NCBI GenBank assembly: GCA_965220995.1
Contig: OZ244856.1
Location: forward strand, 97,407 to 161,406
Origin: Acidimicrobiia bacterium
Lineage (GTDB): Bacteria; Actinomycetota; Acidimicrobiia; Spongiisociales; ZC4RG35
DNA length: 64,000 nt
Direction of reading: 5' to 3'
Part shown: positions 1 to 64,000 of the stretch, piece by piece
Layout of the letters: every line of letters begins with the position of its first letter
Position numbering within the stretch: the first letter of the stretch is position 1
Position numbers and translations under genes: made by a program
Notes under the pieces: generated by a model
The model's database searches: none
What the model saw: only the letters and a program-made list of their open reading frames with translations
What the model was told of the DNA's origin: nothing

Positions 1-65
1 CCCGCGCCAAGGCCGAGTAGAGATGATGATGAGCGCAGACCAGCCCGGGGGTTTCCCGGCTCATG

Positions 66-2657
66 TCAGCGCCTTCGTCCCAAGGGGTAGTGCTTGTTGA
101 AGGGCAGTCGAGTGCGCCACACGCCATCCACCTGGTGCAAGGCGGCGGCCACCGCTCCGGCGGTGGGAACCAAACCGATCTCGCCCACGCCTTTGATCCC
201 GTACGGGGAGTTCGGCTGGGGGACCTCCACCAGGATCACGTCCACTTCCGGCATGTCCTTGGCGCGGATGATCCCCAGACTCCGCAGGGTCATGTTGGTG
301 GGCCGACTCTCGGTGTCGCAGGGGAAATCCTCGGTGAGCGCATAGCCCAATCCCATGTGGACGGATCCTTCGATCTGACCCTCACACAGCACCGGATTCA
401 CCGCTTTGCCCACATCGTGAGCCGCCACCACTCTCTCCACCTTGCCGGTGGCGGCATCGGCGATCACCAACTGGCTGGCATACCCGAAGGCAGAGTGGAT
501 GATGGGGTTTTCCGCTCCCTCGGACAAGCTGTTGGTCCAGTCCACCACCCAGGCGCCGTGGTAATCAACCCCCGTTTCGCAGCCACCTTCCAGGGCCTTG
601 CGGCAGGCGTCCGCCACCGAACCGGCCACCATCAGGGTGGCCCGGGAGCCAGTGGTCTGCCCGGCGCCCAGTTCGCGGGAGGTGTCCACCAGCACCTCGA
701 TCCGATCGGGATCGATTCCCAGTTCCTCCACCGCCACCTGCAGGGCCACCGTGTGAACTCCCTGCCCCATCTCGGTCCAGCAGTGGCGCACCTCCACCTT
801 CCCATTGGGCTTGAAGCACACCACCGATCTGGAAACTTCGCGGAAGCCGTTGCCCAAACCGGAGTTTTTCAACCCCAGGCCCACCCCAACGGCTTTGCCT
901 TCGGCAATCGCACGGTCGTAGTGAGGCTTGACCGCCTCCAAACAACGCTGTGCCCCGAGCGAGCCCTCGTCCATAATCTGTCCCGGCCCCCACACCGAAC
1001 CCGGCATCACCACATTGCGGGAGCGCATCTCCCAGCCGCTGATCCCCACCTTCTCGGCCAGCCGGTCCATGACCCCCTCCATGGCGAACTGAGCCTGGTT
1101 CGCCCCGAATCCCCGGAAAGCCCCGCACACCGAGTTGTTGGTGCGAACCGCCAGGGCCTCCACGTCGATGGCCCCCACCACGTAGGGCCCGCTGGCATGC
1201 CCGGCCGCCCGCTCCAGAACCTTCATTCCCACCGAGGCGTAGGGACCCGAATCGCCCAGCATGCGCGCCTTGAAGGCGGTGAGTCGGCCATCGGGGTCAC
1301 AGCCGGCCCACAGTTCGATGCGAATGGGATGCCGCTTGGGATGGATATGCAACGACTGCTCCCGGGTGAGAGTGCATTTCACCGATCTGCCCAGAAGATG
1401 GGCGGCCAAGGCGGTCTGGGCCTGGTTGGCCATGTCCTCCTTGCCGCCGAAGGCGCCCCCGTTGGACACCAACTCCACGGTTATGCGGGAGGGGTCCATC
1501 CCCAGCACCGAGGCGATCTGGTTGCGATCATCCCACACTCCCTGCCCTCCCGAATAGACGTGCAGGTCGCCGTTGGGCAGCGGGACCGCCACCGTCGACT
1601 CCGGCTCCAAAAAGGCGTGTTCCACCCGCTGGGTATGGAAAACCTCGTGCACGATGTGGGCCGACTCCGCCAGAGCCTGTTCCACGTCGCCCCGCCGGTA
1701 GGCCGAGCGGGACAGAAGGTTCCCCTCCAACCCCCACACCGCGTCCTCGGAGGACAGGGCCTGCTCGGGATCGCTCACCGGCGTGAGCACCCGGTATCGG
1801 ACCTCGATCAGGTCAGCCGCCTCTCGGGCGGTCTGGACGTCGGACGCCACCACCATGGCCAGGACATCCCCCGAATAGGAGGTTCGGCCTCCCACCGGGA
1901 TGAACACCGGCCAGTCCTGGTGGATCAGACCCACCCGAAGATCGCCGGGAACATCGGCGGCGGTTATCACTCTCACCACTCCCGGATATGCGGAAGCCGC
2001 CGCGGTGTCGATTCCCAGCACGTCGGCCCGGGAATGGTCGGTGAGCCGCAGGGCGGCGTGCAGCATCATGGGCGAGGCCAGGTCGTCTATGTAGGGCCGG
2101 TCGCCCAGGGACAACTCCATCGCCTCGTACTTGCAGCCGTTCTTGCCCACCCCGCCCGGACGGGCCACGGTGGGAATCGGCTCACCCGAGGCCAAAAGCT
2201 CGATGGCCTCCACGATCTTGGTGTAGCCGGTGCAACGGCACAGGTGGGCGCCCAGACGACCGTTGATGGTTTTGCGGTCCAAGGCCGAACCCTTCTGGTC
2301 GATCAGAGCCTTGGCTCGCATAACGATGCCGGGAGTGCAAAAGCCGCACTGCAATGCTCCGGTGGATGCGAACCCCCGGGCCAGTCGATCCCTCTCCACC
2401 GGATCGAGTCCTTCCAGGGTGACGATCTCTTTTCCCTGGATTCGCTGAAGCGGCATCTGGCAACTCACCACGGCCCGGCCGTTCACCAACACCGTGCAGC
2501 ACCCGCATTGTCCCGACGGAGCGCATCCGTCCTTGGCGGAGATAAGCCCCAACTCTTCTCGCAGGGCGGCCAACAGGTGGGGATGGTCGGCGCGCACCGC
2601 CACCTCTTTTCCGTTGACAAGGAAGGAAACAGTGGGTGGGGCTTGCATCATGGTCAT
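66..2657 (-). CDS. Xanthine dehydrogenase/aldehyde oxidoreductase family molybdoenzyme with fused N-terminal [2Fe-2S] ferredoxin domain (no FAD domain; Mop-like architecture)
   Basis: The N-terminus has the two 2Fe-2S cysteine clusters (CGCCTVLVNG, CGFCTPG, CRCTGY), followed by a long MoCo-binding a/b-hammerhead and MPT-binding domains. I moved the start to MTMMQA (ATG at 2657, GGAG RBS 7 nt upstream) rather than the track's 2690. Its antisense 880-aa ORF is spurious. Confidence 0.85.
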   Translation of the reverse strand: MTMMQAPPTVSFLVNGKEVAVRADHPHLLAALREELGLISAKDGCAPSGQCGCCTVLVNGRAVVSCQMPLQRIQGKEIVTLEGLDPVERDRLARGFASTGALQCGFCTPGIVMRAKALIDQKGSALDRKTINGRLGAHLCRCTGYTKIVEAIELLASGEPIPTVARPGGVGKNGCKYEAMELSLGDRPYIDDLASPMMLHAALRLTDHSRADVLGIDTAAASAYPGVVRVITAADVPGDLRVGLIHQDWPVFIPVGGRTSYSGDVLAMVVASDVQTAREAADLIEVRYRVLTPVSDPEQALSSEDAVWGLEGNLLSRSAYRRGDVEQALAESAHIVHEVFHTQRVEHAFLEPESTVAVPLPNGDLHVYSGGQGVWDDRNQIASVLGMDPSRITVELVSNGGAFGGKEDMANQAQTALAAHLLGRSVKCTLTREQSLHIHPKRHPIRIELWAGCDPDGRLTAFKARMLGDSGPYASVGMKVLERAAGHASGPYVVGAIDVEALAVRTNNSVCGAFRGFGANQAQFAMEGVMDRLAEKVGISGWEMRSRNVVMPGSVWGPGQIMDEGSLGAQRCLEAVKPHYDRAIAEGKAVGVGLGLKNSGLGNGFREVSRSVVCFKPNGKVEVRHCWTEMGQGVHTVALQVAVEELGIDPDRIEVLVDTSRELGAGQTTGSRATLMVAGSVADACRKALEGGCETGVDYHGAWVVDWTNSLSEGAENPIIHSAFGYASQLVIADAATGKVERVVAAHDVGKAVNPVLCEGQIEGSVHMGLGYALTEDFPCDTESRPTNMTLRSLGIIRAKDMPEVDVILVEVPQPNSPYGIKGVGEIGLVPTAGAVAAALHQVDGVWRTRLPFNKHYPLGRRR

Positions 2658-2670
2658 AATCTGCTCCGAA

Positions 2671-3627
2671 TCAAGGCGGGGGAATCGCACCGCGTCTTTC
2701 GCTGATCAACCGGTAGTGCTCGGGCACCCGGTAAAGATCGAAATTGAAAACGTTGTCCTTGTAAAAACGACAGAAATCCAGGTCGATCCGGGCCACGGCC
2801 AGTTCGTCGCCGTCGGTGATGGTCTGGCAGACGATCTGTCCGGAGGGAGCGATTATCACGCTCTGTGCGATGTTTTCCACCCCTTCCTCGATCCCCGCCT
2901 TGGCGACCCCCACCACCCAGCATCCGTTCTGATAGGCGCCGGCCTGCATGACCACGTGACTGTGAAAATTCTGGAGGGGGTTCTGCTGAGGATCAGCCGC
3001 GTAGTAATAGGGCGTGTTGTAGCCGATCAGGATCAACTCCACCCCCTGCAGGCCCATCACACGATAGGTCTCCGACCACCTCCGGTCGTTGCAGATGGCC
3101 ATCCCCACTATTCCCCCGAACGCCCTCCACACTCCAAAGCCGTCGGGGCCGGACTTGAAGAAGTGCCGTTCGGCGTGCTGGAATGGTCTCCACTCCTGGA
3201 TCTCCTCATGTCCGGGAATGTGAATCTTGCGGAACTTGGCAACCACCGATCCATCCCGTTCCACCAGGATCTGCGTGTTGTACCGATGCAGTACTCCGTC
3301 GGAATCGGTGTGCGCTTCCGCATAACCCAGGCAGAAGCCGATACCCAGGCGGGCCGCTTCATCGAACAGGGGCCGGGTGGCTTCCGACGGCATTTCCTTC
3401 TCGTAGAAGGCGAGCATTTCCTCTTCGTCTTCGATGTACCACCGAGGAAAGAAGGTGGTGAGGGTCAACTCGGGGAACACCAGCAACTCCACCCCCCGCT
3501 CGTGGGCCTCATGCAGCAGCGTCAACAGGCGTTTGACAACTTGCTCCCGACTCTCGTCCCGGGCGACGGGACCCACCTGCGCCATGCCTACCGTCAAGTT
3601 GCGACTCATGGGAACCGAATGTACCAT
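2671..3627 (-). CDS. N-carbamoyl-D-amino-acid hydrolase (D-carbamoylase), nitrilase/CN-hydrolase superfamily
   Basis: Strong resemblance to Agrobacterium D-carbamoylase throughout (VFPELTLTTFFPRW, ICNDRRW, NTPYYY; Glu/Lys/Cys triad context). The TGA stop is followed 13 nt later by the XDH-like start, so the two are likely co-transcribed. Confidence 0.85.
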   Translation of the reverse strand: MVHSVPMSRNLTVGMAQVGPVARDESREQVVKRLLTLLHEAHERGVELLVFPELTLTTFFPRWYIEDEEEMLAFYEKEMPSEATRPLFDEAARLGIGFCLGYAEAHTDSDGVLHRYNTQILVERDGSVVAKFRKIHIPGHEEIQEWRPFQHAERHFFKSGPDGFGVWRAFGGIVGMAICNDRRWSETYRVMGLQGVELILIGYNTPYYYAADPQQNPLQNFHSHVVMQAGAYQNGCWVVGVAKAGIEEGVENIAQSVIIAPSGQIVCQTITDGDELAVARIDLDFCRFYKDNVFNFDLYRVPEHYRLISERRGAIPPP

Positions 3628-3664
3628 GCTACTTTACATTTTGTCAAGTACAGGCCAGGGCCTC

Positions 3665-4318
3665 ATGTCCACACCTTCGCAGGTTCCGACATCCGAGAAT
3701 CCCGCCGGTCCGGGGGAACAGCCCACCGAGCACCGGCTGTGTCGCCTGGAATTCCTGGTGGAACCGTTCTTGGAAGGCAACCCCGGCCCTCACGTGCTGG
3801 CGCCGCTTCACCGGCTTCGCCGCCGGGCAATCCAGGTCAACCAGGGTCCGTTCGGGAACACCGTGGAGGGCGACCGGCGGACGGTAACCACCGCTCTCCT
3901 GACCATCCTGGAAAGCGCCTTCGACAACGGGGCTTCCCGCATATTGATCAATCTGTCCCAAGGAGAACCGAACACCCTCCCTTCCCAGGTCCCGCCCGGG
4001 CAATCTCCGGGTCAGGGTCCGGGCATCGCCCGCCGTGCGGGGGTGGCGGATGACCCGCCGCCGGGGGGAGGCGGTATGCTGGGCGCCACCCGGCCCGAGG
4101 ACATTCACGGGGCGGTTGATCGCATTGTCAGTGCGGTGGAGGATCAGATGGGAGGAGCGTTGGGAGACCTGTCCAGAGAGAAGAAACAGGCGGCCGTGCG
4201 AATCCTGGACGAACAGGGCGTCTTCCTGATCCGCAAGTCGGTGGAGACGGTGGCGGACGCCATGGGGGTGAGCCGGATAACAATTTACAACTATCTGAAC
4301 GCCATCCGCGGGGATTGA
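3665..4318 (+). CDS. Putative transcriptional regulator: N-terminal MTH1187/YkoF-like domain fused to C-terminal helix-turn-helix
   Basis: The C-terminus (DAMGVSRITIYNYLNAI) is HTH-like. The N-terminal 'EFLVEPFLEGNPGPHV...VNQGPFGNTVEG' resembles the MTH1187/YkoF ligand-binding fold. The start was taken at the ATG after the divergent carbamoylase gene, because the track's ORF overlaps that gene. Confidence 0.5.
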   Translation: MSTPSQVPTSENPAGPGEQPTEHRLCRLEFLVEPFLEGNPGPHVLAPLHRLRRRAIQVNQGPFGNTVEGDRRTVTTALLTILESAFDNGASRILINLSQGEPNTLPSQVPPGQSPGQGPGIARRAGVADDPPPGGGGMLGATRPEDIHGAVDRIVSAVEDQMGGALGDLSREKKQAAVRILDEQGVFLIRKSVETVADAMGVSRITIYNYLNAIRGD

Positions 4319-4394
4319 ATGCCAGAATGAGAGAAATGCGCGGTCTGACGATTACCTACCAGGGCGCCTTCCCCCGGTTGTCCGAGGAGGGTGA

Positions 4395-5576
4395 GTGAGT
4401 TCTTCCGGTTCGGCTGCGCAGCGTTCCCGACTGGCAAACCAATTGCTCTCCTACACTGTGCCGGCCTTGGCCGTGTTGGGAGCGTTGGCGATCGGGGCCT
4501 TGATGTTGGCCGCCCTGGGCGCCAATCCCTTCACCGGGTTCTGGGCGATGGCCAAGGGGGCGTTCGGAAGCAGCAACGCCCTGGTGGAGACCGCCCTCAA
4601 GTCAACCCCCCTCCTGCTGGTGGGGGTGGGCATCACCATCGCCTTCCGGGCCAACGTGATCAACATCGGAGGCGAGGGCCAGATGGTGTCGGGCGCCCTG
4701 GCCACCACCATCACCGCCCTGGGGATGACCGACGTCACGGTGTGGATCGCCCTTCCCCTGTCCCTTTTGGCGGGAATCCTGGGGGGAGCGCTGTGGGGCG
4801 CCATCCCCGGCGCCTTGAAGGCGTACTTCGGAGTCAACGAGATCCTCAGCACCATCATGCTCAACGTGGTGGCGGTGCAGGCCATGAACTATCTGCTCAG
4901 AGATCCGTTGATCGATCCGATGGAGATCGAACGGGGGACCAGAATTCCGCAGACCGCCCGGCTTCCCGAAAGCACCGACCTGCCGCTCTTCGTTGAAGGG
5001 GGGCGACTCCACATCGGCCCGGTGATTGCGGTGGCGGCCGCCGTGCTGGTGTACGTGTTGCTTTGGCGAACCACCTCCGGCTATCGGCTGCGGGCGGTGG
5101 GACTCTCGGGTGACGCGGCTCGCTATGCGGGGATGTCGGTGGAAAGAAACGTGGTCTGGGCACTGACTCTCAGTGGGGCGATGTCCGGGCTGGCGGGAGC
5201 GATCCTGGTGCTGGGGTCGGAGGGTCATCGGATGGTGACCGACGGCAGCACCATCGGTTTCACCGGCAGCGCCGGGTTCAACGGAATAGTGACGGCGCTG
5301 TTCGGGGGGTTGCATCCGTTGTGGACCATCCCCTCCTCGTTCTTGTTCGGAGGGCTCTTGGTGGGAGCCATCGCCCTGCAAAGGGCCGCGCAGGTCCCCA
5401 CCGCCCTGGTGCTGGCTCTGAACGGTCTGGTGGTCCTGTTTGTGGTCAGCCTGGATCGCTACCGCCAGCAGTTGAAGGAGCGGGAAGATCGGCGCGCCCT
5501 GGCCCTGGCCGAGGAAGATCAGGAGGAGGGTGACGCCGGCCCCTCTCCTTCGGAACAGGAACCGGACGATGGCTGA
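4395..5576 (+). CDS. ABC transporter permease (BMP/nucleoside-type uptake system, permease 1)
   Basis: Multi-TM hydrophobic protein with the conserved 'NIGGEGQM' permease motif. GTG start preceded by a GAGGAGG RBS. First gene of a + strand transporter operon. Confidence 0.8.
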   Translation: MSSSGSAAQRSRLANQLLSYTVPALAVLGALAIGALMLAALGANPFTGFWAMAKGAFGSSNALVETALKSTPLLLVGVGITIAFRANVINIGGEGQMVSGALATTITALGMTDVTVWIALPLSLLAGILGGALWGAIPGALKAYFGVNEILSTIMLNVVAVQAMNYLLRDPLIDPMEIERGTRIPQTARLPESTDLPLFVEGGRLHIGPVIAVAAAVLVYVLLWRTTSGYRLRAVGLSGDAARYAGMSVERNVVWALTLSGAMSGLAGAILVLGSEGHRMVTDGSTIGFTGSAGFNGIVTALFGGLHPLWTIPSSFLFGGLLVGAIALQRAAQVPTALVLALNGLVVLFVVSLDRYRQQLKEREDRRALALAEEDQEEGDAGPSPSEQEPDDG

Positions 5577-6501
5577 CATTTTCGCCGCCACCGTCATCGT
5601 GGCAACCTTGTCGTCGGGAATCCGATTGGCGGTCCCCCTTCTGCTGGCGTCGCTGGGAGAGGCGTTCGGGCAGCGCAGCGGAGTGCTCAACCTGGGAGTG
5701 GACGGAATCATGCTGCTCGGCGCCTTCGGCGGCTACTACACCACCCTGAAGACCCAGAGCCCCTGGATGGGCTTGGCGGTGGGTCTCTTGGTGGGGCTGG
5801 CCCTGGGCCTGCTGTCATCGGTGATAAGCGTTTCCCTGCGCGCCGAACAGGGGATCAGCGGTATCGGCGTGTACCTGTTCGGGCTGGGCATGAGCGACCT
5901 GCTGTTCCAGCGGCTGGTGGGGACCCCTCTGCCCGTCAAGCCCTTCACCAAGACACCCATACCCGGTCTGTCGGAGATTCCGGTGCTGGGGGACCTGTTC
6001 TTCAATCACAGCATCCCCATCTACCTGGCCTTTTTGTCCGTACCCATCGCCACGGTGATCATCAACCGGACCCGGTTCGGGATGAACATCCGGGCGGTGG
6101 GGGAGAACCCCGAGGCGGCCGACTCCCAGGGAGTCAGCGTCACCCGGGTCCGTTATGCCGCCGTCACCATCGGGGGAGTGCTGGCGGGTGCGGCGGGTGC
6201 GGTTCTCGCCATCAGCCTGGGGATCTTCCAGCAGAACCTCACCAACGCCCAAGGCTTCATAGCCATCGCCTTGGTGTATTTCGGAGCGTGGAGACCGCTG
6301 GGGGTGATGGCCGGATCCCTGGTGTACGGGATGGTCTCGGCAATAGTGCTGCTGCTCAAGACCCGGGGGATCATCCCCCTGGGGGCCTCCGACCTGGCCG
6401 CCATGATCCCGGCGGTGATCACCGTCCTGGCCCTGGTGCTGGCGGCCCGGCGCTTCCGGGCCCCCACCGCTCTCACCAAGCCTTTCATAAGAGGGGGATA
6501 G
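5569..6501 (+). CDS. ABC transporter permease (permease 2)
   Basis: Multi-TM protein. MADIF start overlaps the end of permease 1, suggesting translational coupling. Typical second permease of BMP-family uptake systems. Confidence 0.8.
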   Translation: MADIFAATVIVATLSSGIRLAVPLLLASLGEAFGQRSGVLNLGVDGIMLLGAFGGYYTTLKTQSPWMGLAVGLLVGLALGLLSSVISVSLRAEQGISGIGVYLFGLGMSDLLFQRLVGTPLPVKPFTKTPIPGLSEIPVLGDLFFNHSIPIYLAFLSVPIATVIINRTRFGMNIRAVGENPEAADSQGVSVTRVRYAAVTIGGVLAGAAGAVLAISLGIFQQNLTNAQGFIAIALVYFGAWRPLGVMAGSLVYGMVSAIVLLLKTRGIIPLGASDLAAMIPAVITVLALVLAARRFRAPTALTKPFIRGG

Positions 6502-6554
6502 ATATTTCTTTCCCAATCTGTCAAATACAACCGAACCTACCCAAGGAGTAACTG

Positions 6555-8567
6555 ATGAACCTGTTTAGAAAGCCTGGTTTGGCCAGGCTATGGGTGCTGG
6601 CGGCCCTGTTGGCTTTGGTGGCCGCCGCCTGCGGAGACGACGCAGAGGAGCCGGCTGCGACCACCGCGGCTCCCACCACCCAAGCGGCCGAGGAGCCGGC
6701 GCCCGCCCCCGACGACGAGGCGCCCGCCCCCGACGAGCCGGAAGCACCGATGGAGCCGCTGCGGATTGCGGTGGTTGCGCCGAGCGCCTCCAATGATTTG
6801 GCGTTCACGCAGAGCATCGTGGATGCAGTGAACGTGATTGTGGATGAGCATCCGGGCACCGAGGTGGCCATCACCGACGGCACCTTCATTGTGGAGGACG
6901 CGGCGGCGGCCATCCGCGGTTATGCCGAAGAGGGCTATGACCTGGTGATCGCTCATGGTTCCCAATATGGCGGGTCTTTGCAGGAGATCGCCGGGGACTT
7001 CCCCGACACGGCGTTCGCCTGGGGTACCTCCGCTGACACCCTGGGCCAGCCCAATGTCTCGGCCTACACCGCCGCCTCCGACCAGGGAGGCTACGTAATG
7101 GGCAGAATGGCCGCAGTGCTGTCCCGGTCAGGTGTGATCGGGGTGGTCGGCCCCATCGAGGTGGGCGACGCCAAGCTGTTCGTGGACGGTTTCGCCAACG
7201 GCGCCAAGGCGCAGGACGCGGTGACCGTCAACATCAACTACATCGGTTCGTTCAGTGACGTGGCGTTGGCCTCCGAAGCCGCCCAGGCGCATATCGCGTC
7301 GGGCGCCGATGTTTTGACCGGATCGGCCCAGATGGTGGTCGGCGCGGTGGGTGTCGCTCAGGCCAACGCAACTCTGTGGTTCGGCACTCAGGCCAACCAG
7401 ACATCCCTGGCGCCCGATCTGGTGGTGGCTTCCCAGGTGTACAAGTGGGAAGTGGTGTTGCGCGACATCATCGCCGACATCTCCGCCGGTTCACTGGGTG
7501 GAGAGGCCTACGAGATCAACCTCGCCAACGGGGGCCTGGTGGTCGAATACAACGACGGATTCCCCCTGCCCGACGAGGTGCGCACTCTCGCCGAGAGCAC
7601 CATCTCGGGAATAATCGACGGGAACATCAACACCATGGATCAGATGATGGTGGAAGAACCCGAGCCGATGGAGCCGCTGCGGATTGCGGTGGTTGCGCCC
7701 AGCGCCTCCAATGATTTGGCGTTCACGCAGAGCATCGTGGATGCAGTGAACGTGATTGCCGGCGAACATCCGGGCACCGAGGTGGCCATCACCGACGGCA
7801 CCTTCATTGTGGAGGACGCGGCGGCGGCGATCCGCGGCTATGCCGAAGAGGGCTATGACCTGGTGATTGCCCACGGTTCCCAATATGGTGGATCGTTGCA
7901 GGAGATCGCCGGGGACTTCCCCGACACGGCCTTCGCCTGGGGTACCTCGGCCGACACCTTCGGCCTCCCCAATGTCAGCGCTTACACCGCCGCCTCCGAC
8001 CAGGGAGGCTACGTGATGGGCGTGGTGGCCGCCAATATCTCCGAATCGGGAGTGATCGGCGTGGTCGGCCCCATCGAGGTGGGCGACGCCAAGCTGTTCG
8101 TGGACGGTTTCCACAACGGCGCGGTGGCCACTCGGGGCGACGTGACCGTGAACATCAACTACATCGGTTCGTTCAGTGATGTGGCGTTGGCTTCCGAGGC
8201 CGCCCAGGCTCATATCGCCGCCGGAGCGGATGTCCTGACCGGATCGGCCCAGATGGTGGTCGGCGCGGTGGGCGTCGCTCAGGCCAACGATGTCTATTGG
8301 TTCGGCACTCAGGCCAACCAGACATCCCTGGCGCCCGATCTGGTGGTGGCTTCCCAGGTGTACAAGTGGGAAGTGGTGTTGCGCGACATCATCGCCGACA
8401 TCTCCGCCGGTTCACTGGGCGGTCAGGCCTACGAGATCAACCTGGCCAACGGCGGACTGGTGTTGGAGCCCAATCCGGCATTCGACATACCTCCGGAGTT
8501 GTTTGCCCAGGTTGCCGCCGTGGTTCAGGGAATCATCGACGGCAGCGTCGACACCGGCGCCAACTAG
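6555..8567 (+). CDS. Tandem-duplicated BMP-family (PnrA/Med/TmpC-like) ABC substrate-binding lipoprotein
   Basis: Signal peptide with lipobox (LVAAACGDD), then an Ala/Pro/Glu-rich linker and two roughly 305-aa BMP-like modules. Each module begins MEPLRIAVVAPSASNDLAFTQSIVDAVNVI..., and the two are about 90% identical. Confidence 0.8.
   Translation: MNLFRKPGLARLWVLAALLALVAAACGDDAEEPAATTAAPTTQAAEEPAPAPDDEAPAPDEPEAPMEPLRIAVVAPSASNDLAFTQSIVDAVNVIVDEHPGTEVAITDGTFIVEDAAAAIRGYAEEGYDLVIAHGSQYGGSLQEIAGDFPDTAFAWGTSADTLGQPNVSAYTAASDQGGYVMGRMAAVLSRSGVIGVVGPIEVGDAKLFVDGFANGAKAQDAVTVNINYIGSFSDVALASEAAQAHIASGADVLTGSAQMVVGAVGVAQANATLWFGTQANQTSLAPDLVVASQVYKWEVVLRDIIADISAGSLGGEAYEINLANGGLVVEYNDGFPLPDEVRTLAESTISGIIDGNINTMDQMMVEEPEPMEPLRIAVVAPSASNDLAFTQSIVDAVNVIAGEHPGTEVAITDGTFIVEDAAAAIRGYAEEGYDLVIAHGSQYGGSLQEIAGDFPDTAFAWGTSADTFGLPNVSAYTAASDQGGYVMGVVAANISESGVIGVVGPIEVGDAKLFVDGFHNGAVATRGDVTVNINYIGSFSDVALASEAAQAHIAAGADVLTGSAQMVVGAVGVAQANDVYWFGTQANQTSLAPDLVVASQVYKWEVVLRDIIADISAGSLGGQAYEINLANGGLVLEPNPAFDIPPELFAQVAAVVQGIIDGSVDTGAN
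6750..8567 (+). repeat. Imperfect tandem duplication (period about 918 bp, 2 copies) encoding the two BMP modules
   Basis: ATGGAGCCGCTGCGGATTGCGGTGGTTGCGCC recurs at 6750 and 7668. The copies differ by scattered substitutions (e.g. ...GTGATTGTGGATGAGCAT vs GTGATTGCCGGCGAACAT). Confidence 0.8.
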
Positions 8568-8607
8568 CCGAAAACGGAAACAAGGAACGTCTGACAGGGT
8601 GAGCGCG

Positions 8608-10128
8608 ATGACCAATCTCTTGGAGATGCGGGGAGTCACCAAGCGCTTCCCCGGCGTGCTGGCCAATGATCGAATCGATTTCGATCTGCGCGCCGGGGAG
8701 GTGCACACCCTGTTGGGAGAAAACGGCGCCGGCAAGAGCACCCTGATGAAAATCCTCTACGGGCTCTATCAGCCTGACGAGGGGGAGCTTTTGATCGGTG
8801 GGGCACCCACTCGGATCGGAAGCCCGATCGACGCCATTGAGCACGGGATCGGGATGGTGCACCAACACTTCATGCTGGTTCCCAGTCTCACGGTCACCGA
8901 GAACGTGGCGATGGGCGCCATCTCACGCAAGAGAAGCAGGATGAACCTGCGGGGGGTGGCCGATCGGATCCGGGAACTGTCGGAATCTCATGGGCTGGCC
9001 GTCGATCCCGACGCTCACATTTGGCAACTGTCGGTGGGCGAACGCCAAAGGGTGGAGATCATCAAGGCCCTGTATCGGGATGTCAAGATGCTGGTGCTGG
9101 ACGAACCCACCGCGGTGTTGACTCCCGGCGAGGTGGAGGATCTGTTCAACATCCTCCGTCAGATGGCCCAGGAGGGGCGGGGTCTGGTGTTCATCTCTCA
9201 CAAACTCCATGAGGTGCTGGCCCTGAGCGACCGGATCACCGTTCTTCGCCATGGCCGGGTGACCGGGGAGGTGGAGGCCGGGGAAGCCACCCGCGAGATG
9301 CTGGCTTCGATGATGGTGGGCCGTCCGGTCCGCCTTGCGCCCGACAAGCCGCCCTTGGCGCCGGGTCGGACCCGTTTGAATATCCGCGATCTGACGGTCA
9401 TGGGCGACCGGGGCCTTCCGGCCCTGCAGAACCTGGACCTGCAGGTCCGGGAAGGAGAGATTCTGGGTGTGGCCGGCGTCTCGGGTAACGGGCAACGCGA
9501 GTTGGCCGAGGCCATAGCCGGACTGCGGAAACCGGTTTCGGGAGCGATCGAAGTCAACGACAACGACGTGGCGGGCCGCAAGCCTTCCGCAGTGAGAGCG
9601 GCAGGTTTGGCCTACGTGCCCGAGGAACGAGAGCGGGACGGCGCCATCGGCGCTTTCACCGTGTCGGAGAATCTGATTCTGGTGAACCATGACCAGCCCC
9701 CCATGAGCCGCAGGGGTTTTTTGCGCAACGGCGAGATTCGCAGTCGCGGCCGGCGTTTGGTCGACAATTTTTCGGTGGTTACTCCCGGTTTGGATGTTCC
9801 GGCTTCCAATCTTTCGGGAGGCAACCTGCAAAAGCTGATACTGGCTCGGGAACTATCGGGTTCGCCTTCCGTGCTGGTGGCGTCCCAACCCACCCGGGGA
9901 GTGGATATCGGCGCCGCCGAGTACATCCATGATCGCCTCATCCAGCAGCGCGGCTCCCAGTCGGTGGCCATCCTGCTGATATCCGAGGACCTGGACGAGG
10001 TGTTGGGTTTGGCCGATCGGATTGTGGTGATCTATGAGGGCCGCATCGTGGGAGAAGTAAGCGGGGAGGAAGCAGACCGCCAGACCATCGGTTTGATGAT
10101 GGCCGGCGTGGGGGTCGCAGAGGAGTGA
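8608..10128 (+). CDS. ABC transporter ATP-binding protein with duplicated ATPase domains (sugar/nucleoside type)
   Basis: Two Walker A motifs (GENGAGKST; GVSGNGQRE), an LSGG/LSVGE signature and two Walker B motifs. Start set at MTNLLEMRGV, because the track ORF begins inside the SBP gene. Confidence 0.85.
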   Translation: MTNLLEMRGVTKRFPGVLANDRIDFDLRAGEVHTLLGENGAGKSTLMKILYGLYQPDEGELLIGGAPTRIGSPIDAIEHGIGMVHQHFMLVPSLTVTENVAMGAISRKRSRMNLRGVADRIRELSESHGLAVDPDAHIWQLSVGERQRVEIIKALYRDVKMLVLDEPTAVLTPGEVEDLFNILRQMAQEGRGLVFISHKLHEVLALSDRITVLRHGRVTGEVEAGEATREMLASMMVGRPVRLAPDKPPLAPGRTRLNIRDLTVMGDRGLPALQNLDLQVREGEILGVAGVSGNGQRELAEAIAGLRKPVSGAIEVNDNDVAGRKPSAVRAAGLAYVPEERERDGAIGAFTVSENLILVNHDQPPMSRRGFLRNGEIRSRGRRLVDNFSVVTPGLDVPASNLSGGNLQKLILARELSGSPSVLVASQPTRGVDIGAAEYIHDRLIQQRGSQSVAILLISEDLDEVLGLADRIVVIYEGRIVGEVSGEEADRQTIGLMMAGVGVAEE

Positions 10129-10180
10129 CCCCTCGAGTCAAGCCCGGTGAACAGCAGCCCATAACAGAGGAGGCGCCTTT

Positions 10181-11026
10181 ATGTCCAGCCAAGTGGTAAC
10201 CGCCGCTCTTGTCCAGTCGGAATGGACCGGTGACAAGGAGTCGATGGTGGAAAAGAACATCGGCTATGCCAGGGAAGCCGCCTCCCGGGGGGCCCGGGTG
10301 CTGTGTTTCCAGGAGATTTTCAACAGCCCCTACTTCTGCAATGTGCAGGACAGCGACAACTATTCCTACGCCGAGCCGATCCCCGACGGCCCCACTATCA
10401 CCAGGATGATTTCTTTGGCCCGCGAGACCAAGATGGTGCTGGTGGTTCCCATCTATGAGGTGGTGGACGAGGGGACCTTTTACAACGCCGCGGCGGTGAT
10501 CGACGCCGACGGAACCTACCTGGGAAAATATCGCAAGACCCATATTCCCCAGGTGAAGGGTTTCTGGGAAAAGTTCTATTTCAAGCCGGGGAACCTGGGC
10601 TACCCCGTGTTCGACACCGCAGTGGGAAGAATCGGCGTGTACATCTGCTACGATCGCCACTTCCCCGAAGGGTGGCGGGTGCTGGGCCTGAAAGGCGCCC
10701 GGATCGTTTTCAACCCTTCCGCCACCACCCGCGGGCACTCCAAGCACCTCTGGCAACTGGAGCAGCCCGCCTCGGCCGTGGCCAACGAATACTTCGTGGG
10801 CGCTATCAACCGGGTGGGATCCGAGGGCCTGACGGACACCGATTATTACGGGTCCTCATACTTTGTCAATCCCCGCGGAGAGATAGTGGGAGAAACCGCG
10901 TCGGATACCGAGGAAGAGGTGTTGGTGCGCCAACTTGATCTGGGACTGGTGGAAGAGGTCCGCCGTTACTGGGCCTTCTACCGGGACCGCCGACCCGAGG
11001 TCTACGAAGAGGTGGCGGCTCCCTGA
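10181..11026 (+). CDS. Beta-ureidopropionase / N-carbamoyl-amine amidase-like CN-hydrolase (nitrilase superfamily)
   Basis: Nitrilase-superfamily fold with catalytic-Cys context 'GVYICYDRHFPE', 'VLCFQE', 'FYFKPG'. It resembles beta-alanine synthase / N-carbamoylputrescine amidase and is the last gene of the transporter operon. Confidence 0.8.
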   Translation: MSSQVVTAALVQSEWTGDKESMVEKNIGYAREAASRGARVLCFQEIFNSPYFCNVQDSDNYSYAEPIPDGPTITRMISLARETKMVLVVPIYEVVDEGTFYNAAAVIDADGTYLGKYRKTHIPQVKGFWEKFYFKPGNLGYPVFDTAVGRIGVYICYDRHFPEGWRVLGLKGARIVFNPSATTRGHSKHLWQLEQPASAVANEYFVGAINRVGSEGLTDTDYYGSSYFVNPRGEIVGETASDTEEEVLVRQLDLGLVEEVRRYWAFYRDRRPEVYEEVAAP

Positions 11027-11290
11027 TCCCGGGTTGAGACCCTTGGGAGAGATCGCGAAAAAAGCAGGCCGGTAGGGCTTGACATCGGTCGCAGCCTCTC
11101 CTACATACTGATCAGACCAAACACCTCCCGGTCCGCTCCGGCGCCGTTCGGACTGCGCAGACTCCTGTGAAAAGAGGTCATACTCCTATCGGATCGCGGT
11201 CCGGCTCATCACTGCTGGCCACCCGCGTCCCGATCCCTGGCTAGGTGGCGGTGGGGGTGGGGCCCGACGGACGGGAAAATCCGGGCCGTT

Positions 11291-12716
11291 TTTAAGCGGT
11301 ACTTCGGAAATTAGTGGGGAGTGATGGTTGCGAGGAGTTTCCAGTTGGGTTTTCCGGCGTAGAGGAGTGCTCGGATTCGGTAGTTGTCGAAGTTCCGAAA
11401 ACCGAATGCTGCTCGTTTGATCCGTTTGATCAGGTTGTTCAGTCCCTCGGTGGGTCCGTTCGTCACTTTCGAGTGATGCCAGTTGGTGATCTGGGTGGCC
11501 CACCTGCTGATGGTCCGTCCCAGGCGGTTCACCTCTGGAGGGAGTGACCGGTCCTGCAGATCCGAGGCCAGCTGCTGGGTGAACTCCCAAGCCAGTTGTG
11601 GGTCTCCGATCTGGTAGATGTCCCGGACGCTTTCCTTAGCCGACCAGGCATCCCGTACCTCTCCGTAGGGGTCACCAGCCCGTAACAAGCCCCGGAGGCG
11701 GGATTCGCCGTGGCTGTCGATCCTTTCATGGGCCATTATCAAAAGCCGTCGTATGCGATACAGCGGGTCGCGTTTGCGTCCCCGGTGTCCCAGTGTCTCG
11801 TTCTGCACCCGGCATCGGACCTGATCGACGGTGCGGTTAGCCAACCTGATGACATGAAACGGGTCAGCCACCTGAAAGGCGTGGGGCAACACCTGGTCGT
11901 AGGCCACCTGATAAGGGCCGGACAAGTCCAACACCGCCCACTTGATCGCCTCACGCCACCCCTCTGGTTGGTTCCGGAACCAACCAGCCGCGCTTTTTAC
12001 GGTTCTACCAGGCACTATGTCCAACAACTGACACCCACCGACATCCACCACCGACGTGCACCACTGCTTGGTACGCCACCGGCCCTTCTTCCAGAACAGG
12101 GTCTCGTCCACTCCCACCGCCTCCACCCGCCCGAACCGGGCGGTGTCGGCTTCCAACAGCGACTTTCCCCATCGGACGGTCTCCTGGTTCACCGTATGCC
12201 AATCACACCCCAACTCGGCGGCCACCTCCGACACAGTACGCCCCAAACGGCCCACCTGATAAGTGACCCACCGCCCCGCCCGAGACGTCAACAAAGCCCG
12301 CTCCGGCGCCACCGACTCGTCCTGTTCCACAAACGACCCCACGCCGCATTCCCCATCAGGACACATCCAACGACGTTTCCGCCACCGCAACCGCACCGGC
12401 CGCCCAAACGCCGGCAAATCCACCAACCCCACCGTCCGATAGCCCTTCGACCACACCCCACCACCGCACTCATCGCATACTGGACGAAAAGCGCCCGATC
12501 TGATCGTCACCCTCAACCGGTCACCCGAAAGCTCCTCCACCCCTACCAAGTCCACGTCACCCAACCCGACCAACACCTCACACATACGCCTACCATCAGT
12601 CTCCACAGGGTCCTCCTTTCAGATGCGACTGCTTTCAGCACCCGATTATGGAGGACCCTCCCCCACAATCAATGGATTCCCCACTCCCCACTAATTTCCG
12701 AAGATCCTTTTAAGCG
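11291..12716 (-). mobile_element. ISL3-family insertion sequence, apparently intact
   Basis: Terminal inverted repeats of about 32-35 bp, with a perfect 22-bp core CTTCGGAAATTAGTGGGGAGTG at 11302-11323 and its reverse complement at 12683-12704. These flank a single full-length transposase ORF, and the length of about 1.43 kb is typical of ISL3. Confidence 0.8.
11311..12606 (-). CDS. ISL3 family transposase
   Basis: The C-terminal hallmark TNGPTEGLNNLIKRIKRAAFGFRNFDNYRIRALLY is typical of ISL3 transposases. The reading frame is intact at 431 aa. The 345-aa ORF on the opposite strand is spurious. Confidence 0.9.
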   Translation of the reverse strand: METDGRRMCEVLVGLGDVDLVGVEELSGDRLRVTIRSGAFRPVCDECGGGVWSKGYRTVGLVDLPAFGRPVRLRWRKRRWMCPDGECGVGSFVEQDESVAPERALLTSRAGRWVTYQVGRLGRTVSEVAAELGCDWHTVNQETVRWGKSLLEADTARFGRVEAVGVDETLFWKKGRWRTKQWCTSVVDVGGCQLLDIVPGRTVKSAAGWFRNQPEGWREAIKWAVLDLSGPYQVAYDQVLPHAFQVADPFHVIRLANRTVDQVRCRVQNETLGHRGRKRDPLYRIRRLLIMAHERIDSHGESRLRGLLRAGDPYGEVRDAWSAKESVRDIYQIGDPQLAWEFTQQLASDLQDRSLPPEVNRLGRTISRWATQITNWHHSKVTNGPTEGLNNLIKRIKRAAFGFRNFDNYRIRALLYAGKPNWKLLATITPH

Positions 12717-12749
12717 AGATAAGAAAGTTGTTCTCGGCGGGGCTTGACC

Positions 12750-13787
12750 TTACCCGTCGTTCTCGGTAGCGGTCTTCAGCCATACGGTGCGCTGGGGGAA
12801 GGGTATTTCGATGCCGGCCTGATCGAAGGCCTCCTTCAGGCGGCCCCGCAACTCCCGCGCTGTGGCGAATTGCTCACCGGCCTCGGTTTTGGCCATCAGG
12901 CGAAGGGAGATGGCGCTTTCGCCGAAGCTTTGCACCCCGGCGATGCTGGGCTCTTCGATGATGGTGGCGTTCGGCAACCGTTCCCGCCACATTCCGTCGG
13001 CCACCTCCTTGATCACCGCCATGGCCGCTTGGAGGTCGGTGTCGTACGACACCTCGATGTCCAGGACGGCGCGTCCCCAGTCCTGGGACATGTTCGCCAC
13101 CCGCCGGATCTCGCCGTTGGGGATATGCCAGAGAGTTCCGGAGAGGTCCCTGATCTGGGTGGTGCGAAGCTTCACTTCCTCCACCACCCCCACCGTGTCC
13201 CCCACGTCCACTGCGTCGCCCACTCCGTACTGGTCTTCGAGCAACATGAACATCCCCGACAAGAAATCCTTGACCAGGCTCTGGGCGCCGAAACCCACCG
13301 CTACTCCCAGAATCCCCGCTCCGGCGATGAGCGGCCCCAAATTGATGCCGAATTCTCCCAGGGACATCATCACGGCCATTCCGTAGATCACGATGGTGGA
13401 GATAGAACGAAGCACCGCGCCCAGGGTTCTGGTCCGCTGACTGCTGCGCTCCTGTTGTTCGACCAGCATCCGGGCCCGTTTTAAGGCCACTTCCCGCAGG
13501 TCGTCCATCCGACCGGGTTCTTCGTCCGGTTCTTCGGAATCCTGGGCGTCCGCCGACGCCCGGCGATTTAACCATCCCTCCACGGCCCGACCCACCGACC
13601 GCCGCACCATCCGATTGATCACCCAGGCCGCCAAGAGAATGATCAACACTTTGATGGGGCGGGCGGCAACCTCCATGAACTTCGCCAGACCGCTGTTGCC
13701 GGTCAGGTCGAAGACCAGGTTGCACACCGTGGCTGGATCTGTTCCGCACGCGTCGGCGAGGGTCTGGGCTAAGAGAAAAGAGTGCAT
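12750..13787 (-). CDS. Mechanosensitive ion channel family protein (MscS-like)
   Basis: TM helices followed by the MscS beta domain (GAGILGVAVGFGAQSLVKDFLSGMFMLLEDQYGVGD..IPNGEI). Start chosen at MHSFLL (AGGTG RBS) rather than the longer track ORF. Confidence 0.8.
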   Translation of the reverse strand: MHSFLLAQTLADACGTDPATVCNLVFDLTGNSGLAKFMEVAARPIKVLIILLAAWVINRMVRRSVGRAVEGWLNRRASADAQDSEEPDEEPGRMDDLREVALKRARMLVEQQERSSQRTRTLGAVLRSISTIVIYGMAVMMSLGEFGINLGPLIAGAGILGVAVGFGAQSLVKDFLSGMFMLLEDQYGVGDAVDVGDTVGVVEEVKLRTTQIRDLSGTLWHIPNGEIRRVANMSQDWGRAVLDIEVSYDTDLQAAMAVIKEVADGMWRERLPNATIIEEPSIAGVQSFGESAISLRLMAKTEAGEQFATARELRGRLKEAFDQAGIEIPFPQRTVWLKTATENDG

Positions 13788-13902
13788 ATCACAACACCTA
13801 TCAGTGGTCTCCTGCCATTCTATTGCCGATGAGACAACCCAAATCCGACGGCCCGCAGGCGCCCATTCGGCGAAAACTTGGTCCGATGCCGGGGAGGATC
13901 GG

Positions 13903-14556
13903 TTGAGGTTTGTCAATCGCACTCACGCCGGGCGGCGTCTGGCCCGTTTGCTTGATCACCTGCGCAACCAACCCGTGGTGGTTCTCGGCCTGCCCCGCGG
14001 CGGCGTGCCGGTGGGCTTTCAGGTGGCCCGTCGACTCTCGGCGCCCCTGGAAGTGCTGCTGGTGCGAAAACTCGGGGCGCCTTTCCAACCGGAGTTGGCC
14101 ATGGGCGCCATCGGCGAAGGCGAAATCCGGATCATCGACCAGGAGCGTGTGCGCCAGTTGGGCATCAAACCCGATCAGATAGACCGGGTGGAACGACAGG
14201 AGCGAAAGGAACTGGACCGGCAGGGGAAGGTCTTTCGGCAGGGCCGGCGGTCCATTGATCTGATGGGCAGGACGGCGATCATCGTGGATGACGGGGTGGC
14301 CACCGGGTCCACCGCCCTGGCCGCCTGCTCCATCGCCCGACGGCTCGGCGCCGACCGGATCGTGATGGCCACCCCGGTTGCTCCCCGCGAGGTTGTTCCG
14401 ACTTTCGAGCAGGCGGTCGACCAGTTCGTGGCGGTGACCACTCCCCAAAGGATGGGCGCTATCGGATTCTTCTACGCAGACTTTCGTCCCACCCCCGATT
14501 CCGAGGTGATTGATCTGTTGGAGTGCTCCCGCCGCACCGATCCCGGCCCGGACTGA
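13903..14556 (+). CDS. Phosphoribosyltransferase-family protein (type I PRTase fold)
   Basis: PRPP-binding motif 'TAIIVDDGVATGST' plus an N-terminal 'VVLGLPRGGVPVG' hood. The start is uncertain: a TTG at 13903 is in frame, and the track ORF overlaps the divergent MscS gene. Confidence 0.6.
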   Translation: MRFVNRTHAGRRLARLLDHLRNQPVVVLGLPRGGVPVGFQVARRLSAPLEVLLVRKLGAPFQPELAMGAIGEGEIRIIDQERVRQLGIKPDQIDRVERQERKELDRQGKVFRQGRRSIDLMGRTAIIVDDGVATGSTALAACSIARRLGADRIVMATPVAPREVVPTFEQAVDQFVAVTTPQRMGAIGFFYADFRPTPDSEVIDLLECSRRTDPGPD

Positions 14557-14657
14557 CCCGCCATACAAGGCCGGGGATGGTCGCCTCGCAGCGGGTGACA
14601 TGGCGGAAGAGTTACCATTGTTGGCGCGATGACGCCCGAATAGGAGGAGTTTTTGTC

Positions 14658-15809
14658 GTGGTAGTTCCCATGAGTGATCTGGCCGCCGAATACCGGTCCC
14701 TGAAAACGGATATCGACGATGCGGTGGGCCGGGTGCTGGCCAGCGGTAACTACGTCATGGGCGAGGAGTTGGAGGCCTTCGAAGCGGCGTTCGCCGACTA
14801 TGTGGGAGCCGGCTACGCCATGGGAGTGGGCTCGGGAACGGCCGCTTTGCATCTCGCTCTGGCGGCGCTCGAACTGGGACCCGACGATGAGGTGATCACC
14901 GTCCCCAACACCGACAATCCCACCGCCTCGGCAGTCACGCATGCCGGGTCCAAAGTGGTGCTGTCCGACACCACCGAGGACACCTTCACCATGGACCCCG
15001 AAAAGCTTGAGGAAAAGATCACCCCCCGCACCAGGGTGATTCTTCCGGTGCATCTGTTCGGGCATCCGGCCGACATGGATCCGATTTGCGAAATCGCCGA
15101 GCGCCATGGGATAGCCGTGCTGGAAGACTCGGCCTTGGCGGTGGGCGGGGAGTACAAGGGCCGAAGGACGGGAACTTTTGGGCCGCTCGGGTGTTTCAGC
15201 GTGGCGCCGGGAAAGATTCTGGGGGGATACGGCGACGGGGGAATGGTGGTGACCAACGATCCCGACCTGGCCCACCGGATCAGGGTGCTCCGCAACTACG
15301 GCCACGCTCCCGGGCTGAGATTGTCAGGTAAGGATCTCACCGGGGGGAGCGGCTGGAGGGTGCTGGAGGAAGGCTTCAATCAACGGCTCGACACCCTGCA
15401 GGCCGCAGTGCTGGCCACCAAGTTGCCCACCTTGGAAGACCGGATCGCCGGTCGACGACGGGCGGCCGATCTGTACCGGGAAATCTTCACGGGGACGCCG
15501 GTGACGTCGGTCCACGAGGCCCCTTGGGCCCGTCACGTCTACTTCGCCTACAACGCCATGGTCCCCGCCAATCTTCGCGATCAGGCCCGAGAGCACTTGG
15601 CTTCCCGGGGGGTGGCCAGCCGCCTGTATTACAACCCGCCCCTTCACCTTCACCCCGCCTATCGATGGATGGGTTTGGAGGCCGGGTCGTTACCGGTGGC
15701 CGAGGACACCGCGTCAAGAATGATCGGCTTGCCGTGCTTCCCCCAGATCACCGAATCCCAGGTGGAACAGGCCGCCTCCGCCCTCCTGGAGTTCATGGGT
15801 CGGCATTAG
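14658..15809 (+). CDS. DegT/DnrJ/EryC1/StrS-family PLP-dependent aminotransferase
   Basis: N-terminal 'DIDDAVGRVLASGNYVMGEELEAFEAAFADYVGAGYAMGVGSGTAALHLAL' is typical of sugar aminotransferases. GTG start 8 nt after an AGGAGG RBS. Confidence 0.8.
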   Translation: MVVPMSDLAAEYRSLKTDIDDAVGRVLASGNYVMGEELEAFEAAFADYVGAGYAMGVGSGTAALHLALAALELGPDDEVITVPNTDNPTASAVTHAGSKVVLSDTTEDTFTMDPEKLEEKITPRTRVILPVHLFGHPADMDPICEIAERHGIAVLEDSALAVGGEYKGRRTGTFGPLGCFSVAPGKILGGYGDGGMVVTNDPDLAHRIRVLRNYGHAPGLRLSGKDLTGGSGWRVLEEGFNQRLDTLQAAVLATKLPTLEDRIAGRRRAADLYREIFTGTPVTSVHEAPWARHVYFAYNAMVPANLRDQAREHLASRGVASRLYYNPPLHLHPAYRWMGLEAGSLPVAEDTASRMIGLPCFPQITESQVEQAASALLEFMGRH

Positions 15810-15864
15810 CGGCGCGCAAGAGCCAGTCCGGCCTGATTGCGGGACCCCGTAGCGACGATATATC

Positions 15865-15878
15865 AGATCATATGATCT
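15865..15878. promoter_or_regulatory. Perfect 14-bp palindrome AGATCATATGATCT, with two more (A/T)TGATCT copies before the Fic start codon
   Basis: Seen directly in the lower-GC intergenic region. Copies of (A/T)TGATCT sit at about 15872, 15903 and 15925 (overlapping the Fic ATG), with a TTGACT -35-like hexamer adjacent. Confidence 0.35.
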
Positions 15879-15924
15879 CTTGACTATGCATCCAGGGTCG
15901 TTTTGATCTAATATATCCAATCAA

Positions 15925-17094
15925 ATGATCTATCAAACACCAACACTGTCGTGGGTTGATCGACGGGTCCTGGAAGAGATCTTCAACCTGGCTGAGCGGC
16001 TGAGATGGTATTTGCATGTTCCCGAGAGGTGGTACGGGCCTTTGCGGCGCACCGCCATGGCCGGAGCCGTGCAGGGCTCGGTAGCCATCGAGGGTTATCA
16101 CGCCACCCTGGACAACGTGAGCTCGGTGATGGAGGGAGAAGATGTCGCCGAACTCGAAGAAGACACCAAGGCCGCCATCGCCGGATATCGCGATGCCATG
16201 ACCTTCGCCCTGGCGGTGGCGGACGACTGGCCGCGGATCGACCAGTCTCTTATCCGATCGATGCACTATATGATCGTCCGTCACGACCGGGGGGCTCGTC
16301 CGGGGAACTGGCGTCCGGGAAATGTTTGGGTAAGAGACAGCGTGGGGGAGGTGGTGTACAACCCCCCTGACCGGTCGGAGCTGTCCGACCTATTAGTCGA
16401 GTTGACCAATCAGTTGTCCGTTGAGGAGGGGCATCCTCTGGTTAGAGCTGCTATGGCTCATCTCAATCTGGTGTTGATTCATCCATTTCGGGACGGTAAT
16501 GGTCGGGTGGCCCGGTGTCTGCAGACCTTCGTTCTGGCGTCGGCCGGAATTCGCGAGCCGGTGTTTTCCAGTATCGAGGCGTACCTGGGACATCACACTC
16601 CCAGCTACTACCAGGCGCTGAGCGAAACCGCAGCCGGAAGATGGTCGCCGGAGCGAAGCGCCCGGTCCTGGATACGGTTTTGCCTAACCGCTCACTTTAT
16701 GCAGGCCCGCACCCATCTGCGGAGGATTGAGGAAACCGAAATGTTGTGGGGGGATTGTGAACGGGCTGCCGAGACCGCCGGGTTGCCCGACCGGGTAGTT
16801 GGAGGGTTGTGTGACGCCGCCCGGGGAACGATCCTGCATCGCTCTTTGTACCGTCGCACAACCGCCCTTTCAACCGCACAGGAGCCCAGCGAACCGGCTG
16901 CCACCCGAGACCTTGCCGCTTTGACCAAGGCCGGACTACTGGAGCCTTCCGGCGCCGGACGCCGCCGCACCTACCGGGCCACGCCGAAGTTGAGAAAGCT
17001 GTGGGACGAAATCCGCGCCAGACGCCGGGAATGGCTGATCAAGGATCCATATGTCACCTTCGGACAGCAACGGATTCCTACCCAGGGTGACTGA
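15925..17094 (+). CDS. Fic family protein (class II, self-inhibited AMPylator-type) with C-terminal wHTH-like region
   Basis: Canonical Fic motif HPFRDGNGRVARCL. The N-terminal region carries an (S/T)xxxE(G/N) inhibitory-helix-like motif (SSVMEG). Local GC is lower than in the flanks. Confidence 0.85.
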   Translation: MIYQTPTLSWVDRRVLEEIFNLAERLRWYLHVPERWYGPLRRTAMAGAVQGSVAIEGYHATLDNVSSVMEGEDVAELEEDTKAAIAGYRDAMTFALAVADDWPRIDQSLIRSMHYMIVRHDRGARPGNWRPGNVWVRDSVGEVVYNPPDRSELSDLLVELTNQLSVEEGHPLVRAAMAHLNLVLIHPFRDGNGRVARCLQTFVLASAGIREPVFSSIEAYLGHHTPSYYQALSETAAGRWSPERSARSWIRFCLTAHFMQARTHLRRIEETEMLWGDCERAAETAGLPDRVVGGLCDAARGTILHRSLYRRTTALSTAQEPSEPAATRDLAALTKAGLLEPSGAGRRRTYRATPKLRKLWDEIRARRREWLIKDPYVTFGQQRIPTQGD

Positions 17095-17127
17095 ACTCTT
17101 CTGAAGGACTGATGCTCCGTTCAAGAC

Positions 17128-17940
17128 TCAGGAAGGGGAGGCGAGTTCTTCTGCGAGGACGTCGGGGGTGAGGTGTTCCGACCTGGCGCGTAGGTCGAGG
17201 TAGAGGACAGAGCCGATCACCGCGGTGAGCGGAACGGTCCACAGGCTGCCGAGCAGAGCCGCCAGGTATTGGGGGAGAAACCAGTAGAGAGCCACGAGGG
17301 GCGGGCCGATCACCGCCAGAGACAACAGGAGAACCCCGACCGTACGCAGGTAATTGGGAAGAACCAGCTTCCAAGAACGCCGCAGGCTGTCGAAGGCGCC
17401 CCGGCCTTCCACCATCACCACCATGGGAGCGGCCCACCACGAAATCGCCAACGCGATGGCGGGAAGAATCATCACAAGAGTCCATATCAATAACATGAAC
17501 AGGTCGCCTGGGGGGATGGAAGAAAGATCATTGGAGAACTCGCTGAACTGCTCGAACCGGTCGAAGGCCACCACCGCCAAGATGACGCTTCCGATCATGA
17601 TCATCACCACGGCGGCCGTCAGCACTGCGATCCCGAAAACCAGCCACATGCCCACCAGGGTTCTGAATCTCCCCCATGCCGCCCGGATGGCTTCCGACGG
17701 GGAGACTTGCAGGTCGCCGCAGTGTGAGGCGACGATCCAGATGAAGGCGCCGGTGGCGACAAGTTCCGTCAGCAGCAGCACAAAGGTCATCAGCCATCCC
17801 ACTCCGGGAAGCCACTGCATCAGGGAGGGAATGCCCACCAACAGCACACCGATCGCCAGCAGTGAACCGAATCTCTGTCGATAGAGAGACCACGAGAAAC
17901 TGACGATCTCCCCGGCTGTGAGCGGGCGAAATTCCTGCAT
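17128..17940 (-). CDS. Polytopic integral membrane protein, function unknown
   Basis: Seven or more hydrophobic helices with no recognizable catalytic motif. Confidence 0.5.
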   Translation of the reverse strand: MQEFRPLTAGEIVSFSWSLYRQRFGSLLAIGVLLVGIPSLMQWLPGVGWLMTFVLLLTELVATGAFIWIVASHCGDLQVSPSEAIRAAWGRFRTLVGMWLVFGIAVLTAAVVMIMIGSVILAVVAFDRFEQFSEFSNDLSSIPPGDLFMLLIWTLVMILPAIALAISWWAAPMVVMVEGRGAFDSLRRSWKLVLPNYLRTVGVLLLSLAVIGPPLVALYWFLPQYLAALLGSLWTVPLTAVIGSVLYLDLRARSEHLTPDVLAEELASPS

Positions 17941-18040
17941 CTGACAACTCCTCCTCAGAGCCGGCGGCCCCGGTGTCGCCCACCCGAATTTAGCGAAATC
18001 CCCGAGGGGCCGATCTCTTTCGACTAACCCTCTGCCTGGA

Positions 18041-18811
18041 TCAGGAATACATGCCGAGCGGATCGCCGAAAGGTCTCCCCGCCACCGTGGAGTCGGGAGT
18101 CATTCGGGGAATGGTTTCCCGCACGTTGATGTGAAACCCGATGGAAAGACGCTCGGACAGCCAGTCGGCGTCACTGAGGGTGACCCTGACGCACCCGTGG
18201 GAGGCCGGATAGGTGGGAACGTCAGTTGAACCGTGCAGGGCGTAGGGTCCGTCGAAATACCAGGGTCGATACAGACCCCACCCATTCACGTAACGCCACC
18301 CGGCTATGTTTCGTTGCACGACAAAACTGCCCAGGGGGGTTGCTGCCCGGGCCCAACCCACTCCCGGTGTGGGGCTCATATAGACGAATCCGCCGCCGGT
18401 GGAGACGTGCAGCGTGGCCACCACCTCGCCTCCTTCCACCAGGTGCATCACCTGTCTCTCCAGATCCACCTCCAGCCGGTTGGGCTGGTCCGGCAAATCC
18501 GGTACCGTCGGTTCCCAAGCCGCCAGTCGAGCCAGGTCATGAGGCAGCAGGTCCGTGGTGCGTTCCAGGTCGGCCGCCTTGTGGAAGGCCAGGACGGCGT
18601 CGTCCAATCCGGTCCGGCTTATGCCGTCCACCGGACCCCGGTAAAAGCCCTTGGCAGACAAGAGAGCCTGAGCTCGCATCAAATGGGTATCGGCCAGGAA
18701 TGGGTCGGGAGGGGCGCCGATCCGCTCGGTGGCCGCCAAGGCCGGCAGGGATGAGGCCATGACTGCCAGGACAATCCCCCAATACAGAATAATTCTTCGC
18801 CACTTTCGCAA
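18041..18811 (-). CDS. L,D-transpeptidase (YkuD domain) with N-terminal peptidoglycan-binding domain and signal peptide
   Basis: Catalytic-cysteine context 'ALHGSTDVPTYPASHGCVRV'. N-terminal PG_binding_1-like 'GFYRGPVDGI..GLDDAVLAFH'. Signal peptide MRKWRRIILYWGIVLAVMASSLPALA. Confidence 0.8.
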   Translation of the reverse strand: MRKWRRIILYWGIVLAVMASSLPALAATERIGAPPDPFLADTHLMRAQALLSAKGFYRGPVDGISRTGLDDAVLAFHKAADLERTTDLLPHDLARLAAWEPTVPDLPDQPNRLEVDLERQVMHLVEGGEVVATLHVSTGGGFVYMSPTPGVGWARAATPLGSFVVQRNIAGWRYVNGWGLYRPWYFDGPYALHGSTDVPTYPASHGCVRVTLSDADWLSERLSIGFHINVRETIPRMTPDSTVAGRPFGDPLGMYS

Positions 18812-19026
18812 GGTCGGCCCGCCAATCCGGCTTCAGGGCCGCGGTCCCCACCGGGGCGCGGACACCCGAAAACCTATTTCGCCGTCGCTTCCAGAAACCG
18901 TTTAGCTTATCCGGCCAACCGGATGGTGTCAACCTGGCAAATTCGGCGCCTGCTCTGCCTCAGCAAGCCAAGGCGCAGCGGACAGCCCGGCACACCCTGC
19001 TCATTGTCAGCTCGCGGAGAGTCGGG

Positions 19027-20529
19027 CTACGCGTCCGTCCATGTCTCGGCCTCCCTCCAAAAGGGCTCCGGTTGCTCGGGGAACTGCCTATAGGCAGTCC
19101 GGTCCGACTCCAGCATCCTGGTCCGGACTGAGGCGGTTACCGGGGGTGTCAGATCCCAACCGGCGGCCTGGTGATACGCCTGACCGATGCGGGCGATCTC
19201 TGATTCGCCCAGGGGCCGGCCCATGATCTGCAGGCCGATGGGAAGACCGGAGGGGTCAAATCCGCAGGGCACCGACAGCGCCGGCTGACCGGTGAGGTTG
19301 GCCGGGGCGGTGGTGCGCACATAAGCCAGGATCATCTCTTCATCGGCGGTTGGATAGTGGAATGTTTCCTGGTCCTTGCGGGCGGCCGTAGCCGGCAGGG
19401 TGGGTGTGAGAGCCGCGGTGAGACGGTTTTGTTGAAAGCACTCCCGCATCGCCCGGCGAATCCGCTCCCGCCCCCGGAGGGCGGTGAGGTATTGCTCGGC
19501 GGACATCATCAGACCGGTGGCAAACAGCGTTCTGATAGCCGGATCAATCAGGTGCGGCGATTCCACCATCAACTTCCGGTGGTAAGCGGCGCCCTCGGAG
19601 GCCACCAGCAGGAACTCAATGTCCAGCACCATGTCGAGTTCGGGGATCTCCACCGGGACAATCTCCGCGCCCAGGTCGGCCAACAGGGCAAGCGCCGCTT
19701 CAAACCCCTCGGACACGGCGGGTTGGTTCAACGGATCGCGATAACGCTCAATCGCCCCCAGCCTTGCCCCCTCCAGGCCGTCGCCCGTCTCGGGATACCC
19801 ATCGGGAGGAAACTCGGTGAGAGTGGTGGGGTCGGTGGGATGGAAGCCGGAAATCACCGATTGCACCAGAATGCAGTCGGCGGGGGTCGCTGCCAGGGGG
19901 CCGATGTGGTCGAGCGACCAACTGAGCGCCGCCACTCCGCTGCGCGGAACCCGTCCGTAGGTTCCTTTCAGGCCGGCCGTGCCGCACAGGGCGGCGGGAA
20001 TGCGAATCGAGCCGCCCGTGTCGCTTCCCAGGGCGGCGGCCGTGATACCGGCTGCCACGGCCGCTCCCGATCCTCCGCTGGACCCCCCGGGCACCCGATT
20101 GATGTCCCAGGGATTGGAAGCGGGAGGAGAAGTCACCCCGCAGGCCAGTTCGTGGGTAACGGTCTTGCCGATGATCACCGCCCCGGCACTCTTGAGGCGT
20201 TCCACCACCGGAGCGTCCCCGGTCGCCGGGGTGTCCGAATAGGCCGGAGAGCCGCAGCGAGTGGGGTGTCCGGCCATGTCGATAATGTCCTTTACCCCCA
20301 CCGGGATCCCGGCCAGAGGGCCCGGATCGATCCCTCGGGCCAGTTGACGGTCCACCCGGTCGGCGGCCTGGCGGGCGCCCCGGTGGTCGATAATGGTGAA
20401 CGCCTGCAGTTGGGGGTTCAGTTCCTCGGCTGCGGCCAACGAGCGATCGGCCACCTCCCGGGCCGAGATTTCCCGCCCGCGGATCCGCCCCCCCAAATCG
20501 GCGATGACACCCGAGGTGTTCATTCCCAT
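19027..20529 (-). CDS. Amidase (amidase-signature family, GatA-like)
   Basis: Amidase signature 'GGSSGGSGAAVAAGITAAALGSDTGGSIRIPAALCG' with a Ser-cisSer-Lys triad context. Confidence 0.85.
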   Translation of the reverse strand: MGMNTSGVIADLGGRIRGREISAREVADRSLAAAEELNPQLQAFTIIDHRGARQAADRVDRQLARGIDPGPLAGIPVGVKDIIDMAGHPTRCGSPAYSDTPATGDAPVVERLKSAGAVIIGKTVTHELACGVTSPPASNPWDINRVPGGSSGGSGAAVAAGITAAALGSDTGGSIRIPAALCGTAGLKGTYGRVPRSGVAALSWSLDHIGPLAATPADCILVQSVISGFHPTDPTTLTEFPPDGYPETGDGLEGARLGAIERYRDPLNQPAVSEGFEAALALLADLGAEIVPVEIPELDMVLDIEFLLVASEGAAYHRKLMVESPHLIDPAIRTLFATGLMMSAEQYLTALRGRERIRRAMRECFQQNRLTAALTPTLPATAARKDQETFHYPTADEEMILAYVRTTAPANLTGQPALSVPCGFDPSGLPIGLQIMGRPLGESEIARIGQAYHQAAGWDLTPPVTASVRTRMLESDRTAYRQFPEQPEPFWREAETWTDA

Positions 20530-20705
20530 CTCGGGTCGAACGTCAGGGCGGGCTCATCGGTCTGGTCCAACCATCGTCGAACCGAGTGGACCTGGGATCT
20601 CTGGCCTTCCAACGCTTCGGCCAGTTCGTCCAGATCCCAATCGCCGGGATCCATCCCGGCCACAGAAAGCATCTTGCCCGCCGCTTCGGCCTGCAGCGAA
20701 CTCAC
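20520..20705 (-). CDS. Small acidic hypothetical protein (61 aa) filling the RidA-amidase gap
   Basis: Its start overlaps the RidA stop (ATGA) and its stop overlaps the amidase start. No recognizable domain, and such an ORF could arise by chance in high-GC DNA. Confidence 0.3.
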   Translation of the reverse strand: MSSLQAEAAGKMLSVAGMDPGDWDLDELAEALEGQRSQVHSVRRWLDQTDEPALTFDPRWE

Positions 20706-21091
20706 TGGGGGATCACCGCGATCACATCCACCTCCAGTTTCAGGCCGGGCAATCCCAGGGCGGCCGCCTGGCAGGCGGTGACCGCCGGGTAGGGACCGCC
20801 GCCGAACACCCGCCGCCGCACTTCCATCTCCTCGGGCAGTTCCCGGATGTCCTGGCAGTAATAGGTGATCTTCACCACGTTCGCCAGGGTCCCTCCGCAG
20901 GCCTCCAGCACTTCGGTGATGTTCTGCCAGATCTGTTCGGCCTGTTCTCCGGTGGTTTCCCCCACGATCTCCCCGTCTGCGTCGAACGCCACCTGACCGG
21001 CCAGATAAACCGTGTCCCCGGCCCGAACCGCATAGGAATAAGGCTCGGGTGGTTCACACATTCCTTCAGGATTGATGGCTTGGATACTCAT
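20702..21091 (-). CDS. RidA/YjgF/TdcF (Rid-family) protein
   Basis: The length of 129 aa and motifs 'PYSYAVRAGDTVYLAGQVA...NVVKITYY' are typical of RidA enamine/imine deaminases. Confidence 0.85.
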   Translation of the reverse strand: MSIQAINPEGMCEPPEPYSYAVRAGDTVYLAGQVAFDADGEIVGETTGEQAEQIWQNITEVLEACGGTLANVVKITYYCQDIRELPEEMEVRRRVFGGGPYPAVTACQAAALGLPGLKLEVDVIAVIPQ

Positions 21092-21191
21092 GCACCGCCT
21101 CCTAACAACTCGTCTGTGTCATACCCGGAAACTCGGACACAGGGTGCATGGAGGTCGATTCTATATGAAGCGCAGACTGTCGCTCGTCCGG

Positions 21192-21792
21192 CTATGAGGT
21201 CTCATCCAAGCGCACCGGTTCGATTCCCAAATCCCGGTAGGTCGCCATCGGGAGGTAGTCGACACCCAGCCTCTCGAAATAGGGTCGGGCCGAATCTCCG
21301 CGGTCCACCAGCGTCACCGCCGCCACGATTTGCGCTCCGGAACCTGCCACGGCATCGTATGCCTTGACGATCGACCCGCCGGTGGTGACCACGTCGTCCA
21401 CCAGCAACACCTTCCAGCCTGAACCGATCTGCGTCCCTTCGATCAGGCGATTGGTGCCCCGCTTCTTGGGCTCCTTGCGCACCGAGAACCAATGGGTGTC
21501 GCTGACGGCCGCCACTCCCACCGCGATGGCGTCGGCCCCCATGGTCAGCCCGCCCACCGCATCGAAGGCGTGTCCGGCGTCGCGGACGGCTTGATAAATA
21601 GCCTGGCATGCCACTCGCAGGTCACTCCATCGGGCCAACGCCTCTTTGCCGTCTATGAAATGGGAAGACCAAGCTCCCGAGGAGAGCTTTACCGGTGCCG
21701 GCAGTTCCTTGAGGGCCGGCCCGCGCAGTATCTCAAGCAACCGGCGGTGGGAGATGGAGGTGGTGATTGGCACGTTCTGTTGGCCAATCACC
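21192..21792 (-). CDS. Orotate phosphoribosyltransferase-like type I PRTase
   Basis: PRPP motif 'VLLVDDVVTTGGSI' and hood 'KLSSGAWSSHFIDGK', resembling PyrE. Start set at the GTG (VIGQQN...), because the track's long Arg/Gly-rich N-terminal extension is a high-GC artefact. Confidence 0.65.
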
Positions 21793-21802
21793 TTACCAGC
21801 GC

Positions 21803-22894
21803 CTAGCCGGGAACCACCACCGTGCGGATCGCCGAGTTTGCCTCCAGGTTCTCGAAACCCTTTTCCATGTCGGAGAGCGGGATGGTGTGGGTGACCATGG
21901 CGTCGAGGTCCAGTCGCCCCTGCTGGTAGAGGGAATCCAACACCGGGAAGTCGTGGGCCGGAATCCCTTCCCCGCCGTGGGTGGTCATCAGGGTGGAAGT
22001 GTTGCGGAAGAAGGCCGACGGGTTGAGTTCGGCTTCCGAACCAACCGGGGGAACCCCGATCATGGTGGCCACGCCGCCGTAGGACAGCATCCCCAGGGCC
22101 TGCTCCACGGTTGCTCCCATTCCCACCGCCTCGAAGGAATAGTCCACGCCTTCGCCGTCGGTGAGGGCCCGCACCGCCTCCACGGCGTCTTCTGTGGCCG
22201 AGTTGACGGCGTCGGTGGCGCCCATCGACAACGCCCATTCCAATTTGAGGTCGGAGATGTCAACGGCGATCACCCGCGACGCATTGGCGATTTTGGCCCC
22301 TTGGACGGTCGCCAGCCCGATCCCGCCGCAACCGATCACCGCGGTGGTGGCCCCCGGGCCTACCTTGGCGGTATGAAACACCGCGCCGGTTCCGGTCATC
22401 ACCGCACACCCCAACAGGGATGCGGAGGTCATGGGCATGCCGTCGCTCACCGGGTACACCGCCCCGACGTCCACGGCAATCCGCTCGGCGTACATGGCCA
22501 GACCCATGGGCAAGTCCACTTCCGAGCCGTCGGAGGCCACAGAGATCCGGGGCGCCCGGGCCGCAGAGTTGTTGCACCGGCGGGGGTCGTTGCGGCGGCA
22601 CATCGAGCACGCGCCGCAGGGCACCCGACATCCAACCGCCACCCGGTCGCCCTTCTTGAGGCGGGTGACTCCCGGCCCCACCTGTTCCACCACTCCCGCT
22701 CCCTCGTGGCCCAGCAGCATGGGATACCGGGGTTCCCGGCCTGACTGCAGGCCCTTGGAAACCTTGTAGTCGGTGCGGCACACCCCGGCCGCTTCCACTT
22801 TGAGAATCACTTCCCTCTCGCGGGGAGGGCCGAATTCGATCTCGGTGATCTCGAAGCGCCCCGGTTGCTTCACCAGGGCCGCCCGGCTACGCAT
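21803..22894 (-). CDS. Zinc-dependent alcohol dehydrogenase (MDR superfamily)
   Basis: GHEGAGVVEQVG (catalytic Zn), CGACSMCRRNDPRRC (structural Zn) and Rossmann 'AVIGCGGIGL'. The start ATG at 22894 overlaps the upstream gene's stop (ATGCGTAG). Confidence 0.8.
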   Translation of the reverse strand: MRSRAALVKQPGRFEITEIEFGPPREREVILKVEAAGVCRTDYKVSKGLQSGREPRYPMLLGHEGAGVVEQVGPGVTRLKKGDRVAVGCRVPCGACSMCRRNDPRRCNNSAARAPRISVASDGSEVDLPMGLAMYAERIAVDVGAVYPVSDGMPMTSASLLGCAVMTGTGAVFHTAKVGPGATTAVIGCGGIGLATVQGAKIANASRVIAVDISDLKLEWALSMGATDAVNSATEDAVEAVRALTDGEGVDYSFEAVGMGATVEQALGMLSYGGVATMIGVPPVGSEAELNPSAFFRNTSTLMTTHGGEGIPAHDFPVLDSLYQQGRLDLDAMVTHTIPLSDMEKGFENLEANSAIRTVVVPG

Positions 22895-24053
22895 CCAGGT
22901 CGACCAGAATGTCGTGGTCGTAGGTGAGTCTCTCTCCGCCGTTGGGGGTAACGCGCACGTTGTCCGACAGACAAATGCCACCCACTGCCAGGCCTTCCTC
23001 CGGATCATCGAAAGTGATCTGGGGATGCAGGTTGATGACCATGTCGGTCTTCATGATCCGCTCCTTGCCGGGCACCCAGGGAGGCTCATGGGAATCGAGC
23101 CCGATGCCGTGCGCGGTATAGGCCACCGATTCGAAACCACCCTGACCGTACTTGCGGTGGACCCGGTCACGGGCCGCCAGCACGTCGTCAGAGGAGCCGC
23201 CGGTCTTCATGGCCTCAACACAGGCGTCGAGAGTCTCCACCCGGGTATCCCAAAAGCGAAGAACCTGATCGGAGGGACGACCGAAGCTGTAGGTGCGACG
23301 GACTTCCACCCAATAGCCGGAGGGGCCCCCCCACTCCAGGTCGATGCAGATGACGTCATCCCGGTCGATCTCGGCGTCCATCCCGAAGGTGTAGGCCCGG
23401 TAGGGAGGCCGGCTCATCTGGGCGATCCCGTCCAGGCACCCGTACTGGCGGCAAAGGCGATGCGCCTCGGCCAGCACGTCCCGTTCGATGGCGCCGGGGC
23501 GAATGTGGCCTTCCAGGCTGGTGAACACCTGGGCGATGATCCGAGAGGTCTCGCGCAGGTTCTCCATCTCCTCGGCGCTCTTAATCGAGCGGATGTCGTC
23601 GAAGAAATCGGTTGCGTCGGTTAAAGTGGCGGTCTTCCCGAAAGCTTCCTGGAACTGCATGTAATGGGCCGCCGAGGTGATGTCGGCCAAGCCCACGATC
23701 CCGATCGTGCCGTGGGAGATCCCGTGGTCGGACAGGAGCCCGGCAATCTCGGCGGCCGGGGTTTGGGTGGCCCGAAAGTCCTGGATCCAGTTCACCAGGG
23801 CCACTCGCGACAGGCCCCACAGCGGGTCGCCGATGAATGTGGGTTCGCCCTGTTGGGGGAGCAGCACCATGCCCCATCCGGCCCATTGAAAGACATCGCT
23901 CACATACTGCACGCGGCCCCGAACGAACTCGTCGCCTCGGCTACAGATGATCAACGCGTCGATTCCCGATTCGGCCATGGCCTCGCGCAACACGCGATGG
24001 CGTCGTTCCCGCTCGGCGGGAGAGGAAATGTGAGTCAGCTTGCCTTCTGCCAT
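22887..24053 (-). CDS. M24-family metallohydrolase (creatinase / Xaa-Pro aminopeptidase-like)
   Basis: Creatinase-type N-domain plus pita-bread C-domain with metal ligands (HGIGLDSHE...), overall like creatine amidinohydrolase or prolidase. Confidence 0.8.
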   Translation of the reverse strand: MAEGKLTHISSPAERERRHRVLREAMAESGIDALIICSRGDEFVRGRVQYVSDVFQWAGWGMVLLPQQGEPTFIGDPLWGLSRVALVNWIQDFRATQTPAAEIAGLLSDHGISHGTIGIVGLADITSAAHYMQFQEAFGKTATLTDATDFFDDIRSIKSAEEMENLRETSRIIAQVFTSLEGHIRPGAIERDVLAEAHRLCRQYGCLDGIAQMSRPPYRAYTFGMDAEIDRDDVICIDLEWGGPSGYWVEVRRTYSFGRPSDQVLRFWDTRVETLDACVEAMKTGGSSDDVLAARDRVHRKYGQGGFESVAYTAHGIGLDSHEPPWVPGKERIMKTDMVINLHPQITFDDPEEGLAVGGICLSDNVRVTPNGGERLTYDHDILVDLDA

Positions 24054-24064
24054 ATCTTCGCTCC

Positions 24065-24862
24065 TTAGCTGCTGGGCGTCGGCACCGACGCCGGTTGATA
24101 GGTTGAGGAAGGTTGAGGGTTGGCGACTTCCGCGCAGATCTCGTCGGTGGTCAGGGAAGCAATGAACCCACCGTCGGTCATCCTGACCAGGGCGTTCTCA
24201 TGCAGTTCCCGGGTGGAGGAGGTGCAGGCGTCGTTCACCAGTGTCACGGTGTAGCCCCGATCAGCCGCATCGCGGGAGGAAAGCTCCACGCACCCCTCGG
24301 TGACGATGCCGGTCATGACCAGGTGGGTGATGCCCATGCGCTTGAGGACGTTGTCGATGGCCGTGGAATTGAAGACGCTGGCGGAAGTCTTGGAGAAGAT
24401 CATCTCATCGCCCTGTTCGGCCACTTCCGGAAGCAAGAGATCGTCCCGTTCGTCACGGGGCACCGGTTCGAGTTCGGCGTCGGGCATGAAAGCCTTGCCG
24501 GCGTCGCGGCCATTGTCGGTGCGATAAGCCACTCGGACGTGAATGACTTCCTCACCGGCGGCCCGGAAGGCGTCCTGGCACCGGCGGACGTTCGGCAGGA
24601 TGGCGTTGATGTTGTCCCACCGCTCCTGCATGATCTCGGGTTTCCCGGCGTCCTGGGCGATCCGGCCTATCCATCCCTCGGCGTGGGCGTCCAGATACTG
24701 CAGGTCGATGGTGAGCAGAGCGGTTTTCCCCGGTGATATGGAACCAAATGAGGGACGGGGAAACAGGTCATAGAAGGGATCGTGCAAATTCAAAGTCTCA
24801 GGCCTTTCCTCGGGGTGATTGTTCGTGGGCCGACGGTTGAGGGGCCGCCTGCGGTTTTGCAC
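24065..24862 (-). CDS. Isochorismatase-family cysteine hydrolase (N-carbamoylsarcosine amidase / RutB-like)
   Basis: KTALLTIDLQ (catalytic Asp context), 'THLVMTGIVTEGCVELS' (catalytic Cys) and a Lys. First gene of the minus-strand operon. Confidence 0.75.
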   Translation of the reverse strand: MQNRRRPLNRRPTNNHPEERPETLNLHDPFYDLFPRPSFGSISPGKTALLTIDLQYLDAHAEGWIGRIAQDAGKPEIMQERWDNINAILPNVRRCQDAFRAAGEEVIHVRVAYRTDNGRDAGKAFMPDAELEPVPRDERDDLLLPEVAEQGDEMIFSKTSASVFNSTAIDNVLKRMGITHLVMTGIVTEGCVELSSRDAADRGYTVTLVNDACTSSTRELHENALVRMTDGGFIASLTTDEICAEVANPQPSSTYQPASVPTPSS

Positions 24863-24972
24863 TCAGTATATTTAGCGAGGATCCGGAGCCCGGCTGCCGG
24901 GGCCGCCGGAGCCCGACCAATGAATCGCCGACCGTTGCGCGTCCGCGCAGGAGAAGGGAACACAGCAACAAG

Positions 24973-25905
24973 ATGAGAGTACTGGTGACAGGAGCGGGGG
25001 GTTTCTTCGGAAGAGCGTTGGCACGGGCCTTCGCCCGGGGGGGAGAGCAGGTGGTGGCGGCGGACATCCTTGCGCCGGGAGATTTTGCTCCCCGGTCGGG
25101 CGCCCCCGACGGATCCGTCGAATATGTGGTGCTGGATGTCGCCGACCCGGACGCCTGGTCCACCGACGTGACCGGCCCGGTGGACGGGATCGTTCATGCC
25201 GCCGCACTGACGCCCAGCATCCAGGAAGCCCGGGAGGATCCCTCCAAGCTGGTGGATGTCAATCTGATCGGCACTCTCAACGCCCTAGAGTTCGCTCGCA
25301 AGGAGAATCTGAGCAAGTTCCTGTTCATCTCCTCGGCCGGGGTGTACAACCAGTTCGAGGAGGAAGTCCTCACCGAGGCCGACGCCGACGGCGGTTTTTC
25401 CCTGTACGGCTCCGCCAAACTGGCGGCCGAGATCATGCTGTATCGCTACGCCGATATGTTCGGATTCGACGCCGGCGCCATCCGTCCCACCTCCATGTAC
25501 GGGCCCGCCGAGGAGTTCCGCAGCACCCGTCCCTTCGTCACCCAGGCCAAGCAGTTGGCCGACGCCGCCATGGACGGTGTTCCGGTGCGGGTGATCGGCT
25601 TGGAGGACCGTTGCGACTGGGTGTTCGTGGACGACGTGGCCGAAGGCGCCCATCGGTTCTTCTCCGGGGATATGGATAGCCGCTCCTTCGCATTCTCCTC
25701 GGGGGACCCGATCCCCTTCCAGGATGTACTCGACGCGGCAGTGGCCTCGTTCGGAGTGGTGGTGGACGAACACGCCGAGATGCTGATCGACGCCACTCCC
25801 GACCGGGCCACCACCATCTCCTGCGACAAGGCCCGGGCCGAACTGGGCTGGAACCCGGTGGGCATCGCCGAGGGCATGCAGCGATATGCCGATTTGGGCG
25901 GCTGA
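24973..25905 (+). CDS. NAD-dependent epimerase/dehydratase (extended SDR)
   Basis: N-terminal VLVTGAGGFFGRAL Rossmann motif and a YxxxK context 'YGSAKLAAE'. Confidence 0.8.
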   Translation: MRVLVTGAGGFFGRALARAFARGGEQVVAADILAPGDFAPRSGAPDGSVEYVVLDVADPDAWSTDVTGPVDGIVHAAALTPSIQEAREDPSKLVDVNLIGTLNALEFARKENLSKFLFISSAGVYNQFEEEVLTEADADGGFSLYGSAKLAAEIMLYRYADMFGFDAGAIRPTSMYGPAEEFRSTRPFVTQAKQLADAAMDGVPVRVIGLEDRCDWVFVDDVAEGAHRFFSGDMDSRSFAFSSGDPIPFQDVLDAAVASFGVVVDEHAEMLIDATPDRATTISCDKARAELGWNPVGIAEGMQRYADLGG

Positions 25906-25974
25906 GTCCTTCCCGCAGACTTTTCGACCCGACATGACAGCAAGCAACCAGACAGCCTCAGATATGGAGTCCCA

Positions 25975-27171
25975 ATGAGTCAAAGCACACTGAGATCAGC
26001 GCTGGCCGAGCGCACTTTGCGAATCCGCGGCGGCCACGAGTCACCGTACTTTCAGATATTGCGGAAGGTAGCGGGACGTGACGACATCATCCGCCTGGTG
26101 AGGGGGGAACCGGACATCCCCACCCCCGCCCACATCGTCGAAGCCGCCAAGCGCTGTCTGGACACCCGCCACATCGGCTACACACCGCCCGGCGGAATGA
26201 TCGAGCTTCGGGAGGCCATAGCCCGCAAGTTCAAGAAGGACAACAACCTCGAATACGACGCCGAGTCCGAGATCCTGGTGACCGCCGGCGCCCAGGAGTC
26301 GATGGCGGTGAGCCTCCAAACCCTGTTGGATCCCGGCGACGAGGTGCTGTTGGCCACCCCCCACTACATGGCCTATCCGGCCAACATCATCATGGCGGGG
26401 GGAAAGATCGTGTATGTGCCCACGGTGGAGGAAGAGGACTTCGAGTTGAAGCCCGAAGCCATCGAAGCGGCCATCACCGACCAGACCAAGCTGTTGGTGC
26501 TGGTCACCCCCAACAACCCCACCGCCGGGGTAATCACCGAGGACACCCTGCGAGCCATCGCCGACGTGGTTCGGGCTCATCCGGGTCTGGTGGTGATCTC
26601 CGACGAGCTGTATGAGAAGGTGGTTTACGACGGCTTCGAGCATGTCAGTTTCGCCACCCTGCCGGGGATGTGGGAGCGCACCATCACCATCAACGGGTTC
26701 TCCAAGGCCTACAGCATGACCGGATTCCGAGTGGGGTACATGGCCGGGCCGGCCGACTACATCCTGGCCGCCACCGAACCTCGCCACTCCCTGAGCATCT
26801 CCACTTCTCTTCCCTCCCAGCACGGCGCATTGGCCGCTCTGGAGGGACCGCAGGAATTCCTGGACGAGATGATGGAGGAGTACCACCACCGCCGGGCGGT
26901 GATGCGGGATACCTTCGACCGGCTGGGAGTCACCTACGGCGAGCCCAAGGGCGGGTTCTACTTCTTCGCCAACGTGTCGGGGTCGGGGATGGACGCCGTG
27001 TCCTTTGCCGACAAGGCGGTGGAATACGGCCTGCTGTTCTCGCCGGGCAACATCTTCGCCGAGGGCGCCGTCAAATACATCCGCATCTCCTACCTGGCGC
27101 CCCGCGATGAACTCCACGAAGCGATGGATCGCTTCACGCGACTTTGGAACGACTGCCGGAGCGGAAAGTGA
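25975..27171 (+). CDS. PLP-dependent aminotransferase, class I/II (aspartate aminotransferase-like)
   Basis: The PLP-lysine region 'ITINGFSKAYSMTGFRVGYMAGP' is conserved. Confidence 0.85.
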   Translation: MSQSTLRSALAERTLRIRGGHESPYFQILRKVAGRDDIIRLVRGEPDIPTPAHIVEAAKRCLDTRHIGYTPPGGMIELREAIARKFKKDNNLEYDAESEILVTAGAQESMAVSLQTLLDPGDEVLLATPHYMAYPANIIMAGGKIVYVPTVEEEDFELKPEAIEAAITDQTKLLVLVTPNNPTAGVITEDTLRAIADVVRAHPGLVVISDELYEKVVYDGFEHVSFATLPGMWERTITINGFSKAYSMTGFRVGYMAGPADYILAATEPRHSLSISTSLPSQHGALAALEGPQEFLDEMMEEYHHRRAVMRDTFDRLGVTYGEPKGGFYFFANVSGSGMDAVSFADKAVEYGLLFSPGNIFAEGAVKYIRISYLAPRDELHEAMDRFTRLWNDCRSGK

Positions 27172-28145
27172 GCGGCCCCAAGGTAGCCCTGATCGAGGAG
27201 TACACCCCCGCTCAGGTGGCGGCCCTTCAGCAGGCCCTGCCGGCCGGGGCCACCGTGCTCACCGATGCACTGGGGTCGGGGACCATCAAGCAGGCCGACT
27301 ATCTGGTGCTCCTGGAGCAAAGCCCCGACGACGACCAGCTAGGGGCGTTGTCGTCGCTGCGGGGAGTGGTCACCATCGACTCGGGCGGCGCCGCCGTCTC
27401 TTCCGACATCTGCGATTCCCTGGGGGCGTGGACCGAAGGGGTGGTGTCCCCGGGGCCGACCAGTGTGGCCGAACACACTGTGATGATGATCCTGGCCCTG
27501 TTCAAGCGCCTTCCCATCGCCCAGCAACGCCTGATGGACGGGGTGATCGTGGAGGGCATGGCCCCGTTCGTAACCGACCAGGAAAACTATTCCTACAACT
27601 GGGTGGGCCTGGATTTGTTCGAGGCCCTGCTGGGCAAGACCGTGGGTTTGGTGGGGGTAGGCCAGATCGGATTGGTGGCGGCCAAGCTGTTGGTGGCCTT
27701 CGGAGTGGATGTGGTCTACTACAAGCGCAGTCGCTTCTCGCCCGAGGAGGAGGCCGAATTGCAAATCCGTTACCTTCCCTTCGATGAACTGCTGGCCGAG
27801 TCTCATTGCGTGTCGCTTCACAACCGGTTTACCCCCGAGACCGAGAAGATGATGGGCGCCCGGGAGTTTGCCCTGATGCCCAAGGGCTCGTTCTTCGTAA
27901 ACACGGCCCGGGGCCGGTTGGTGGACGAGGACGCCCTGATGGCGGCCCTGCACAGCGGGCACCTGGCCGGAGCGGCCCTCGATGTCTTCTGGTGGGAGCC
28001 GATTCTTCCCGACAGTCCCCTGCGCAGCACTCCCAACCTCCTGATGACCCCCCATACCGCCGGCACGCCGATGGGCGACACTGTGGCCCTGGAACTGGGA
28101 TCCGCCGGAAGGGTGATCCGCCGGCGACACGGAACGGCGCCATGA
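27168..28145 (+). CDS. D-isomer-specific 2-hydroxyacid dehydrogenase (NAD-binding)
   Basis: 'GKTVGLVGVGQIGLVAAK' NAD-binding motif and a catalytic His/Glu/Arg context. GTG start overlaps the upstream stop (GTGA). Confidence 0.75.
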   Translation: MSGPKVALIEEYTPAQVAALQQALPAGATVLTDALGSGTIKQADYLVLLEQSPDDDQLGALSSLRGVVTIDSGGAAVSSDICDSLGAWTEGVVSPGPTSVAEHTVMMILALFKRLPIAQQRLMDGVIVEGMAPFVTDQENYSYNWVGLDLFEALLGKTVGLVGVGQIGLVAAKLLVAFGVDVVYYKRSRFSPEEEAELQIRYLPFDELLAESHCVSLHNRFTPETEKMMGAREFALMPKGSFFVNTARGRLVDEDALMAALHSGHLAGAALDVFWWEPILPDSPLRSTPNLLMTPHTAGTPMGDTVALELGSAGRVIRRRHGTAP

Positions 28146-37774: not shown

Positions 37775-38098
37775 TCAGAAGAACCGGAGGAGTATCCCCA
37801 CTGCTCCGAGGATCGCCAAGGCTATCCACACGGTGCGTCCGAAGGCCCTGTGCAGTCCGGCGATCTGTACCTCGATTTTGGCGATCTCCACTTCAATTCT
37901 GCTGTTGAGGGTGGTCTCCAGTCGGTCCATTCGACCGTTGAGGCTCCCTTCCAGTTGGTCCATTCGACCGTTGAGGCTCCCTTCCAGTCGGTCCATCCTG
38001 TTTTCCAGGTCGTGTTTGACCAGCATGACGTCGCCTTTGGTGGCGGGTTTCGTCATCCAGTCGTCCTCGGCGATCAACTTTTCTACCTCCAGAGCCAT
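37775..38098 (-). CDS. Small coiled-coil protein with C-terminal transmembrane anchor (DUF1640-like), containing an 11-aa tandem repeat
   Basis: RMDRLEGSLNG / RMDQLEGSLNG / RMDRLETTLNS repeats, then a hydrophobic tail 'VWIALAILGAVGILLRFF'. Confidence 0.5.
   Translation of the reverse strand: MALEVEKLIAEDDWMTKPATKGDVMLVKHDLENRMDRLEGSLNGRMDQLEGSLNGRMDRLETTLNSRIEVEIAKIEVQIAGLHRAFGRTVWIALAILGAVGILLRFF
37925..38010. repeat. 33-nt tandem repeat (about 2.6 copies) inside the small coiled-coil gene
   Basis: TCCATTCGACCGTTGAGGCTCCCTTCCAGTTGG is repeated head-to-tail, as seen directly in the sequence. Confidence 0.6.
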
Positions 38099-38315
38099 CG
38101 CATCCTCCCTTCGGGCTGGTTTGCTATATGTCCCCCTATTGGACCTGCTTTCTGTGGCATGCTACCCCAATACGGGAGTAATGCAACCCCGACTACGACC
38201 TAGCGCCGGGAGATGTCAGAGAAGATTGCGGTCTAGATAAGAAGAGTCGAGGCACGCCCGCAGTACGGCGTTGGAGACCGCAGCCTCACAATAGGCACCG
38301 TTCATATGTGAACTT

Positions 38316-40508
38316 ATGTTTACTTTTCTGAGCCGGTTCCGGCGTCAGACAGCAGTCCTGACAGCCCTGGCACTGGTAGCCAGCGTCCTGGTCACCGTAC
38401 CAGTGTCGGCTGCTGATGACGATCCGGAGGCGAATTTTGAGGCTACTTTCAGTGCCTGTGAGGGTTTGGATGCGGCTGGGTTCGAGGATGTTCCCACCGG
38501 TCATTCCAGTGCAGGGTCGATTGATTGTATTGCGTACTACGGGATTACCAGGGGAACTTCGGCTACTACCTACTCGCCGCTGATGTCGGTCACTCGTGAG
38601 CACATGGCCCTGTTCTTGACCCGTTTGGCCGCTCGGGTGGGTATCGACATGACTGCCGATCCCGATGATGCGGGGTTCACTGACATTGGTGAACTACCTG
38701 ATGAGTCGCAGACCGCCATCAATCAGTTGGCCGATCTCGACATCACCACAGGAAAGTCAGCTACTACGTATGCACCGGCTGATTCGGTGACCCGCGGCGA
38801 GATGGCACTGTTCATCTCCAGGTTGATGGACTTGATGGATCCGATGGCCGATGGTGATACCCCTTATGGGTATATCCCATCTGATGTGGTCACGAACGAA
38901 GATGACCATGACATTGGTTCTCCGTTCGCCAACGACTTGAAGGGGTCGGTAGTCACCGTCGCGGACGCAGTTGAGCAGTTGTGGGAGTTGGGTGTGGCTA
39001 CGGGTATCTCCGCCACGGCCTATGCTCCGAACGCCTCGATCACCCGCGCGGCGATGGCTGACTTCATGGCTGCTGTGTTGAATCATTCCAACGCTCGCCC
39101 GGCCGGTGTGACCATGCAGGCGACCTCGACTGAGGACTTCGGAACCGCCAGTTCCACACTTGCCATTTCTTATCGGGATGAGAACTTCGCGCCCATGGTG
39201 GACACATCGATCAAGATCTTCGATACCGAAGACGTTGGAGACTTTGACGAGGACGGCAAGTGCGCTGCTGCTGCTGACTGCGAATGGACCGATAGCGAAA
39301 CTCTCACTAACGCTGCAGGAAATATCTTCCGCGCTGTGTCCGTTGCACTTGAGACGGGCAACGCTGCCAATGACAACACCTGGTATGCGTGGATGGGTGC
39401 TGAGAATGGTGATGAGTTTGTGATGGACCAGTCCGGCGAGGCGTCTATAACCGTCTCCGCTAAACCCCAATCCCTTGGGATGAGGATCATGGCGGACATT
39501 AGCGAAGAGGCCCGCGGCACTGGTGCTACAGGGGCAGGCATCAACGTCAACCTAGCTAAGGACAGTTCGGTCCTTCTCACCGTCCAACTCGTTGACGAGG
39601 CATCCGACAGTACGACGATCGCCAATGCTGATGCTGTGGCGAAAGCTGGCATCGAACTCAGTATCGCCTGGAGTCAGGTCCCCGGTGGAACCGTCCACCC
39701 GGCTCCTGCTCCGGTCACCACTGACGAAAACGGTCAGGCAACCTTCACCATAACCGGACCTGAGGACGACGACGACACGCTACAGACCAGGACTGACACC
39801 ATTACAGTCACGGGCAATGTTGACGGCGACGAAACCACAGGGACCAATGGCGATGAGAGTGCAGCCATTGAGATTATATGGACCGATGCTGCTGCTGAGG
39901 TAATAAAAGGTGAGGCCGAAACTCCCGACTATGTCCTAGTCGTAGATGACGAGGTGAGTGTTCGAGCTACGGTCACCTACTACGACCAGTACGGCAACCC
40001 TGCTGGCGGTGGTCAAAATGTTGACATCACGATCAACAACACCGACGACAACGATGACAGTGGGACGACCACCAAGACGGATCGGACTATTGACAGTCGC
40101 GGCACGGCGGGCTACCGCGGTTCTGTTTCGGCAGAAGCCGGTCACTCGATCACCGTTTCCTTCGCCAACGGCCCAACCAATGACGGTACCACTACCGGTA
40201 CAGCAGTTTCTGTAGACTCTGTTGAGGGCATTGAAGTGTTGAGGCACGCGCATAAGAACGACAACACGACCACGACGGCGGCAGTTACCATCTACGCCGA
40301 TGATGATGTGTTCCACTTCAGCGCTGACGACAGCGAGGCCCTGTACAGCTACGATTCGGACGATGTGTTTATCACCGGCGGAGCTACCGGAGGACAGACG
40401 GTCAGCATGGACAAGTTCGAAGAAATGGTTGAGGACGGTGCCACGGTACAGGTTGTGTCCTACAGCCCAGACGGACCAAGCGTCTTTACTGTGACCGCAA
40501 CAAGCTAA
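38316..40508 (+). CDS. S-layer-homology (SLH) domain surface protein, with three N-terminal SLH domains and Ig-like/adhesin-like repeats
   Basis: A signal peptide, then three SLH modules ('FEDVPTGHSSAGSIDCIAYYGITRG..', 'FTDIGELPDESQTAINQLADLDITTG..', 'FANDLKGSV..LWELGVATGIS..'), followed by a Thr/Asp/Gly-rich beta region. Confidence 0.8.
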   Translation: MFTFLSRFRRQTAVLTALALVASVLVTVPVSAADDDPEANFEATFSACEGLDAAGFEDVPTGHSSAGSIDCIAYYGITRGTSATTYSPLMSVTREHMALFLTRLAARVGIDMTADPDDAGFTDIGELPDESQTAINQLADLDITTGKSATTYAPADSVTRGEMALFISRLMDLMDPMADGDTPYGYIPSDVVTNEDDHDIGSPFANDLKGSVVTVADAVEQLWELGVATGISATAYAPNASITRAAMADFMAAVLNHSNARPAGVTMQATSTEDFGTASSTLAISYRDENFAPMVDTSIKIFDTEDVGDFDEDGKCAAAADCEWTDSETLTNAAGNIFRAVSVALETGNAANDNTWYAWMGAENGDEFVMDQSGEASITVSAKPQSLGMRIMADISEEARGTGATGAGINVNLAKDSSVLLTVQLVDEASDSTTIANADAVAKAGIELSIAWSQVPGGTVHPAPAPVTTDENGQATFTITGPEDDDDTLQTRTDTITVTGNVDGDETTGTNGDESAAIEIIWTDAAAEVIKGEAETPDYVLVVDDEVSVRATVTYYDQYGNPAGGGQNVDITINNTDDNDDSGTTTKTDRTIDSRGTAGYRGSVSAEAGHSITVSFANGPTNDGTTTGTAVSVDSVEGIEVLRHAHKNDNTTTTAAVTIYADDDVFHFSADDSEALYSYDSDDVFITGGATGGQTVSMDKFEEMVEDGATVQVVSYSPDGPSVFTVTATS

Positions 40509-40534
40509 ACCGTCCACATCATCTAACAAAGAGA

Positions 40535-40560
40535 TGGAGGCTCCCCAACCGGGGAGCCTC
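40535..40560. terminator. Perfect hairpin GGAGGCTCCCC-aacc-GGGGAGCCTCC between the two convergent SLH genes (bidirectional terminator candidate)
   Basis: 11-bp stem and 4-nt loop in the 77-bp gap between the convergent genes. Confidence 0.5.
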
Positions 40561-40585
40561 CATCAGATAGTCAAGTGTTTTCTGT

Positions 40586-42859
40586 TTATGAACCGACCGC
40601 GGTGACTCGGAAAATGCTGACACCGTCATCGTCGTAGAACACGACCTCGACAGAACCCGCAGTTCCGCCAGTACCTGCCTTGATCAGTCCTTCGAATTTC
40701 TCGAGGGTGATACGCCTGTCTTCGCCGGCGGCGGGGGCGTCGTCGCCGCTAGTGAGGCCGTTGATGAAGGTATCGCCGTCATCATAGCTGTACAGCGCAC
40801 CCGTGATGCGGAACCGGTCCTCCTTGTCGTAGACCGCAGTAATGGGAGTAGAGGCACCCGTACTGTCGTCATCGGCATGTCTCACTGGGACCACCGAACC
40901 GTCAGCAACCTCTGGAGTAGTGACATCATTTTCGTCGGCCGCGTCCCGGAGTGTATAGGTCACTTCTAAGACTGTGCCCAGAACCCCATCAAGGGTGCGG
41001 GTCCATCTGGCCATGCCTCTGCTACTCACGGTCCTTGTGTCGGAATTATCAGCCCCGGTACCGATGGCGATCGCCACATTTTCGCCCTTGCCGGCGGGGT
41101 TGCCGTACTGGTCGTAGAACGACACCGAGGCTCGGACGGTCACCTTGTTCTGGCCGCTCAAGAAAGCGTAAGGATCAGTGCTTCCCTTACCGGAACCCAC
41201 AGCTGCCCGAGAGATAGCGGTGCCACTCCCGTCTCCGACGGTGTCAGTGGCACCGGCCGGAAGCAGGGTCGGATTGGAGTCTGTCCAGACGATCCTGGTT
41301 ACCACGGTCTCATCATTACCGCCTGTTGCTGTGTACTCATCCGTCGGATCAGCCACATCATTCTGAGTGGTGCCGTTGTCGTTCACATCGGCTTCGAAGG
41401 TAATCATGTCGACCCTGTCAACATCAACGGCGCCCTTGGTGGACTTCGGACCGGAGGCGGTGTAAGTCACCATACCGTCATCATCGGTCTTCATCGGAGC
41501 AGGCCCCGGATGCAGGCGACTTGTGCCCTGGTTCACAGTAATGCTGACTTCAACACCGGACTTGGCCACCGGTTCACCAGTACCGTCGACCAACTGCGCG
41601 GTGACAGTGACACTGCTTGTAGCGTCTATATCCACCGTGTTCTCATTGGTGGAGTTCTCGTTGATGTCAGTAGTGACCTTCAGGTGCACAGCATCAGTGG
41701 TGGAAGACAGAGTTACTGTCGCATGGGGGGACGTGTCGACGTCGAAGTCGTTCTCGTCAGCGTCGGCATCACCCATCCACGCGTAGTAGGTGTTCATCTT
41801 CCCGTTTTCAGCGATGCCGTCCTGGAAGATGTTGCCCGAAACGTCAGTCAGCGACTCGTCATCGGTCCACGCGCAGTCAGAAGCCTCTCCACAGCCACCG
41901 TCCTCGTTGAACGAACCAACCGTGTCGCTGTCGAAGACCTTGACGGACACATCGACCATCGGCATGAACATGTCATCCCGATAGGACACAGCAATGGTGG
42001 TAGAGATGTCGCCGAAGTCCGAGGTGCTTGCAGCCTGGATGGTCACACCGGCCGGTCGGGCGTTGGAGTGATCCAACACTCCAGCCATGAAACCGGCCAT
42101 CGACGCACGGGTGATAGAAGCCGCCGGACCATACGAAGTGTCAGAAAGACCAGAAGCAACACCCAACTCCCACAACGCCGTTATCGCGTCATAGGTCGAC
42201 TTCGTCACCGAACCCAAATCAGTAAACGGCGACTCCGCCTTCTTGGTCTCATCCGCGTCAGTATCATCGTCGTCTTCGACATCAACCACATCTTCGGGGG
42301 TAAACCCAAACGGGGTGTCACCATCGGCCATCGGATCCATCTGATCCATCAACCGGCTGATGAACAAAGCCATGTGACCACGCTGCACCGGATCAGAAGG
42401 TGAATAGGTGGTGTCAGACGTGCCCTGGGTGATCCCAAGATCGGCCAACTGGTTGATCGCGGTCTGTGACTCGTCCGACAGGTCACCGATATCGGTGAAA
42501 CCCGCATCGTCAGGATCGGAAGCAACCTCGATTCCCACCAACCCGGCCAGGCGAGTCAAAAACAGGGCCATATGCTCACGCGTCACCGACATCAACGGCG
42601 AATACGTGGTAGCCGACGTTCCCAGAGTGATCCCGTAATAGGCAATACAGTCGATGTCACCCGCGTTTTCATGATTCGCCGGTACGTCGGTGAAGTCCGA
42701 GGTACCCGCACCAACACACGCTGAGAACGTCGCCGTGTAATCCGCTTTCGGATCGTCGTCAGCAGCCGACACTGGTACGGCGACCAGCACACTGGCCACC
42801 AGTGCCAGGGCTGTCAGGACTGCTGTCTGACGCCGGAACCGGCTCAGAAAAGTAAACAT
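40586..42859 (-). CDS. SLH-domain surface protein, a convergent paralog of the 38316-40508 gene
   Basis: The first 35 or so residues are identical (MFTFLSRFRRQTAVLTALALVASVLV.VPVSAADDDP), and paralogy extends through three SLH domains and about 350 aa before the C-terminal halves diverge. Confidence 0.8.
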   Translation of the reverse strand: MFTFLSRFRRQTAVLTALALVASVLVAVPVSAADDDPKADYTATFSACVGAGTSDFTDVPANHENAGDIDCIAYYGITLGTSATTYSPLMSVTREHMALFLTRLAGLVGIEVASDPDDAGFTDIGDLSDESQTAINQLADLGITQGTSDTTYSPSDPVQRGHMALFISRLMDQMDPMADGDTPFGFTPEDVVDVEDDDDTDADETKKAESPFTDLGSVTKSTYDAITALWELGVASGLSDTSYGPAASITRASMAGFMAGVLDHSNARPAGVTIQAASTSDFGDISTTIAVSYRDDMFMPMVDVSVKVFDSDTVGSFNEDGGCGEASDCAWTDDESLTDVSGNIFQDGIAENGKMNTYYAWMGDADADENDFDVDTSPHATVTLSSTTDAVHLKVTTDINENSTNENTVDIDATSSVTVTAQLVDGTGEPVAKSGVEVSITVNQGTSRLHPGPAPMKTDDDGMVTYTASGPKSTKGAVDVDRVDMITFEADVNDNGTTQNDVADPTDEYTATGGNDETVVTRIVWTDSNPTLLPAGATDTVGDGSGTAISRAAVGSGKGSTDPYAFLSGQNKVTVRASVSFYDQYGNPAGKGENVAIAIGTGADNSDTRTVSSRGMARWTRTLDGVLGTVLEVTYTLRDAADENDVTTPEVADGSVVPVRHADDDSTGASTPITAVYDKEDRFRITGALYSYDDGDTFINGLTSGDDAPAAGEDRRITLEKFEGLIKAGTGGTAGSVEVVFYDDDGVSIFRVTAVGS

Positions 42860-42977
42860 AAGTTCACTTATGCATGCATGAGTTACAACTCGTCAAAGGC
42901 GCCAAGACATGATCGTAAGGCTGACGGGGAAGGGTCGGTTCGGCGATTCTGGTTTTCCGGCGCTATCTGATGGCAGA

Positions 42978-44087
42978 TCAGGAACGGACCGCGGCGATGA
43001 TCTCTTCCACAGACAGGCCGTCCAATCCCAGTCGGTCCAGGGTGCGGCCCTGGGCGATCTCAGACTCCAACCCGGCCGCAGACGCCAGATTCAGCAGGGC
43101 CTCCGCCACCGGGGTCTTCACGCCCGCCACCTTGGCCAACTCCACCATGGGAAGTAACCCATAGCCGAAATCCTCGGTGTAATAGCGGTGACCGAGAGAA
43201 TCGGGAGCCATGATCCGGGCGTTGGCTGAGCCGCCCGAGATGGCGCCCTGCAGGTCTGATTGATCGGCATCGGCCTCCACCGTGCCGATCGCCAACATCT
43301 CCTCCATCAGGGATCCCAGACGGTATCCGAAGGCTTGCGCCACGGCCAGGCGTTCCCGGTCTACGCGTTCCATAACCGAAGCCACCCCGGAAGTCATCCC
43401 CTCCACGTAGAAACGAAAATCGCCGCCCGTGGCCTCCACCCAGGCGGCGGCCATTATCGCTCCGGGGGGATGAAGGACCATATTCACCTCCGCCAATCCC
43501 ACCGCCAGCACATCGGGCTGACGGATAGCACCCGGATAGAGATGGCCGACCAGATCCAATGTCGCTTCCCCACCGGGAAGGCACCCGACCAACATCCGGG
43601 CGGCCGCTCCGGTGATGTTCACCAACCACTGCGGGTCCACCTCCCCCGCCCGATTGTTTGCACCCCCGGCTGTGGCGCGGACCGTATAGGGAAGAGTGGA
43701 ACATTCGGCAATGGCGGGCAGGCACTCGACACCGCTATCCTGCATCACCTTCGCCACCTCCAAGGCGCCTCCCAGGTGACCGGGCGCCAACACCACGGGG
43801 TCCTCGCATCCCACCCGCGCCAAATGTCGGGCCACCTCCCGGTGAGCAGTGGAGGGCAGGCAAACCAGCACTCCGGCTGCTCCCCTCACCGCCTCTGCCA
43901 CGCTGTTGGTGCAGTTGACCGGCATCACCCCATCACCGAACACTCCTTGGTACGCCAGGTGAAACCCGGCAACAGGCTCTTTCGGCAACGTGCGCCGCCA
44001 CCAAACTACGTCGAACCCTCGCAGCGTCAGGTCGACTGTCGCCGCCATGCCCCCCGCTCCCCCTCCCATCACCACAATCCGGGTCAC
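42978..44087 (-). CDS. NAD(P)-dependent opine (octopine/nopaline-type) dehydrogenase-family protein
   Basis: N-terminal Rossmann 'IVVMGGGAGG' and a C-terminal 'YYTEDFGYGLLP' region typical of the opine dehydrogenase family. Confidence 0.75.
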   Translation of the reverse strand: MTRIVVMGGGAGGMAATVDLTLRGFDVVWWRRTLPKEPVAGFHLAYQGVFGDGVMPVNCTNSVAEAVRGAAGVLVCLPSTAHREVARHLARVGCEDPVVLAPGHLGGALEVAKVMQDSGVECLPAIAECSTLPYTVRATAGGANNRAGEVDPQWLVNITGAAARMLVGCLPGGEATLDLVGHLYPGAIRQPDVLAVGLAEVNMVLHPPGAIMAAAWVEATGGDFRFYVEGMTSGVASVMERVDRERLAVAQAFGYRLGSLMEEMLAIGTVEADADQSDLQGAISGGSANARIMAPDSLGHRYYTEDFGYGLLPMVELAKVAGVKTPVAEALLNLASAAGLESEIAQGRTLDRLGLDGLSVEEIIAAVRS

Positions 44088-44097
44088 GGGTAGTTGC

Positions 44098-45288
44098 TCA
44101 CTGACCGGCGCCCAGGTCCAAGTGTGTGCCGGCGGCCACCGAGTACTCTTCCACCTTGGCCGAATCGACCTTCACTCCCAGGCCGGGACCCCGGGGAACC
44201 ATCACCCGCCCCTCCTCGAAACCGAACGCCTCGGTGATCAGGTCGTCGGTGTAATAGATACCGGCAATCTCGGGCCGGGCTGAACCCTGGGGGCCGGAAA
44301 CCGGGCAAACGCTGGGAAGGATGGCGTTTTCGGCGGCCGCGCCCAGCGCCAGATTGGCGGCGTTGCCGATGCCGGTTTCGATCGATCCGCCGATGTCGCA
44401 CATCATGCCCAGGCGACGGGCGGTCTCGGCCTGCTGGCGGGCCCGGAACAAACCGCCGGGTTTGGTGACATAGCACGAAAAGTATTCGGCGGCGCCCAAT
44501 TCAACCAGTTCCCAGATGTCCTCGGTGGTCCAAGCCGACTCATCGGCCATGACCGGGGTCTCCACCCGCTGGGCCACCGCCGCCAAACCCTCCGCCCCGG
44601 CCACCGGCTGTTCGCACAGCATGATGTCGTACTCCTCCTGGGCGCGAGTGACCCGAACGGCCTCCGCCACATGGGAGTAACCCTCGTTTCCATCCACTCT
44701 GATCTTGATCCAGGGGCCCACCAACTCACGCAGTCGTCGCACCAATTCCACATCCCGGGTGGGATCAAGACCCGTTTTGCATTTGATGGTCAAAGCCCCT
44801 TCGGACACCGCCTGCTCCGCCTCGGCCAGACATTTTTCCACCGGCATGATCCCCAGAGAATGCGCCAACTCGATACCCCGACGGTGAGCACCACCCAGCA
44901 GCGTGGACACCCCCACCCCCATGGCATGGCCGGCCGCGTCGTAGCAGGCCATATCGATCATGGCCTTGGCGTAGGGATGACCCTTCACTGCTTTGTCCAT
45001 CCGCGAGTGGACCACCGCGATCTCCCGGGGATCACAGCCGGCCACCGCCGGTAGCAGATAATCGGAAGCCACGATCCGGACCGTCTCCGGTGATTCCCCG
45101 TAATACCTCATGGCCGACCCACCCCAGGTGATTCCCGCCGGGGCCTCTCCCCATCCCACTACTCCCCGGTCGGTGCCCAGGCGGAGAATGGCGTGGTGGC
45201 CGATGGGGGCGGTCATCTTGGAAGCCCAGGTGTGGTGGCGCCGGGTGGGAAGGGCAACTATGTAGATGGTGGCCTCGGTGATTCTCAT
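44098..45288 (-). CDS. Enolase-superfamily enzyme (mandelate racemase / muconate lactonizing enzyme / dipeptide epimerase-like)
   Basis: Capping domain plus a TIM barrel with 'KIRVDGNEGYS', 'MLCEQPV' and metal-ligand Asp/Glu positions. Confidence 0.8.
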   Translation of the reverse strand: MRITEATIYIVALPTRRHHTWASKMTAPIGHHAILRLGTDRGVVGWGEAPAGITWGGSAMRYYGESPETVRIVASDYLLPAVAGCDPREIAVVHSRMDKAVKGHPYAKAMIDMACYDAAGHAMGVGVSTLLGGAHRRGIELAHSLGIMPVEKCLAEAEQAVSEGALTIKCKTGLDPTRDVELVRRLRELVGPWIKIRVDGNEGYSHVAEAVRVTRAQEEYDIMLCEQPVAGAEGLAAVAQRVETPVMADESAWTTEDIWELVELGAAEYFSCYVTKPGGLFRARQQAETARRLGMMCDIGGSIETGIGNAANLALGAAAENAILPSVCPVSGPQGSARPEIAGIYYTDDLITEAFGFEEGRVMVPRGPGLGVKVDSAKVEEYSVAAGTHLDLGAGQ

Positions 45289-46280
45289 GTCGGTTCCGTT
45301 TCATAAAGTTCGATCTCGTTGCCGTCGGGGTCGGCCACATAGACGGTGAGTCCATAGGGGCCGGGCCCCAGGGGACGCACGATCCGGTAACCCGCCTCCT
45401 CCACCCGCCTCTCCCATTTGGCCACCCCCGCCACCTCGAATGCGAAATGATCCACCTGACCGCCCCGGCCGGTTCCCCCTTCGGTGAGACCCAGACCCTC
45501 CTCGGTACCGATGAAGCGACGCCCGTCGCGAAAAGGGGCGCGGTTCTTCACGGTGAATCCCAACAGGTCGACATAGAAGCGCTCGGCAGCCTCCAGATCG
45601 GTGGTCTCCAACAGCACATGCCGTATCCCTTTCACCACCGGACGGCGACTGCTCTCCAACCAGGCCTTCACCTGCTCCGAGGTGGCGAGATGGGCCAAGT
45701 AATGCGACCACACCTCCAAAGCCGAGGGTTCCCACCGGGGGCGCACCCCCGCGATGCAGTCGGTGACGGCCACCACATCGTAATCCCGCAGATAGGCCTC
45801 ACGAATGGTGGTCTCCACACAGGCATTCAAGGTCACCCCGGTGATGAAAAGGGTCCGTGCCCCCAACATGCGCAACAGGGCCTCGAGGCGGGTTTCGTAG
45901 AAGGCTCCGAAACGGTGTTTTTGCACCACCATGGTCGGGTCATCAGCCAGGTCGGCCAGCTCCTCCACGATCTCCGCATCCCAGCTGCCCGCCAGGGCCG
46001 CCACCCGGGAACGGCGCTCGGTGTGAGAGGGGAGTCGCTTGCGTTGCCTACCCCGGTCGGGTTGCAGATGCGCCTGAACCGTCCAGATCACCGGAAGGCT
46101 CGCCTCCCCGAAGGTACGCACCAGCCCAGCGACCGGCTCGTAGACATGGTGGGTAGGTCTGACATCCACCCCTGATTCGCCCAGCGTCCCTTGGGGATGA
46201 CAGAAGGCATTCTGCAGGTCGATAACCAGCAAGGCTGACCCCTGGGGATCAAGCCTCAGCAGATCGGTCTCCCCGCTCAT
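45285..46280 (-). CDS. Fusion protein: N-terminal isochorismatase-like hydrolase and C-terminal VOC (glyoxalase/bleomycin-resistance/dioxygenase) domain
   Basis: N-terminal 'ALLVIDLQNAF' with 'LFITGVTLNACVETT' (Asp/Cys catalytic context). C-terminal 'RHVLLETTDLEAAERFYVDLLGF...DHFAFEV...YVADPDGNEIELYE' VOC signatures. Overlaps both neighbouring genes by 4 nt. Confidence 0.7.
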   Translation of the reverse strand: MSGETDLLRLDPQGSALLVIDLQNAFCHPQGTLGESGVDVRPTHHVYEPVAGLVRTFGEASLPVIWTVQAHLQPDRGRQRKRLPSHTERRSRVAALAGSWDAEIVEELADLADDPTMVVQKHRFGAFYETRLEALLRMLGARTLFITGVTLNACVETTIREAYLRDYDVVAVTDCIAGVRPRWEPSALEVWSHYLAHLATSEQVKAWLESSRRPVVKGIRHVLLETTDLEAAERFYVDLLGFTVKNRAPFRDGRRFIGTEEGLGLTEGGTGRGGQVDHFAFEVAGVAKWERRVEEAGYRIVRPLGPGPYGLTVYVADPDGNEIELYETEPT

Positions 46281-46471
46281 ACGTCGGTTCGGTCGGGACC
46301 GAGCACCCCCGCCAGACCCCAGCTGTCCCGGGGGACATCGTGGATGATGACGTGCAAGGCATCAGGCCGGGCATCGGCATGTTCCACCATCGCCTCGGTG
46401 ATGGACTTCACCAACCGGCGCTTTTGCTCGACGGTTCTTCCTTCCCACATTTCCACGGTCACAACCGGCAC
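46277..46471 (-). CDS. 4-oxalocrotonate tautomerase-family protein
   Basis: 64 aa, with an N-terminal catalytic Pro1 context 'MPVVTVEMWEGRTVEQKRRLVKSITEAM'. Confidence 0.7.
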   Translation of the reverse strand: MPVVTVEMWEGRTVEQKRRLVKSITEAMVEHADARPDALHVIIHDVPRDSWGLAGVLGPDRTDV

Positions 46472-46556
46472 CAGGAGACTCCCTTCATGGCATTCACCCC
46501 CTTAAGTTAGTTTTCCTGGCTACGGGAGTGTGGCGGTAGTCCGGCCCCGGCGGGGC

Positions 46557-46841
46557 TCACCGAAAGTCGAAGCGAGGAGCTTCTGTGTACGGTTCCGAGA
46601 CGGTCGCCTCGATTAAATCATTCCACTGCCTTCTGGTGGTTTCCTTCTCATAGGTAAAGAATCGGGAACACCCTTGGAGATCGGCGGAGCCGAGATGGAT
46701 AGCATCGGCCGATCTCACTCCGCGTAATCCCTCCCGCCGGGCCCGTCGCACGGCATCCGACAGTTTTCGGATCGTGACCTCGCCGCCGAGGCGGAACGTC
46801 ACATGGTCTTCAGACATTCGCAGGGATATTAACGGAGCCAC
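46557..46841 (-). pseudogene. Possible truncated PIN-domain (VapC-like) remnant
   Basis: 'RSADAIHLGSADLQGCSRFFTYEKE' resembles the C-terminal half of VapC, but the N-terminal catalytic Asp region and any antitoxin are missing. Confidence 0.25.
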
Positions 46842-47099
46842 TTTGCATGCTCCTTCGCCTCAGTCTCAACCACCCAGGACTTCCCCACAACAGGACCCAA
46901 CCAACCGCAAGACTTATGCGCCCTTCATCGTAGAGGCGGTGAATCACCCGGCAGGCAGGGGAGGCTGCGCGGACCGTCCGGGCCGATTCAAAGCTCGGGC
47001 CAACGCACCCGACCCGGACCGGGTAACACCGACACCAAATAGTGGATCCCGAAACAAGGAGCAATGTCCCCCGACCAACTCCGATAGCCTTTCCACATC

Positions 47100-48893
47100 A
47101 TGCAACCCACCACCGCCGCGGGTTCCCACCCGTCCTTTGTTTGGGAGCTTGCGATCCTGGGCGACCGCCTGGCCGGCTTGTCCTTGGCCGCGGAGGCGGC
47201 GGCCAGCGGGTTGGAACGGGTGTTGGTGCTGTCCCCCTCCGATCCCGGGATGTACCCCAGCCGTTTCTCGGCGCCGGGAATCACCGTTCGCTACCAAACG
47301 GTGTCCCGACGGATCCGCCCGGTGGCCGGCCCCTTTGTGGTGGTGGAAACCTCCACCGGACCGGTGACGGCAAGAAAGGTGGTGATAGGCCCGTCTCTTC
47401 CTTCACCGGACCACCGCTCCCCGCTTATCACGGTGGATCCGTCGGTTTCCCACCTGGTCTACACCCACCCCACCCAATTGCAGGAGCCGCCGGGAGACGT
47501 GGTGGTGATGGGAGAGGGCGACGAACCGGTGGAGTGGACCCTGGACCTCTTGACCAAGGGGGCAAAGGTGGTCTTGTGCATCAGGCATACCGAGTTCGGC
47601 AAGATGTCGTTTCTGGCCCGACGAACCGTGCGCCGGCTGGAGGCACAGCGCCAGATCACCGTCTTCTGGCGAGCCCGACCCACCCGGGTGTACGACGTGG
47701 CGGGTTATCCGATGGTGGCTTTCGACAACCGCCAGACCCCCGACCTGCAGTTCGATCAGGTGCTGCTCTCGGGGCCCAATCCCCCGGTGGCCCGGTTGCT
47801 GGAAAGCTCCGGCATAGAAATCGAGCAAGCGTCGCCTGCGGTTCATCTGCTGACCCACGGCGACGAACCTGGCCCAGACCCCGAGGGAGTGGTCACCCTA
47901 CCCGCCGACCGGGCGTGGGAAAAAATGAGGTCCCGCTACTTTCCTTCCCTGCCGACCTCGCCTCACCATGCCACGCCGGTTACCGATGGCCGGCGCCTGT
48001 CCCATCTGGAAGACCGCTTCTACAACGCCACCATCACCTGGTTCCGACGAGTCAATCCCGACCTGTGGATCGTCAGGGTGCGGCCCGACCAGCGCGACGC
48101 TCCGCTGGTGCCCGGACAATACGCCACTCTGGGACTGGGCTATTGGGAGCCCCGGGTGGATGGGGCGGTCGATCGGATGGCCAGAGACGAGCGACTGGTT
48201 CGCCGATCATATTCCATTTCTTCCCGCATATTCAACTCCCAGGGATATCTGACCGATCCGGTCTATGAGGAGCACCTTGAGTTCTACATCGTGTTGGTGC
48301 CACCCAGTCCCGACCGTCTGCCGGGACTCACCCCCCGACTTGCCCTCAAGCACGAGGGGGACCGGATCTATCTGGGTCCCAGAATGGCCGGGCGCTACAC
48401 ACTGTCGGGGGTGACCGACCCCTTTTCCGACGTGTTGTTTCTGGCCACCGGCACCGGAGAGGCCCCTCACAACGCCATGGTGGTGGAACTGTTCCGCAGG
48501 GGGCATCAGGGTCGGGTGATCTCGGTGGTGTCGGTCCGCTACGCCGCTGATCTGGGATATGCGGCCCGACACCGAGCTTTGGAAGAGCGCTTCCCCAACT
48601 ATCGATACATGCCGCTGGTGACTCGGGAAGACGCCGCCGGGACGCTGCGGATGCGCATCCAGCAACTGATCGCCGAGGACCGTCTCACCAGGGAAACCGG
48701 ATTGGAGTTGGACCCTGCCCGACTGAAGGTTTTCATGTGCGGGAACCCGGCCATGATCGGAGTGCCGGAGTGGCTCGATGAACAGCCCACCTTCGGTGAC
48801 ACGGTCGGTGTGGCCCAACTTCTGGCCGAGCGAGGGTTTACCCTCCCTCGGCATGGCGTCAAATCAAATGTTCACTATGAAGAGTATTGGTAG
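47100..48893 (+). CDS. Two-domain flavoprotein: N-terminal FAD/NAD(P)-binding Rossmann-like module fused to a ferredoxin-NADP+ reductase (FNR)-type oxidoreductase domain
   Basis: C-terminal FNR motifs 'RRSYSISS' (FAD), 'GTGEAP' (NAD(P)H) and 'PGQYATLGL'. N-terminal 'VWELAILGDRLAG' dinucleotide-binding-like motif. Its stop overlaps the next gene's start. Confidence 0.65.
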   Translation: MQPTTAAGSHPSFVWELAILGDRLAGLSLAAEAAASGLERVLVLSPSDPGMYPSRFSAPGITVRYQTVSRRIRPVAGPFVVVETSTGPVTARKVVIGPSLPSPDHRSPLITVDPSVSHLVYTHPTQLQEPPGDVVVMGEGDEPVEWTLDLLTKGAKVVLCIRHTEFGKMSFLARRTVRRLEAQRQITVFWRARPTRVYDVAGYPMVAFDNRQTPDLQFDQVLLSGPNPPVARLLESSGIEIEQASPAVHLLTHGDEPGPDPEGVVTLPADRAWEKMRSRYFPSLPTSPHHATPVTDGRRLSHLEDRFYNATITWFRRVNPDLWIVRVRPDQRDAPLVPGQYATLGLGYWEPRVDGAVDRMARDERLVRRSYSISSRIFNSQGYLTDPVYEEHLEFYIVLVPPSPDRLPGLTPRLALKHEGDRIYLGPRMAGRYTLSGVTDPFSDVLFLATGTGEAPHNAMVVELFRRGHQGRVISVVSVRYAADLGYAARHRALEERFPNYRYMPLVTREDAAGTLRMRIQQLIAEDRLTRETGLELDPARLKVFMCGNPAMIGVPEWLDEQPTFGDTVGVAQLLAERGFTLPRHGVKSNVHYEEYW

Positions 48894-49804
48894 AGCCTGA
48901 CGTGTCGGTTCCCTGGACCCAAAGGGTGATCGCGGTGGTGGGAGGGGACCGCCGGGAGCAGGAGATCGCCCGTCGGGCCGCCGCCACCGGCGCCACGGTG
49001 CGCGCCCACGGGTTCCCCTGGCCCGGCCACGGTATTCCCAAGGTTGTGAACTGTTCCACTCCCATCGCAGCGTTGGCAGGCGCCCACTTCGGGCTGCTTC
49101 CCATCCCCGGCATTGCCCCGAATGGCGCTCTCTTCGCACCCTCGGCTCCGCAACCGATTTTCGTCGGGGTCACGGCGTTGGAAGCCATGGCCGAGGGCGC
49201 CCACCTAATCCTGGGCGCTTCCGACCGGCGCCTGCGGGAGGCGGCCGAGCAGGTGGGCATTGGCATCTCCGAATACGAGGATGACCGCGAGTTGATGTTG
49301 CGCAGGGGTCCGGCGATCGTGGAGGGGGCGGTGGGAAAGATTATCGAACTAACCGAGATCACCATCCACAACGCCAGGGTGGGAGTGGTCGGGCAGGGAA
49401 CCATCGGCTCTCTGCTCACTCGCACCCTGGTATTGCTGGGAGCCCGCGTCCTGGTGGCGGCCCGCAGTCCCGTCCAGCGGGCGGCATCGGAGACGATCGG
49501 CGCATCCGCGGTTCCTCTTCACCGGTTTTCCGACCATGTCCATCGTCTGGATATGCTGGTTTCCACCGTTCCTGCGCCGGTGGTGGGGGAAGACCTGCTG
49601 CGGCGCCTTCCGAAGGGAAGTCTGGTGATGGACCTGGCGGCCCCGCCGGGAGGAGTTGACCTGAGCCGGGCGGCGGCGCTGGGCCACGTCACCTGCTGGG
49701 CCAGAGGTTTGGGCGACCGGGCGCCGGTCACGGTTGGGGCATCCCAATGGGACGGCATACGCAAGAGAATCGAAGAGATCGAAGAGGCAAGGAATGCAGG
49801 CTGA
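48887..49804 (+). CDS. DpaA-like protein (dipicolinate synthase subunit A / SpoVFA family; NAD(P)-binding)
   Basis: Collinear similarity to B. subtilis SpoVFA: 'RVIAVVGGDRREQEIARR' vs 'KKIAVIGGDARQLEIIRK', 'VGVVGQGTIGSLLTRTLVLLGARVLVAARS' vs 'VAVLGLGRTGMTIARTFAALGANVKVGARS', 'LVMDLAAPPGGVDL' vs 'LILDLASRPGGTDF'. Confidence 0.75.
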   Translation: MVEPDVSVPWTQRVIAVVGGDRREQEIARRAAATGATVRAHGFPWPGHGIPKVVNCSTPIAALAGAHFGLLPIPGIAPNGALFAPSAPQPIFVGVTALEAMAEGAHLILGASDRRLREAAEQVGIGISEYEDDRELMLRRGPAIVEGAVGKIIELTEITIHNARVGVVGQGTIGSLLTRTLVLLGARVLVAARSPVQRAASETIGASAVPLHRFSDHVHRLDMLVSTVPAPVVGEDLLRRLPKGSLVMDLAAPPGGVDLSRAAALGHVTCWARGLGDRAPVTVGASQWDGIRKRIEEIEEARNAG

Positions 49805-51140
49805 TCTGGTGATACGCAACGCCCGGGTGGTAACCCACACGGGAGAATTTCGGGGAGGAGTCTCCGTGGTGGGAGAACAGATTTCGGTGGTCGGCCAGGA
49901 CACCGATCTGCCCCCCGCCCGGCGAGTAATTGACGCCGACGGTCTGGTGCTGATGCCGGGAGTGATCGACCCCCATTGTCACCTGGGCGTCAACTATCCC
50001 TACGACGAGGATATGGACACCGAGACGGCCGCGGCAGCCCGCGGGGGGATCACCACGGTTCTTCTGTACATACGCAATCTCGAGCCTTCCTACCTGCCCT
50101 TCTATCGGAACCGTCGCCGACGGGGCGAAGCGGTGGCCCGGATCGACTTTGGGTTTCACTTCGGGATCCAACGGGAGGAACACATCGCGGAGATCCCCTT
50201 GATCGCGCAGGAAACCGGGGTGCAGTCATTCAAATGCTATTTCGGCTACGAGCAGCAGAACCCCATCGGCATAGTCCCGGCGGACGACGGTTGGGTTTAC
50301 ACCGCAATGACCAAAATACGCGAGCTTCCCAAAGGGGTTATCTCGATCCACTGCGAGAACACCGAGATCGCCCGATGGATCAAAAAGTCGGTGCAGGCCA
50401 CCGGTCGCCAGGATCTGGGCGCCTACACCGAGTCGCGGCCGGCTCTCTGCGAAGAGGAGACCATCGCCCGGATGATATTTCTGGCCGAACGCACCGGGTG
50501 CCCGTTGTACGTGGTGCACACCAGTGTGGCCGCCGGGCCCCCCATGGCCGCCCGGGCCCGCGCCCGGGGGGTGGATGTCACCATCGAAACCTGCCCTCAC
50601 TATCTGGTGCGCACCGCCTACGACCCCGACCTGGACATGCGGGCCAAGATCTCCCCTCCTCTGCGGGACCGAGAGGAACAGGAGGGCTTATGGGAAGGGA
50701 TCTTCGCCGGGCAGGTGGGAGCGATCGGCTCGGACCATGTTCCGTTCTTTCCCAAGAAGGGAGAAGACCTGTGGGAAGAGAAGCCGGGCGTGGTTTCCTT
50801 TCCGTGGGAGTTGGCGCTGCTCTTGGAGCACGGAGTGCACCGTCGGGGCCTTTCGCTCCCCGATCTGGTCAGGATGAACTCCTACGGACCGGCGCGGCGC
50901 TTCGGTTTCTATCCTCGCAAGGGCGCGATCGCCCCCGGGGCCGACGCCGATCTGGTGATGGTGGACCTCGATCAGGTGGATACGGTCCGGCACACCGGCA
51001 ACGGCACCTGCATCTACGAGGGCATGAAGCTTCGGGGATGGCCGGTGATGACGGTCAGCCGGGGACGGGTGGTCTTCGAAGGCGGGGAGGTCGATCCCGA
51101 TTCCCTGGGCCACGGCCGGTGCGTAACCCGACCCGACTGA
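49794..51140 (+). CDS. D-hydantoinase / dihydropyrimidinase
   Basis: 'LMPGVIDPHCHLG' HxH motif, a carbamylated-Lys region 'QSFKCYFGY', and His/Asp ligands. The start (MQADLVIRNARVV) overlaps the DpaA-like stop. Confidence 0.85.
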   Translation: MQADLVIRNARVVTHTGEFRGGVSVVGEQISVVGQDTDLPPARRVIDADGLVLMPGVIDPHCHLGVNYPYDEDMDTETAAAARGGITTVLLYIRNLEPSYLPFYRNRRRRGEAVARIDFGFHFGIQREEHIAEIPLIAQETGVQSFKCYFGYEQQNPIGIVPADDGWVYTAMTKIRELPKGVISIHCENTEIARWIKKSVQATGRQDLGAYTESRPALCEEETIARMIFLAERTGCPLYVVHTSVAAGPPMAARARARGVDVTIETCPHYLVRTAYDPDLDMRAKISPPLRDREEQEGLWEGIFAGQVGAIGSDHVPFFPKKGEDLWEEKPGVVSFPWELALLLEHGVHRRGLSLPDLVRMNSYGPARRFGFYPRKGAIAPGADADLVMVDLDQVDTVRHTGNGTCIYEGMKLRGWPVMTVSRGRVVFEGGEVDPDSLGHGRCVTRPD

Positions 51141-51213
51141 TTGGGAAGATGCCGGCGAACCGTTCCCGCAGTCATAGCATTGCCGAGATGAGACGCGAGC
51201 CGGAGAGCAGTCG

Positions 51214-51810
51214 ATGAGAATCCTGGTGGTGTGGGCTCACCCCCTGGCCGACAGCTACTCGGCGGCCCTCAAGGACCGGGCCGTGGAGGCCCTGGCGAGG
51301 GCCGGGCACGACATCGACCTCCTGGACCTCTACGCCGAGGAGTTCGACCCGGTCCTGTCCGCCCAAGAACGCCGGGACTACCACGAAATCGGCCCGAACC
51401 TGGCCAATGTCTCGGCCTATGTGGAAAGGCTCCGAGCCGCCGAGGGGTTGTTGTTGATCTTCCCCACCTGGAGCTTCGGTTACCCGGCCATCCTCACCGG
51501 GTGGCTGCAGCGGGTGTGGATCCCTGGAGTGGCCTTCGGACTGCGGGAAGAAGGCGGCCCCATCATCCGGGGAATTCTCAACATCCGGAGAGTGGCGGCA
51601 GTGACCACCACCGGCTCACCATGGTGGTATGTCCTGGCGGTGGGCAACCCGGCCAAACGGGTCCTCAAACGCGGTCACCGGGCCATGTTCGCCCGGGGGT
51701 GTCGAGTCAAGTGGCTGGACCTGAACAACATGAACAAGGACTCGCCGAACAAGCGAAAAAAGTTCCTGGGCCGAGTGGAGCGCACCCTGCCATCCTTCTT
51801 TTCCGATTGA
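51214..51810 (+). CDS. Flavodoxin-like fold NAD(P)H-dependent oxidoreductase (NQO1/quinone reductase-like)
   Basis: 'MRILVVWAHPLADSYSAAL' start and overall pattern typical of the NAD(P)H dehydrogenase (quinone)/FMN reductase family. Confidence 0.7.
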   Translation: MRILVVWAHPLADSYSAALKDRAVEALARAGHDIDLLDLYAEEFDPVLSAQERRDYHEIGPNLANVSAYVERLRAAEGLLLIFPTWSFGYPAILTGWLQRVWIPGVAFGLREEGGPIIRGILNIRRVAAVTTTGSPWWYVLAVGNPAKRVLKRGHRAMFARGCRVKWLDLNNMNKDSPNKRKKFLGRVERTLPSFFSD

Positions 51811-51819
51811 CTCCCACCA

Positions 51820-51980
51820 GGCCGCTTTCCGGACTTATAGAGACTTTAAGGGCTTATAGGAAAAATGCTATAACTTCAACAAGTCCCTATAACTCCACGT
51901 CCCACGCACAACCTCCTCCCCCCAACTTATAGGAACTTGTTACACTTATAGAAAAAACGCTATAACTTCAACAAGTCTCT
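51820..51980. repeat. AT-rich iteron-like array: two roughly 42-bp direct repeats carrying 8 copies of a CTATAA(C/G) heptamer
   Basis: GCTTATAGGAAAAATGCTATAACTTCAACAAGTCCCTATAAC (51842-51883) and CACTTATAGAAAAAACGCTATAACTTCAACAAGTCTCTATAAC (51934-51976). CTTATAG/CTATAAC copies are at 51824, 51843, 51858, 51878, 51915, 51936, 51950 and 51970. Confidence 0.65.
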
Positions 51981-52019
51981 ATAACCCGTCAACACATCAC
52001 CCCCGATCAACCCTGATAG

Positions 52020-53195
52020 ATGGACCCCAGCCAGAATCCCTACAGTCCCGGAGCAGGGGCCCAACCTCCTGCCCTGGTTGGGCGAGACCGGGAACTGGAA
52101 CAGTTCGACATCGCAGTCGCGCGACTCGGCAGGGGGCTCTACGATCGCAGCTTCCTGGTAAGCGGGCTCCGCGGTGTGGGCAAGACCGTTCTTCTCTCCG
52201 AGTACTGCAGCATCGCCCATCAGCACAAATGGGCATACCAGCAAATTGAGGCTGCCAGGAACCTCGATCTGCCACGCGTCATTGCGGATCGGATACGTCT
52301 GGCCTTGCTGCAGTTATCCCCAGGCCGTCGTGTCGCTGCCCGTGGTCGCAGGGTGCTGCAAGTATTGAAATCTTTCAAAGTGCGGTGGAACCTGCCGGAA
52401 GGGGGCGAACTGGAAGTGGGTGTCGATCCCATTCCCGGCCGAGCCGACACGGGAATTCTCCAAGAAGATCTCACCGACCTCTTTATGGAGGTGGGCGAGT
52501 ACGCCCGAGAGCGGAAAGTCGGGGTTCTCATCACTATTGATGAAGCCCAATACCTGGACAAGAGCCAGCTTGTGCCGTTGCTCATGGGGCTTCACATGAT
52601 CGGCCAGAGGAATCTCCCCTTCATGGTGGTGTGCGCAGGGCTGCCATCCCTTCCCGGCTTGGTAGGTGAAGCCCGATCGTACGCCGAACGATTGTTTACC
52701 TTTGCAACCATCAACAGTCTTCAACCGGAGGAGTCCGTCACTGCACTAACCGCCCCGGCGGCCCGACACGACATCCAATGGGATGATGACGCCTTGGCAA
52801 GAATCGTTGAAGAGACGTCCGGTTATCCCTATTTCCTCCAGGAGTTCGGGAAACAGGCCTGGAACTTTGCGACCGATACTCACCGAATCACCCTGGCTGA
52901 TGTAGAGAGCACCGTACCGATGGCGATCCGAGAGCTTGACCTGGGTTTCTTCAATGTGCGGTTCCACCGCACCACTGGCGCAGAGAGAGCCTATCTGGCC
53001 ACCATGGCCGCCCTTGGACCCGGCCCCCACCCATCAGGGCAAGTGGCATCCAAAATGGGCAGAACGACTTCCCAGGTCAGCACTCTCCGCAACACCTTGT
53101 TGGCCAAGGGCCTTTGCTACGCCCCTCGCTACGGCGAAATCGCCTTCACCGTGCCCATGTTTGATCAGTTCCTCCTCCGCCGTCTGTCGTCATGA
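52020..53195 (+). CDS. AAA+ ATPase (Arch_ATPase/AAA_16-like, ORC/Cdc6-type P-loop) with C-terminal wHTH-like region
   Basis: 'LVGRDRELEQ...LVSGLRGVGKTVLL' Walker A and 'VLITIDEAQYL' Walker B. Function unknown. Confidence 0.65.
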   Translation: MDPSQNPYSPGAGAQPPALVGRDRELEQFDIAVARLGRGLYDRSFLVSGLRGVGKTVLLSEYCSIAHQHKWAYQQIEAARNLDLPRVIADRIRLALLQLSPGRRVAARGRRVLQVLKSFKVRWNLPEGGELEVGVDPIPGRADTGILQEDLTDLFMEVGEYARERKVGVLITIDEAQYLDKSQLVPLLMGLHMIGQRNLPFMVVCAGLPSLPGLVGEARSYAERLFTFATINSLQPEESVTALTAPAARHDIQWDDDALARIVEETSGYPYFLQEFGKQAWNFATDTHRITLADVESTVPMAIRELDLGFFNVRFHRTTGAERAYLATMAALGPGPHPSGQVASKMGRTTSQVSTLRNTLLAKGLCYAPRYGEIAFTVPMFDQFLLRRLSS

Positions 53196-53244
53196 GAACT
53201 GCGGTGGCATGAGCGGAGAGACTTCGTCGGCGCCCTGAACCCAA

Positions 53245-54361
53245 TCAACCCACCGTGATCAGTTGGCGGTTGTCGTTCACATCCGACAGCAGCTGCGCCC
53301 CCTCGGCGGTCACTGCCACCATGTCCTTGAGTTGCAACCCGAAGCCGTGGCCGGTGTTGTAGATCAGGGGTTCCACGCCGAACACCATGCCCTCCTGCAG
53401 TACCTGGTCGTGGCGGGGGCTGATGTAGGGATGCTCATGCAACGACAGACCGATTCCATGACCAACGAACGAAAAGAGCGGCAGGCCGAGCGGGCCGCAC
53501 AGGGCCTCAAACCGATCCCACACCATCCGGCTTGACACTCCCGGCCCGATGGTTTCGAGCAGCACATCCCGGCACTCCACCAGCTTGGACCATATCTCCA
53601 CCGCGGACGGGGACGGGGAACCCACCACCGCCGTGCGACACACCCCGGCGTGGTAGCCCTCCGCCACCGCGAAGATCTCCACCCGGCACACATCGCCCTC
53701 CTGCAGCACCCGGCCGGTGGGACCCACATTGGCCAGTTGGCTGCGTGGCCCGGTGGCCACGATCATCAGCCGGAAGTCCTCGGCGCCTCCCCGGTAGATG
53801 CCGTCGGTGAGAGCCGCGGCTATCTCCATCTCGGTGTCTCCCGCCTTCACCGATCGGAGCGCCTCGCCGATGGATGAGTCGGAGATACGGGACAGACGGG
53901 CCAGGAGATCCAATTCCTCGGGGGTCTTGACCTGCCGCTGCCTTCCCAGCCAGGAGTCGGCGGCCACCCAGTCCACCCCCGGGGCAGCGTTTTGCAGTCG
54001 CGCGAAATCGGCGGCCGGCAGGTATCCCAACTCCACTCCCAGCCGCCCCCGCCCCAGGCCCAGGCGATTCAGGAGGCCCGCCAGACATACCATCGGGTCG
54101 TCGTCGAATTCGTCCCACACGGCCACCTGGGCGGCGCCGGTTCGTTGGCGCACCATGGCCTCTTCCACCCCGATGCACATCACCGCCGGTTCGCCGTCCC
54201 GGGGCAGCACCATCGCGGCATGCCTCCATCTCATCAACGGCTGGGAAGGGACCACGAACCCGGCCGGATAGGCGAAGTTTTCCGGAGAGCAGACCACCAA
54301 CCCGTCCCAGTCCTCCTGCTCCAGGGCGGCATGGAGACGAGTGATAACTTCAGTTCTCATA
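53245..54361 (-). CDS. M24-family metallohydrolase (creatinase / Xaa-Pro aminopeptidase-like), second copy
   Basis: Creatinase N-domain plus pita-bread domain with 'HGIGLSLHEHP' metal-ligand context. Start set at MRTEVIT (GGGGGA RBS). Confidence 0.8.
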
Positions 54362-54465
54362 TCAGGATTCCCCCAACTGTCCGCGCAAAGGGTAACCACC
54401 GGGAAGGTGCCATGCCCCACCCCGGTATCGTTGGGCGGAGCAAGTCAAAGGAGCCGAACCAAGCA

Positions 54466-55353
54466 ATGGACCAGGTACCCATCCCGGTGCGCGGACCGGC
54501 GGAAAAATTCCAGACCCTGTTCGACGCCGACCACCCCGATACCGGCGAGGGCGTGGCCCTCCACCCTGATTTCGCCGCCATCTACGGCGGACCGCTTCGG
54601 CTTCGGCCGCCCACCGACGGGCTGCCCCTCTTGGCAATGAACTTTGTAGCCGCCCACGACGGCCGAGTCGCTTTCAACCACCCCGACCATCGGGGGGGAG
54701 GTCCCATCTCGGGTTTCGATGACAACGACGTGTGGCTGATGGGCCTGCTCAGAGCCCGGGCCGATGCGGTGGTGGTGGGCGAGGGGACCCTTCGGGCCGA
54801 ACCCCGCCATATCAACACCCCCGACGACATCTACCCCAAGGACGCCGAGGCATTCGCGTCTCTCCGCAGCCATGAGAAGCGGTCGGAACTGCCCATCTTC
54901 TCCTATATCACCTTCGCCGGGAATCTCCCACCCCAATCCCGGGTCTTCACCTTGGAGAATGCTCACATAGTGGTCGCCACCACCGCCATCGGCGCCCGAC
55001 AAATCCGGGAGACCGTTCGCCCCGCCGGAAGGCTCGACATCCTGGAATTCGGAGACGACGGCGTGGACCTGGAGCGCTATGCGCGGATCATGGCCGCCGA
55101 CTACGGGGTGGACTTCCTGCTGTGCGAGGGTGGGGCCACCCTGTACGGCGCCCTGCTCCGGGCGGGGATCGTGAACGAACCCTTCATCACCCGGTCGCCG
55201 CTGGTGGTGGGAGAAAACCCCGACAACCCCCGTCCCAGCCTGGTGGAGGGTGTCGGTTGGCTGCCCGACGACGCGCCGCGCATGCAGATCCTCTCGGTTC
55301 GCAAGGCCGGTGAATACCTTTACATGCGCTACCGCGCCACCTATCCCGCCTAG
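54466..55353 (+). CDS. RibD C-terminal-domain / dihydrofolate-reductase-like NADPH-dependent reductase
   Basis: 'LLAMNFVAAHDGRVAF' and 'VDFLLCEGGATLYGALL' are typical of the bacterial bifunctional deaminase-reductase C-terminal (RibD_C) family. Confidence 0.65.
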   Translation: MDQVPIPVRGPAEKFQTLFDADHPDTGEGVALHPDFAAIYGGPLRLRPPTDGLPLLAMNFVAAHDGRVAFNHPDHRGGGPISGFDDNDVWLMGLLRARADAVVVGEGTLRAEPRHINTPDDIYPKDAEAFASLRSHEKRSELPIFSYITFAGNLPPQSRVFTLENAHIVVATTAIGARQIRETVRPAGRLDILEFGDDGVDLERYARIMAADYGVDFLLCEGGATLYGALLRAGIVNEPFITRSPLVVGENPDNPRPSLVEGVGWLPDDAPRMQILSVRKAGEYLYMRYRATYPA

Positions 55354-55368
55354 CCACCGGCCCGCCCG

Positions 55369-56832
55369 TTGGAGACTGTGACCCCTCTCACCTCCGCAAC
55401 CCTCATCGAACACCTGGAGTTCGCCATTACCTGCAACCGGGACAACCAGGTGATCAGAGACGGGGCGATCCTGATCGAAAACGATCGCATCAAGGATCTG
55501 GGAACCACCGAGCAGGTGTATCAACGTCTCCGGTCGGAAAACACCAATCATCCGCCCAAGCGCCGGAGTGGTCGACGCCTGGGAATCACTCCCGGGCTGG
55601 TGGATTCGCACGTACATCTGTCCGAAACCCTGTCGCGGGCGGTGTTTCCCGATGTGATCGACACCCGTACCTGGGTATTTCACTGGGCCAAGCCCTTTTA
55701 CGCTCACGTGAGCACCGCCGACGAAGCAATCGGGTCTCTGCTCGGAACCGCCGAGATGCTCCGGGGAGGAACCACCTGCTTTCTGGACATGGGCGCCCAG
55801 AACGACCCGGCCCCGGTGGCCGCCGCGGTGGAGCAAACCGGGATCAGGGGCATCACCGGCCGTCACGCGGCCGACCGAAAACCCAAAGAGATCCCCCGGG
55901 GATGGTCCCCCCAGATGGTGGACCACCATTTCTTCCCCAACGCCGAGGTGGCATTGCAGGCCTTGGAGGACACGGTGCGAACCTGGAACGGAGCGGCCGG
56001 GGGGCGCTTGGGGGTGTGGGTGAACATCGAAGGGAAGGAACCCTGCAGCCTGGACCTGCACGTCGGCGCCCGGGAGTTGGCGGAGCGCCTGGGAGTGGGT
56101 GCCACCTATCATCTGGCCACTTCTCTACCCGAGGCGCACATCTCGCAGCGGCGGCATGGTATGTGGCCGATCACCCGGGTGGCCCAAGCCGGCGGCCTGG
56201 GTGACAACCTGGTGATAGCGCATGCGGTGGCCGTGACGCCCGATGAGGTGGAAGACTTGGCCGAACACCGCACCAAGGTGGCCTTTTGTCCCTCCACCTC
56301 CCTCAAACTCGCCAAAGGTGCCACAGCCATCGGGCAGTATCCGGAGATGATGGAGGCCGGGGTGACCGTGGGGTTGGGGACCGATGGGGTCTCGGCAGCC
56401 GGAAATCTCAACCTTCACCGTCAGATTCACCTGGCGGCCGGAATGTTCAAGGACGCCCGCATGGATGCTTCCCTGGTGGGCGCCCAGCGGGCATTGCGCA
56501 TGGCGACCATCGATGGCGCAACCGCGCTGGGGATGGAGTCGGAGATCGGGTCGCTGCAGATCGGTAAGAAGGCCGACTTCGTGCTGTGGAATCTGGATCA
56601 TCCCGACTGGGTTCCCTACGGAGACCCCCTTTCGGCGTTGGTATGGTCGGCGTCCACCGGATCGGTGCTGGAGACCTGGGTGGACGGGCGTCCCTGCTAC
56701 CGGGACGGCCGGGTGCTCGGAATCGACGAGGAGGCGCTCTTCGAGGAAGCACGGCAGAGAGCCGCCCACATCCGCGCCCGCGCCGGGCTCACCAGCCCCG
56801 ACGTTCCCCTGACCACCGCCCTCTACCAGTGA
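55369..56832 (+). CDS. Amidohydrolase of the TRZ/ATZ / guanine-deaminase / aminohydrolase subgroup
   Basis: 'PGLVDSHVHLSE' HxH, a later HxxE-type region, and 'GTDG' plus a C-terminal Asp, typical of nucleobase/s-triazine deaminases. Confidence 0.8.
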   Translation: METVTPLTSATLIEHLEFAITCNRDNQVIRDGAILIENDRIKDLGTTEQVYQRLRSENTNHPPKRRSGRRLGITPGLVDSHVHLSETLSRAVFPDVIDTRTWVFHWAKPFYAHVSTADEAIGSLLGTAEMLRGGTTCFLDMGAQNDPAPVAAAVEQTGIRGITGRHAADRKPKEIPRGWSPQMVDHHFFPNAEVALQALEDTVRTWNGAAGGRLGVWVNIEGKEPCSLDLHVGARELAERLGVGATYHLATSLPEAHISQRRHGMWPITRVAQAGGLGDNLVIAHAVAVTPDEVEDLAEHRTKVAFCPSTSLKLAKGATAIGQYPEMMEAGVTVGLGTDGVSAAGNLNLHRQIHLAAGMFKDARMDASLVGAQRALRMATIDGATALGMESEIGSLQIGKKADFVLWNLDHPDWVPYGDPLSALVWSASTGSVLETWVDGRPCYRDGRVLGIDEEALFEEARQRAAHIRARAGLTSPDVPLTTALYQ

Positions 56833-58046
56833 ACCTGCCCGTCAGCCGCCCCGGCGATCTGGTTTGCGGCGATCGTCCCCAGGGGATCGGCCCGGTGAGG
56901 GTTCCCGGATACGGACCGCCCCAGGTCATTTTTCTGCGAGACGGCGCAATCGGGGAAATCAGTCCCGCCCCCGCCGGCGCGGAGAACTCCAGTGAAGCGC
57001 CCACCCATTTGGCGCTGCCCGCCTTCTCCGAACCGCACCTGCATCCCGACCGCGCCTATGTGGGATCGCCGCGTGCTCCCCGCTCCCTGGAAGACGCTAT
57101 CGAGTTGGGTGTCCGCCCCGAAGGCTACGTGGTGGAGACCGCCGCCCGGCGCGCCCGGCGTCTGTTCACCACCCTCCTGAAGAACGGGGCCACCCGGGCG
57201 AGAGGCCATGTCGGGCATCTTCCCGGCTCCATCGCCCCACCCCGATGGCCGGTCATGAACCAGGTCCGCGCAGAACTGGCCGATCGCATCGAGATTGAAC
57301 TGGTGGCTTTCGCCGTGGAGGGCACCCTGGCCGATCCCGATGAAACCGACCGCCTCCGCCAGGACCTCGCCCAAGGCAGATACCAGTTGGTGGGGGGATC
57401 ACCCAACCACGACAGCCGACCCGAACGGTCGGTGCGGGCGCTTATGAGACTCGGGGCTGAAACGGGAGTAGAGGTGGACGTTCACATTGATGAGACGCTC
57501 GACCCCGCCCGCCTTCTGATGGACTTCGCCCTCGACGAGGTGGAGCGCCACAACCTGGCGGGCAAGGTCTCCTTCAGCCACAGTTGCCTGTTGAGCGCCC
57601 TCCCCGAGCCACAGACCCGCGCTCTGGCCCGGCGCATGGCCGGACTGGGGATCACCGTCAACTGCCAGCCCCGGACCAACTTGATCCTGCACGAATACCG
57701 GGTTCACTCGCCCCGTCGGGCCCTGGCCCCCATCAACCTGCTCCACCAAGAGGGGGTTCACGTGAGGCTGGGGGTCGACAACGTGGACGACACTTTTTGT
57801 CCTTTCCCCACCGCCGACCCGCTGGAGATGGGGTACCTGGCCCGAATGGCCGGACACCTCTATGATGATTCCCTCCTCCTTTCCGCTCTCAGCGACGGCC
57901 GCTCCACCCTCGGGGTCGGGGAGCGGGCCGACATGGTGCTGGTGGAGACGGACACCATCAACAAGGCTCTTGCTCTGCGGCCCTCGCGGGTTACCATGAG
58001 GGCAGGCATAGTGGTAGCCCGTGGCAACAACCGAGAACTCGGATAG
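56829..58046 (+). CDS. Cytosine-deaminase-like amidohydrolase (CodA / creatinine-deaminase family)
   Basis: 'LPAFSEPHLHPD' HxH and 'VDVHIDE' match the CodA family. GTG start overlaps the upstream stop (GTGA). Confidence 0.75.
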   Translation: MNLPVSRPGDLVCGDRPQGIGPVRVPGYGPPQVIFLRDGAIGEISPAPAGAENSSEAPTHLALPAFSEPHLHPDRAYVGSPRAPRSLEDAIELGVRPEGYVVETAARRARRLFTTLLKNGATRARGHVGHLPGSIAPPRWPVMNQVRAELADRIEIELVAFAVEGTLADPDETDRLRQDLAQGRYQLVGGSPNHDSRPERSVRALMRLGAETGVEVDVHIDETLDPARLLMDFALDEVERHNLAGKVSFSHSCLLSALPEPQTRALARRMAGLGITVNCQPRTNLILHEYRVHSPRRALAPINLLHQEGVHVRLGVDNVDDTFCPFPTADPLEMGYLARMAGHLYDDSLLLSALSDGRSTLGVGERADMVLVETDTINKALALRPSRVTMRAGIVVARGNNRELG

Positions 58047-58806
58047 GGGTCCGACTATTTCAACAGGCAATCTCCCAGACTCCACCCTGATCAACTTTGA
58101 CGGGGTGAGCAAAGTGTTCCCCGACGGAACCCATGCCGTGGACAATGTCTCCTTCTCGGTGAAGCCGGGGCAATTTGTAACGGTGGTGGGTCCCTCGGGG
58201 TGCGGAAAGTCCACTCTTCTGAGGATGGGATCAGGTTTGCTGCCCGTTACATCGGGCAACGTGCGTCGGGCCGAGGGCACTTTGGGCTATGTGTTTCAGG
58301 ACGCCACCCTGCTGCCATGGAGGACCGTGCAAAAAAACGTCGAACTGTTCTGCGAACTGCGGAAATTCAATCGGGAGGAACGCCGCCAGAGGGCCAACGA
58401 CGCCATTGAACTGGTGGGCCTGGGAGGGTTCAACGGTCACTATCCCACTGCTTTGTCGGGGGGAATGAAGATGCGGGTCTCCCTGGCCCGCTCCCTCACC
58501 TTGGATCCTCCTCTGTTCTTCTTCGACGAACCGTTCGGCGCCCTGGACGAGATCACCCGCGAATACCTGAACACCGAACTGCTCCGGATATTCGACCATG
58601 AGGGTTTCGGCGCGGTGTTCATAACCCACAATCTGTACGAGGCGGTTTTTCTTTCCACCGAGGTGCTGGTGATGTCCAAGCGACCGGGACGCATCCTGCA
58701 GTCCTTCCAGGTTCCGTTTCCCTATCCTCGCGACCTGGACCTGCGGTTCGACCCGGCATTCGCCGAACTGACCGGTGAGGTTTCCGAAGTGCTGAGAGAT
58801 GAATAG
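58021..58806 (+). CDS. ABC transporter ATP-binding protein (NitT/TauT nitrate/sulfonate/bicarbonate-type family)
   Basis: Walker A 'GPSGCGKST', signature 'LSGGMKMRVSLARSL' and Walker B 'FFFDEP'. Confidence 0.85.
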   Translation: MATTENSDRGPTISTGNLPDSTLINFDGVSKVFPDGTHAVDNVSFSVKPGQFVTVVGPSGCGKSTLLRMGSGLLPVTSGNVRRAEGTLGYVFQDATLLPWRTVQKNVELFCELRKFNREERRQRANDAIELVGLGGFNGHYPTALSGGMKMRVSLARSLTLDPPLFFFDEPFGALDEITREYLNTELLRIFDHEGFGAVFITHNLYEAVFLSTEVLVMSKRPGRILQSFQVPFPYPRDLDLRFDPAFAELTGEVSEVLRDE

Positions 58807-59616
58807 ATGACCGGATCCCAGTCCACGCCATCCCGCCTGCGGTCCTCCCTCAACCGACTTGGAGCGCCCATCCTGGTGCTGATGGCGGTGGTGGGGATTT
58901 GGTACTTCATCAGCCTGGGAATCCTCGATCCCGACCGTCAGTTTCTGCTTCCCGCTCCCAACGAGGTGATCGAGGTGGGCTTTTTGAACCAGGACAATCT
59001 GTTCCAGGTGTTGGAAGGGCTGCTCTGGACGGTGGCGGTCTCCATGTCGGGTCTGATTATCGCCATCGTTTTGGGGATGACCTCGGCCATCATGATGAGC
59101 CAGGCCAAGTGGATCGAGACCTCCTTTTATCCCTATGCGGTGGTGATCCAGACCGTGCCGATCCTGGCAATCGTCCCCCTGGTGGGCTTGTGGCTGGGAT
59201 TCGGGTTCACCAGCCGGGTGGTGGTGTGCGTGATCATTTCCATTTTCCCGATCATCACCAACACCCTGTTCGGCCTCCAGTCGGTGCCCGCCTCGTTCCA
59301 TGATCTGTTCACGCTGCACCGGGCCAACCGTTGGACCCGCCTGGTGAAGCTGCAGTTCCCCAATGCCCTGCCGGCCATCTTCACCGGGTTCCGAATCTCC
59401 GCCGGGCTGTCGGTGATCGGGGCCATCGTGGGCGAGTTCTTCTTCCGTAAGGGAATACCCGGCCTGGGACGGCTTCTCGATTTGTACCGGGCAAGGTTGC
59501 TCACCGAACAACTTTTCACCGCCCTGGTATTTTCCTCCCTGCTCGGCATCCTGGTCTTTTGGGGATTCGGGTTGTTGGGCAGGCTGGCGGTGGGCAAGTG
59601 GCACGAAACCACCTGA
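58807..59616 (+). CDS. ABC transporter permease (NitT/TauT family)
   Basis: Six-TM BPD-transporter fold with an EAA-like loop. Starts immediately after the ATPase gene. Confidence 0.85.
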   Translation: MTGSQSTPSRLRSSLNRLGAPILVLMAVVGIWYFISLGILDPDRQFLLPAPNEVIEVGFLNQDNLFQVLEGLLWTVAVSMSGLIIAIVLGMTSAIMMSQAKWIETSFYPYAVVIQTVPILAIVPLVGLWLGFGFTSRVVVCVIISIFPIITNTLFGLQSVPASFHDLFTLHRANRWTRLVKLQFPNALPAIFTGFRISAGLSVIGAIVGEFFFRKGIPGLGRLLDLYRARLLTEQLFTALVFSSLLGILVFWGFGLLGRLAVGKWHETT

Positions 59617-59668
59617 ATGCGTGGCCAGGCCCGATCGTCATATGAAAACCATTCAAACAACACGCTAA

Positions 59669-61936
59669 ATGAAAGGAGAATCTTCCATGAAACGCACTAA
59701 GAGGGCGACCAGGTGGCTGGCTGTCCTGGCTGTTCTTGCCCTGGTGGTGGCGGCCTGCGGAGACGACGAGGAGGCTGCCGATCCCGTGACCACGGCCGCG
59801 CCCACAACCACGGCCGCGCCCACAACCACGGCGGCGCCCACCGAGCCGGAAATGCCCGATGTGGCTTTGGCGGATGTGTGTCCGTCGACGATCGTGGTGC
59901 AGACCGACTGGTTCCCCGAGGCCGAGCACTCGGAGCTTTACCACTTGGCTGGTCAGGGCGGTGAGATCGACAGCACCAACGGAACCTACACCAACGAGAT
60001 CGGTGACACCGGAGTGATGCTGCAGGTTCGGGCCGGTGGCCCTTACATCGGCTTCCAAAACGACATCTCGCTGCTCTACCAGGATGAATCGATCCACTTG
60101 GCGTACACCAACACCGACGAGCAGGTGCGACTGTCGGCCTCCCAACCCACCATCGGGATCGTCGCTCCCCGCGACAAGAACCCCCAGATCGTGATGTGGG
60201 ACCCGGCTGTCTATTCCTTCGACAGCTTCGCCGACATCGGCGCCTCGGGCGCCACGTTGCTCTACTTCGAGGGCGCCACCTACATTGACTATCTGTTGGG
60301 CAAGGGCTGGGTCACCGAGGACCAGGTCGACGCCTCCTATGACGGGTCACCGGCCCGGTTCATAGCCGAAGGCAACCTGGTCCAGCAGGGATTCGCCTCC
60401 GCCGAGCCCTATCAGTATCAGAACGAGTTCGAGGACTGGGGCAAACCGGTCGATTTCATGCTGATCCACGACTCCGGCTTGGAGATGTATCCGCAGTTGT
60501 TGGCCACCAAGCCCGACATTGTCGAGGAATACCGCGAGTGCTGGGAACTGTTCGTGCCCATGGTGCAGCAGGCCCAGGTGGACTACGCGGCTGACCCGGC
60601 TGCCACCAACGCCCAGATCGTGGAGATCGTGGAGGCGTTGGACAGCTTCTGGACCTACGGCCCGGGAGTGGCACAGTACTCACACGACGCCCAGTTGGAG
60701 TTGGGACTGATCAGCAACGGACCCAACGACACCATCGGCGACTTCGACCTGGGTCGGGTCAACGAGGTGATCGCTCTACTGGCCGACATCTACGGACCCC
60801 AAGAACTTGAAACCTGGGATCCCAACGTGACCGCCGCCGACATCGTCACCAACGAATTCATCGACCCCAGCATCGGACTGCCCGATATGGACATGGCGGA
60901 AATGCCCGATGTGGCTTTGGCGGATGTGTGTCCGTCGACGATCGTGGTGCAGACCGACTGGTTCCCCGAGGCCGAGCACTCGGAGCTTTACCACTTGGCT
61001 GGTCAGGGCGGTGAGATCGACAGCACCAACGGAACCTACACCAACGAGATCGGTGACACCGGAGTGATGCTGCAGGTTCGGGCCGGTGGCCCTTACATCG
61101 GCTTCCAAAACGACATCTCGCTGCTCTACCAGGATGAATCGATCCACTTGGCGTACACCAACACCGACGAGCAGGTGCGACTGTCGGCCTCCCAACCCAC
61201 CATCGGGATCGTCGCTCCCCGCGACAAGAACCCCCAGATCGTGATGTGGGACCCGGCTGTCTATTCCTTCGACAGCTTCGCCGACATCGGCGCCTCGGGC
61301 GCCACGTTGCTCTACTTCGAGGGCGCCACCTACATTGACTATCTGTTGGGCAAGGGCTGGGTCACCGAGGACCAGGTCGACGCCTCCTATGACGGGTCAC
61401 CGGCCCGGTTCATAGCCGAAGGCAACCTGGTCCAGCAGGGATTCGCCTCCGCCGAGCCCTATCAGTATCAGAACGAGTTCGAGGACTGGGGCAAACCGGT
61501 CGATTTCATGCTGATCCACGACTCCGGCTTGGAGATGTATCCGCAGTTGTTGGCCACCAAGCCCGACATTGTCGAGGAATACCGCGAGTGCTGGGAACTG
61601 TTCGTGCCCATGGTGCAGCAGGCCCAGGTGGACTACGCGGCTGACCCGGCTGCCACCAACGCCCAGATCGTGGAGATCGTGGAGGCGTTGGACAGCTTCT
61701 GGACCTACGGCCCGGGAGTGGCACAGTACTCACACGACGCCCAGTTGGAGTTGGGACTGATCAGCAACGGACCCAACGACACCATCGGCGACTTCGACCT
61801 GGGTCGGGTCAACGAGGTGATCGCTCTACTGGCCGACATCTACGGACCCCAAGAACTTGAAACCTGGGATCCCAACGTGACCGCCGCCGACATCGTCACC
61901 AACGAATTCATCGACCCCAGCATCGGACTACCGTAA
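59669..61936 (+). CDS. Tandem-duplicated NMT1/THI5-like (SsuA-type) ABC substrate-binding lipoprotein
   Basis: Signal peptide plus lipobox (LVVAACGDDEE), a TTAAPTT linker, then two identical roughly 350-aa SBP modules (EMPDVALADVCPSTIVVQTDWFPEAEHSELYHLAGQGG...). Confidence 0.8.
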   Translation: MKGESSMKRTKRATRWLAVLAVLALVVAACGDDEEAADPVTTAAPTTTAAPTTTAAPTEPEMPDVALADVCPSTIVVQTDWFPEAEHSELYHLAGQGGEIDSTNGTYTNEIGDTGVMLQVRAGGPYIGFQNDISLLYQDESIHLAYTNTDEQVRLSASQPTIGIVAPRDKNPQIVMWDPAVYSFDSFADIGASGATLLYFEGATYIDYLLGKGWVTEDQVDASYDGSPARFIAEGNLVQQGFASAEPYQYQNEFEDWGKPVDFMLIHDSGLEMYPQLLATKPDIVEEYRECWELFVPMVQQAQVDYAADPAATNAQIVEIVEALDSFWTYGPGVAQYSHDAQLELGLISNGPNDTIGDFDLGRVNEVIALLADIYGPQELETWDPNVTAADIVTNEFIDPSIGLPDMDMAEMPDVALADVCPSTIVVQTDWFPEAEHSELYHLAGQGGEIDSTNGTYTNEIGDTGVMLQVRAGGPYIGFQNDISLLYQDESIHLAYTNTDEQVRLSASQPTIGIVAPRDKNPQIVMWDPAVYSFDSFADIGASGATLLYFEGATYIDYLLGKGWVTEDQVDASYDGSPARFIAEGNLVQQGFASAEPYQYQNEFEDWGKPVDFMLIHDSGLEMYPQLLATKPDIVEEYRECWELFVPMVQQAQVDYAADPAATNAQIVEIVEALDSFWTYGPGVAQYSHDAQLELGLISNGPNDTIGDFDLGRVNEVIALLADIYGPQELETWDPNVTAADIVTNEFIDPSIGLP
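59849..61930 (+). repeat. Perfect head-to-tail tandem duplication (period 1050 bp, about 1032 bp identical, 2 copies) within the SBP gene
   Basis: 59849-60880 is identical to 60899-61930 by direct inspection. The ORF track also lists identical internal ORFs at 60456/61506 and 60519/61569. Confidence 0.85.
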
Positions 61937-61965
61937 GCCGGCGCCGAAGAACCTATCACAGAAGA

Positions 61966-61995
61966 AAGGGGGCCCCACGGGGCCCCCTTTCTCTT
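61966..61995 (+). terminator. Rho-independent terminator (GGGGGCCCC-acg-GGGGCCCCC followed by a T-tract)
   Basis: GC stem followed by TTTCTCTTT, directly downstream of the SBP stop codon. Confidence 0.6.
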
Positions 61996-62262
61996 TGGAT
62001 CCAGCCCATCACCCACCGTTTTCAGAGCCACCAAGCCGCGAAACTTAGCTACTAACCCGCGAAAATCACCCTGCTCTCCTCACCCGTTGGGCCCCGGCCC
62101 CCGCCACCACCTATCCAGAGGATCGGACGCGGTCTGCCAGACGCTGGGAAGCCCGCGTCCGATAATAAATATGACCTCGCCGCTTGAAAGCAGCGTCCTG
62201 CACGGTCGGAACGACGTCGGAACAGACCAGGAGGTGTTTTTGACTATGCCAATATGCACCAT

Positions 62263-62300
62263 CCCTGAGGCCAAGTCAACTCTCAGGCCCCCTCTTTTTT
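62263..62300 (+). terminator. Orphan terminator-like hairpin (CCTGAGG..CCTCAGG plus CCCCCTCTTTTTT) with no credible upstream + strand CDS
   Basis: The hairpin plus U-tract is on the + strand inside the 3' intergenic region of convergent genes. It may end a small RNA starting around 62000-62250. Confidence 0.3.
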
Positions 62301-62333
62301 CGCGACAATTCGGCCGGTCGCGAACCGCCGGGT

Positions 62334-63113
62334 TTATGTGGCCCTTGAATCCCGCCAGGCCACCCACTTCTCCAGTGCCGACAGGTCAAAGTCGGGTCCG
62401 ACGGTGCTCGCCAGCAGGAACGTGATGCCTGCGGCGAGATAGTCGTCTCCCATCGAAACCGGCCCCGTTTCCACGTTGCATGACCGTTCGATCATGGCCG
62501 GATCGCGGCCCTCCACCTCGCACCATCGGTCGATCACCGCGTTCTTGTGCGCCATGGTCTCCGGAGTTCCGAACCCGTGCCAGATGTCGCCGTGACGGGC
62601 CACCAAACGCAGGGTCTTTTTCTCCCCCATGCCGCCGATCAGAATCGGGATCTTGCGAAGCGGCGGCGGATTGAGTTGCTCCCACCGAGCCTCGATGCGG
62701 GGTAAAGCCTCCGCCAAGTCATCCAAACGGCTGCCGGCGGTTCCGAACGGGTACCCGTAGGAGTCATAGTCGAAACGGAACCATCCCGACCCGATGCCCA
62801 GAATCAGGCGGGCGTCGGAAATGTGATCCACGGTGCGGGCCATGTCCGCCAACAGGTCCGGGTTGCGATAGGAGTTGCAGGTCACCAACGCGCCGATCTC
62901 CACCCGGCTGGTGGATTCTGCCCAGGCGCCCAGCATCGTCCAGCATTCGTAGTGCTTGCCCCGGGCGTCCCCGTACAGCGGAAAGAAGTGGTCCCAGTTG
63001 AACACCGCATCCGCTCCGATTTCCTCCGCTTGGCGGGCCGCATCTCGGATGGCGGAATAGTCGGCGTGCTGGGGCTGCAATTGCAACCCGATTCTGATCG
63101 GAAAGTTGGTCAT
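62334..63113 (-). CDS. LLM-class (luciferase-like) F420-dependent oxidoreductase
   Basis: 'ILGIGSGWFRFDYDSYGYPFG' and the overall TIM-barrel LLM pattern. Length 259 aa. Confidence 0.8.
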   Translation of the reverse strand: MTNFPIRIGLQLQPQHADYSAIRDAARQAEEIGADAVFNWDHFFPLYGDARGKHYECWTMLGAWAESTSRVEIGALVTCNSYRNPDLLADMARTVDHISDARLILGIGSGWFRFDYDSYGYPFGTAGSRLDDLAEALPRIEARWEQLNPPPLRKIPILIGGMGEKKTLRLVARHGDIWHGFGTPETMAHKNAVIDRWCEVEGRDPAMIERSCNVETGPVSMGDDYLAAGITFLLASTVGPDFDLSALEKWVAWRDSRAT

Positions 63114-63176
63114 GTTCTCCTCATTTTGTCATTTTGTTTCGATCTTTCCCCAACCTTATCCGGGCCGACGGGCTGA

Positions 63177-64000
63177 TCAGTTGGAAAAGGTCTCCTCGGG
63201 AGGCAATTCATCAAGAAAGGGCGGATCGGCGCCCGGGCGGGAACAGGTTACGGCGGCGGCAGCCGTGGCGCGTCTCAGGATGGGCGACCAATCGGACGGT
63301 CCCATGTCGGCCAGCCGGACACGACCTTGTTCTTGGCCCATCTTCTGCACCGAGGTCAGAATCGCCGCCACAAAGGAGTCCCCGGCGCCAACCGTGTCGG
63401 CCACCTGCACCCCGACGCCGCCCACCGAGCAAGACCCACGGTCGGTGTAGACGGTTGCACCGGACCCGCCCCGGGTAACAAAGACCACCGATGCTCCAAC
63501 CGACAGTAGCTCCTGCGCACAGGAGTCCTCGGACCGGCCGGGCCAGATCCATGCCAAGTCTTCATCCGACGCCCGATAAATGTGAGCCCGGGCCATCCAG
63601 CGGTGATGAAAGTGGTTCCACCGCGCTCGATCCTTGATCAACCGGGCGCGAACATTGGGATCCACGGACACAATGCCGCGGTGTCTCTCAACCAGCCCGG
63701 CCAGGGTTTCCGCAGTGAGACCCCGAAACATTCCGAGCGTGCCCCCGTGGAGGATGTGCGGGCCTCCGCCCAGCCGACTCAGGTCGGCTCGCGAGAGCAT
63801 CGTGTCAGCCGTGTTTTCCCCCTCGAAGTGAAACCGGAGTTTGGGCCTGTGTTCCACTCTGGCCCTGGCCGTGGGTTCGCTTCCGCGTTGGCAGGCGCGC
63901 AAGTCCACACCATTGGCCTTCAAATAAGACCAGATGGCCTCGCCATGGGCATCCGTGGATACTCTTCCCACAAACGCCGAGGGCGCTCCGAGCCGGGCCG
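63177..64000 (-). CDS. PfkB-family carbohydrate kinase (fructokinase/ribokinase-like), 5'-partial at the window edge
   Basis: C-terminal anion-hole/catalytic motif 'DTVGAGDSF'. The ORF is open to the window end, so the N-terminus lies beyond 64000. Confidence 0.7.
   Translation of the reverse strand, partial: ARLGAPSAFVGRVSTDAHGEAIWSYLKANGVDLRACQRGSEPTARARVEHRPKLRFHFEGENTADTMLSRADLSRLGGGPHILHGGTLGMFRGLTAETLAGLVERHRGIVSVDPNVRARLIKDRARWNHFHHRWMARAHIYRASDEDLAWIWPGRSEDSCAQELLSVGASVVFVTRGGSGATVYTDRGSCSVGGVGVQVADTVGAGDSFVAAILTSVQKMGQEQGRVRLADMGPSDWSPILRRATAAAAVTCSRPGADPPFLDELPPEETFSN

Follow-up and report, generated by a model that had tools for sequence, protein, structure and literature searches.

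The gene cluster at the left end of the 64,000-nucleotide stretch of DNA that was analyzed (the window) probably represents the visible portion of a reductive pathway of uric acid/purine degradation (the 2,8-dioxopurine, or “yanthine,” pathway) in the form it takes in Acidimicrobiia. XdhAC, YgfK, and SsnA constitute the core and first steps of this pathway (PMC12507026; bioRxiv 10.1101/2025.04.24.650524). It is described as anaerobic and limited to obligate or facultative anaerobes. An oxygen-independent system so far described only from gut anaerobes most likely occurs, in a rebuilt version, in an actinobacterium from the environment and ∼80 of its relatives. Acidimicrobiia are mostly aerobes.

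All genes of the preliminary description were found, in the order and orientation given there, with gene starts set according to the gene calls of a 99.6%-identical contig. The minus strand (66 to 3609) carries a fused molybdoenzyme and a CN-hydrolase (D-carbamoylase), and the plus strand (3665 to 11026) carries a regulator, two permeases, a Bmp lipoprotein, a duplicated ATPase, and a second CN-hydrolase. Conserved synteny and the divergent promoter region uphold the earlier view that these genes form one functional module. The loci of molybdoenzyme orthologues (67 to 89% identity) in 80 Acidimicrobiia species served for comparison: the D-carbamoylase gene lies directly upstream of the molybdoenzyme gene in 35, and a regulator homologue occurs in 22, mostly divergent from the operon; the arrangement is therefore not due to chance. 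Three features had been missed: the left window edge interrupts the minus-strand operon, the 670-amino-acid (aa) binding protein consists of two tandem Bmp domains, and an ISL3 insertion lies directly 3′ of the last module gene.

The molybdoenzyme (66 to 2657, minus strand), previously read as an ordinary XDH, proved to be an FAD-less, fused XdhAC-type molybdenum hydroxylase. At 863 aa (the earlier reading had used the longest open reading frame, to 2690), it has 2×[2Fe-2S], hammerhead, and MoCo-binding domains on one chain (Pfam Fer2, Fer2_2, Ald_Xan_dh_C, MoCoBD_1, and MoCoBD_2). It matches TIGR03311, which we take, partly from the model description, to be the model of E. faecalis/clostridial XdhAC, over its full length with 822.8 bits, below the curated cutoff of 830.45; the aldehyde oxidoreductase model gives 427 bits. 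Equivalents of the purine-binding residues Glu802, Arg880, and Glu1261 of XOR are conserved, and identity to the characterized E. coli XdhD is only 23.7%. At the positions singled out for clostridial DOPDH, XOR F1009V and A1078T/S (Liu et al., bioRxiv 10.1101/2025.04.24.650524), the molybdoenzyme has Phe and Gly.

The operon continues beyond the window. Its next gene after the molybdoenzyme encodes an SsnA-like amidohydrolase, of which the first 21 codons (1 to 64, coding 2 to 64, minus strand; translation MSRETPGLVCAHHHLYSALAR) precede the cut; they are identical to the start of a 338-aa gene at L003:13546-14562. The full protein scores 254 bits on NF005540 (SsnA; cutoff, 444) and 240 bits on TIGR03314 and has 31.9% identity with residues 56 to 438 of E. 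coli SsnA. On the 99.6%-identical contig, a shortened YgfK-type reductase follows (TIGR03315, 431.6 bits; cutoff, 835.3), with 38.8% identity to residues 3 to 405 and 38% identity to residues 898 to 978 of E. coli YgfK. This protein still has the substrate domain at its N terminus and 2×[4Fe-4S] at its C terminus; the missing part comprises Fer4_20 and Pyr_redox_2 (the FAD/NAD(P)H module). All three core proteins (XdhAC, SsnA-like, and YgfK-like) fall below curated NCBIfam cutoffs. The SsnA-like and YgfK-like genes lie just outside the window, and the preliminary description therefore could not include them.

Across the 80 loci, an SsnA-like gene adjoins the molybdoenzyme gene in 70, and the reductase beside it is of the F420-type LLM kind in 34, a short YgfK in 13, and a full YgfK in 12; Li et al. 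(2025, PMC12507026) had earlier reported an F420 LLM replacement in Chloroflexota. Diaminopropionate ammonia-lyase (YgeX) is found in 14 loci, 8-oxoguanine deaminase in 16, YgeY in 3, HyuA in 3, YgeW with YqeA in 2, and YqeB and YqeC (selenium-cofactor markers) in 3 to 5, while no YgeX, YqeB, YqeC, or SelD was found within the window. The purine genes in these neighborhoods support the earlier suggestion of a purine-derived substrate.

The first gene of the minus-strand operon (2671 to 3609) encodes a genuine 312-aa D-carbamoylase-family enzyme, as had been described. It matches 6lei, a solved N-carbamoyl-D-amino-acid hydrolase, with 391 bits and 1fo6 with 351 bits and keeps the motifs FPE, FRKIH, and ICNDRRW. 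A consensus scan placed a promoter-like site, TTGACA-18-TACATT with a TG (3618 to 3647, minus strand; 10 of 12 consensus matches), 8 nt upstream of its ATG, where it overlaps the upstream region of the divergent regulator gene. This block is conserved in the sequence L005, in which the flanking intergenic sequence differs.

The 281-aa second CN-hydrolase (10181 to 11026, plus strand; PF00795, 218 bits) likewise belongs where it had been placed, in the beta-ureidopropionase/N-carbamoylputrescine-amidase branch. Its best PDB match is the plant N-carbamoylputrescine amidohydrolase 5h8i (196 bits), eukaryotic beta-ureidopropionases give 169 to 181 bits (2vhh, 181 bits), and the best NCBIfam match, TIGR03381 (AguB), reaches 261.8 bits, far below its cutoff of 410.25. 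Homologues bear the name “N-carbamoylputrescine amidase” in several sources. In the D-carbamoylase-positive loci, this hydrolase alternates with an M20 ureidase: 25 of the 35 also have an M20 carbamoylase, and the second CN-hydrolase occurs in 5, one of which has an M20 carbamoylase as well. Its orthologues on four independent metagenome contigs have classical XDH and guanine-type and adenosine deaminases as neighbors and adjoin a D-carbamoylase orthologue on three.

The importer comprises two BPD_transp_2 permeases (4395 to 5576 and 5569 to 6501; PF02653, 141.6 and 146.4 bits; both called on the 99.6%-identical contig), the Bmp substrate-binding lipoprotein (6555 to 8567), and a 506-aa ABC ATPase with two ABC_tran domains (8608 to 10128; PF00005 twice; NF047930, 512.9 bits, below the cutoff of 670), all on the plus strand. 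The two halves of the lipoprotein, whose signal peptide ends in LVAAAC as read straight from the translation, are 90% identical to each other; the DNA repeats (6747 to 7546 and 7665 to 8467) have a period of 918 to 921 nt and 90 to 95% identity, and the same tandem fusion occurs in two other assemblies. Its closest solved relative is AtzT (75 bits), which copurifies with guanine (6pi5), compared with 31 bits for the nucleoside binder PnrA. The importer is thus nearer to purine-base binders, and its earlier designation as nucleoside type was not borne out.

The 217-aa regulator (3665 to 4318, plus strand) combines an MTH1187/UPF0045 N-domain with a C-terminal HTH_22 (71.7 bits), presumably the kind of DNA-binding domain found in YheO/DauR-type regulators, and has an additional Pro/Gly-rich linker of ∼50 residues. 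PF01910 matches the window protein alone at an E value of only 0.005 to 0.007, but most of 809 homologues, mainly from Acidimicrobiia and other Actinomycetota, carry PF13309 and PF01910, and the family profile matches the UPF0045 structures 1yqh, 2eky, and 1vk8 at E values of 4e-5 to 3e-4, in agreement with the earlier assignment of the N-domain to the YkoF/MTH1187 superfamily. As far as the literature could be searched, no characterization of the MTH1187-HTH_22 fusion family was found.

The analysis shows the identities of the genes by homology, the extension of the operon past the window, the conserved synteny, and the alternation of the ureidases among loci. From these we infer the following route, including all of its substrates, the electron donor, the ligand of the regulator, and the direction in which the molybdoenzyme works. 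The BMP-type importer, with its tandem-domain lipoprotein of the purine-base-binding kind, would take up a purine. The XdhAC-type molybdoenzyme is proposed to interconvert urate and 2,8-dioxopurine, the shortened YgfK would reduce the ring, and the truncated SsnA-like amidohydrolase would open the pyrimidine ring. Another enzyme, with no gene in the cluster, would then open the second ring to give 2,3-diureidopropionate. The D-carbamoylase is the proposed hydrolase for its 2-ureido group (an N-carbamoyl-D-alpha-amino acid), and the second CN-hydrolase is that proposed for the 3-ureido (beta-ureido) group, giving 2,3-diaminopropionate, which the clustered diaminopropionate ammonia-lyase of relatives may convert to pyruvate and ammonia. 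The divergent regulator would control the operons and presumably sense a pathway metabolite. The core trio, the gene content of the 80 loci, the purine neighbors of the second CN-hydrolase, the kinship of the binding protein with AtzT, and the conserved XOR residues speak for this route. Against it speak the scores of the three core proteins below their cutoffs, the low identity to XdhD, the Phe and Gly at the DOPDH positions, the lack of a linked HyuA (present in only 3 of the 80 loci), the absence of YgeX, YqeB, YqeC, and SelD from the window, and the description of the pathway as anaerobic, given that Acidimicrobiia are mostly aerobes.

The same logic of hydroxylation, reduction, hydrolysis, and decarbamoylation could serve a different N-heterocycle, such as another oxopurine (8-oxoguanine derived, or 2- or 8-hydroxypurines), a pteridine, or a pyrimidine analogue, with the molybdoenzyme acting oxidatively and another N-carbamoyl-D-amino acid as end product. 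We regard this as unlikely, although several points speak for it: the core proteins score below equivalog cutoffs, the active-site positions are unlike those reported for DOPDH, specificity could have shifted with the truncation of the SsnA-like protein and the loss of the NADPH module from the YgfK-like protein, the cluster has no linked hydantoinase, and the hosts are presumed aerobes. However, YgeX in 14 clusters and YgeY, YgeW, and YqeA in others point to the C3 end product of the urate pathway, the two paired ureidases fit a diureido intermediate, and the 8-oxoguanine deaminase, classical XDH, and guanine and adenosine deaminases nearby all feed urate.

The preliminary description had favored a classic hydantoinase/dihydropyrimidinase route, in which exogenous hydantoins or dihydropyrimidines would pass through distant cyclic amidohydrolases to the D-carbamoylase and the beta-ureidopropionase. 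The two hydrolases it invoked are indeed present, but the linked hydantoinase is not, and we consider the route improbable. Where three cyclic amidohydrolases had been counted, the window has four Amidohydro_1 genes, of which just two (30835 to 32193 and 49734 to 51140, the latter 31% identical to E. coli HyuA) belong to the DHOase/allantoinase/hydantoinase type. Neither reaches a curated cutoff, both sit within unrelated gene groups at distances of 20 and 39 kb from the module, and among 84 related loci none carries an orthologue of either close to the module; the genes conserved with the module are instead SsnA-like, YgfK-like or F420 reductases, and YgeX. No dihydropyrimidine dehydrogenase of the PreT/PreA type was seen, and the cluster here lacks a linked hydantoinase of the HyuA type. 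That the genes are functionally unrelated neighbors, e.g., a polyamine N-carbamoylputrescine amidase and an aldehyde oxidoreductase, is very improbable: the best matches and homologue names of the second hydrolase and the best match of the molybdoenzyme among solved structures (Desulfovibrio aldehyde oxidoreductase) would suit it, but the AguB score is far too low, no agmatine deiminase is near, the hydrolase recurs beside D-carbamoylase and purine genes, and the molybdoenzyme favors TIGR03311 and keeps the Glu802 equivalent, which the aldehyde oxidoreductase MOP lacks.

Compared with known systems, the proposed urate route shares with reductive pyrimidine catabolism (PydA/PreTA, PydB dihydropyrimidinase, and PydC beta-ureidopropionase) the sequence of ring reduction, hydrolysis, and ureido removal, and its second CN-hydrolase resembles the eukaryotic beta-ureidopropionases; DPD and dihydropyrimidinase orthologues are absent here, however, and the neighbors are purine rather than pyrimidine genes. 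The D-carbamoylase is a close homologue of those in the D-hydantoinase/D-carbamoylase (hyu) systems of Agrobacterium, Nitratireductor, and others (1erz, 1fo6, and 6lei) and keeps their catalytic Glu/Lys/Cys motifs and Arg-Arg carboxylate-binding motif. Its gene, in contrast to those of hyu systems, has no gene for a D-hydantoinase, racemase, or hydantoin permease next to it and instead heads an XdhAC-SsnA-YgfK operon. The importer has the four-component makeup of the BMP/PnrA family (Bmp binding protein, two BPD_transp_2 permeases, and duplicated ATPase), with AtzT and the Brucella BMP (3s99) as the closest solved binding proteins, but differs in its doubled Bmp domain and low similarity to PnrA. 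The N-domain of the regulator is like the small ligand-binding MTH1187/UPF0045 proteins (DUF77, YkoF superfamily), here fused to HTH_22.

[quoted passage not shown] Shared features are the fused, FAD-less XdhAC architecture followed at once by SsnA-type and YgfK-type genes, the addition of YgeX, YgeY, HyuA, YgeW/YqeA, and YqeB/YqeC in related loci, and the modular exchange of alternative reductases, including the F420 LLM type. Unlike those clusters, the present one has an SsnA-like protein without the first ∼55 residues (338 versus 442 aa), a YgfK-like protein without Fer4_20 and the FAD/NAD(P)H module, and no linked HyuA. Ureido removal presumably depends on two CN-hydrolases rather than on YgeW/YqeA or UacY plus the M20 enzyme YgeY, a BMP-type ABC importer replaces NCS2 permeases, a DUF77-HTH_22 regulator stands in place of sigma54/YgeV, and the cluster is carried by environmental Acidimicrobiia, not by gut anaerobes.

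Codon-position G+C resolved one clear gene set in positions 1 to 11,100 of the window (G+C content, ~63%), and gene starts were fixed from the genes called on ENA ERZ25072299 contig_9, a sister contig that is 99.6% identical and carries the same genes. Domain and family models place a 312-aa CN-hydrolase (3609 to 2671) and an 863-aa molybdoenzyme (2657 to 66) on the minus strand, the latter with Fer2, Fer2_2, Ald_Xan_dh_C, MoCoBD_1, and MoCoBD_2 domains and without an FAD domain. The plus strand carries an HTH_22 regulator (3665 to 4318), two BPD_transp_2 permeases (4395 to 5576 and 5569 to 6501), a 670-aa Bmp lipoprotein (6555 to 8567), a double-ABC ATPase (8608 to 10128), and a second, 281-aa CN-hydrolase (10181 to 11026); intergenic gaps are all ≤76 bp, and no terminator-like sites were seen between these genes. 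The assignments bear out the gene content of the preliminary description for all genes listed there. The minus-strand operon extends beyond the window, as positions 2 to 64 (minus strand) encode MSRETPGLVCAHHHLYSALAR, the start of a 338-aa amidohydrolase that is followed on the sister contig by a 597-aa Fe-S protein and then an EamA transporter. The molybdoenzyme of the sister contig differs from the window copy by at least 1 residue. A megablast search against plasmids gave no match to the first 12 kb of the window. An ISL3-family insertion of 1409 bp (11299 to 12707; transposase ORF 11311 to 12606, minus strand) sits 272 bp past the last module gene, flanked by a 9-bp duplication (11290 to 11298 and 12708 to 12716); because it is missing from the 99.6%-identical contig, it represents a recent, strain-level event.

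This module is probably part of the reductive 2,8-dioxopurine urate pathway, in an Acidimicrobiia version. The pathway was worked out in 2025 and has been described for obligate or facultative anaerobes, mainly from animal guts (commentary, PMC12990295). In it, XdhD-YgfM or a fused selenium-dependent XdhAC reduces urate to 2,8-dioxopurine; the ring is reduced by YgfK or, in other lineages, by PydA-like UacX or, putatively, an F420 LLM; SsnA opens the ring to yield ureidomethylhydantoin; HyuA opens the hydantoin to yield 2,3-diureidopropionate; the two ureido groups are removed by YgeW/YqeA or UacY, and YgeY; and YgeX converts 2,3-diaminopropionate to pyruvate (Li et al., PMC12507026; Liu et al., bioRxiv 10.1101/2025.04.24.650524). 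In E. faecalis, a fused XDH-type gene, EF_2570, lies within the 2,8-dioxopurine cluster.

The molybdoenzyme is, judging from its model matches and residues, not an ordinary xanthine dehydrogenase. By a wide margin its best model is TIGR03311 (“selenium-dependent xanthine dehydrogenase”), matched end to end with 822.8 bits (cutoff, 830.45), and its domain architecture agrees with that of XdhAC; matches to the aldehyde oxidoreductase model (427 bits) and to TIGR03313, the model for E. coli XdhD (194 bits), are weaker, and the protein shares 23.7% identity with E. coli XdhD. In the alignment, equivalents of rat XOR Glu802, Arg880, and Glu1261 are kept (GGKE, KRHP, and GVGE), and the best solved match, the Desulfovibrio aldehyde oxidoreductase, has GYKF at the Glu802 site. 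Clostridial DOPDH, a molybdoenzyme interconverting urate and 2,8-dioxopurine, is changed at two further XOR positions, F1009V and A1078T/S (Liu et al., bioRxiv 10.1101/2025.04.24.650524). The window enzyme has Phe and Gly there, and the DOPDH-specific residues were not seen; for E. coli XdhD/XdhA, the active-site alignment was too divergent around the F1009 region to inform the comparison.

The amidohydrolase and Fe-S protein encoded beyond the window edge resemble the next two enzymes of the pathway. The best models for the former are NF005540 (254 bits over profile positions 59 to 341 of 444; cutoff, 444) and TIGR03314 (240 bits; cutoff, 455.5), and it is 31.9% identical to residues 56 to 438 of E. 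coli SsnA; we therefore regard it as an SsnA relative without the first ~55 residues. The 597-aa protein, which carries a 2×[4Fe-4S] domain, matches TIGR03315 (YgfK) with 431.6 bits over profile positions 2 to 397 (cutoff, 835.3) and aligns with E. coli YgfK at residues 3 to 405 (38.8% identity) and 898 to 978 (38%). Pfam places Fer4_20 at residues 453 to 532 and Pyr_redox_2 at residues 552 to 839 of E. coli YgfK, so that the middle missing from the short form (~406 to 897) is exactly the Fe-S/FAD/NAD(P)H module. Compared with the sequences in the PDB, the short YgfK gave only generic ferredoxin-domain matches. A length of 916 aa for some YgfK-like genes proved to be a longest-ORF artifact, tblastn coordinates giving about 580 to 600 aa.

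Scanning a single genome for each species yielded 80 loci with a molybdoenzyme 67 to 89% identical; nearly all carry an Acidimicrobiia or Actinomycetota label, and a few are probably mis-binned. Counting homologs with ≥50% coverage within ±10 kb of the molybdoenzyme, the SsnA-like gene is present at 70 of the 80 loci, the D-carbamoylase (the first CN-hydrolase of the window) at 35, an F420-type LLM reductase at 34, and an M20 hydantoinase/carbamoylase-family amidase at 30. Less frequent neighbors are 8-oxoguanine deaminase and the BMP binding protein (16 loci each), a separate XDH FAD subunit (15), the diaminopropionate ammonia-lyase YgeX (14), short YgfK (13), full-length YgfK (12), the second CN-hydrolase (5), YgeY (3), HyuA (3), and YgeW with YqeA (2). 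Representatives score above the cutoffs of their families for YgeX (298.6 on NF006058; cutoff, 276), for the M20 amidase (454.6; cutoff, 452), and for 8-oxoguanine deaminase (539; cutoff, 532), and adenine deaminase, phosphoribosyltransferases, and carbamoyltransferases are further neighbors. The usual order is M20 amidase, D-carbamoylase, XdhAC-like enzyme, SsnA-like protein, LLM or short YgfK, and YgeX or 8-oxoguanine deaminase. Neither the window nor the adjoining 7 kb encodes YgeX, and the window contains no orthologs of YgeW/YqeA, UacY, or YgeY.

[quoted passage not shown] Homologs of both (YqeB, E ~1e-80) lie within 10 kb, ~4 to 9 kb downstream of the molybdoenzyme, at three related loci (L030, L033, and L046), and a YqeC homolog occurs at two others (L015 and L016); SelD, YqeB, and YqeC were not found in the window, nor SelD in the fetched stretches of any related locus. 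These homologs hint that a labile-selenium cofactor trait exists in the mostly aerobic Acidimicrobiia. An LLM-class F420-dependent oxidoreductase at 62334 to 63113 of the window scores 396 bits on TIGR03856, above the cutoff of 243.7, so that use of coenzyme F420 by the organism is probable. Its purine cluster has the short YgfK and not the F420-type reductase found in 34 relatives.

The main alternative, though an unlikely one, is that the same chemistry operates on a different heterocycle. The 2,8-dioxopurine reading leaves some room for it, since no hydantoinase is linked to the module, the three core proteins score below their curated cutoffs, Phe and Gly occupy the XOR positions changed in DOPDH, and the pathway has been published as anaerobic (PMC12990295). 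The host class is mostly aerobic. The earlier suggestion of a purine-derived substrate is supported. Four independent metagenome contigs carry orthologs of the second CN-hydrolase (79 to 80% identity) in purine-gene surroundings, where the neighbors are adenosine deaminase, a cytidine/guanine-type deaminase, PLP enzymes, and a classical two-subunit XDH; the ortholog adjoins a D-carbamoylase ortholog on three of the four contigs and an XdhAC-like gene on two. The purine genes and the second CN-hydrolase are repeatedly accompanied by two PLP-dependent (PALP) genes, of ~490 to 500 and 370 to 386 aa (6399 to 9036 in L087, 7356 to 9978 in L090, and at 17 of the 80 loci from genomes). The longer weakly resembles cysteine-synthase/SbnA-type enzymes, and the pair possibly has a role in handling diaminopropionate.

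The preliminary description had proposed a classic hydantoinase/dihydropyrimidinase route; a D-carbamoylase-family enzyme and a beta-ureidopropionase-like hydrolase are indeed present, but the frame is more probably the reductive 2,8-dioxopurine pathway. The first CN-hydrolase matches solved N-carbamoyl-d-amino-acid hydrolases (6lei, 391 bits; 1fo6, 351 bits) and retains the FPE, FRKIH, and ICNDRRW motifs, which contain the Glu-Lys-Cys triad of catalysis as well as the Arg pair that binds the substrate carboxylate. On sequence grounds it belongs to the D-carbamoylase family, and D specificity is predicted. The second CN-hydrolase is intermediate between the N-carbamoylputrescine amidohydrolase of plants (196 bits) and the beta-ureidopropionase of animals (169 to 181 bits). 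No hydantoinase gene adjoins the carbamoylase, as it would in a classic hyu module, in the window or on the sister contig. HyuA is likewise missing from the cluster; its nearest window homologs are 28 to 31% identical and 20 to 39 kb away. These are two DHOase/allantoinase/hydantoinase-type amidohydrolases (30835 to 32193, 28% identity to HyuA; 49734 to 51140, 31%), both below every curated cutoff and without orthologs in the related loci. An Xaa-Pro-dipeptidase-like gene (29550 to 30794) and a deaminase/chlorohydrolase-group gene (55369 to 56832) also belong to Amidohydro_1. As they have no conserved linkage with the module, the window amidohydrolases were rejected as pathway members. A polyamine (AguB) role for the second CN-hydrolase is dismissed by its score on TIGR03381 (261.8; cutoff, 410.25), the lack of AguA in the window, and the purine-gene neighborhoods of its orthologs.

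The amidohydrolase gene at 49734 to 51140 lies in a separate small cluster (47100 to 51810) that is not conserved with the purine module and may form a cyclic-amide catabolic unit of another kind. Also encoded there are a flavodoxin-like quinone reductase, a 597-aa ferredoxin-NADP-reductase-like plus Pyr_redox_3 protein, and a DpaA_N/2-hydroxyacid-dehydrogenase-like protein. A long ORF with good coding character but without Pfam or NCBIfam match (27806 to 29524; 572 aa; third-position G+C, 0.77) lies between a 2-hydroxyacid dehydrogenase and two amidohydrolases, and another such ORF without Pfam match (59669 to 61936; 755 aa; third-position G+C, 0.83) follows an ABC ATPase and permease pair. 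G+C falls from ~0.64 to 0.56 to 0.60 between ~34 and 42 kb. The stretch from 32278 to 42859, which may be an acquired island or defense-type locus, holds an AAA_14/DUF4143 ATPase (32278 to 33540), an overlapping 1383-aa ORF without Pfam family (33537 to 37688), ~2.5 kb without a convincing ORF (38.1 to 40.6 kb), and an SLH-domain surface protein (40586 to 42859).

The importer has a complete BMP-family architecture (Bmp binding protein, two BPD_transp_2 permeases, and a double-ABC ATPase), and all its scores on “B6 transporter” equivalog models are below cutoffs, so that family membership assigns no substrate. The closest solved relatives of the binding protein are AtzT (75 bits) and a Brucella BMP protein (73 bits), with the nucleoside binder PnrA at only 31 bits. 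Since guanine copurified with AtzT (PMC6834077), the likelier ligand is a purine base and not a nucleoside. The lipoprotein (6555 to 8567) is an in-frame tandem duplication of the whole Bmp domain (copies at 6747 to 7546 and 7665 to 8467; period, 918 to 921 nt), the halves being 90% identical in protein and 90 to 95% in DNA. In L005, the nearest species-level relative, the two domains of the 674-aa binding protein are identical over the first 264 residues, and orthologous domains differ by ~12% between the two species, which suggests gene conversion or repeated recent duplication. The N-terminal window copy has diverged in a few patches (e.g., GRMAAVLSRSG versus GVVAANISESG), possibly the start of a second specificity.

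The 55-bp divergent region contains a promoter-like TTGACA-18-TACATT (3647 to 3618, minus strand) that ends 8 nt before the D-carbamoylase ATG; this block is conserved in L005, where the flanks differ, and no inverted repeats that could serve as an operator were found in the region. The “YkoF-like” domain ascribed to the regulator holds at the superfamily level. Alone, the regulator scores 17 bits on PF01910 (Thiamine_BP/DUF77; E, 0.005; cutoff, 24.9), but in precomputed annotations most of its 809 homologs carry PF13309 and PF01910, and a profile of 23 family members matches UPF0045/MTH1187-type structures (1yqh, 3.9e-5; 2eky, 1.6e-4; 1vk8, 2.7e-4). YkoF itself reaches only an E of 0.43. Of the 80 loci, 22 have a regulator homolog, in most cases immediately upstream of the molybdoenzyme operon and transcribed away from it.

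Among the 35 D-carbamoylase loci, the M20 amidase is present in 25, the second CN-hydrolase in 5 (1 with both), and neither in 6, several of which are at contig ends. A pair of ureidases would suit a diureido intermediate, and the distribution of the second CN-hydrolase across loci is that of a putative substitute for the M20 enzyme. The two CN-hydrolases could thus take the ureido-cleaving role, the D-carbamoylase and the beta-ureidopropionase-like enzyme performing both de-ureidation steps. The natural substrate of the D-carbamoylase would be D-2,3-diureidopropionate or 3-amino-2-ureidopropionate, which would back the proposed D stereochemistry. The XdhAC-like enzyme and the short YgfK are both without any NAD(P)H/FAD module, and their Fe-S chains may swap electrons mutually or with a classical XDH; such exchange would make hypoxanthine breakdown redox neutral. 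HyuA would not be needed, and the DUF77-HTH_22 protein would be a new type of purine-metabolite sensor. The combined proposal is only tentative: that a rebuilt purine pathway independent of oxygen, with CN-hydrolase de-ureidation, a module-less redox pair, no HyuA, and a DUF77-HTH_22 sensor, operates in environmental Acidimicrobiia that are presumably aerobic, among them symbionts of sponges and lineages from soil and sludge.

To our knowledge, the natural substrate of D-carbamoylase, an industrial enzyme, is unsettled, and the module suggests a physiological role for it. The regulator points to an uncharacterized family combining an MTH1187 domain with HTH_22. Questions open in the field are also touched: a carbamoylase of predicted D specificity, fused into the operon, would speak for a 2-ureido intermediate of D configuration, which bears on the order and stereochemistry of ureido cleavage, and neither redox enzyme here has an NAD(P)H module, which bears on the electron donor of XdhAC. 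The literature searched contained no description of the truncated SsnA, short YgfK, CN-hydrolase ureidases, BMP importer, or DUF77-HTH_22 regulator. Li et al. (PMC12507026) had already noted that SsnA clusters occur in Actinomycetota and that enzymes are swapped in modular fashion. On interchangeable steps, a further open question, the loci compared here show a reductase in three forms (F420 LLM, short YgfK, and full YgfK) and ureido removal that varies by locus among combinations of D-carbamoylase, M20 amidase, second CN-hydrolase, YgeY, or YgeW/YqeA. If the reading is true, the conservation of a re-engineered form across 80 or more species of Acidimicrobiia would widen the ecological range of the known pathway.

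Follow-up and report, generated by a model that had tools for sequence, protein, structure and literature searches.

A predicted class II Fic enzyme of an Acidimicrobiia bacterium with a conserved, putatively autoregulatory operator over its promoter and start codon

The closest described relatives of the gene analyzed here are Fic enzymes with a DNA-binding C terminus. CccR of Yersinia pseudotuberculosis (YPK_0951; PDB 7xux) is a class II Fic toxin and autorepressor, whose C-terminal helix-turn-helix (HTH) binds AGATAATCAT-N26-ATGATAATCT near the -35 and -10 positions and represses its own promoter, as demonstrated by EMSA, DNase I footprinting, ITC, and lacZ fusions (PMC9755527). It is a type VI secretion system (T6SS)-secreted effector encoded beside T6SS genes. 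SoFic of Shewanella oneidensis (SO_4266; PDB 3eqx/3zcn) also combines a class II Fic core with a C-terminal winged helix, and, as a dimer, it binds the 100 bp directly in front of its own gene (bioRxiv 10.64898/2026.07.09.737422). SoFic is also a single-gene anti-phage defence system, typically located on mobile elements or in defence islands, and the Sofic gene of Escherichia coli is followed by that of a small antitoxin, AS1 (PMC12249575). In CbFic2 of Coxiella burnetii (PDB 8cil), which has the same combination of Fic core and winged helix, DNA binding via the HTH is largely sequence-unspecific, drives dimerisation, and switches the (de)AMPylation of histone H3 (PMC10628234); no operator has been described before its gene, unlike the gene presented here. 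The eukaryotic class II Fic protein FICD/HYPE has the Fic core in common with these enzymes; however, it lacks a winged helix and contains TPR and transmembrane parts, and its regulation is unrelated to that of the protein described below.

We analyzed a 64-kb stretch of DNA from an Acidimicrobiia bacterium (referred to here as the window), which contains a Fic gene preceded by an array of repeats (Table 1). In a Pfam profile search, the 389-aa protein scored 54.7 bits with PF02661, for which the cut-off is 24. The Fic motif, which a preliminary description of this DNA had called intact, is so: it conforms to HxFx(D/E)GNGRxxR in a Fic fold, as judged from the motif at residues 186 to 197, Pfam, and Foldseek, and H186, P187, D190, G191, N192, G193, R194, and R197 of the motif do not vary in the family (34 homologs). 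The start of the open reading frame (ORF) is fixed by the N terminus MIY..P, which is conserved among homologs. [quoted passage not shown] The last of these parts had also been proposed in the preliminary description, and it is borne out by the helices and hairpin of the model, by the Foldseek matches, and by an alignment that matches the C terminus to both the recognition helix and the wing of the ArsR-family protein 3f6v; a weak NCBIfam ArsR/SmtB match covers residues 311 to 355. The recognition helix reads ...SEPAATRDLAALTKAGLL and the wing GAGRRRTYRA, with T327, R328, R346, R348, and Y350 invariant in the homolog alignment.

Table 1. Positions of the Fic gene, its protein motifs, and the sequence elements before it in the 64-kb window
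Feature	Position	Strand	Details
Fic gene	15925..17094	+	389 aa; only long ORF there; Pfam PF02661, E 1.9e-14
Inhibitory-helix motif S52-V-A-I-E56-G57, [S/T]xxxE[G/N]	16078..16095	+	Ends predicted helix 34-55
SSVMEG, residues 66-71	16120..16137	+	Fits the regular expression; not the homologous motif
Fic active-site motif HPFRDGNGRVAR, H186-PFRDGNGRVA-R197	16480..16515	+	Intact; read from the sequence
C-terminal winged helix	16831..16983	+	AF2 helices 306-317 and 323-335, beta-hairpin 339-352
Distal direct-repeat copy, ATATATC plus palindrome	15858..15878	+	Partner at 15911-15931; from repeat search
Distal perfect 14-bp palindrome AGATCATATGATCT, AGATCA-TA-TGATCT	15865..15878	.	53 bp (between centres) upstream of the proximal palindrome
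14-nt inverted repeat, GATATATCAGATCA / TGATCTAATATATC	15857-70 / 15904-17
TTGATCT copy	15903-15909
Proximal operator unit (putative) TGATCTAATATATCCAATCA, TGAT-N12-ATCA	15904..15923	.	Encloses the -10-like box; -21..-2 from the start
-10-like box	15909..15917	+	TATATC (15912-17) or alternatively TAATAT (15909-14); read from the sequence
ATGATCT on the start codon	15925..15931	+	Half-site TGATCT at 15926-31; encodes Met-Ile-Tyr

Full-length Foldseek matches of the model included SoFic (3zcn/3eqx), Dde_2494 (4rgl), CbFic2 (8cil), CccR (7xux), and a Fic protein of Mycobacterium marinum (7cb8), and extended over 357 to 397 columns for 3zcn, 8cil, and 7xux. SoFic was the best structural match (357 to 361 columns; ~22% identity), and the protein shows the SoFic-type arrangement of a winged HTH after the Fic core. 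CccR, at ~21% identity, resembles it over its full length in having an N-terminal inhibitory helix, a Fic core, and a C-terminal HTH. The PADLOC model for SoFic matched the protein with an E value of 1.7e-49, and the NCBIfam SoFic equivalog NF046030 gave 67 bits against a cut-off of 550 bits; with a score so far under the cut-off, the protein shares the SoFic architecture and belongs to a distant family.

Class II Fic proteins are recognized by the pattern [S/T]xxxE[G/N] on the helix before the Fic core, at a site homologous to E73 of SoFic and E234 of FICD. In this class, the glutamate blocks the binding of the gamma-phosphate of ATP, and its replacement by glycine makes the enzyme hyperactive or toxic. 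S52VAIEG57 fits this definition: S52, I55, E56, and G57 are invariant across the 34 homologs, and SVAIEG aligns residue for residue with hTVAIEGn of FICD, where TVAIEG is the exact counterpart, and with SLAIEN of 4rgl. Its position corresponds to that of S59ARIEG in CccR (PMC9755527). The inhibitory helix had previously been assigned to SSVMEG instead, an assignment that we rejected, as this hexapeptide lies 14 residues past the inhibitory motif of FICD and 4rgl in the alignment. In homologs, its Ser positions are replaced by A, T, or D and its Gly by D, H, or E; judged from the alignment, SSVMEG is a chance match to the inhibitory pattern. The glutamate relevant for mutation is thus E56, not E70. 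By its motifs, the gene product is a class II Fic enzyme, most likely an AMP transferase and de-AMPylase, and for its target there are only precedents, namely, EF-Tu for SoFic and FtsZ for CccR.

The gene sits in a conserved neighborhood. A DegT-type aminotransferase gene ends 115 bp upstream, a convergent DUF7847 gene lies 33 bp from the Fic stop codon, and the order MscS-PRTase-DegT-Fic-DUF7847-YkuD-amidase (PRTase, phosphoribosyltransferase) is kept in relatives of 76 to 99% identity. The preliminary description had taken the locus for a lower-GC insert and suggested looking for its absence from related genomes, in which we found the gene present and syntenic. The GC content of the ORF (60.9%, versus 62.5% for the window) falls in the 26th percentile of equal-sized windows and within one standard deviation of the mean; only a promoter core of 75 bp is AT-rich (33% GC). 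An ISL3 transposase gene is located 3.3 kb upstream, and in relatives several mobile modules (i.e., IS21, PemK/CcdA, Phd/PIN, and PIN/RHH) come and go around a stable Fic gene, these nearby toxin-antitoxin and IS insertions being the only island-like traits of the locus. The Fic gene is an ordinary actinobacterial gene, inherited vertically and embedded in a conserved neighborhood of housekeeping genes. Unlike the gene of CccR, it has no T6SS genes among the neighbors named above, and unlike typical SoFic defence genes, it is neither in a defence island nor on a plasmid. No antitoxin of ~47 aa such as AS1 lies directly downstream, where no protein family is conserved. The gene is neither a SoFic ortholog nor a T6SS effector, and it is not evidently a mobile defence gene.

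The preliminary description had reported, upstream of the gene, the 14-bp palindrome and two further (A/T)TGATCT copies, the last overlapping the ATG, and all of these elements were located. The repeat structure is larger than was described. Four (A/T)TGATCT copies occur within 67 bp upstream of and over the Fic start. The motif WTGATCT occurs 25 times in the window versus 11.2 +/- 3.4 times in shuffled sequences, and the probability of finding four copies within 75 nt is ~5e-5 for 25 randomly placed sites; the cluster is far beyond chance. The sequence GATCANNTGATC is perfect only in the Fic upstream region, and its sole other intergenic near-match in the window is the copy on the start codon, where the half-site forms a palindrome with positions 15919 to 15923 (AATCA-AA-TGATCT). 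A 21-nt direct repeat comprises ATATATCAGATCATATGATCT and ATATATCCAATCAAATGATCT, which are 53 bp apart and 86% identical. No intergenic region of the window contains a TGAT-N12-ATCA unit other than the proximal one, and no further intergenic operator sites indicative of a regulon were found in it. The 14-bp palindrome is best read as two back-to-back half-sites, of which one is a right arm, belonging to a degenerate distal unit, and the other the left arm of a second unit. The full distal TGAT-N12-ATCA unit, at -74, is intact in three orthologous loci (L001, L082, and L086), and its left arm is lost in the window.

The -10-like box lies 7 to 10 nt from the ATG. In the ortholog alignment, TATATC of the window stands opposite TATAAT, and the box has the consensus ATATAAT, with A-T-A invariant. 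A simple scan for the sigma-70 consensus found no -35/-10 pair, and we infer both the promoter assignment and the transcription start from the position and conservation of this box. Given that no Shine-Dalgarno sequence precedes the gene and that the box is so close to the ATG, the mRNA probably has no leader or hardly any; leaderless mRNAs are common in Actinobacteria. Two other candidates in the 5' region were rejected: TTGACT (positions 15880 to 15885) as a -35 box, which is 23 to 26 nt from either -10 candidate and unconserved in orthologs, and an RNA element, for which there was no Rfam match and no significant folding (z = -1.2).

The first codons hint at a constraint at the DNA level within the clade of the window. 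In this clade, TGATCTAT at +2 to +9 is invariant and remains so in members with a GTG start codon; codon 2 is ATC throughout, and codon 3 is TAT in 10 of 10 members, compared with 44% TAT elsewhere in the same genes. Because the ATGATCT of the start codon encodes the conserved Met-Ile-Tyr, protein conservation explains part of this pattern. The half-site on the start codon would be accessory, since clades with Met-Val-Phe keep the proximal unit without ATGATCT.

To delimit the conserved elements, we aligned the region upstream of the Fic gene with those of seven orthologs (eight regions in total; 68 to 87% protein identity). Upstream of the start, all invariant columns belong to half-sites, the ATATAT stretch, or the -10-like box, and they fall in four places: (i) the half-sites of the distal palindrome, (ii) TGATC at -21, (iii) the ATATAAT box at -13 to -8, and (iv) ATC at -5 to -3. 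The 25-nt spacer contains no invariant column in these eight regions, and the sequence further upstream has diverged as well. The proximal unit occupies the identical position in all close orthologs. GATCA-NN-TGATC is kept in six of the seven orthologous regions; in the exception, L001 (the 68% relative), the second half-site is oriented like the first. An absence of the palindrome from orthologous Fic loci had been named in the preliminary description as evidence against its reading, and the repeats are conserved there.

We extended the comparison to 87 loci from Acidimicrobiia, Solirubrobacterales, Gaiellales, and other groups. An exact TGAT-N11-13-ATCA unit occurred between -100 and +12 in 47 of the 87 loci, versus 0.9 in composition-matched shuffles, and the centres of these sites were mostly at -20 to -10. 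The background of the exact unit in the rest of the loci was 0.0056 per 112 nt, to which the 37 matches in the other 742 kb correspond. When one mismatch was allowed, 71 loci had at least one site (8.2 expected from shuffles) and 39 had at least two (0.46 expected). Distances between sites are typical of clades (~34 bp, 22 bp, and, in the clade of the window, ~53 bp), and most of the family has TGATA...TATCA in the same layout. The operator array proposed earlier thus holds in that the repeats are conserved; however, the conserved unit is TGAT-N11/12-ATCA, and the 14-bp palindrome is confined to the clade of the window. A generic best-palindrome test against shuffles reached significance in only 28 of the 87 loci, the motif-specific test being far sharper.

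Several lines of evidence point to the Fic protein as the binder of these sites. No flanking protein family was found in more than 14 of the 87 loci, and the 14 occurrences are due to synteny within a clade, which argues against a conserved partner regulator or antitoxin. The type of operator tracks the residues that immediately precede the invariant (T/S)RDL in the recognition helix: where residue 324 is Leu, the half-sites are TGATA and 30 of 37 loci have the exact unit; with Pro, as in the clade of the window, they are TGATC with N12 spacing (6 of 7 loci); and with Ala, Gly, or Asp, there are other repeats, and the exact unit occurs in 2 of 24 loci. This covariation is supportive and not decisive, as common descent confounds it. 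Two paralogs within a single genome differ in their recognition helices as well as in their upstream repeats. As in CccR, the inverted repeats lie over the promoter of the own gene, and the CccR repeats, which have an ATGAT/ATCAT core and cover the -35 and -10 positions, are comparable to those of the window. Both the identity of the binder and the repressive effect of binding are what we infer from these patterns.

The geometry of the sites is different. In CccR, two 10-bp boxes 26 bp apart fit winged helices that are 70 A apart in a back-to-back dimer, whereas in the window the half-sites are 11 to 12 bp apart and the units occur two or three times; the distance between the centres of half-sites is ~15 to 16 bp, versus 36 bp in CccR. 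The dimer geometry of CccR is therefore not simply transferable to this protein.

These observations suggest, with a probability that we put at roughly 75%, that the Fic protein uses these TGAT...ATCA-type sites to repress its own, leaderless promoter, i.e., that it is under negative autoregulation. Such control had been proposed in the preliminary description, and the repeats do behave like an autoregulatory operator, being conserved in orthologs and, as a unit, family-wide, with no partner gene and with CccR and SoFic as precedents. In the proposed mechanism, the intramolecular glutamate E56 of SVAIEG would hold the active site in check, and the C-terminal winged helix of the dimer would bind the TGAT...ATCA-type units before its own gene. 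The proximal unit, which encloses the -10-like box, would together with the half-site in codons 1 to 3 cover the leaderless start point, so that the bound protein would exclude RNA polymerase. The distal palindrome, five helical turns upstream, could add a second, cooperative site. Points against this reading are that the -10-like box of the window is TATATC and not the TATAAT of the orthologs, with no promoter in the consensus scan; that the distal unit of the window is without its left arm, and the half-site spacing is unlike that of CccR; and that CbFic2, a relative, binds DNA mostly unspecifically and for catalysis, not transcription (PMC10628234).

The example of CbFic2, in which the winged helix and DNA binding act on dimerisation and (de)AMPylation and not on transcription (PMC10628234), also raises the alternative that the repeats are an operator for another trans-acting regulator encoded elsewhere and that the winged helix of the Fic protein serves target recruitment or the control of catalysis. 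We consider this unlikely, because the unit accompanies the Fic gene in Acidimicrobiia, Solirubrobacterales, and Gaiellales alike, although the neighboring genes are unrelated, and is essentially absent both from the other 742 kb of the loci and from the other intergenic regions of the window. A separate regulator is also at odds with the change of operator type with the recognition helix of the Fic protein and with the binding of CccR and SoFic to their own promoters.

The half-sites of the window contain four GATC sequences within 65 bp (at 15866, 15874, 15905, and 15927), all of them located in conserved half-sites, as would be the case for a Dam-type, methylation-sensitive switch in which the methylation state, and not a dedicated repressor, sets expression. 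Such a switch is improbable here, since GATC is specific to the clade and most of the family has TGATA...TATCA in an unchanged layout; in the window as a whole, GATC is neither avoided nor enriched (520 observed versus 537 expected under a Markov model), and methylation would at most modulate the binding of a repressor. That the repeats are chance occurrences or relics of mobile elements (MITE or IS ends) from a horizontally acquired low-GC insert is very improbable: the ISL3 transposase, the IS21 and toxin-antitoxin genes beside the gene in relatives, and the AT-rich core would agree with it, but the clustering, the fixed distances of the sites from the start codon in all orthologs, the gene order kept among relatives, and the GC content of the ORF all argue against it.

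Fic enzymes with a winged HTH appear to share negative autoregulation by this domain as a general trait, one not peculiar to the secreted CccR and probably ancestral among them. Whereas the mechanism has already been published for relatives, with an experimental demonstration for CccR and a suggestion for SoFic, and would not surprise a specialist, the present comparison would extend the trait to a large, vertically inherited actinobacterial family without an experimentally studied member, in which the gene of the window would be CccR-like in its autoregulatory design. The family-wide definition of the operator, its fixed position over the -10-like box and the start codon, and the covariation of helix and operator are new, and the 87 operator-helix pairs constitute a small, naturally occurring data set for the study of recognition specificity. 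A further and improbable extension is that the operator DNA, as in CbFic2, also sets the dimer state and thereby the balance of AMPylation and de-AMPylation, with the GATC half-sites sensitive to methylation or replication and codons 1 to 3 (ATG ATC TAT) dual-coded. If this were true, the locus would be a sensor of DNA state that releases an active toxin, e.g., on phage attack, and the dual coding would explain the invariant synonymous positions.

Upstream palindromes are also found in SoFic-like genes of proteobacterial plasmids: among eight plasmid genes, a set that includes a Thermus copy, at least six have striking palindromes in front of them, often in several copies. Before the Thermus copy there is only a GC-rich hairpin, at a long distance upstream. 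In the A. vitis plasmid copy, the upstream palindrome ends on the ATG; the occurrence of its half-site ATGTCGAT in one actinobacterial clade as well, considered as an operator shared across phyla, was attributed to coincidence, as the recognition helices are not similar.

The Fic gene in the window and the other members of its clade (L001 and L081 to L088) share an identical choice of synonymous codons directly after the start codon. Codons 2 and 3 read ATC TAT in all 10 members of this clade (window 15925-15933 and the corresponding positions of the nine relatives), and in the remainder of these genes only 44% of Tyr codons are TAT. Outside the clade, the commoner choice at these two codons is ATC TAC.

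A single Acidimicrobiales genome carries two paralogs of the actinobacterial Fic family (L008 and L015, both on OZ242339.1), whose recognition helices are unlike (SGAMATRDL and SDLSASRDL, respectively) and whose upstream repeats differ as well. These differences suggest operator-repressor pairs that are mutually insulated. Most of the SoFic-like genes of proteobacterial plasmids have palindromes of their own closely upstream (L089 to L096; ~130 nt 5' of each Fic gene). The gene on the A. vitis pTi is preceded by several copies of ATGTCGAT/ATCGACAT, the last of which overlaps the ATG, and that of Azotobacter is preceded by TGCATAGGAAA-N6-TTTCCTATGCA and a second copy that resembles it. For the Thermus gene, there is just a GC-rich hairpin, located far upstream. 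Two of the plasmid genes (L091 and L092) are adjoined by DNA methyltransferase or restriction genes.

In relatives, the conserved Fic gene is surrounded by small mobile modules (i.e., an IS21 transposase with IstB, PemK/CcdA, Phd/PIN, and PIN/RHH), and their insertion points differ between loci. The neighborhood looks like an insertion hotspot in which the Fic gene itself is stable. In the window, the Fic gene is preceded, at a distance of 3.3 kb, by an ISL3-family transposase gene, whose 5' part falls within a region where the GC skew is very strong (as low as -0.49). The phosphoribosyltransferase and DegT aminotransferase genes of orthologous loci are called at 220 to 235 aa and 379 to 384 aa, respectively; the mechanical ORFs of the window are 50 to 90 aa longer, and that of the phosphoribosyltransferase overlaps the MscS gene by ~300 nt. 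The true starts of both genes probably lie downstream of the mechanical ORF starts.

Features near the Fic gene in the window and in four related loci
Feature	Locus	Position	Strand	Details
ISL3-family transposase	Window	11311-12606	-	Pfam DDE_Tnp_ISL3, E 2e-57
Phosphoribosyltransferase, mechanical ORF	Window	13615-14556	+	313 aa
DegT aminotransferase, mechanical ORF	Window	14523-15809	+	428 aa
Mobile modules	L081	7463-9549, 11349-11863		
Mobile module	L083	9330-9844		
Mobile module	L084	5209-5862		
Mobile module	L087	1290-1921		

Three family members appear truncated or frameshifted and are possibly pseudogenes or assembly errors: L007 has a stop after 35 aa, and L023 and L048 lose the reading frame within the winged helix. 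Many of the closest loci (L001 to L080) belong to genomes whose names denote sponge associates (Candidatus Poriferisodalis, Poriferisocius, and Spongiisociaceae); judged solely by these names, the Acidimicrobiia bacterium of the window is probably sponge associated.

Follow-up and report, generated by a model that had tools for sequence, protein, structure and literature searches.

Organisation of the A/B locus

The window (the whole 64-kb stretch of DNA that was analysed) contains two intact, convergent (tail-to-tail) ORFs, here called genes A and B. The earlier note had described them as paralogous SLH-domain surface proteins, and this description holds: each product contains three SLH repeats (Pfam PF00395; E 8e-18 for A and 5e-21 for B). 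The features of the locus are as follows.

37689-38304, + strand: region upstream of A, holding a small antisense ORF
38305-38430, + strand: 5' conserved block of cassette A; it opens at -11 (TATGTGAACTT) and takes in the signal-peptide codons
38316-40508, + strand: gene A, 730 aa (ORF list)
38475-39101, + strand: SLH cell-wall-anchoring region of A, three repeats (Pfam)
39102-40505, + strand: variable exposed body of A, predicted Ig-like beta-sandwich array (AlphaFold, Foldseek)
40533-40564, no strand: shared palindromic terminator hairpin, GATGGAGGCTCCCC-N4-GGGGAGCCTCCATC, between the stop codons of A and B
40586-42859, - strand: gene B, 757 aa, same architecture as A (ORF list)
40589-42049, - strand: variable exposed body of B, putative Ig-like beta-sandwich array (weak Invasin_D3 match)
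42050-42700, - strand: SLH cell-wall-anchoring region of B, three repeats (Pfam)
42745-42870, - strand: 5' conserved block of cassette B, TAAGTGAACTT followed by the ATG and downstream codons
42871-42977, - strand: region upstream of B, 107 nt, followed by an octopine-dehydrogenase-like gene on the same strand

The gene A product comprises a signal peptide with the cleavage motif VSA/ADDD, the three SLH repeats and an all-beta body. In its AlphaFold model (pLDDT 75.8), the helical SLH region spans approximately residues 60-260 and is followed by beta-sandwiches (residues 264-727). Foldseek searches with this model returned Ig-like domain arrays of macroglobulins, invasins and adhesins, with no enzymes among the matches. 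The SLH profile of the wider family to which A and B belong (see below) matches the SLH domain of Bacillus anthracis Sap (3pyw, E 7e-6). Judged by sequence and model, these proteins thus resemble S-layer proteins, being SLH-anchored and carrying predicted Ig-like domains. SbsB of Geobacillus stearothermophilus, for example, consists of an SLH domain and six Ig-like domains (PMC4232325). Like SbsB and the B. anthracis proteins Sap and EA1, A and B combine an N-terminal signal peptide with three SLH motifs, which bind secondary cell-wall polymer in those proteins, and a chain of Ig-like domains. However, sequence similarity to them is undetectable outside the SLH region, and those species have one or two such genes rather than a dozen.

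Aligned end to end, the A and B proteins are 47% identical (BLASTP), with 68% identity in the SLH regions. The bodies beyond the SLH region, compared alone, still show 36% identity (E 4e-84), which contradicts the earlier view that the C-terminal regions diverge completely. At the DNA level, the genes form an inverted repeat of 614 nt at 76% identity, followed by another 353 nt at 71%. Its outermost part is exact: the first 62 nt of the two coding sequences are identical, a stretch that occurs exactly twice in the window (0 expected by chance), and the run reaches 70 nt with the 8 nt preceding the ATG (38308-38377 and 42798-42867), after which the next 60 nt are 87% identical. The identical 5' ends of about 100 nt reported previously are therefore confirmed over this shorter run, but the repeat as a whole is far longer. 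The similarity of the upstream leaders (cat[a/t]...; TATGTGAACTT in A, TAAGTGAACTT in B) was also borne out; the 8 nt GTGAACTT are common to both, and homology ends approximately 13 nt upstream of the ATG.

Identical 5' ends could arise as an assembly artefact from a collapsed or chimeric repeat, and related contigs often break in or near this block (L055, L056 and L037), so the repeat does trouble assemblers. We nevertheless consider an artefact extremely improbable: the same pattern recurs in many independent complete-chromosome assemblies, protein B is found again in another assembly (P0044) with 98-100% identity along its length, and both ORFs are intact, with scattered differences from +63 onward.

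A multi-copy cassette family

A and B, both intact, belong to a large multi-copy family of surface-protein cassettes that had not been described before; it occurs in Acidimicrobiia metagenome-assembled genomes (MAGs) from sponges and corals at 10-15 copies per genome. We found 483 homologues, often several on one contig; tblastn confirmed 161 matches in Acidimicrobiia MAGs, at 53 loci. Copies are grouped in islands of mixed orientation (~14 copies in 67 kb in OZ242000, at least 12 in OZ242375), where convergent pairs resembling A/B are common. B represents the commonest body type (cluster 0), sharing 71-75% amino acid identity with copies from 5 other genomes, and has full-length orthologues in many genomes (~78% nucleotide identity). 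A carries a rare body type; its closest counterpart in another genome reaches no more than 44% identity.

Each cassette consists of a 5' block of ~110 nt (from -11 through the signal peptide), a variable Ig-like body and a palindromic terminator hairpin. The 5' boundary is sharp: across 51 aligned copies, information content climbs at -11 from ~0.3 to a level of 1.2-2.0 bits, and it remains high until about +100. The GTRAACTT junction is exact in 57/67 copies, and the codons after the ATG are A/T-rich (TTT, xCT) and invariant. Consistently, homology between B and its orthologues breaks off at -11 to -15 and just beyond the hairpin (in the window, at 42870-42874 and 40528).

The single hairpin that the earlier note had placed between the 3' ends of A and B is indeed present. 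It has a perfect 14-bp stem with a folding energy of -34 to -38 kcal/mol (z about -5.3) and occurs once in the 64-kb window; in related loci it is located at cassette ends, and a hairpin of the form GGAGGCTCCCC...GGGGAGCCTCC follows nearly every cassette in every genome. It forms the conserved 3' end of the cassettes. Going by homology, the copy at 40533-40564 is part of the B-type module, and it serves both convergent genes.

Concerted evolution and mosaicism

Between A and B, synonymous codon choice agrees more often in the 5' block than in the SLH1 core. Within the first 25 codons, 21/24 codons specifying the same amino acid are identical, against 18/35 in the SLH1 core (Fisher p = 0.004). 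Among signal peptides with one and the same protein sequence, A and B differ at 3/78 nt; compared with two copies from OZ219757, A and B show 7-13 nt differences in the signal-peptide DNA, against only 4 nt between the OZ219757 copies themselves. Paralogs in one genome thus have lineage-specific synonymous variants in common, which indicates gene conversion; the 5' block evolves in concert inside genomes. Paralogs are also mosaics: along its first 180 aa, B matches P0122 at 93-98% identity, which drops to ~45% further along, and other paralogue pairs with unlike bodies likewise have high-identity tracts anchored at the 5' end.

Expression-site features in related copies

An AGGAGG ribosome-binding site is present in 12/67 copies, at most two per genome. 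Ten of these also have a promoter-like motif and a ~100-nt leader, and we refer to copies with all three features as expression sites. The leaders of Shine-Dalgarno copies (~130 nt) are conserved across genomes, and the start of the 5' block at -11 falls directly downstream of the Shine-Dalgarno sequence where there is one. The promoter-like motif, TGTAAC-N15-19-[ACG]GTCTT, was derived from the very copies it marks. Across both strands of the 953 kb searched it has 10 occurrences, each 95-129 nt upstream of a Shine-Dalgarno copy; none was found at the 55 other copies, and it is absent from the 64-kb window. Across five genomes, one leader (type 1) is joined to bodies of five clusters, including the B type (CBDBCY) and the cluster nearest A (OY762464, 44% identical to A). 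Other genomes carry these body types at sites that lack a Shine-Dalgarno sequence. Leaders and bodies have thus been reassorted between genomes.

Neither flank of the A/B pair resembles an expression site. The region upstream of A (37689-38304) is devoid of a Shine-Dalgarno sequence, an expression-site leader and a promoter-like site, and none of the related loci resembles it. Upstream of B (42871-42977), Shine-Dalgarno sequence, leader, promoter-like site and predicted terminator are all lacking; since no terminator is predicted there, read-through from the upstream operon could transcribe B. No expression site for cassettes was seen elsewhere in the window.

Because A and B lack the promoter-like motif, leader and Shine-Dalgarno sequence of their relatives' expression sites, we favour, with moderate confidence, the reading that they are held in reserve, silent or poorly translated where they stand, as cassettes for an expression site at some other place in the genome. 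A possible but more doubtful explanation is that they are ordinary paralogues with weak or unrecognised promoters of their own, translated without a Shine-Dalgarno sequence and both displayed on the wall. The 5' identity would then reflect a constrained signal peptide and initiation region plus occasional gene conversion, and the Shine-Dalgarno copies would be the most highly expressed paralogues. The invariant A/T-rich codons after the ATG could indeed aid translation initiation, conservation from genome to genome is seen for some of the upstream regions that lack a Shine-Dalgarno sequence, and lactobacilli can co-express several S-layer genes (PMC3666127). A and B are intact, as are 45/48 copies without a Shine-Dalgarno sequence (counting only copies with a stop codon inside the fetched locus), which fits independent expression and maintained reserve cassettes equally well. 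Yet purifying selection cannot account for the lineage-specific synonymous variants shared by paralogues of one genome. Ordinary paralogy also leaves unexplained the abrupt onset of conservation at -11, just past the Shine-Dalgarno position, the confinement of the promoter-like motif to Shine-Dalgarno copies and the joining of one leader type to five body types.

Inversion, recombinases and mobile elements

The earlier note had held that a simple inversion of the pair would not switch expression. Geometrically this is wrong, as a flip would place each body behind the upstream region of the other gene. A two-state switch of this kind is known from Lactobacillus acidophilus, where inversion of the slp segment brings a silent S-layer gene behind a promoter outside the segment (Boot et al, 1996, summarised in PMC3666127). 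As with slpA and slpB, which lie in opposite orientation on one segment, the topology of A/B would allow it: the genes are convergent, with inverted 5' blocks and one common hairpin, the 70 nt of exact identity suffice for homologous recombination, and a flip would invert 4.4 kb. Convergent pairs of an expression-site and a non-expression-site copy exist in OZ242000 and OZ219757. In L. acidophilus, however, one flank carries the active promoter, whereas neither A/B flank looks active, so the two states would not obviously differ; in addition, the window contains no recombinase gene. For these reasons, we regard A/B itself as unlikely to be the switch. The Slp proteins also differ in lacking SLH domains and in forming a pair of genes only, with no large repertoire.

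Recombinases are associated with the family elsewhere. Homologues of a tyrosine recombinase (~70% identical) were found at 12 loci, most of them 155-230 bp upstream of a cassette start codon. The 5' block might accordingly be mainly an attachment or target site of integrase-carrying mobile elements, or the cassettes might be mobilised singly in an integron-like manner, in which case the arrangement would reflect mobile-element activity rather than a variation system. Besides these integrase genes near the -11 boundary, HEPN/NTase toxin-antitoxin-like pairs are interspersed with cassettes, ISL3-family insertion sequence copies lie directly beside cassettes in contigs of the same species as the window, and A/B sit in a low-GC flexible region beside candidate defence genes. 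Integron arrays also pair a tyrosine recombinase with promoterless modules that have defined boundaries and whose expression is set by their position at a promoter. Their cassettes, however, are co-oriented, carry 3' attC sites and encode unrelated functions, whereas the members of the present family are all paralogues in mixed orientation, with the conserved element at the 5' end, inside the coding sequence, and no attC-like 3' element besides the terminator hairpin. Neither element boundaries nor direct repeats came to light, and many cassette pairs, A/B included, have no integrase. Mobile-element activity as the main explanation therefore seems improbable.

Direct, population-level evidence of switching was not found: two metagenome scans for alternative junctions returned nothing or the same arrangement again, and the single apparent swap (L037 versus OZ242375) could be a short-read chimera.

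A proposed model for surface variation

Under the reserve-cassette reading, the conserved cassette ends would serve as points of contact at which copies recombine or undergo gene conversion with one another. Such exchange would homogenise the 5' blocks inside a genome, which may account for the 70-nt identity of A and B, and would also yield mosaic genes and relocate bodies among chromosomal sites. Once moved by recombination to an expression site at another locus, the A or B body would become the coat protein that is expressed. Recombination of the two inverted 5' blocks with each other could physically invert the segment and exchange the bodies between the flanks, but, neither flank resembling an expression site, this inversion is probably not the switch. 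The earlier proposal of surface-variation cassettes whose 5' ends are substrates for recombination or gene conversion is thus supported by the modular family, the concerted 5' block, the mosaics, the leader/body reassortment and the association with recombinases, although this particular pair is unlikely to be the switch.

The sap system of Campylobacter fetus offers a close parallel. Its sapA and sapB homologues depend on one promoter, and DNA rearrangement between conserved 5' regions, which are much longer than the ~110-nt block described here, alters which gene is expressed. Sap proteins leave the cell by type I secretion and bind LPS, and inversion is mainly RecA-dependent; to our knowledge, neither SLH domains nor a tyrosine recombinase are involved. 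Both systems cluster several complete paralogous surface-layer genes in mixed orientation, with divergent bodies following a conserved 5' region. The cassette family differs in having one or two apparent expression sites, 10-15 cassettes and a conserved 3' hairpin behind each, and switching in it is inferred. Antigenic variation of the C. fetus sap S-layer is mentioned in PMC4232325 and PMC5634654.

The vpma (Xer1) locus of Mycoplasma agalactiae, vsp of M. bovis and vsa of M. pulmonis are likewise surface multigene families whose 5' end, signal peptide included, is highly conserved, and a tyrosine recombinase gene adjoins the locus, as at many cassette loci. There, a promoter is distributed by site-specific inversion, and recombinase-independent chimeras, duplications and deletions also occur (PMC5634654). 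In contrast to the cassette family, these loci encode lipoproteins of a wall-less organism and comprise 6-16 genes with one recombinase per locus; cassette islands hold several recombinase paralogues each, and the A/B window holds none.

Copies outside expression sites would be silent, and the expressed body may switch within populations, by site-specific or homologous recombination. From its sequence organisation, the family seems made for altering the outer coat of the cell, which may serve the evasion of phage, predators or host recognition.

A tail-to-tail pair of related SLH surface proteins

Two neighboring genes, hereafter A and B, encode SLH surface proteins and converge on a short intergenic gap:

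38316-40508, plus strand: gene A, 730 aa (open reading frame call)
40586-42859, minus strand: gene B, 757 aa (open reading frame call)

Each protein contains three SLH stretches recognized by Pfam (PF00395), with E-values of 8e-18 for A and 4.8e-21 for B. They follow a signal peptide in tandem, an arrangement that marks PF00395 members, and the family profile matches the SLH domain of B. anthracis Sap. An earlier note had described convergent paralogs with three SLH domains each, identical 5' ends and a single hairpin between their 3' ends, and the analysis bears this out. The first 62 coding nucleotides are identical in the two genes, a sequence found exactly twice in the window against zero occurrences expected by chance, and the exact run reaches 70 nt once the preceding GTGAACTT is counted. 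The following 60 nt are 87% identical, and similarity upstream is gone about 13 nt before the ATG. A perfect hairpin with a 14-bp stem (40533-40564) lies inside the 77-nt gap between the stop codons and scores as an intrinsic terminator on the strand of B. The proteins share 47% identity from end to end (BLASTP); by segment, identity drops from 97% over the signal peptide to 68% over the SLH region and 36% over the body. The note's claim that the C-terminal parts diverge completely was thus wrong, as the bodies alone align with an E-value of 4e-84.

The AlphaFold model of A (mean pLDDT 75.8) comprises a signal helix, paired helices in the SLH region (residues ~60-260) and an all-beta portion from residue 264 to the end. 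In Foldseek searches against the PDB, A matched solely chains of Ig-like or macroglobulin-type beta-sandwich domains, including complement, alpha-2-macroglobulin, the FdeC adhesin and an ice-binding adhesin; TM-scores were low, as expected for flexible multi-domain chains. Pfam and NCBIfam detected no enzyme domains in A or B. SLH domains correlate with CsaB, the maker of the pyruvylated secondary cell-wall polymer, and the SLH-anchored S-layer protein SbsB combines its SLH domain with six Ig-like domains, a plan that A and B share (PMC4232325). A true S-layer protein assembles by itself into a two-dimensional lattice over the cell and is expressed at very high levels. What suggests that A and B may be S-layer-type proteins is this partly modeled SLH and Ig-like architecture, together with the lack of a detected enzyme domain.

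The GC content is 56-60% across ~32000-43000, which covers defense-like genes and the A/B pair, and steps sharply to 64-65% at ~43000, where metabolic genes begin. The pair therefore sits at the edge of a flexible lower-GC region of about 11 kb. Directly upstream of A (32278-37688) are a DUF4143 AAA ATPase with a PADLOC match to the candidate defense family PDC-S01 (E 2e-152) and, overlapping it by 4 nt, a 1383-aa open reading frame with no Pfam domain and weak similarity to LmuA at its C-terminus. Judging from sequence, the two may form a two-gene defense system. Antisense to the upstream region of A lies a 107-aa open reading frame (37775-38098, minus strand) without a significant family match; it has a hydrophobic C-terminal tail and a predicted coiled coil derived from three 33-nt tandem repeats (LEGSLNGRMD; 37893-37996).

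Cassettes with conserved boundaries at both ends

B has full-length orthologs in many genomes, at about 78% nucleotide identity. In all of these, one end of the homology block lies at 42870-42874, corresponding to positions -11 to -15 relative to the ATG, and the other at 40528, immediately beyond the hairpin. Across 51 aligned copies of the family, information content climbs from ~0.3 bits to 1.2-2.0 precisely at -11 and remains high until about +100. The stretch TAnGTrAACTT-ATGTTTrCT adjoining this sharp boundary is the most conserved one, which makes it a candidate for the kind of short recombination site that recombinase-driven inversion systems carry in every copy, and its GTRAACTT-ATG junction is exact in 57 of 67 copies. 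At the other end, the hairpin GGAGGCTCCCC-loop-GGGGAGCCTCC is found 20-45 nt after the stop codon of almost every copy, regardless of body type. Within the 64-kb window it is found a single time, and in related loci it sits at cassette ends; the hairpin therefore belongs to the cassette and does not serve the genome as a terminator at large. Related genomes differ by whole cassettes, with alignments that start at about -8 to -12 and stop just past the hairpin. In the window, …CACCGTTCATATGTGAACTT belongs to the left flank, and GGTGGCCAGTGTGCTGGTCGCC… is B-specific sequence.

Two other roles for the conserved start region were considered and discarded. A -10 promoter or leaderless-mRNA role for GTRAACTT was rejected, as TAAACT lies too near the ATG and the window variant TGAACT breaks the TANNNT pattern. 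The sequence GTGAAC-TTAT-GTTTAC around both start codons (38308-38323 and 42852-42867) could fold at the RNA level into a 6-bp hairpin whose loop includes the AU of AUG, but family variants stay paired only through G·U wobbles. Whether taken as an RNA mini-hairpin or as a DNA palindrome, GTRAAC-TTAT-GTTTRC has 90% of its cells paired, but the covariation does not exceed that of shuffled controls (330 of 500), which gives no evidence of a structure.

An SLH cassette family in Acidimicrobiia

A protein database search returned 483 homologs, many of them on shared contigs; apart from A, the best of them reaches just 53% identity. Scanning one genome per species gave 161 confirmed matches, of which 80, in 53 loci, were kept. 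Nearly all matches come from Acidimicrobiia MAGs or from small contigs binned elsewhere, and isolate names suggest an origin in sponge and coral metagenomes. In complete chromosomes, the family genes form islands: the OZ242000 island packs some 14 copies, along with three recombinase genes, into 67 kb, and that of OZ242375 has at least 12 copies. Cassette orientation within islands is mixed. Convergent pairs like A and B are frequent, several of them sharing a single hairpin as A and B do. The family thus has the many complete paralogs, with conserved 5' regions and divergent bodies, that characterize silent-cassette systems. HEPN/nucleotidyltransferase pairs, which are toxin-antitoxin-like, and a DUF3800 gene sit between cassettes of the related locus L001 (122-929 and 8789-9237) and at related positions in OZ242000; some of these are duplicated at 93% identity.

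Signs of sequence exchange among paralogs

We compared 5' blocks among copies that encode an identical signal peptide. Over this stretch, 3 of 78 nt separate A from B, each of the two differs from two copies in the related genome OZ219757 by 7-13 nt, and those two are only 4 nt apart. Paralogs therefore carry the same lineage-specific synonymous variants, which argues for gene conversion and not just selection on the peptide. Where A and B encode the same amino acid, codons are identical at 21 of 24 positions within the first 25 codons versus 18 of 35 in the SLH1 core, which is as conserved as the 5' block in this comparison (Fisher p = 0.004). Mosaic patterns extend to other family members: B is 93-98% identical to the homologous protein P0122 over the first 180 residues and ~45% identical later, its identity to P0024 swings between 38% and 95% along the length, and other paralog pairs with different bodies share tracts of about 500 nt, 93-96% identical and anchored at the 5' end. 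The 70-nt identity of A and B is best read as a recent conversion tract within the 5' block of the family.

Putative expression-site signals precede a minority of copies

The Shine-Dalgarno sequence AGGAGG is present 11 nt upstream of the ATG, directly before the -11 boundary, in 12 of 67 unique copies. The upstream regions of these 12 fall into two types, conserved over ~130 nt across genomes. Both contain TGTAAC-N16-17-(C/A)GTCTTG, a leader of ~100 nt and, just before AGGAGG, a perfect 10-bp palindrome (GATTGCAATC in one type, GCAAGCTTGC in the other) that may be an operator for a dimeric regulator. The motif has -35/-10-like elements, which we take to resemble ECF sigma factor promoters. 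The search pattern TGTAAC-N15-19-[ACG]GTCTT was derived from the Shine-Dalgarno copies, so that its presence there is circular, whereas its specificity constitutes a real test. Searching both strands of 953 kb gave 10 occurrences, always 95-129 nt upstream of a Shine-Dalgarno copy, and none of the 55 other copies has the motif within 400 nt. The sites in the related loci are as follows:

Positions of the promoter-like motif
L014: 14755
L019: 9882
L020: 7112 and 9884
L028: 15160
L032: 9876
L033: 15221
L034: 9875
L037: 9880
L052: 2618
L055: also, at ~9835

Motif and leader stand ahead of only one or two family members per genome. Copies with these signals would be expression sites and those without them reserve cassettes, a cassette/expression-site model that we regard as somewhat better than an even proposition; its signatures are AGGAGGTAAGTGAACTTATGTTTAC and TGTAAC-N15-19-GTCTT. 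In the window, the motif is absent, neither A nor B has a Shine-Dalgarno sequence, and no sigma-70-like promoter is predicted upstream of either. A crude test of Shine-Dalgarno usage in the other genes of the window gave a signal not separable from background. The best reading of A and B is that of reserve cassettes. Alternatively, they and their relatives could be ordinary paralogs, each expressed independently. Most copies without a Shine-Dalgarno sequence are intact, which fits this explanation as well as it fits reserve status; we consider independent expression the less likely of the two.

The type-1 expression site lies downstream of envelope-like genes for a family-2 glycosyltransferase (GT2), a DUF5719 protein and a PGI-domain protein (L032 2313-8490; L055 621-2279). 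Among the upstream genes examined near expression sites (GT2, DUF5719, PGI and PIN-domain), none encodes an ECF sigma factor, and Rfam and tRNA scans returned no matches.

Clustering the regions downstream of the SLH repeats revealed that the type-1 leader is joined to five distinct body clusters, spread over five genomes:

Bodies behind the type-1 leader
CBDBCY: B-type body
OY762464: body of the cluster nearest A (44% identical to A)
OZ242375, OZ242000 and OZ253443: three other body types

The nearest relatives of each of these bodies are found in other genomes at sites without a Shine-Dalgarno sequence. Likewise, the leader adjacent to the integrase precedes a body of cluster 0 in L001 and one of cluster 3 in OZ242000, and other upstream families behave in the same way. 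The expression-site body of OZ242000 has a 93% identical copy at a site lacking the Shine-Dalgarno sequence. Locus L037 (9989-10976) was compared with OZ242375 (L024, from 10001), the two being species-level genomes. Their expression-site flanks are 91-93% identical, and the L037 cassette from -12 on matches, at 99.8-99.9% identity, a cassette that lies elsewhere in OZ242375 and lacks a Shine-Dalgarno sequence. Either a cassette was recently transferred or swapped between lineages, or L037 is a short-read chimera; we do not take it as proof of an expression-site swap, as its short-read contig stops 1 kb on and may be chimeric. A metagenome scan with the exact 43-nt junction of the window gave no matches, and one with the expression-site junction gave two contigs and no variant within a population, L055, L056 and L008 representing one arrangement.

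Recombinases and mobile elements

In L001, a tyrosine recombinase with Pfam Phage_integrase and SAM-like N-terminal domains lies 155 bp from the start of a cassette; one island recombinase gene of this locus spans 19641-20738. Homologs about 70% identical to it occur in 12 loci, most of them 155-230 bp upstream of a cassette start codon and either divergent from the cassette or in tandem with it. Searching the 64-kb window with the island recombinase (tblastn, E <= 1e-3) identified none. A dedicated recombinase at the locus, as in shufflon and vpma/vsa systems, is thus a feature of the related islands and not of the window. Integron cassettes share one orientation, each end in an attC site and lie beside intI, attI and the Pc promoter. 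The SLH cassettes differ from them, since their orientation is mixed and the sole conserved 3' element is the terminator hairpin; the match to the XerA/integron-integrase model of NCBIfam was below threshold (19 bits against a cut-off of 220).

An ISL3-family insertion sequence occupies 11285-12713 of the window, with terminal inverted repeats GGTACTTCGGAAATTAGTGGGGA, an 8-bp target duplication TTTTAAGC and a transposase gene at 11311-12606 on the minus strand (Pfam DDE_Tnp_ISL3, E 2e-57). Copies 99.7% identical adjoin SLH cassettes in two small contigs: in L029 a truncated copy is fused 1 nt before the cassette ATG, and in L025 a copy is inserted just after the cassette terminator. These contigs, binned as 'Caldilineaceae' and 'Latescibacterota', probably belong to the species of the window.

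A candidate system of coat variation

Under the cassette/expression-site model, the 3' hairpin would provide a second homology handle and, with the 5' block, would allow whole bodies to be replaced by gene conversion. The earlier note stated that a simple inversion would not switch expression, which is geometrically incorrect: inversion between the 5' blocks of A and B would place each body behind the upstream region of the other. However, neither upstream region resembles an expression site, and such a local inversion is therefore unlikely to matter.

The anatomy of the family resembles that of several known silent-cassette systems of surface variation. Conserved 5' ends and, putatively, a single promoter are also seen in C. 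fetus sap, a geometry in which a segment can flip in L. acidophilus slpA/slpB (PMC3666127), and a conserved 5' end with an adjacent tyrosine recombinase in Mycoplasma vpma (PMC5634654). We tentatively propose, as a possibility that we place short of an even chance, that uncultivated Acidimicrobiia symbionts of sponges and corals undergo programmed coat variation, in which tyrosine recombinases, gene conversion or both shuttle 10-15 complete SLH cassettes per genome, each delimited by a 5' recombination block and a palindromic hairpin at the 3' end, into one or two expression sites with a dedicated ECF-like promoter, A and B being reserve cassettes.

The kind of system is known, silent-cassette surface variation having been described so far mainly in a few pathogens and lactobacilli. 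New would be SLH cassettes conserved at both ends, dedicated expression sites numbering one or two, and multiple paralogous recombinases, in uncultivated symbiotic Actinomycetota. No paper linking Acidimicrobiia and sponges to SLH or S-layer proteins came up in full-text searches, and a wider search covering SLH domains, phase variation and recombinases brought up no account of the family. If true, this would be, as far as the literature searched shows, the first such system described in Actinomycetota. The -11 and hairpin boundaries, the expression-site motif and the recombinases offer defined sequences for tests in long-read metagenomes and heterologous recombination assays, and the cassette loci would be useful markers of strain-level dynamics. 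Abundant uncultivated symbionts of sponges and corals would then hold a dozen interchangeable coat proteins, a plausible route past phages and past phagocytosis by their filter-feeding host.

Follow-up and report, generated by a model that had tools for sequence, protein, structure and literature searches.

A conserved gene cluster around an isochorismatase-VOC fusion gene that may serve the catabolism of a nitrogen-rich ring compound

On its minus strand, a 64,000-nucleotide stretch of an Acidimicrobiia bacterium genome (contig OZ244856.1, assembly GCA_965220995.1; hereafter the window) carries four tightly packed genes, encoding a tautomerase, a fusion of an isochorismatase-like cysteine hydrolase with a VOC domain, an enolase-superfamily (MLE-type) enzyme and an opine dehydrogenase (Table 1). 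Which substrate do these enzymes act on, and do the four genes make up a complete pathway? Open reading frame and Pfam analyses place the four genes at 42978-46471, with the coordinates and families proposed in an earlier note on this DNA, and every one of the four proteins scores above the Pfam gathering cut-off. A 4-nt overlap throughout, also proposed there, holds where the tautomerase gene meets the fusion gene and where the fusion gene meets the MLE gene (ATGA is shared at both), but at the third junction a 10-nt gap lies between the stop codon of the MLE gene (TGA, 44100..44098) and the start of the opine dehydrogenase gene (GTG, 44087). A frame begun at another GTG, one overlapping the MLE TGA, meets a stop codon after five codons. 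The gap is identical in a close relative (L003), and the Actinomadura pair has a 4-nt overlap. In 87/87 loci a tautomerase homologue is encoded immediately 5' of the fusion gene and in the same orientation, and in 62/62 the MLE gene adjoins the opine dehydrogenase gene; that the four genes form a single functional unit, as had been suggested, is supported.

Table 1. Features of the operon and its surroundings in the window, with presence among the compared loci where counted
Feature	Coordinates	Strand	Description and evidence	Loci
Opine-dehydrogenase-family NAD(P) oxidoreductase	42978..44087	-	369 aa; Pfam Octopine_DH E=3e-39	51/58
Enolase-superfamily (MLE subgroup) enzyme	44098..45288	-	396 aa; Pfam MR_MLE_N + MR_MLE_C, E=6e-45	52/58
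Isochorismatase-VOC fusion	45285..46280	-	331 aa; Pfam Isochorismatase + Glyoxalase/VOC	
Tautomerase	46277..46471	-	64 aa; GTG start preceded by AAGGGAG; Pfam Tautomerase E=5e-21	
Flavoprotein-like protein, divergent	47100..48893	+	597 aa; Pyr_redox_3 + FNR-type NAD_binding_1 (Pfam, NCBIfam)	
DpaA-like (dipicolinate synthase subunit A-like) NAD(P) dehydrogenase	48887..49804	+	305 aa; Pfam DpaA_N E=3e-17	54/58
Cyclic amidohydrolase	49734..51140	+	hydantoinase/dihydropyrimidinase/allantoinase/dihydroorotase type; NCBIfam, PDB matches	54/58
Flavodoxin_2 / NAD(P)H oxidoreductase-like protein	51214..51810	+	198 aa; Pfam	
Creatinase_N + M24 hydrolase	53245..54420	-	degenerate metal site; Pfam	48/58
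RibD_C-like protein	54450..55353	+	pyrimidine reductase / DHFR-like fold; start approximate; Pfam RibD_C	
TRZ/ATZ-type amidohydrolase	55369..56832	+	487 aa; deaminase-like or ring-cleaving; Pfam Amidohydro_1 E=3e-51	46/58
Cytosine-deaminase-like amidohydrolase (Amidohydro_3)	56840..58046	+	start approximate; Pfam + NCBIfam	
ABC transporter ATPase	58021..58806	+	3' of amidohydrolases; Pfam	
ABC transporter permease	58807..59616	+	3' of amidohydrolases; Pfam	

The two-domain protein is genuine. Pfam assigns residues 15-203 to an isochorismatase domain (E=4.5e-37) and residues 218-325 to a single glyoxalase/VOC domain (E=1.4e-16), with a linker of about 14 residues between them, and a frameshift or assembly artefact is ruled out, the frame being unbroken and the best 120 of 1,107 homologues all being full-length proteins of 299-346 aa with both domains. 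The family forms one tight group (identity at least about 50%) found in Actinomycetota, alpha-, beta- and gamma-Proteobacteria and Opitutales. Because one full-length fused entry (P0141) covers it in the 50%-identity representative library, the isochorismatase plus VOC architecture is the hallmark of one orthologous, widespread family; it is thus unusual, as first described, only in the limited sense of marking a single family, and its conservation extends to over 150 species-level genomes. Among 23 homologues from several phyla, D21 and C154 of the hydrolase triad (D21/K121/C154) and H221, H278 and E324 of the VOC domain are invariant, with K121 conserved to at least 90%. By sequence and predicted fold the hydrolase domain is closest to RutB, BiuH, TrtA and N-carbamoylsarcosine amidase (1nba and 3eef), and the fold of the VOC domain matches Ni-GloA2. 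On one metagenomic contig the VOC domain has a gene of its own, situated between those for the M24 and MLE-type proteins, making it a pathway component by itself.

The other three operon enzymes also retain their characteristic residues. The tautomerase, a member of the 4-oxalocrotonate tautomerase (4-OT) family, has Pro1 right after the start codon and keeps Arg11, with His where 4-OT has Arg39, and reaches 64 bits with TIGR00013 (cut-off 56.9). In the MLE-type enzyme, whose orthologues in other phyla are 64-72% identical, K169-x-K171, D199/E226/D249 and K276 are invariant in 24 orthologues; in the opine dehydrogenase, so are GxGxxG, H206, R301 and D306 in 19. The sole PDB relative of the latter is the Arthrobacter N-(1-D-carboxyethyl)-L-norvaline dehydrogenase 1bg6 (E=1.6e-40), which matches over the full length and shares the conserved His, Arg and Asp, but is distant in sequence, and the gene studied here sits in a hydrolase-rich cluster.

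Taken by name, these families resemble a fragment of an aromatic meta- or ortho-cleavage pathway, in which the VOC domain would be an extradiol dioxygenase, the 4-OT-type protein a 4-oxalocrotonate tautomerase and the MLE-type protein a muconate cycloisomerase. The top NCBIfam model of the last is indeed the muconate cycloisomerase subfamily (TIGR02534), and the tautomerase clears a 2-hydroxymuconate tautomerase model, if only by a borderline 2 bits. However, the MLE-type protein scores 210 bits, far below the cut-off of 335, and the VOC portion is a single domain of about 110 aa, closest to glyoxalase I, whereas extradiol dioxygenases are usually two-domain and larger. Neither a ring-hydroxylating oxygenase nor a muconolactone isomerase or enol-lactonase occurs among the annotated neighbours, and the conserved neighbours are C-N hydrolases; we regard such a role as very improbable.

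Those neighbours show that the four genes are not, as had been assumed, the whole system: the operon makes up about half of a cluster that comprises 8 to 12 genes and is conserved in several bacterial phyla. We compared 58 loci of at least 18 kb each (14 from the Acidimicrobiia clade and 44 others), from Actinomycetota, alpha-, beta- and gamma-Proteobacteria and Opitutales. In most of them the operon genes are accompanied by DpaA-like, cyclic amidohydrolase, M24 and TRZ/ATZ genes (Table 1), the usual order including opine dehydrogenase, DpaA-like and cyclic amidohydrolase genes, and all four are present in the window, on the divergent strand and downstream. In gammaproteobacterial loci all nine genes lie in one contiguous array. 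Plasmids of Aminobacter, Shinella and Phyllobacterium carry the cluster along with a GntR regulator, RidA, an ABC transporter and PntAB, the last suggesting a demand for NADPH; the Aminobacter cluster additionally holds a DAO-type dehydrogenase, malate synthase G and a GlcG-like gene, which suggest glyoxylate as an end product. Transporters of nucleobase/pyrimidine type (an NCS1 permease in Actinomadura, a ThiY-like binding protein) also occur, and a Rhodospirillales cluster adjoins a classical hydantoinase A/B and small isochorismatase module. The two halves of the cluster can be separated, as shown by a few loci (L048 and L065) where the tautomerase and fusion genes have only M24 and TRZ/ATZ genes nearby.

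This conservation bears on a second explanation, in which the operon by itself would be a complete pathway for a linear N-substituted amino acid (an opine, an N-acyl or N-carbamoyl amino acid, or a dipeptide), the amidohydrolases belonging elsewhere. Such a pathway would suit the tight spacing of the operon, the kinship of the dehydrogenase with 1bg6 and the presence of N-succinyl/N-acyl amino-acid racemases and dipeptide epimerases among the relatives of the MLE subgroup. It seems unlikely nevertheless, as the DpaA-like, cyclic amidohydrolase, M24 and TRZ/ATZ genes are kept alongside in most loci, often in one operon, and as some loci (L005 and L067) lack the MLE gene, or both MLE and opine dehydrogenase genes, yet retain the tautomerase, fusion, DpaA-like and cyclic amidohydrolase genes.

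The DpaA-like dehydrogenase reaches 182 bits against the NCBIfam DpsA model (cut-off 261). The cyclic amidohydrolase, for which an ATG at 49794 agrees better with homologues than the start of the longest frame (49734), has the L-hydantoinase 1gkr as its top PDB match (E=1.6e-59), scores 287, 282 and 212 bits with the allantoinase, dihydropyrimidinase and ErtD models, all below their cut-offs, and has invariant H81xH83, K167, H206, H262 and D334. The M24 protein, whose true start is probably the ATG at 54360, resembles prolidases (E=1e-31) more closely in sequence than it does creatinase (E=1e-15), and alignment with the prolidase 5cdl shows E/G/H/E/K in place of the D/D/H/E/E ligands; this pattern, with three of five metal ligands lost, recurs in 28/31 orthologues. 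The TRZ/ATZ-type protein (orthologues 60-67% identical; PDB relatives MTA/SAH deaminases and AtzA) reaches 249 bits with its top NCBIfam model, the cut-off being 522, and may not be a deaminase, since an alignment read by eye places no Glu at the usual HxxE position. The cytosine-deaminase-like gene, which recurs in 23/67 loci outside the clade and in the rhizobial plasmid clusters, is likely, though less certainly, a cluster member. Three genes are specific to the Acidimicrobiia clade: the flavoprotein-like gene (13/14 clade loci, 0/44 others), which is a cluster member only there, the Flavodoxin_2 gene (14/14 and 0/44) and the RibD_C-like gene (14/14), whose Pfam match covers residues 214-440 of a long frame (53992..55353) and whose L003 homologue has 300 aa. 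The ABC ATPase and permease are possibly an uptake system; in many loci the cluster has related ABC genes beside it, along with an NMT1/ThiY-like binding protein, and homologues of at least 40% identity occur in 18/44 (ATPase) and 11/44 (permease) non-clade loci and in 0/14 clade loci.

Opine dehydrogenases can also act reductively, as CntM does, and the cluster could in principle make an opine-type metallophore or other secondary amine. The ABC transporters and PntAB (NADPH supply) alongside the cluster and the CobW/COG0523 metallochaperone genes near it in 13 loci would fit such a biosynthesis, as would the opine dehydrogenase itself. The annotated neighbours, however, lack both a nicotianamine-synthase-like and an amino-acid racemase partner, the cluster is dominated by five C-N hydrolases, and the GntR/FCD regulators, RidA, aldehyde dehydrogenase and malate synthase suit catabolism; COG0523 is equally well explained by metallation of the three zinc amidohydrolases. 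We regard such a biosynthetic role as highly doubtful.

We consider it somewhat probable that the cluster, of which the four genes would form the downstream half, catabolizes a nitrogen-rich ring compound, a cyclic ureide, amidine or guanidine of the pyrimidine, hydantoin or creatinine kind. An N-carbamoyl or ureido-type substrate, one of those first proposed, is plausible given the ureide-hydrolase-like sequence and fold of the cysteine-hydrolase domain and the conserved hydantoinase/dihydropyrimidinase-like neighbour. The other members of the cluster favour a nitrogen-rich ring over an aromatic amide or a free opine, the latter having been suggested solely by the family of the dehydrogenase. 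The earlier note could assign no known pathway, and this stands for the curated family models, solved structures and literature searched: apart from the borderline tautomerase model, no cluster protein reaches an NCBIfam equivalog cut-off, and the literature search found no described pathway fitting the cluster. Homology searches returned no matching pathway for nicotinate or proline-betaine catabolism, and a search for ligand clues found no riboswitch or other hint.

Alignments show catalytic residues intact in the operon enzymes and the cyclic amidohydrolase, and a degenerate metal site in the M24 protein. From enzyme families and gene linkage we infer the following order of steps. The compound would enter through the NMT1/ThiY-like ABC system or the NCS1 permease, and the TRZ/ATZ-type and cytosine-deaminase-like amidohydrolases would remove exocyclic amino or imino groups. 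The DpaA-like dehydrogenase, perhaps with the opine dehydrogenase, would then oxidize or reduce a C-N or C=C bond adjacent to a carboxylate; neither family is known to reduce a heteroaromatic ring. The hydantoinase/dihydropyrimidinase-like enzyme would open the ring to a ureido (N-carbamoyl) acid, the metal-poor creatinase-like M24 protein could cut an amidino- or carbamoyl-type C-N bond, and the cysteine-hydrolase domain, by analogy with RutB, BiuH and N-carbamoylsarcosine amidase, would take off a carbamoyl/ureido or amide group. The tautomerase might convert the resulting enamine or enol to its imine or keto form, in a step that parallels the one following RutB, and the fused metal-binding VOC domain, at a guess, could catalyze a further proton-transfer isomerization of the same intermediate. 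The MLE-type enzyme would abstract a proton alpha to the carboxylate, in the simplest form epimerizing or racemizing a ureido or amino acid so that both stereoisomers become usable, and the opine dehydrogenase would oxidize or reduce the N-CH(COOH) bond, the skeleton leaving as a 2-oxo acid, possibly glyoxylate or pyruvate.

Several known systems share parts of this scheme. The RutB/RutC step of the Rut pathway, in which a ureidoacrylate amidohydrolase acts and its aminoacrylate product is then dealt with, resembles the fusion and tautomerase pair: RutB is the best solved relative of the hydrolase domain (8bkd, E=5e-22) and has a similar fold, and a tautomerase is always co-encoded here where Rut needs RutC, with RidA on the rhizobial plasmids. 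Unlike Rut, the cluster has no RutA/RutF flavin monooxygenase partners, its ring opening would be hydrolytic (by the cyclic amidohydrolase) and its hydrolase is fused to a VOC domain, with 89.8 bits against the RutB equivalog cut-off of 378. Hydantoin utilization likewise combines a cyclic amidohydrolase (here nearest to 1gkr), a decarbamoylating hydrolase, an enzyme capable of racemizing the alpha carbon and an NCS1 permease (here in Actinomadura). There, however, the known decarbamoylases are M20- or nitrilase-family enzymes and the known racemase is of the Asp/Glu/hydantoin racemase family, whereas the cluster gives these roles to isochorismatase-like and MLE-type enzymes, and its two dehydrogenases, M24, TRZ/ATZ, tautomerase and VOC parts have no counterpart there. 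A dehydrogenase, a cyclic amidohydrolase and a decarbamoylase together constitute a reaction module that recurs in pyrimidine and purine metabolism (PMC4016543), which is matched by the opine dehydrogenase, DpaA-like, cyclic amidohydrolase order together with the ureide hydrolase. In reductive pyrimidine catabolism, though, the dehydrogenases are PydA/PyrD-family flavoenzymes, which those of the cluster are not, the decarbamoylase is non-homologous, and the dihydropyrimidinase model has a cut-off of 393, well above the score obtained here. The reductive uric acid/2,8-dioxopurine pathway of gut anaerobes (XdhD, YgfK, SsnA, HyuA, YgeW/UacY, YgeY, YgeX) uses a reductase, an SsnA-type amidohydrolase, a hydantoinase and two ureido-cleaving enzymes (PMC12507026); the likeness lies in reduction followed by a TRZ/ATZ-related amidohydrolase and a hydantoinase, and in two ureido groups stripped stepwise from a carboxylate-bearing amino acid. 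But the cluster has no XdhD, YgfK, YgeW, YqeA or YgeX homologues, scores 107 bits with the SsnA model (cut-off 444) and is carried mostly by aerobic bacteria of soil, water and sponge.

Creatinine degradation shares four family names with the cluster: the M24 (creatinase) family, albeit with an incomplete metal site, cytosine/creatinine deaminase, hydantoinase and N-carbamoylsarcosine amidase, of which the cluster encodes relatives or look-alikes. A pathway specifically for creatinine, creatine or N-methylhydantoin would run from creatinine to N-methylhydantoin by the cytosine-deaminase-like enzyme, on to N-carbamoylsarcosine by an ATP-independent hydantoinase and to sarcosine by the cysteine hydrolase, the opine-type dehydrogenase finally yielding glyoxylate and methylamine. 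The sponge- and coral-associated Acidimicrobiia that are the window's close relatives, and the DAO enzyme and malate synthase G added in Aminobacter, are consistent with it. Creatinine, N-methylhydantoin, N-carbamoylsarcosine and sarcosine are all achiral, however, which leaves no role for the MLE-type enzyme, the most conserved of all, and the DpaA-like, TRZ/ATZ and VOC parts are unaccounted for. No cluster member is an orthologue by score, including the M24 protein with respect to creatinase, and the ATP-dependent hydantoinase A/B is missing from the cluster itself; in L005 a canonical hydantoinase A/B and amidase module adjoins the cluster and is not replaced by it. We hold this narrower pathway to be quite unlikely, and the broader class of nitrogen-rich ring compounds to be the better description of the substrate. 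In the window itself, the divergent promoter region carries an insertion of about 550 bp, by which local regulation may be disturbed.

The four minus-strand genes that the earlier note had read from the sequence (tautomerase, isochorismatase-VOC fusion, an enolase-superfamily enzyme hereafter called MLE, and opine dehydrogenase) are borne out, with their families, by ORF calls and Pfam, lying head to tail with every Pfam score above its gathering cut-off. Only the detail that all four overlap by 4 nt was wrong: the tautomerase/fusion and fusion/MLE junctions are indeed ATGA overlaps, whereas the MLE stop codon (TGA, 44100..44098) is separated from the dehydrogenase start codon (GTG, 44087) by a 10-nt gap. 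The same gap is found in the close relative L003, whereas this junction is a 4-nt overlap in Actinomadura. A promoter and terminator scan gave no promoter-like site in 42600..47300 and terminator-like sites at chance level; the inference of an operon therefore rests only on gene spacing and conserved synteny. For the window and seven diverse loci, a search of Rfam for a riboswitch that might give a clue to the ligand returned no family at gathering score except an unrelated actinobacterial sRNA in locus L041.

Features of the cluster and of a second C-N hydrolase group in the window; the last column gives occurrence in the 58 loci that are 18 kb or longer and identity relative to the window protein
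Feature	Coordinates	Strand	Details	Occurrence; identity
Tautomerase	46471..46277	minus	64 aa; Pfam Tautomerase, E=5e-21	
Fusion, first domain	46280..45285	minus	331 aa; Pfam Isochorismatase, residues 15-203, E=4.5e-37	
Fusion, second domain	46280..45285	minus	Pfam Glyoxalase/VOC, residues 218-325, E=1.4e-16	
MLE gene	45288..44098	minus	396 aa; Pfam MR_MLE_N + MR_MLE_C, E=6e-45	52/58; 64-72% outside the window's own clade
Opine dehydrogenase family gene	44087..42978	minus	369 aa; Pfam Octopine_DH, E=3e-39	51/58; 43-53%
FNR-type flavoprotein gene	47100..48893	plus	divergent from operon	
DpaA-like dehydrogenase	48887..49804	plus		54/58
Cyclic amidohydrolase	49734 or 49794..51140	plus	hydantoinase/dihydropyrimidinase-like	54/58; 60-75%
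Flavodoxin_2 gene	51214..51810	plus		
M24 gene	54420..53245	minus	Creatinase_N/M24 hydrolase	48/58
RibD_C-like gene	to 55353			
TRZ/ATZ-type amidohydrolase	55369..56832			46/58; 60-67%
Cytosine-deaminase-like gene	to 58046			
ABC transporter genes	58021..59616			
Amidase	19027..20529	minus	second C-N hydrolase group	
Second Creatinase_N/M24 gene	22887..24053	minus	second C-N hydrolase group	
Stand-alone isochorismatase	24065..24862	minus	second C-N hydrolase group	
Aminotransferase and 2-hydroxyacid dehydrogenase	within 19027..32193		second C-N hydrolase group	
Two further Amidohydro_1 genes	29550..30794, 30835..32193		second C-N hydrolase group	

The divergent intergenic region between the tautomerase and flavoprotein genes measures 628 bp in the window and only approximately 80-110 bp in close relatives (L008, L009 and L012). 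An insertion of about 550 bp (46530..47075) parts the conserved motifs 'AAGGCTATCGG' and 'CCTAAATTTAGA'-like; no second copy of it was found within the window. A 94-aa ORF inside the insertion (46557..46841, minus strand) has no family support, and nothing confirms an initial impression that it resembles a PIN-domain remnant.

The fusion, which the earlier note had considered unusual, is genuine: its ORF is continuous and full-length two-domain homologues are common, which rules out a frameshift or an assembly artefact. A search of 5.8 billion proteins yielded 1,107 homologues, and the best 120 of these are 299-346 aa long with both domains present; sources include Actinomadura, Amycolatopsis, Saccharopolyspora, Microbacteriaceae, Thermoleophilaceae, Rhodospirillales and many metagenomes. 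Scanning one genome per species gave 152 loci encoding a relative of the fusion, 80 of which were fetched. A library of representatives at 50% identity contains 37 matches at E<=1e-30, with a single full-length fused one (P0141, 52% identical), so that the architecture belongs to one tight orthologous family and is not a recurrent invention. The same hydrolase may also occur in other multi-domain architectures, as suggested by proteins of approximately 450-470 aa (P0150-P0158), each with two or three stretches that match the isochorismatase domain at 31-36% identity. A further paralogue, the stand-alone isochorismatase P0147 (locus L093), is more distant and comes from a 1-kb contig; it is uninformative.

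The first domain is placed by its sequence in the isochorismatase-like cysteine hydrolase superfamily (PF00857, 128.2 bits against a cut-off of 27), and an alignment of 23 homologues shows an Asp-Lys-Cys triad with invariant D21 and C154 and with K121 conserved to at least 90%. By analogy its function can be likened to that of RutB, BiuH and N-carbamoylsarcosine amidase, but the fusion misses the NCBIfam equivalog cut-offs widely (RutB, 89.8 against 377.95; BiuH, 78.2 against 370). The second domain belongs to the VOC superfamily (PF00903, 61.4 bits against 20.6), its putative metal ligands H221, H278 and E324 being invariant in the 23 aligned members. It is probably not a glyoxalase I, as it scores 25.4 against a cut-off of 120 with TIGR00068 and would lack the complete His/Glu/His/Glu ligand set, E267 at the second ligand position not being conserved in the family. 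In an AlphaFold model of the fusion (mean pLDDT 77, about 90 in the VOC domain) the first domain matches the folds of biuret hydrolase, RutB, triuret hydrolase, N-carbamoylsarcosine amidase and maleamate amidase, and the second is closest to the Ni-glyoxalase GloA2 (4mtq); no PDB match among the 50 best listed covers both domains. On one short metagenomic contig the VOC domain is encoded by a separate gene (52% identical) between the M24 and MLE genes of the same type of cluster, which argues that this domain has a job of its own in the pathway.

A tautomerase gene lies directly upstream of the fusion gene in all 87 loci of our tblastn survey. Its product, with proline directly after the start codon, is a member of the 4-oxalocrotonate tautomerase family (TIGR00013, 64 against 56.9), has histidine in place of Arg39 of 4-OT when the sequence is read by eye, and falls short of the DmpI equivalog (56.3 against 70).

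The third gene product can be assigned to the MLE subgroup of the enolase superfamily, K169xK171, D199/E226/D249 and K276 being invariant in 24 orthologues. Its best PDB match is 3i4k, at only E=1.3e-45, its homologues carry generic names in their source records, and it differs from muconate and chloromuconate cycloisomerases in staying below the cut-off of TIGR02534 (210.3 bits against 334.95). Such below-cut-off scores, together with the neighbouring genes, contradict a role of these enzymes in aromatic ring cleavage, which we regard as highly improbable. Membership of the fourth protein in the opine dehydrogenase family is indicated by its Octopine_DH score (134.8 bits against 30) and by the invariant G8xG10xxG12, H206, R301 and D306. 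Synthesis of an opine metallophore, a further role considered, is at odds with the dominance of hydrolases and is scarcely credible.

The same neighbour genes recur in the Pfam-annotated contexts of all four distant genomes compared, and the subsequent survey of the 87 loci shows them to be kept together across phyla. The MLE gene adjoins the opine dehydrogenase family gene in 62/62 loci, the order opine dehydrogenase, DpaA-like dehydrogenase, cyclic amidohydrolase is contiguous in 47/63, and several gammaproteobacterial loci have the full set of nine genes in a single array. This conserved linkage to ring-opening enzymes contradicts a self-contained operon for an opine or N-acyl-amino-acid, which we therefore think unlikely. 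Other recurrent neighbours code for a cytosine-deaminase-like amidohydrolase, an SDR, an aldehyde dehydrogenase, a hydroxypyruvate-isomerase-like protein, GntR/FCD regulators, a COG0523 GTPase and an NMT1/ThiY-like ABC system, and an NCS1 permease gene lies beside the cluster in Actinomadura. According to RefSeq annotation, plasmids of Aminobacter, Shinella and Phyllobacterium carry the same set with RidA and the PntAB transhydrogenase; the Aminobacter plasmid also codes for a DAO-type dehydrogenase, malate synthase G and a GlcG-like protein. Linkage of the flavoprotein, Flavodoxin_2 and RibD_C genes to the cluster is restricted to the window's own clade, which consists of metagenome-assembled Acidimicrobiia with fusion proteins 78-90% identical to that of the window; judging by isolate names, several of these genomes apparently come from sponges and corals.

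Two further associations come from other loci. A 227-256-aa protein outside any Pfam family (L088 13122..13805, L085 542..1312, L078 9065..9784), annotated as 'resolvase' or hypothetical and in one case weakly matched by PhyH, is encoded with the cluster in 21 proteobacterial loci, frequently immediately upstream of the tautomerase gene, and is absent from the window and from actinobacterial loci. In a Rhodospirillales MAG (L005, 10764..18601) a classical hydantoinase A/B pair, a small stand-alone isochorismatase and more amidohydrolases lie beside the cluster, the hydantoinase module and the cluster having an NMT1-type transporter in common; this neighbour looks like a creatinine/N-methylhydantoin-type module.

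Catalytic residues appear to be kept in every conserved cluster enzyme, the M24 protein being unusual. The cyclic amidohydrolase belongs to its superfamily, since the residues of the binuclear site (H81xH83, K167, H206, H262, D334) are invariant, and it is equally distant from allantoinase, dihydropyrimidinase, hydantoinases and ErtD, its equivalog scores all being below cut-off (allantoinase, 287 against 631; dihydropyrimidinase, 282 against 393; another, 273 against 358). When the M24 protein is aligned to prolidase, E/G/H/E/K occupies the D/D/H/E/E positions of the dinuclear metal ligands, so that three of five are replaced, and this pattern is found in 28/31 orthologues. The loss is reminiscent of the creatinase branch of the fold, which is metal-free, but in sequence the protein is closer to prolidases (E=1e-31) than to creatinases (1e-15 to 1e-11).

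In total the cluster holds five C-N hydrolases, two NAD(P) dehydrogenases, the proton-abstracting MLE enzyme, the tautomerase and the VOC domain. The opine dehydrogenase and DpaA families act on C-N bonds next to carboxylates. Along with GntR-type repressors and nucleobase/pyrimidine-type transporters, this inventory gives a catabolic profile, and the cluster most likely serves the breakdown of a nitrogen-rich ring compound. The combination of dehydrogenase, cyclic amidohydrolase and decarbamoylase is known to recur as a module in the metabolism of pyrimidines and purines (PMC4016543), and the recently described reductive uric acid pathway follows this logic with different enzymes (PMC12507026). 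What has been observed is gene content, linkage and residue conservation; from the catabolic profile and the known module we infer every chemical step in the following order. The divergent genes would prepare the ring and then open it to a ureido acid, from which the cysteine-hydrolase domain would take off the ureido/carbamoyl or an amide group. The enamine or enol so formed would be processed by the tautomerase, perhaps with the VOC domain; the MLE enzyme would equilibrate stereoisomers at the alpha-carbon, and the opine dehydrogenase family enzyme would cut or form the N-CH(COOH) bond to give a 2-oxo acid, which may be glyoxylate, as the malate synthase insertion in Aminobacter hints.

A pathway specific for creatinine would account for four of the enzymes but, its intermediates being achiral, leaves the MLE enzyme without a role and the DpaA-like, TRZ/ATZ and VOC parts unexplained, and we consider it decidedly unlikely. 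In known pathways flavoenzymes do the ring or C-N redox work. We tentatively suggest, as a possibility we would not yet back, that the cluster is a widespread new mineralisation route for a common nitrogen heterocycle (pyrimidine-, hydantoin-, creatinine- or pterin-like), in which two non-flavin NAD(P) dehydrogenases (opine dehydrogenase family and DpaA-like) do this work and the tautomerase and fusion form a dedicated unit that removes the ureido group and processes the unstable enamine. Substrates considered are orotate/dihydroorotate, iso-orotate, allantoin, hydantoins from guanine oxidation, xanthine (by a hydrolytic route), pterin-6-carboxylate, the thiamine pyrimidine, proline-containing diketopiperazines and dipicolinate.

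The earlier note could assign no known pathway, and this still stands: searches with combinations of enzyme names found no paper on this gene set in open-access full text (subscription journals may differ), and no cluster protein reaches an NCBIfam equivalog cut-off except for a borderline tautomerase model (57.1 bits against 55). Source annotations are generic or wrong, as with 'isochorismatase family protein', 'muconate cycloisomerase', 'dipicolinate synthase subunit DpsA', 'Xaa-Pro peptidase' and the name 'ureidoacrylate peracid hydrolase' used by JGI records. We rate the cluster as a putative one for ureide/heterocycle catabolism, in which the combination of enzyme families is unprecedented. 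The finding is real and, given conservation across phyla, somewhat better than the earlier note thought; an uncharacterised catabolic cluster is an ordinary kind of unknown and overturns no expectation. If a common nitrogen-rich ring compound is indeed degraded, a gap would be filled in the recycling of organic nitrogen by soil, freshwater and sponge-associated bacteria, and at least eight large protein families, today annotated generically or wrongly, would gain functions; the label 'creatinase' in genomes of sponge symbionts may be a misannotation of this kind. For enzyme discovery the fusion, together with its obligate tautomerase partner, offers a clean target.

Elsewhere in the window, two convergently oriented genes (38316..42859), whose products of 730 and 757 aa carry SLH (S-layer homology) domains, lie directly downstream of the dehydrogenase gene, in a stretch with a G+C content of 0.56-0.57 against 0.61-0.65 around it; two relatives with annotated neighbours (L003 and L004) have other genes in their place. 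A 1,383-aa ORF with no Pfam match (33537..37688) is preceded by an AAA_14/DUF4143 ATPase gene (32278..33540). The second group of C-N hydrolase genes occupies 19027..32193. The stretch 6555..11026 codes for a Bmp/PnrA-like (nucleoside-type) ABC binding protein, an ABC ATPase and a carbon-nitrogen hydrolase (10181..11026), after which comes an ISL3-family transposase gene (11311..12606, minus strand).
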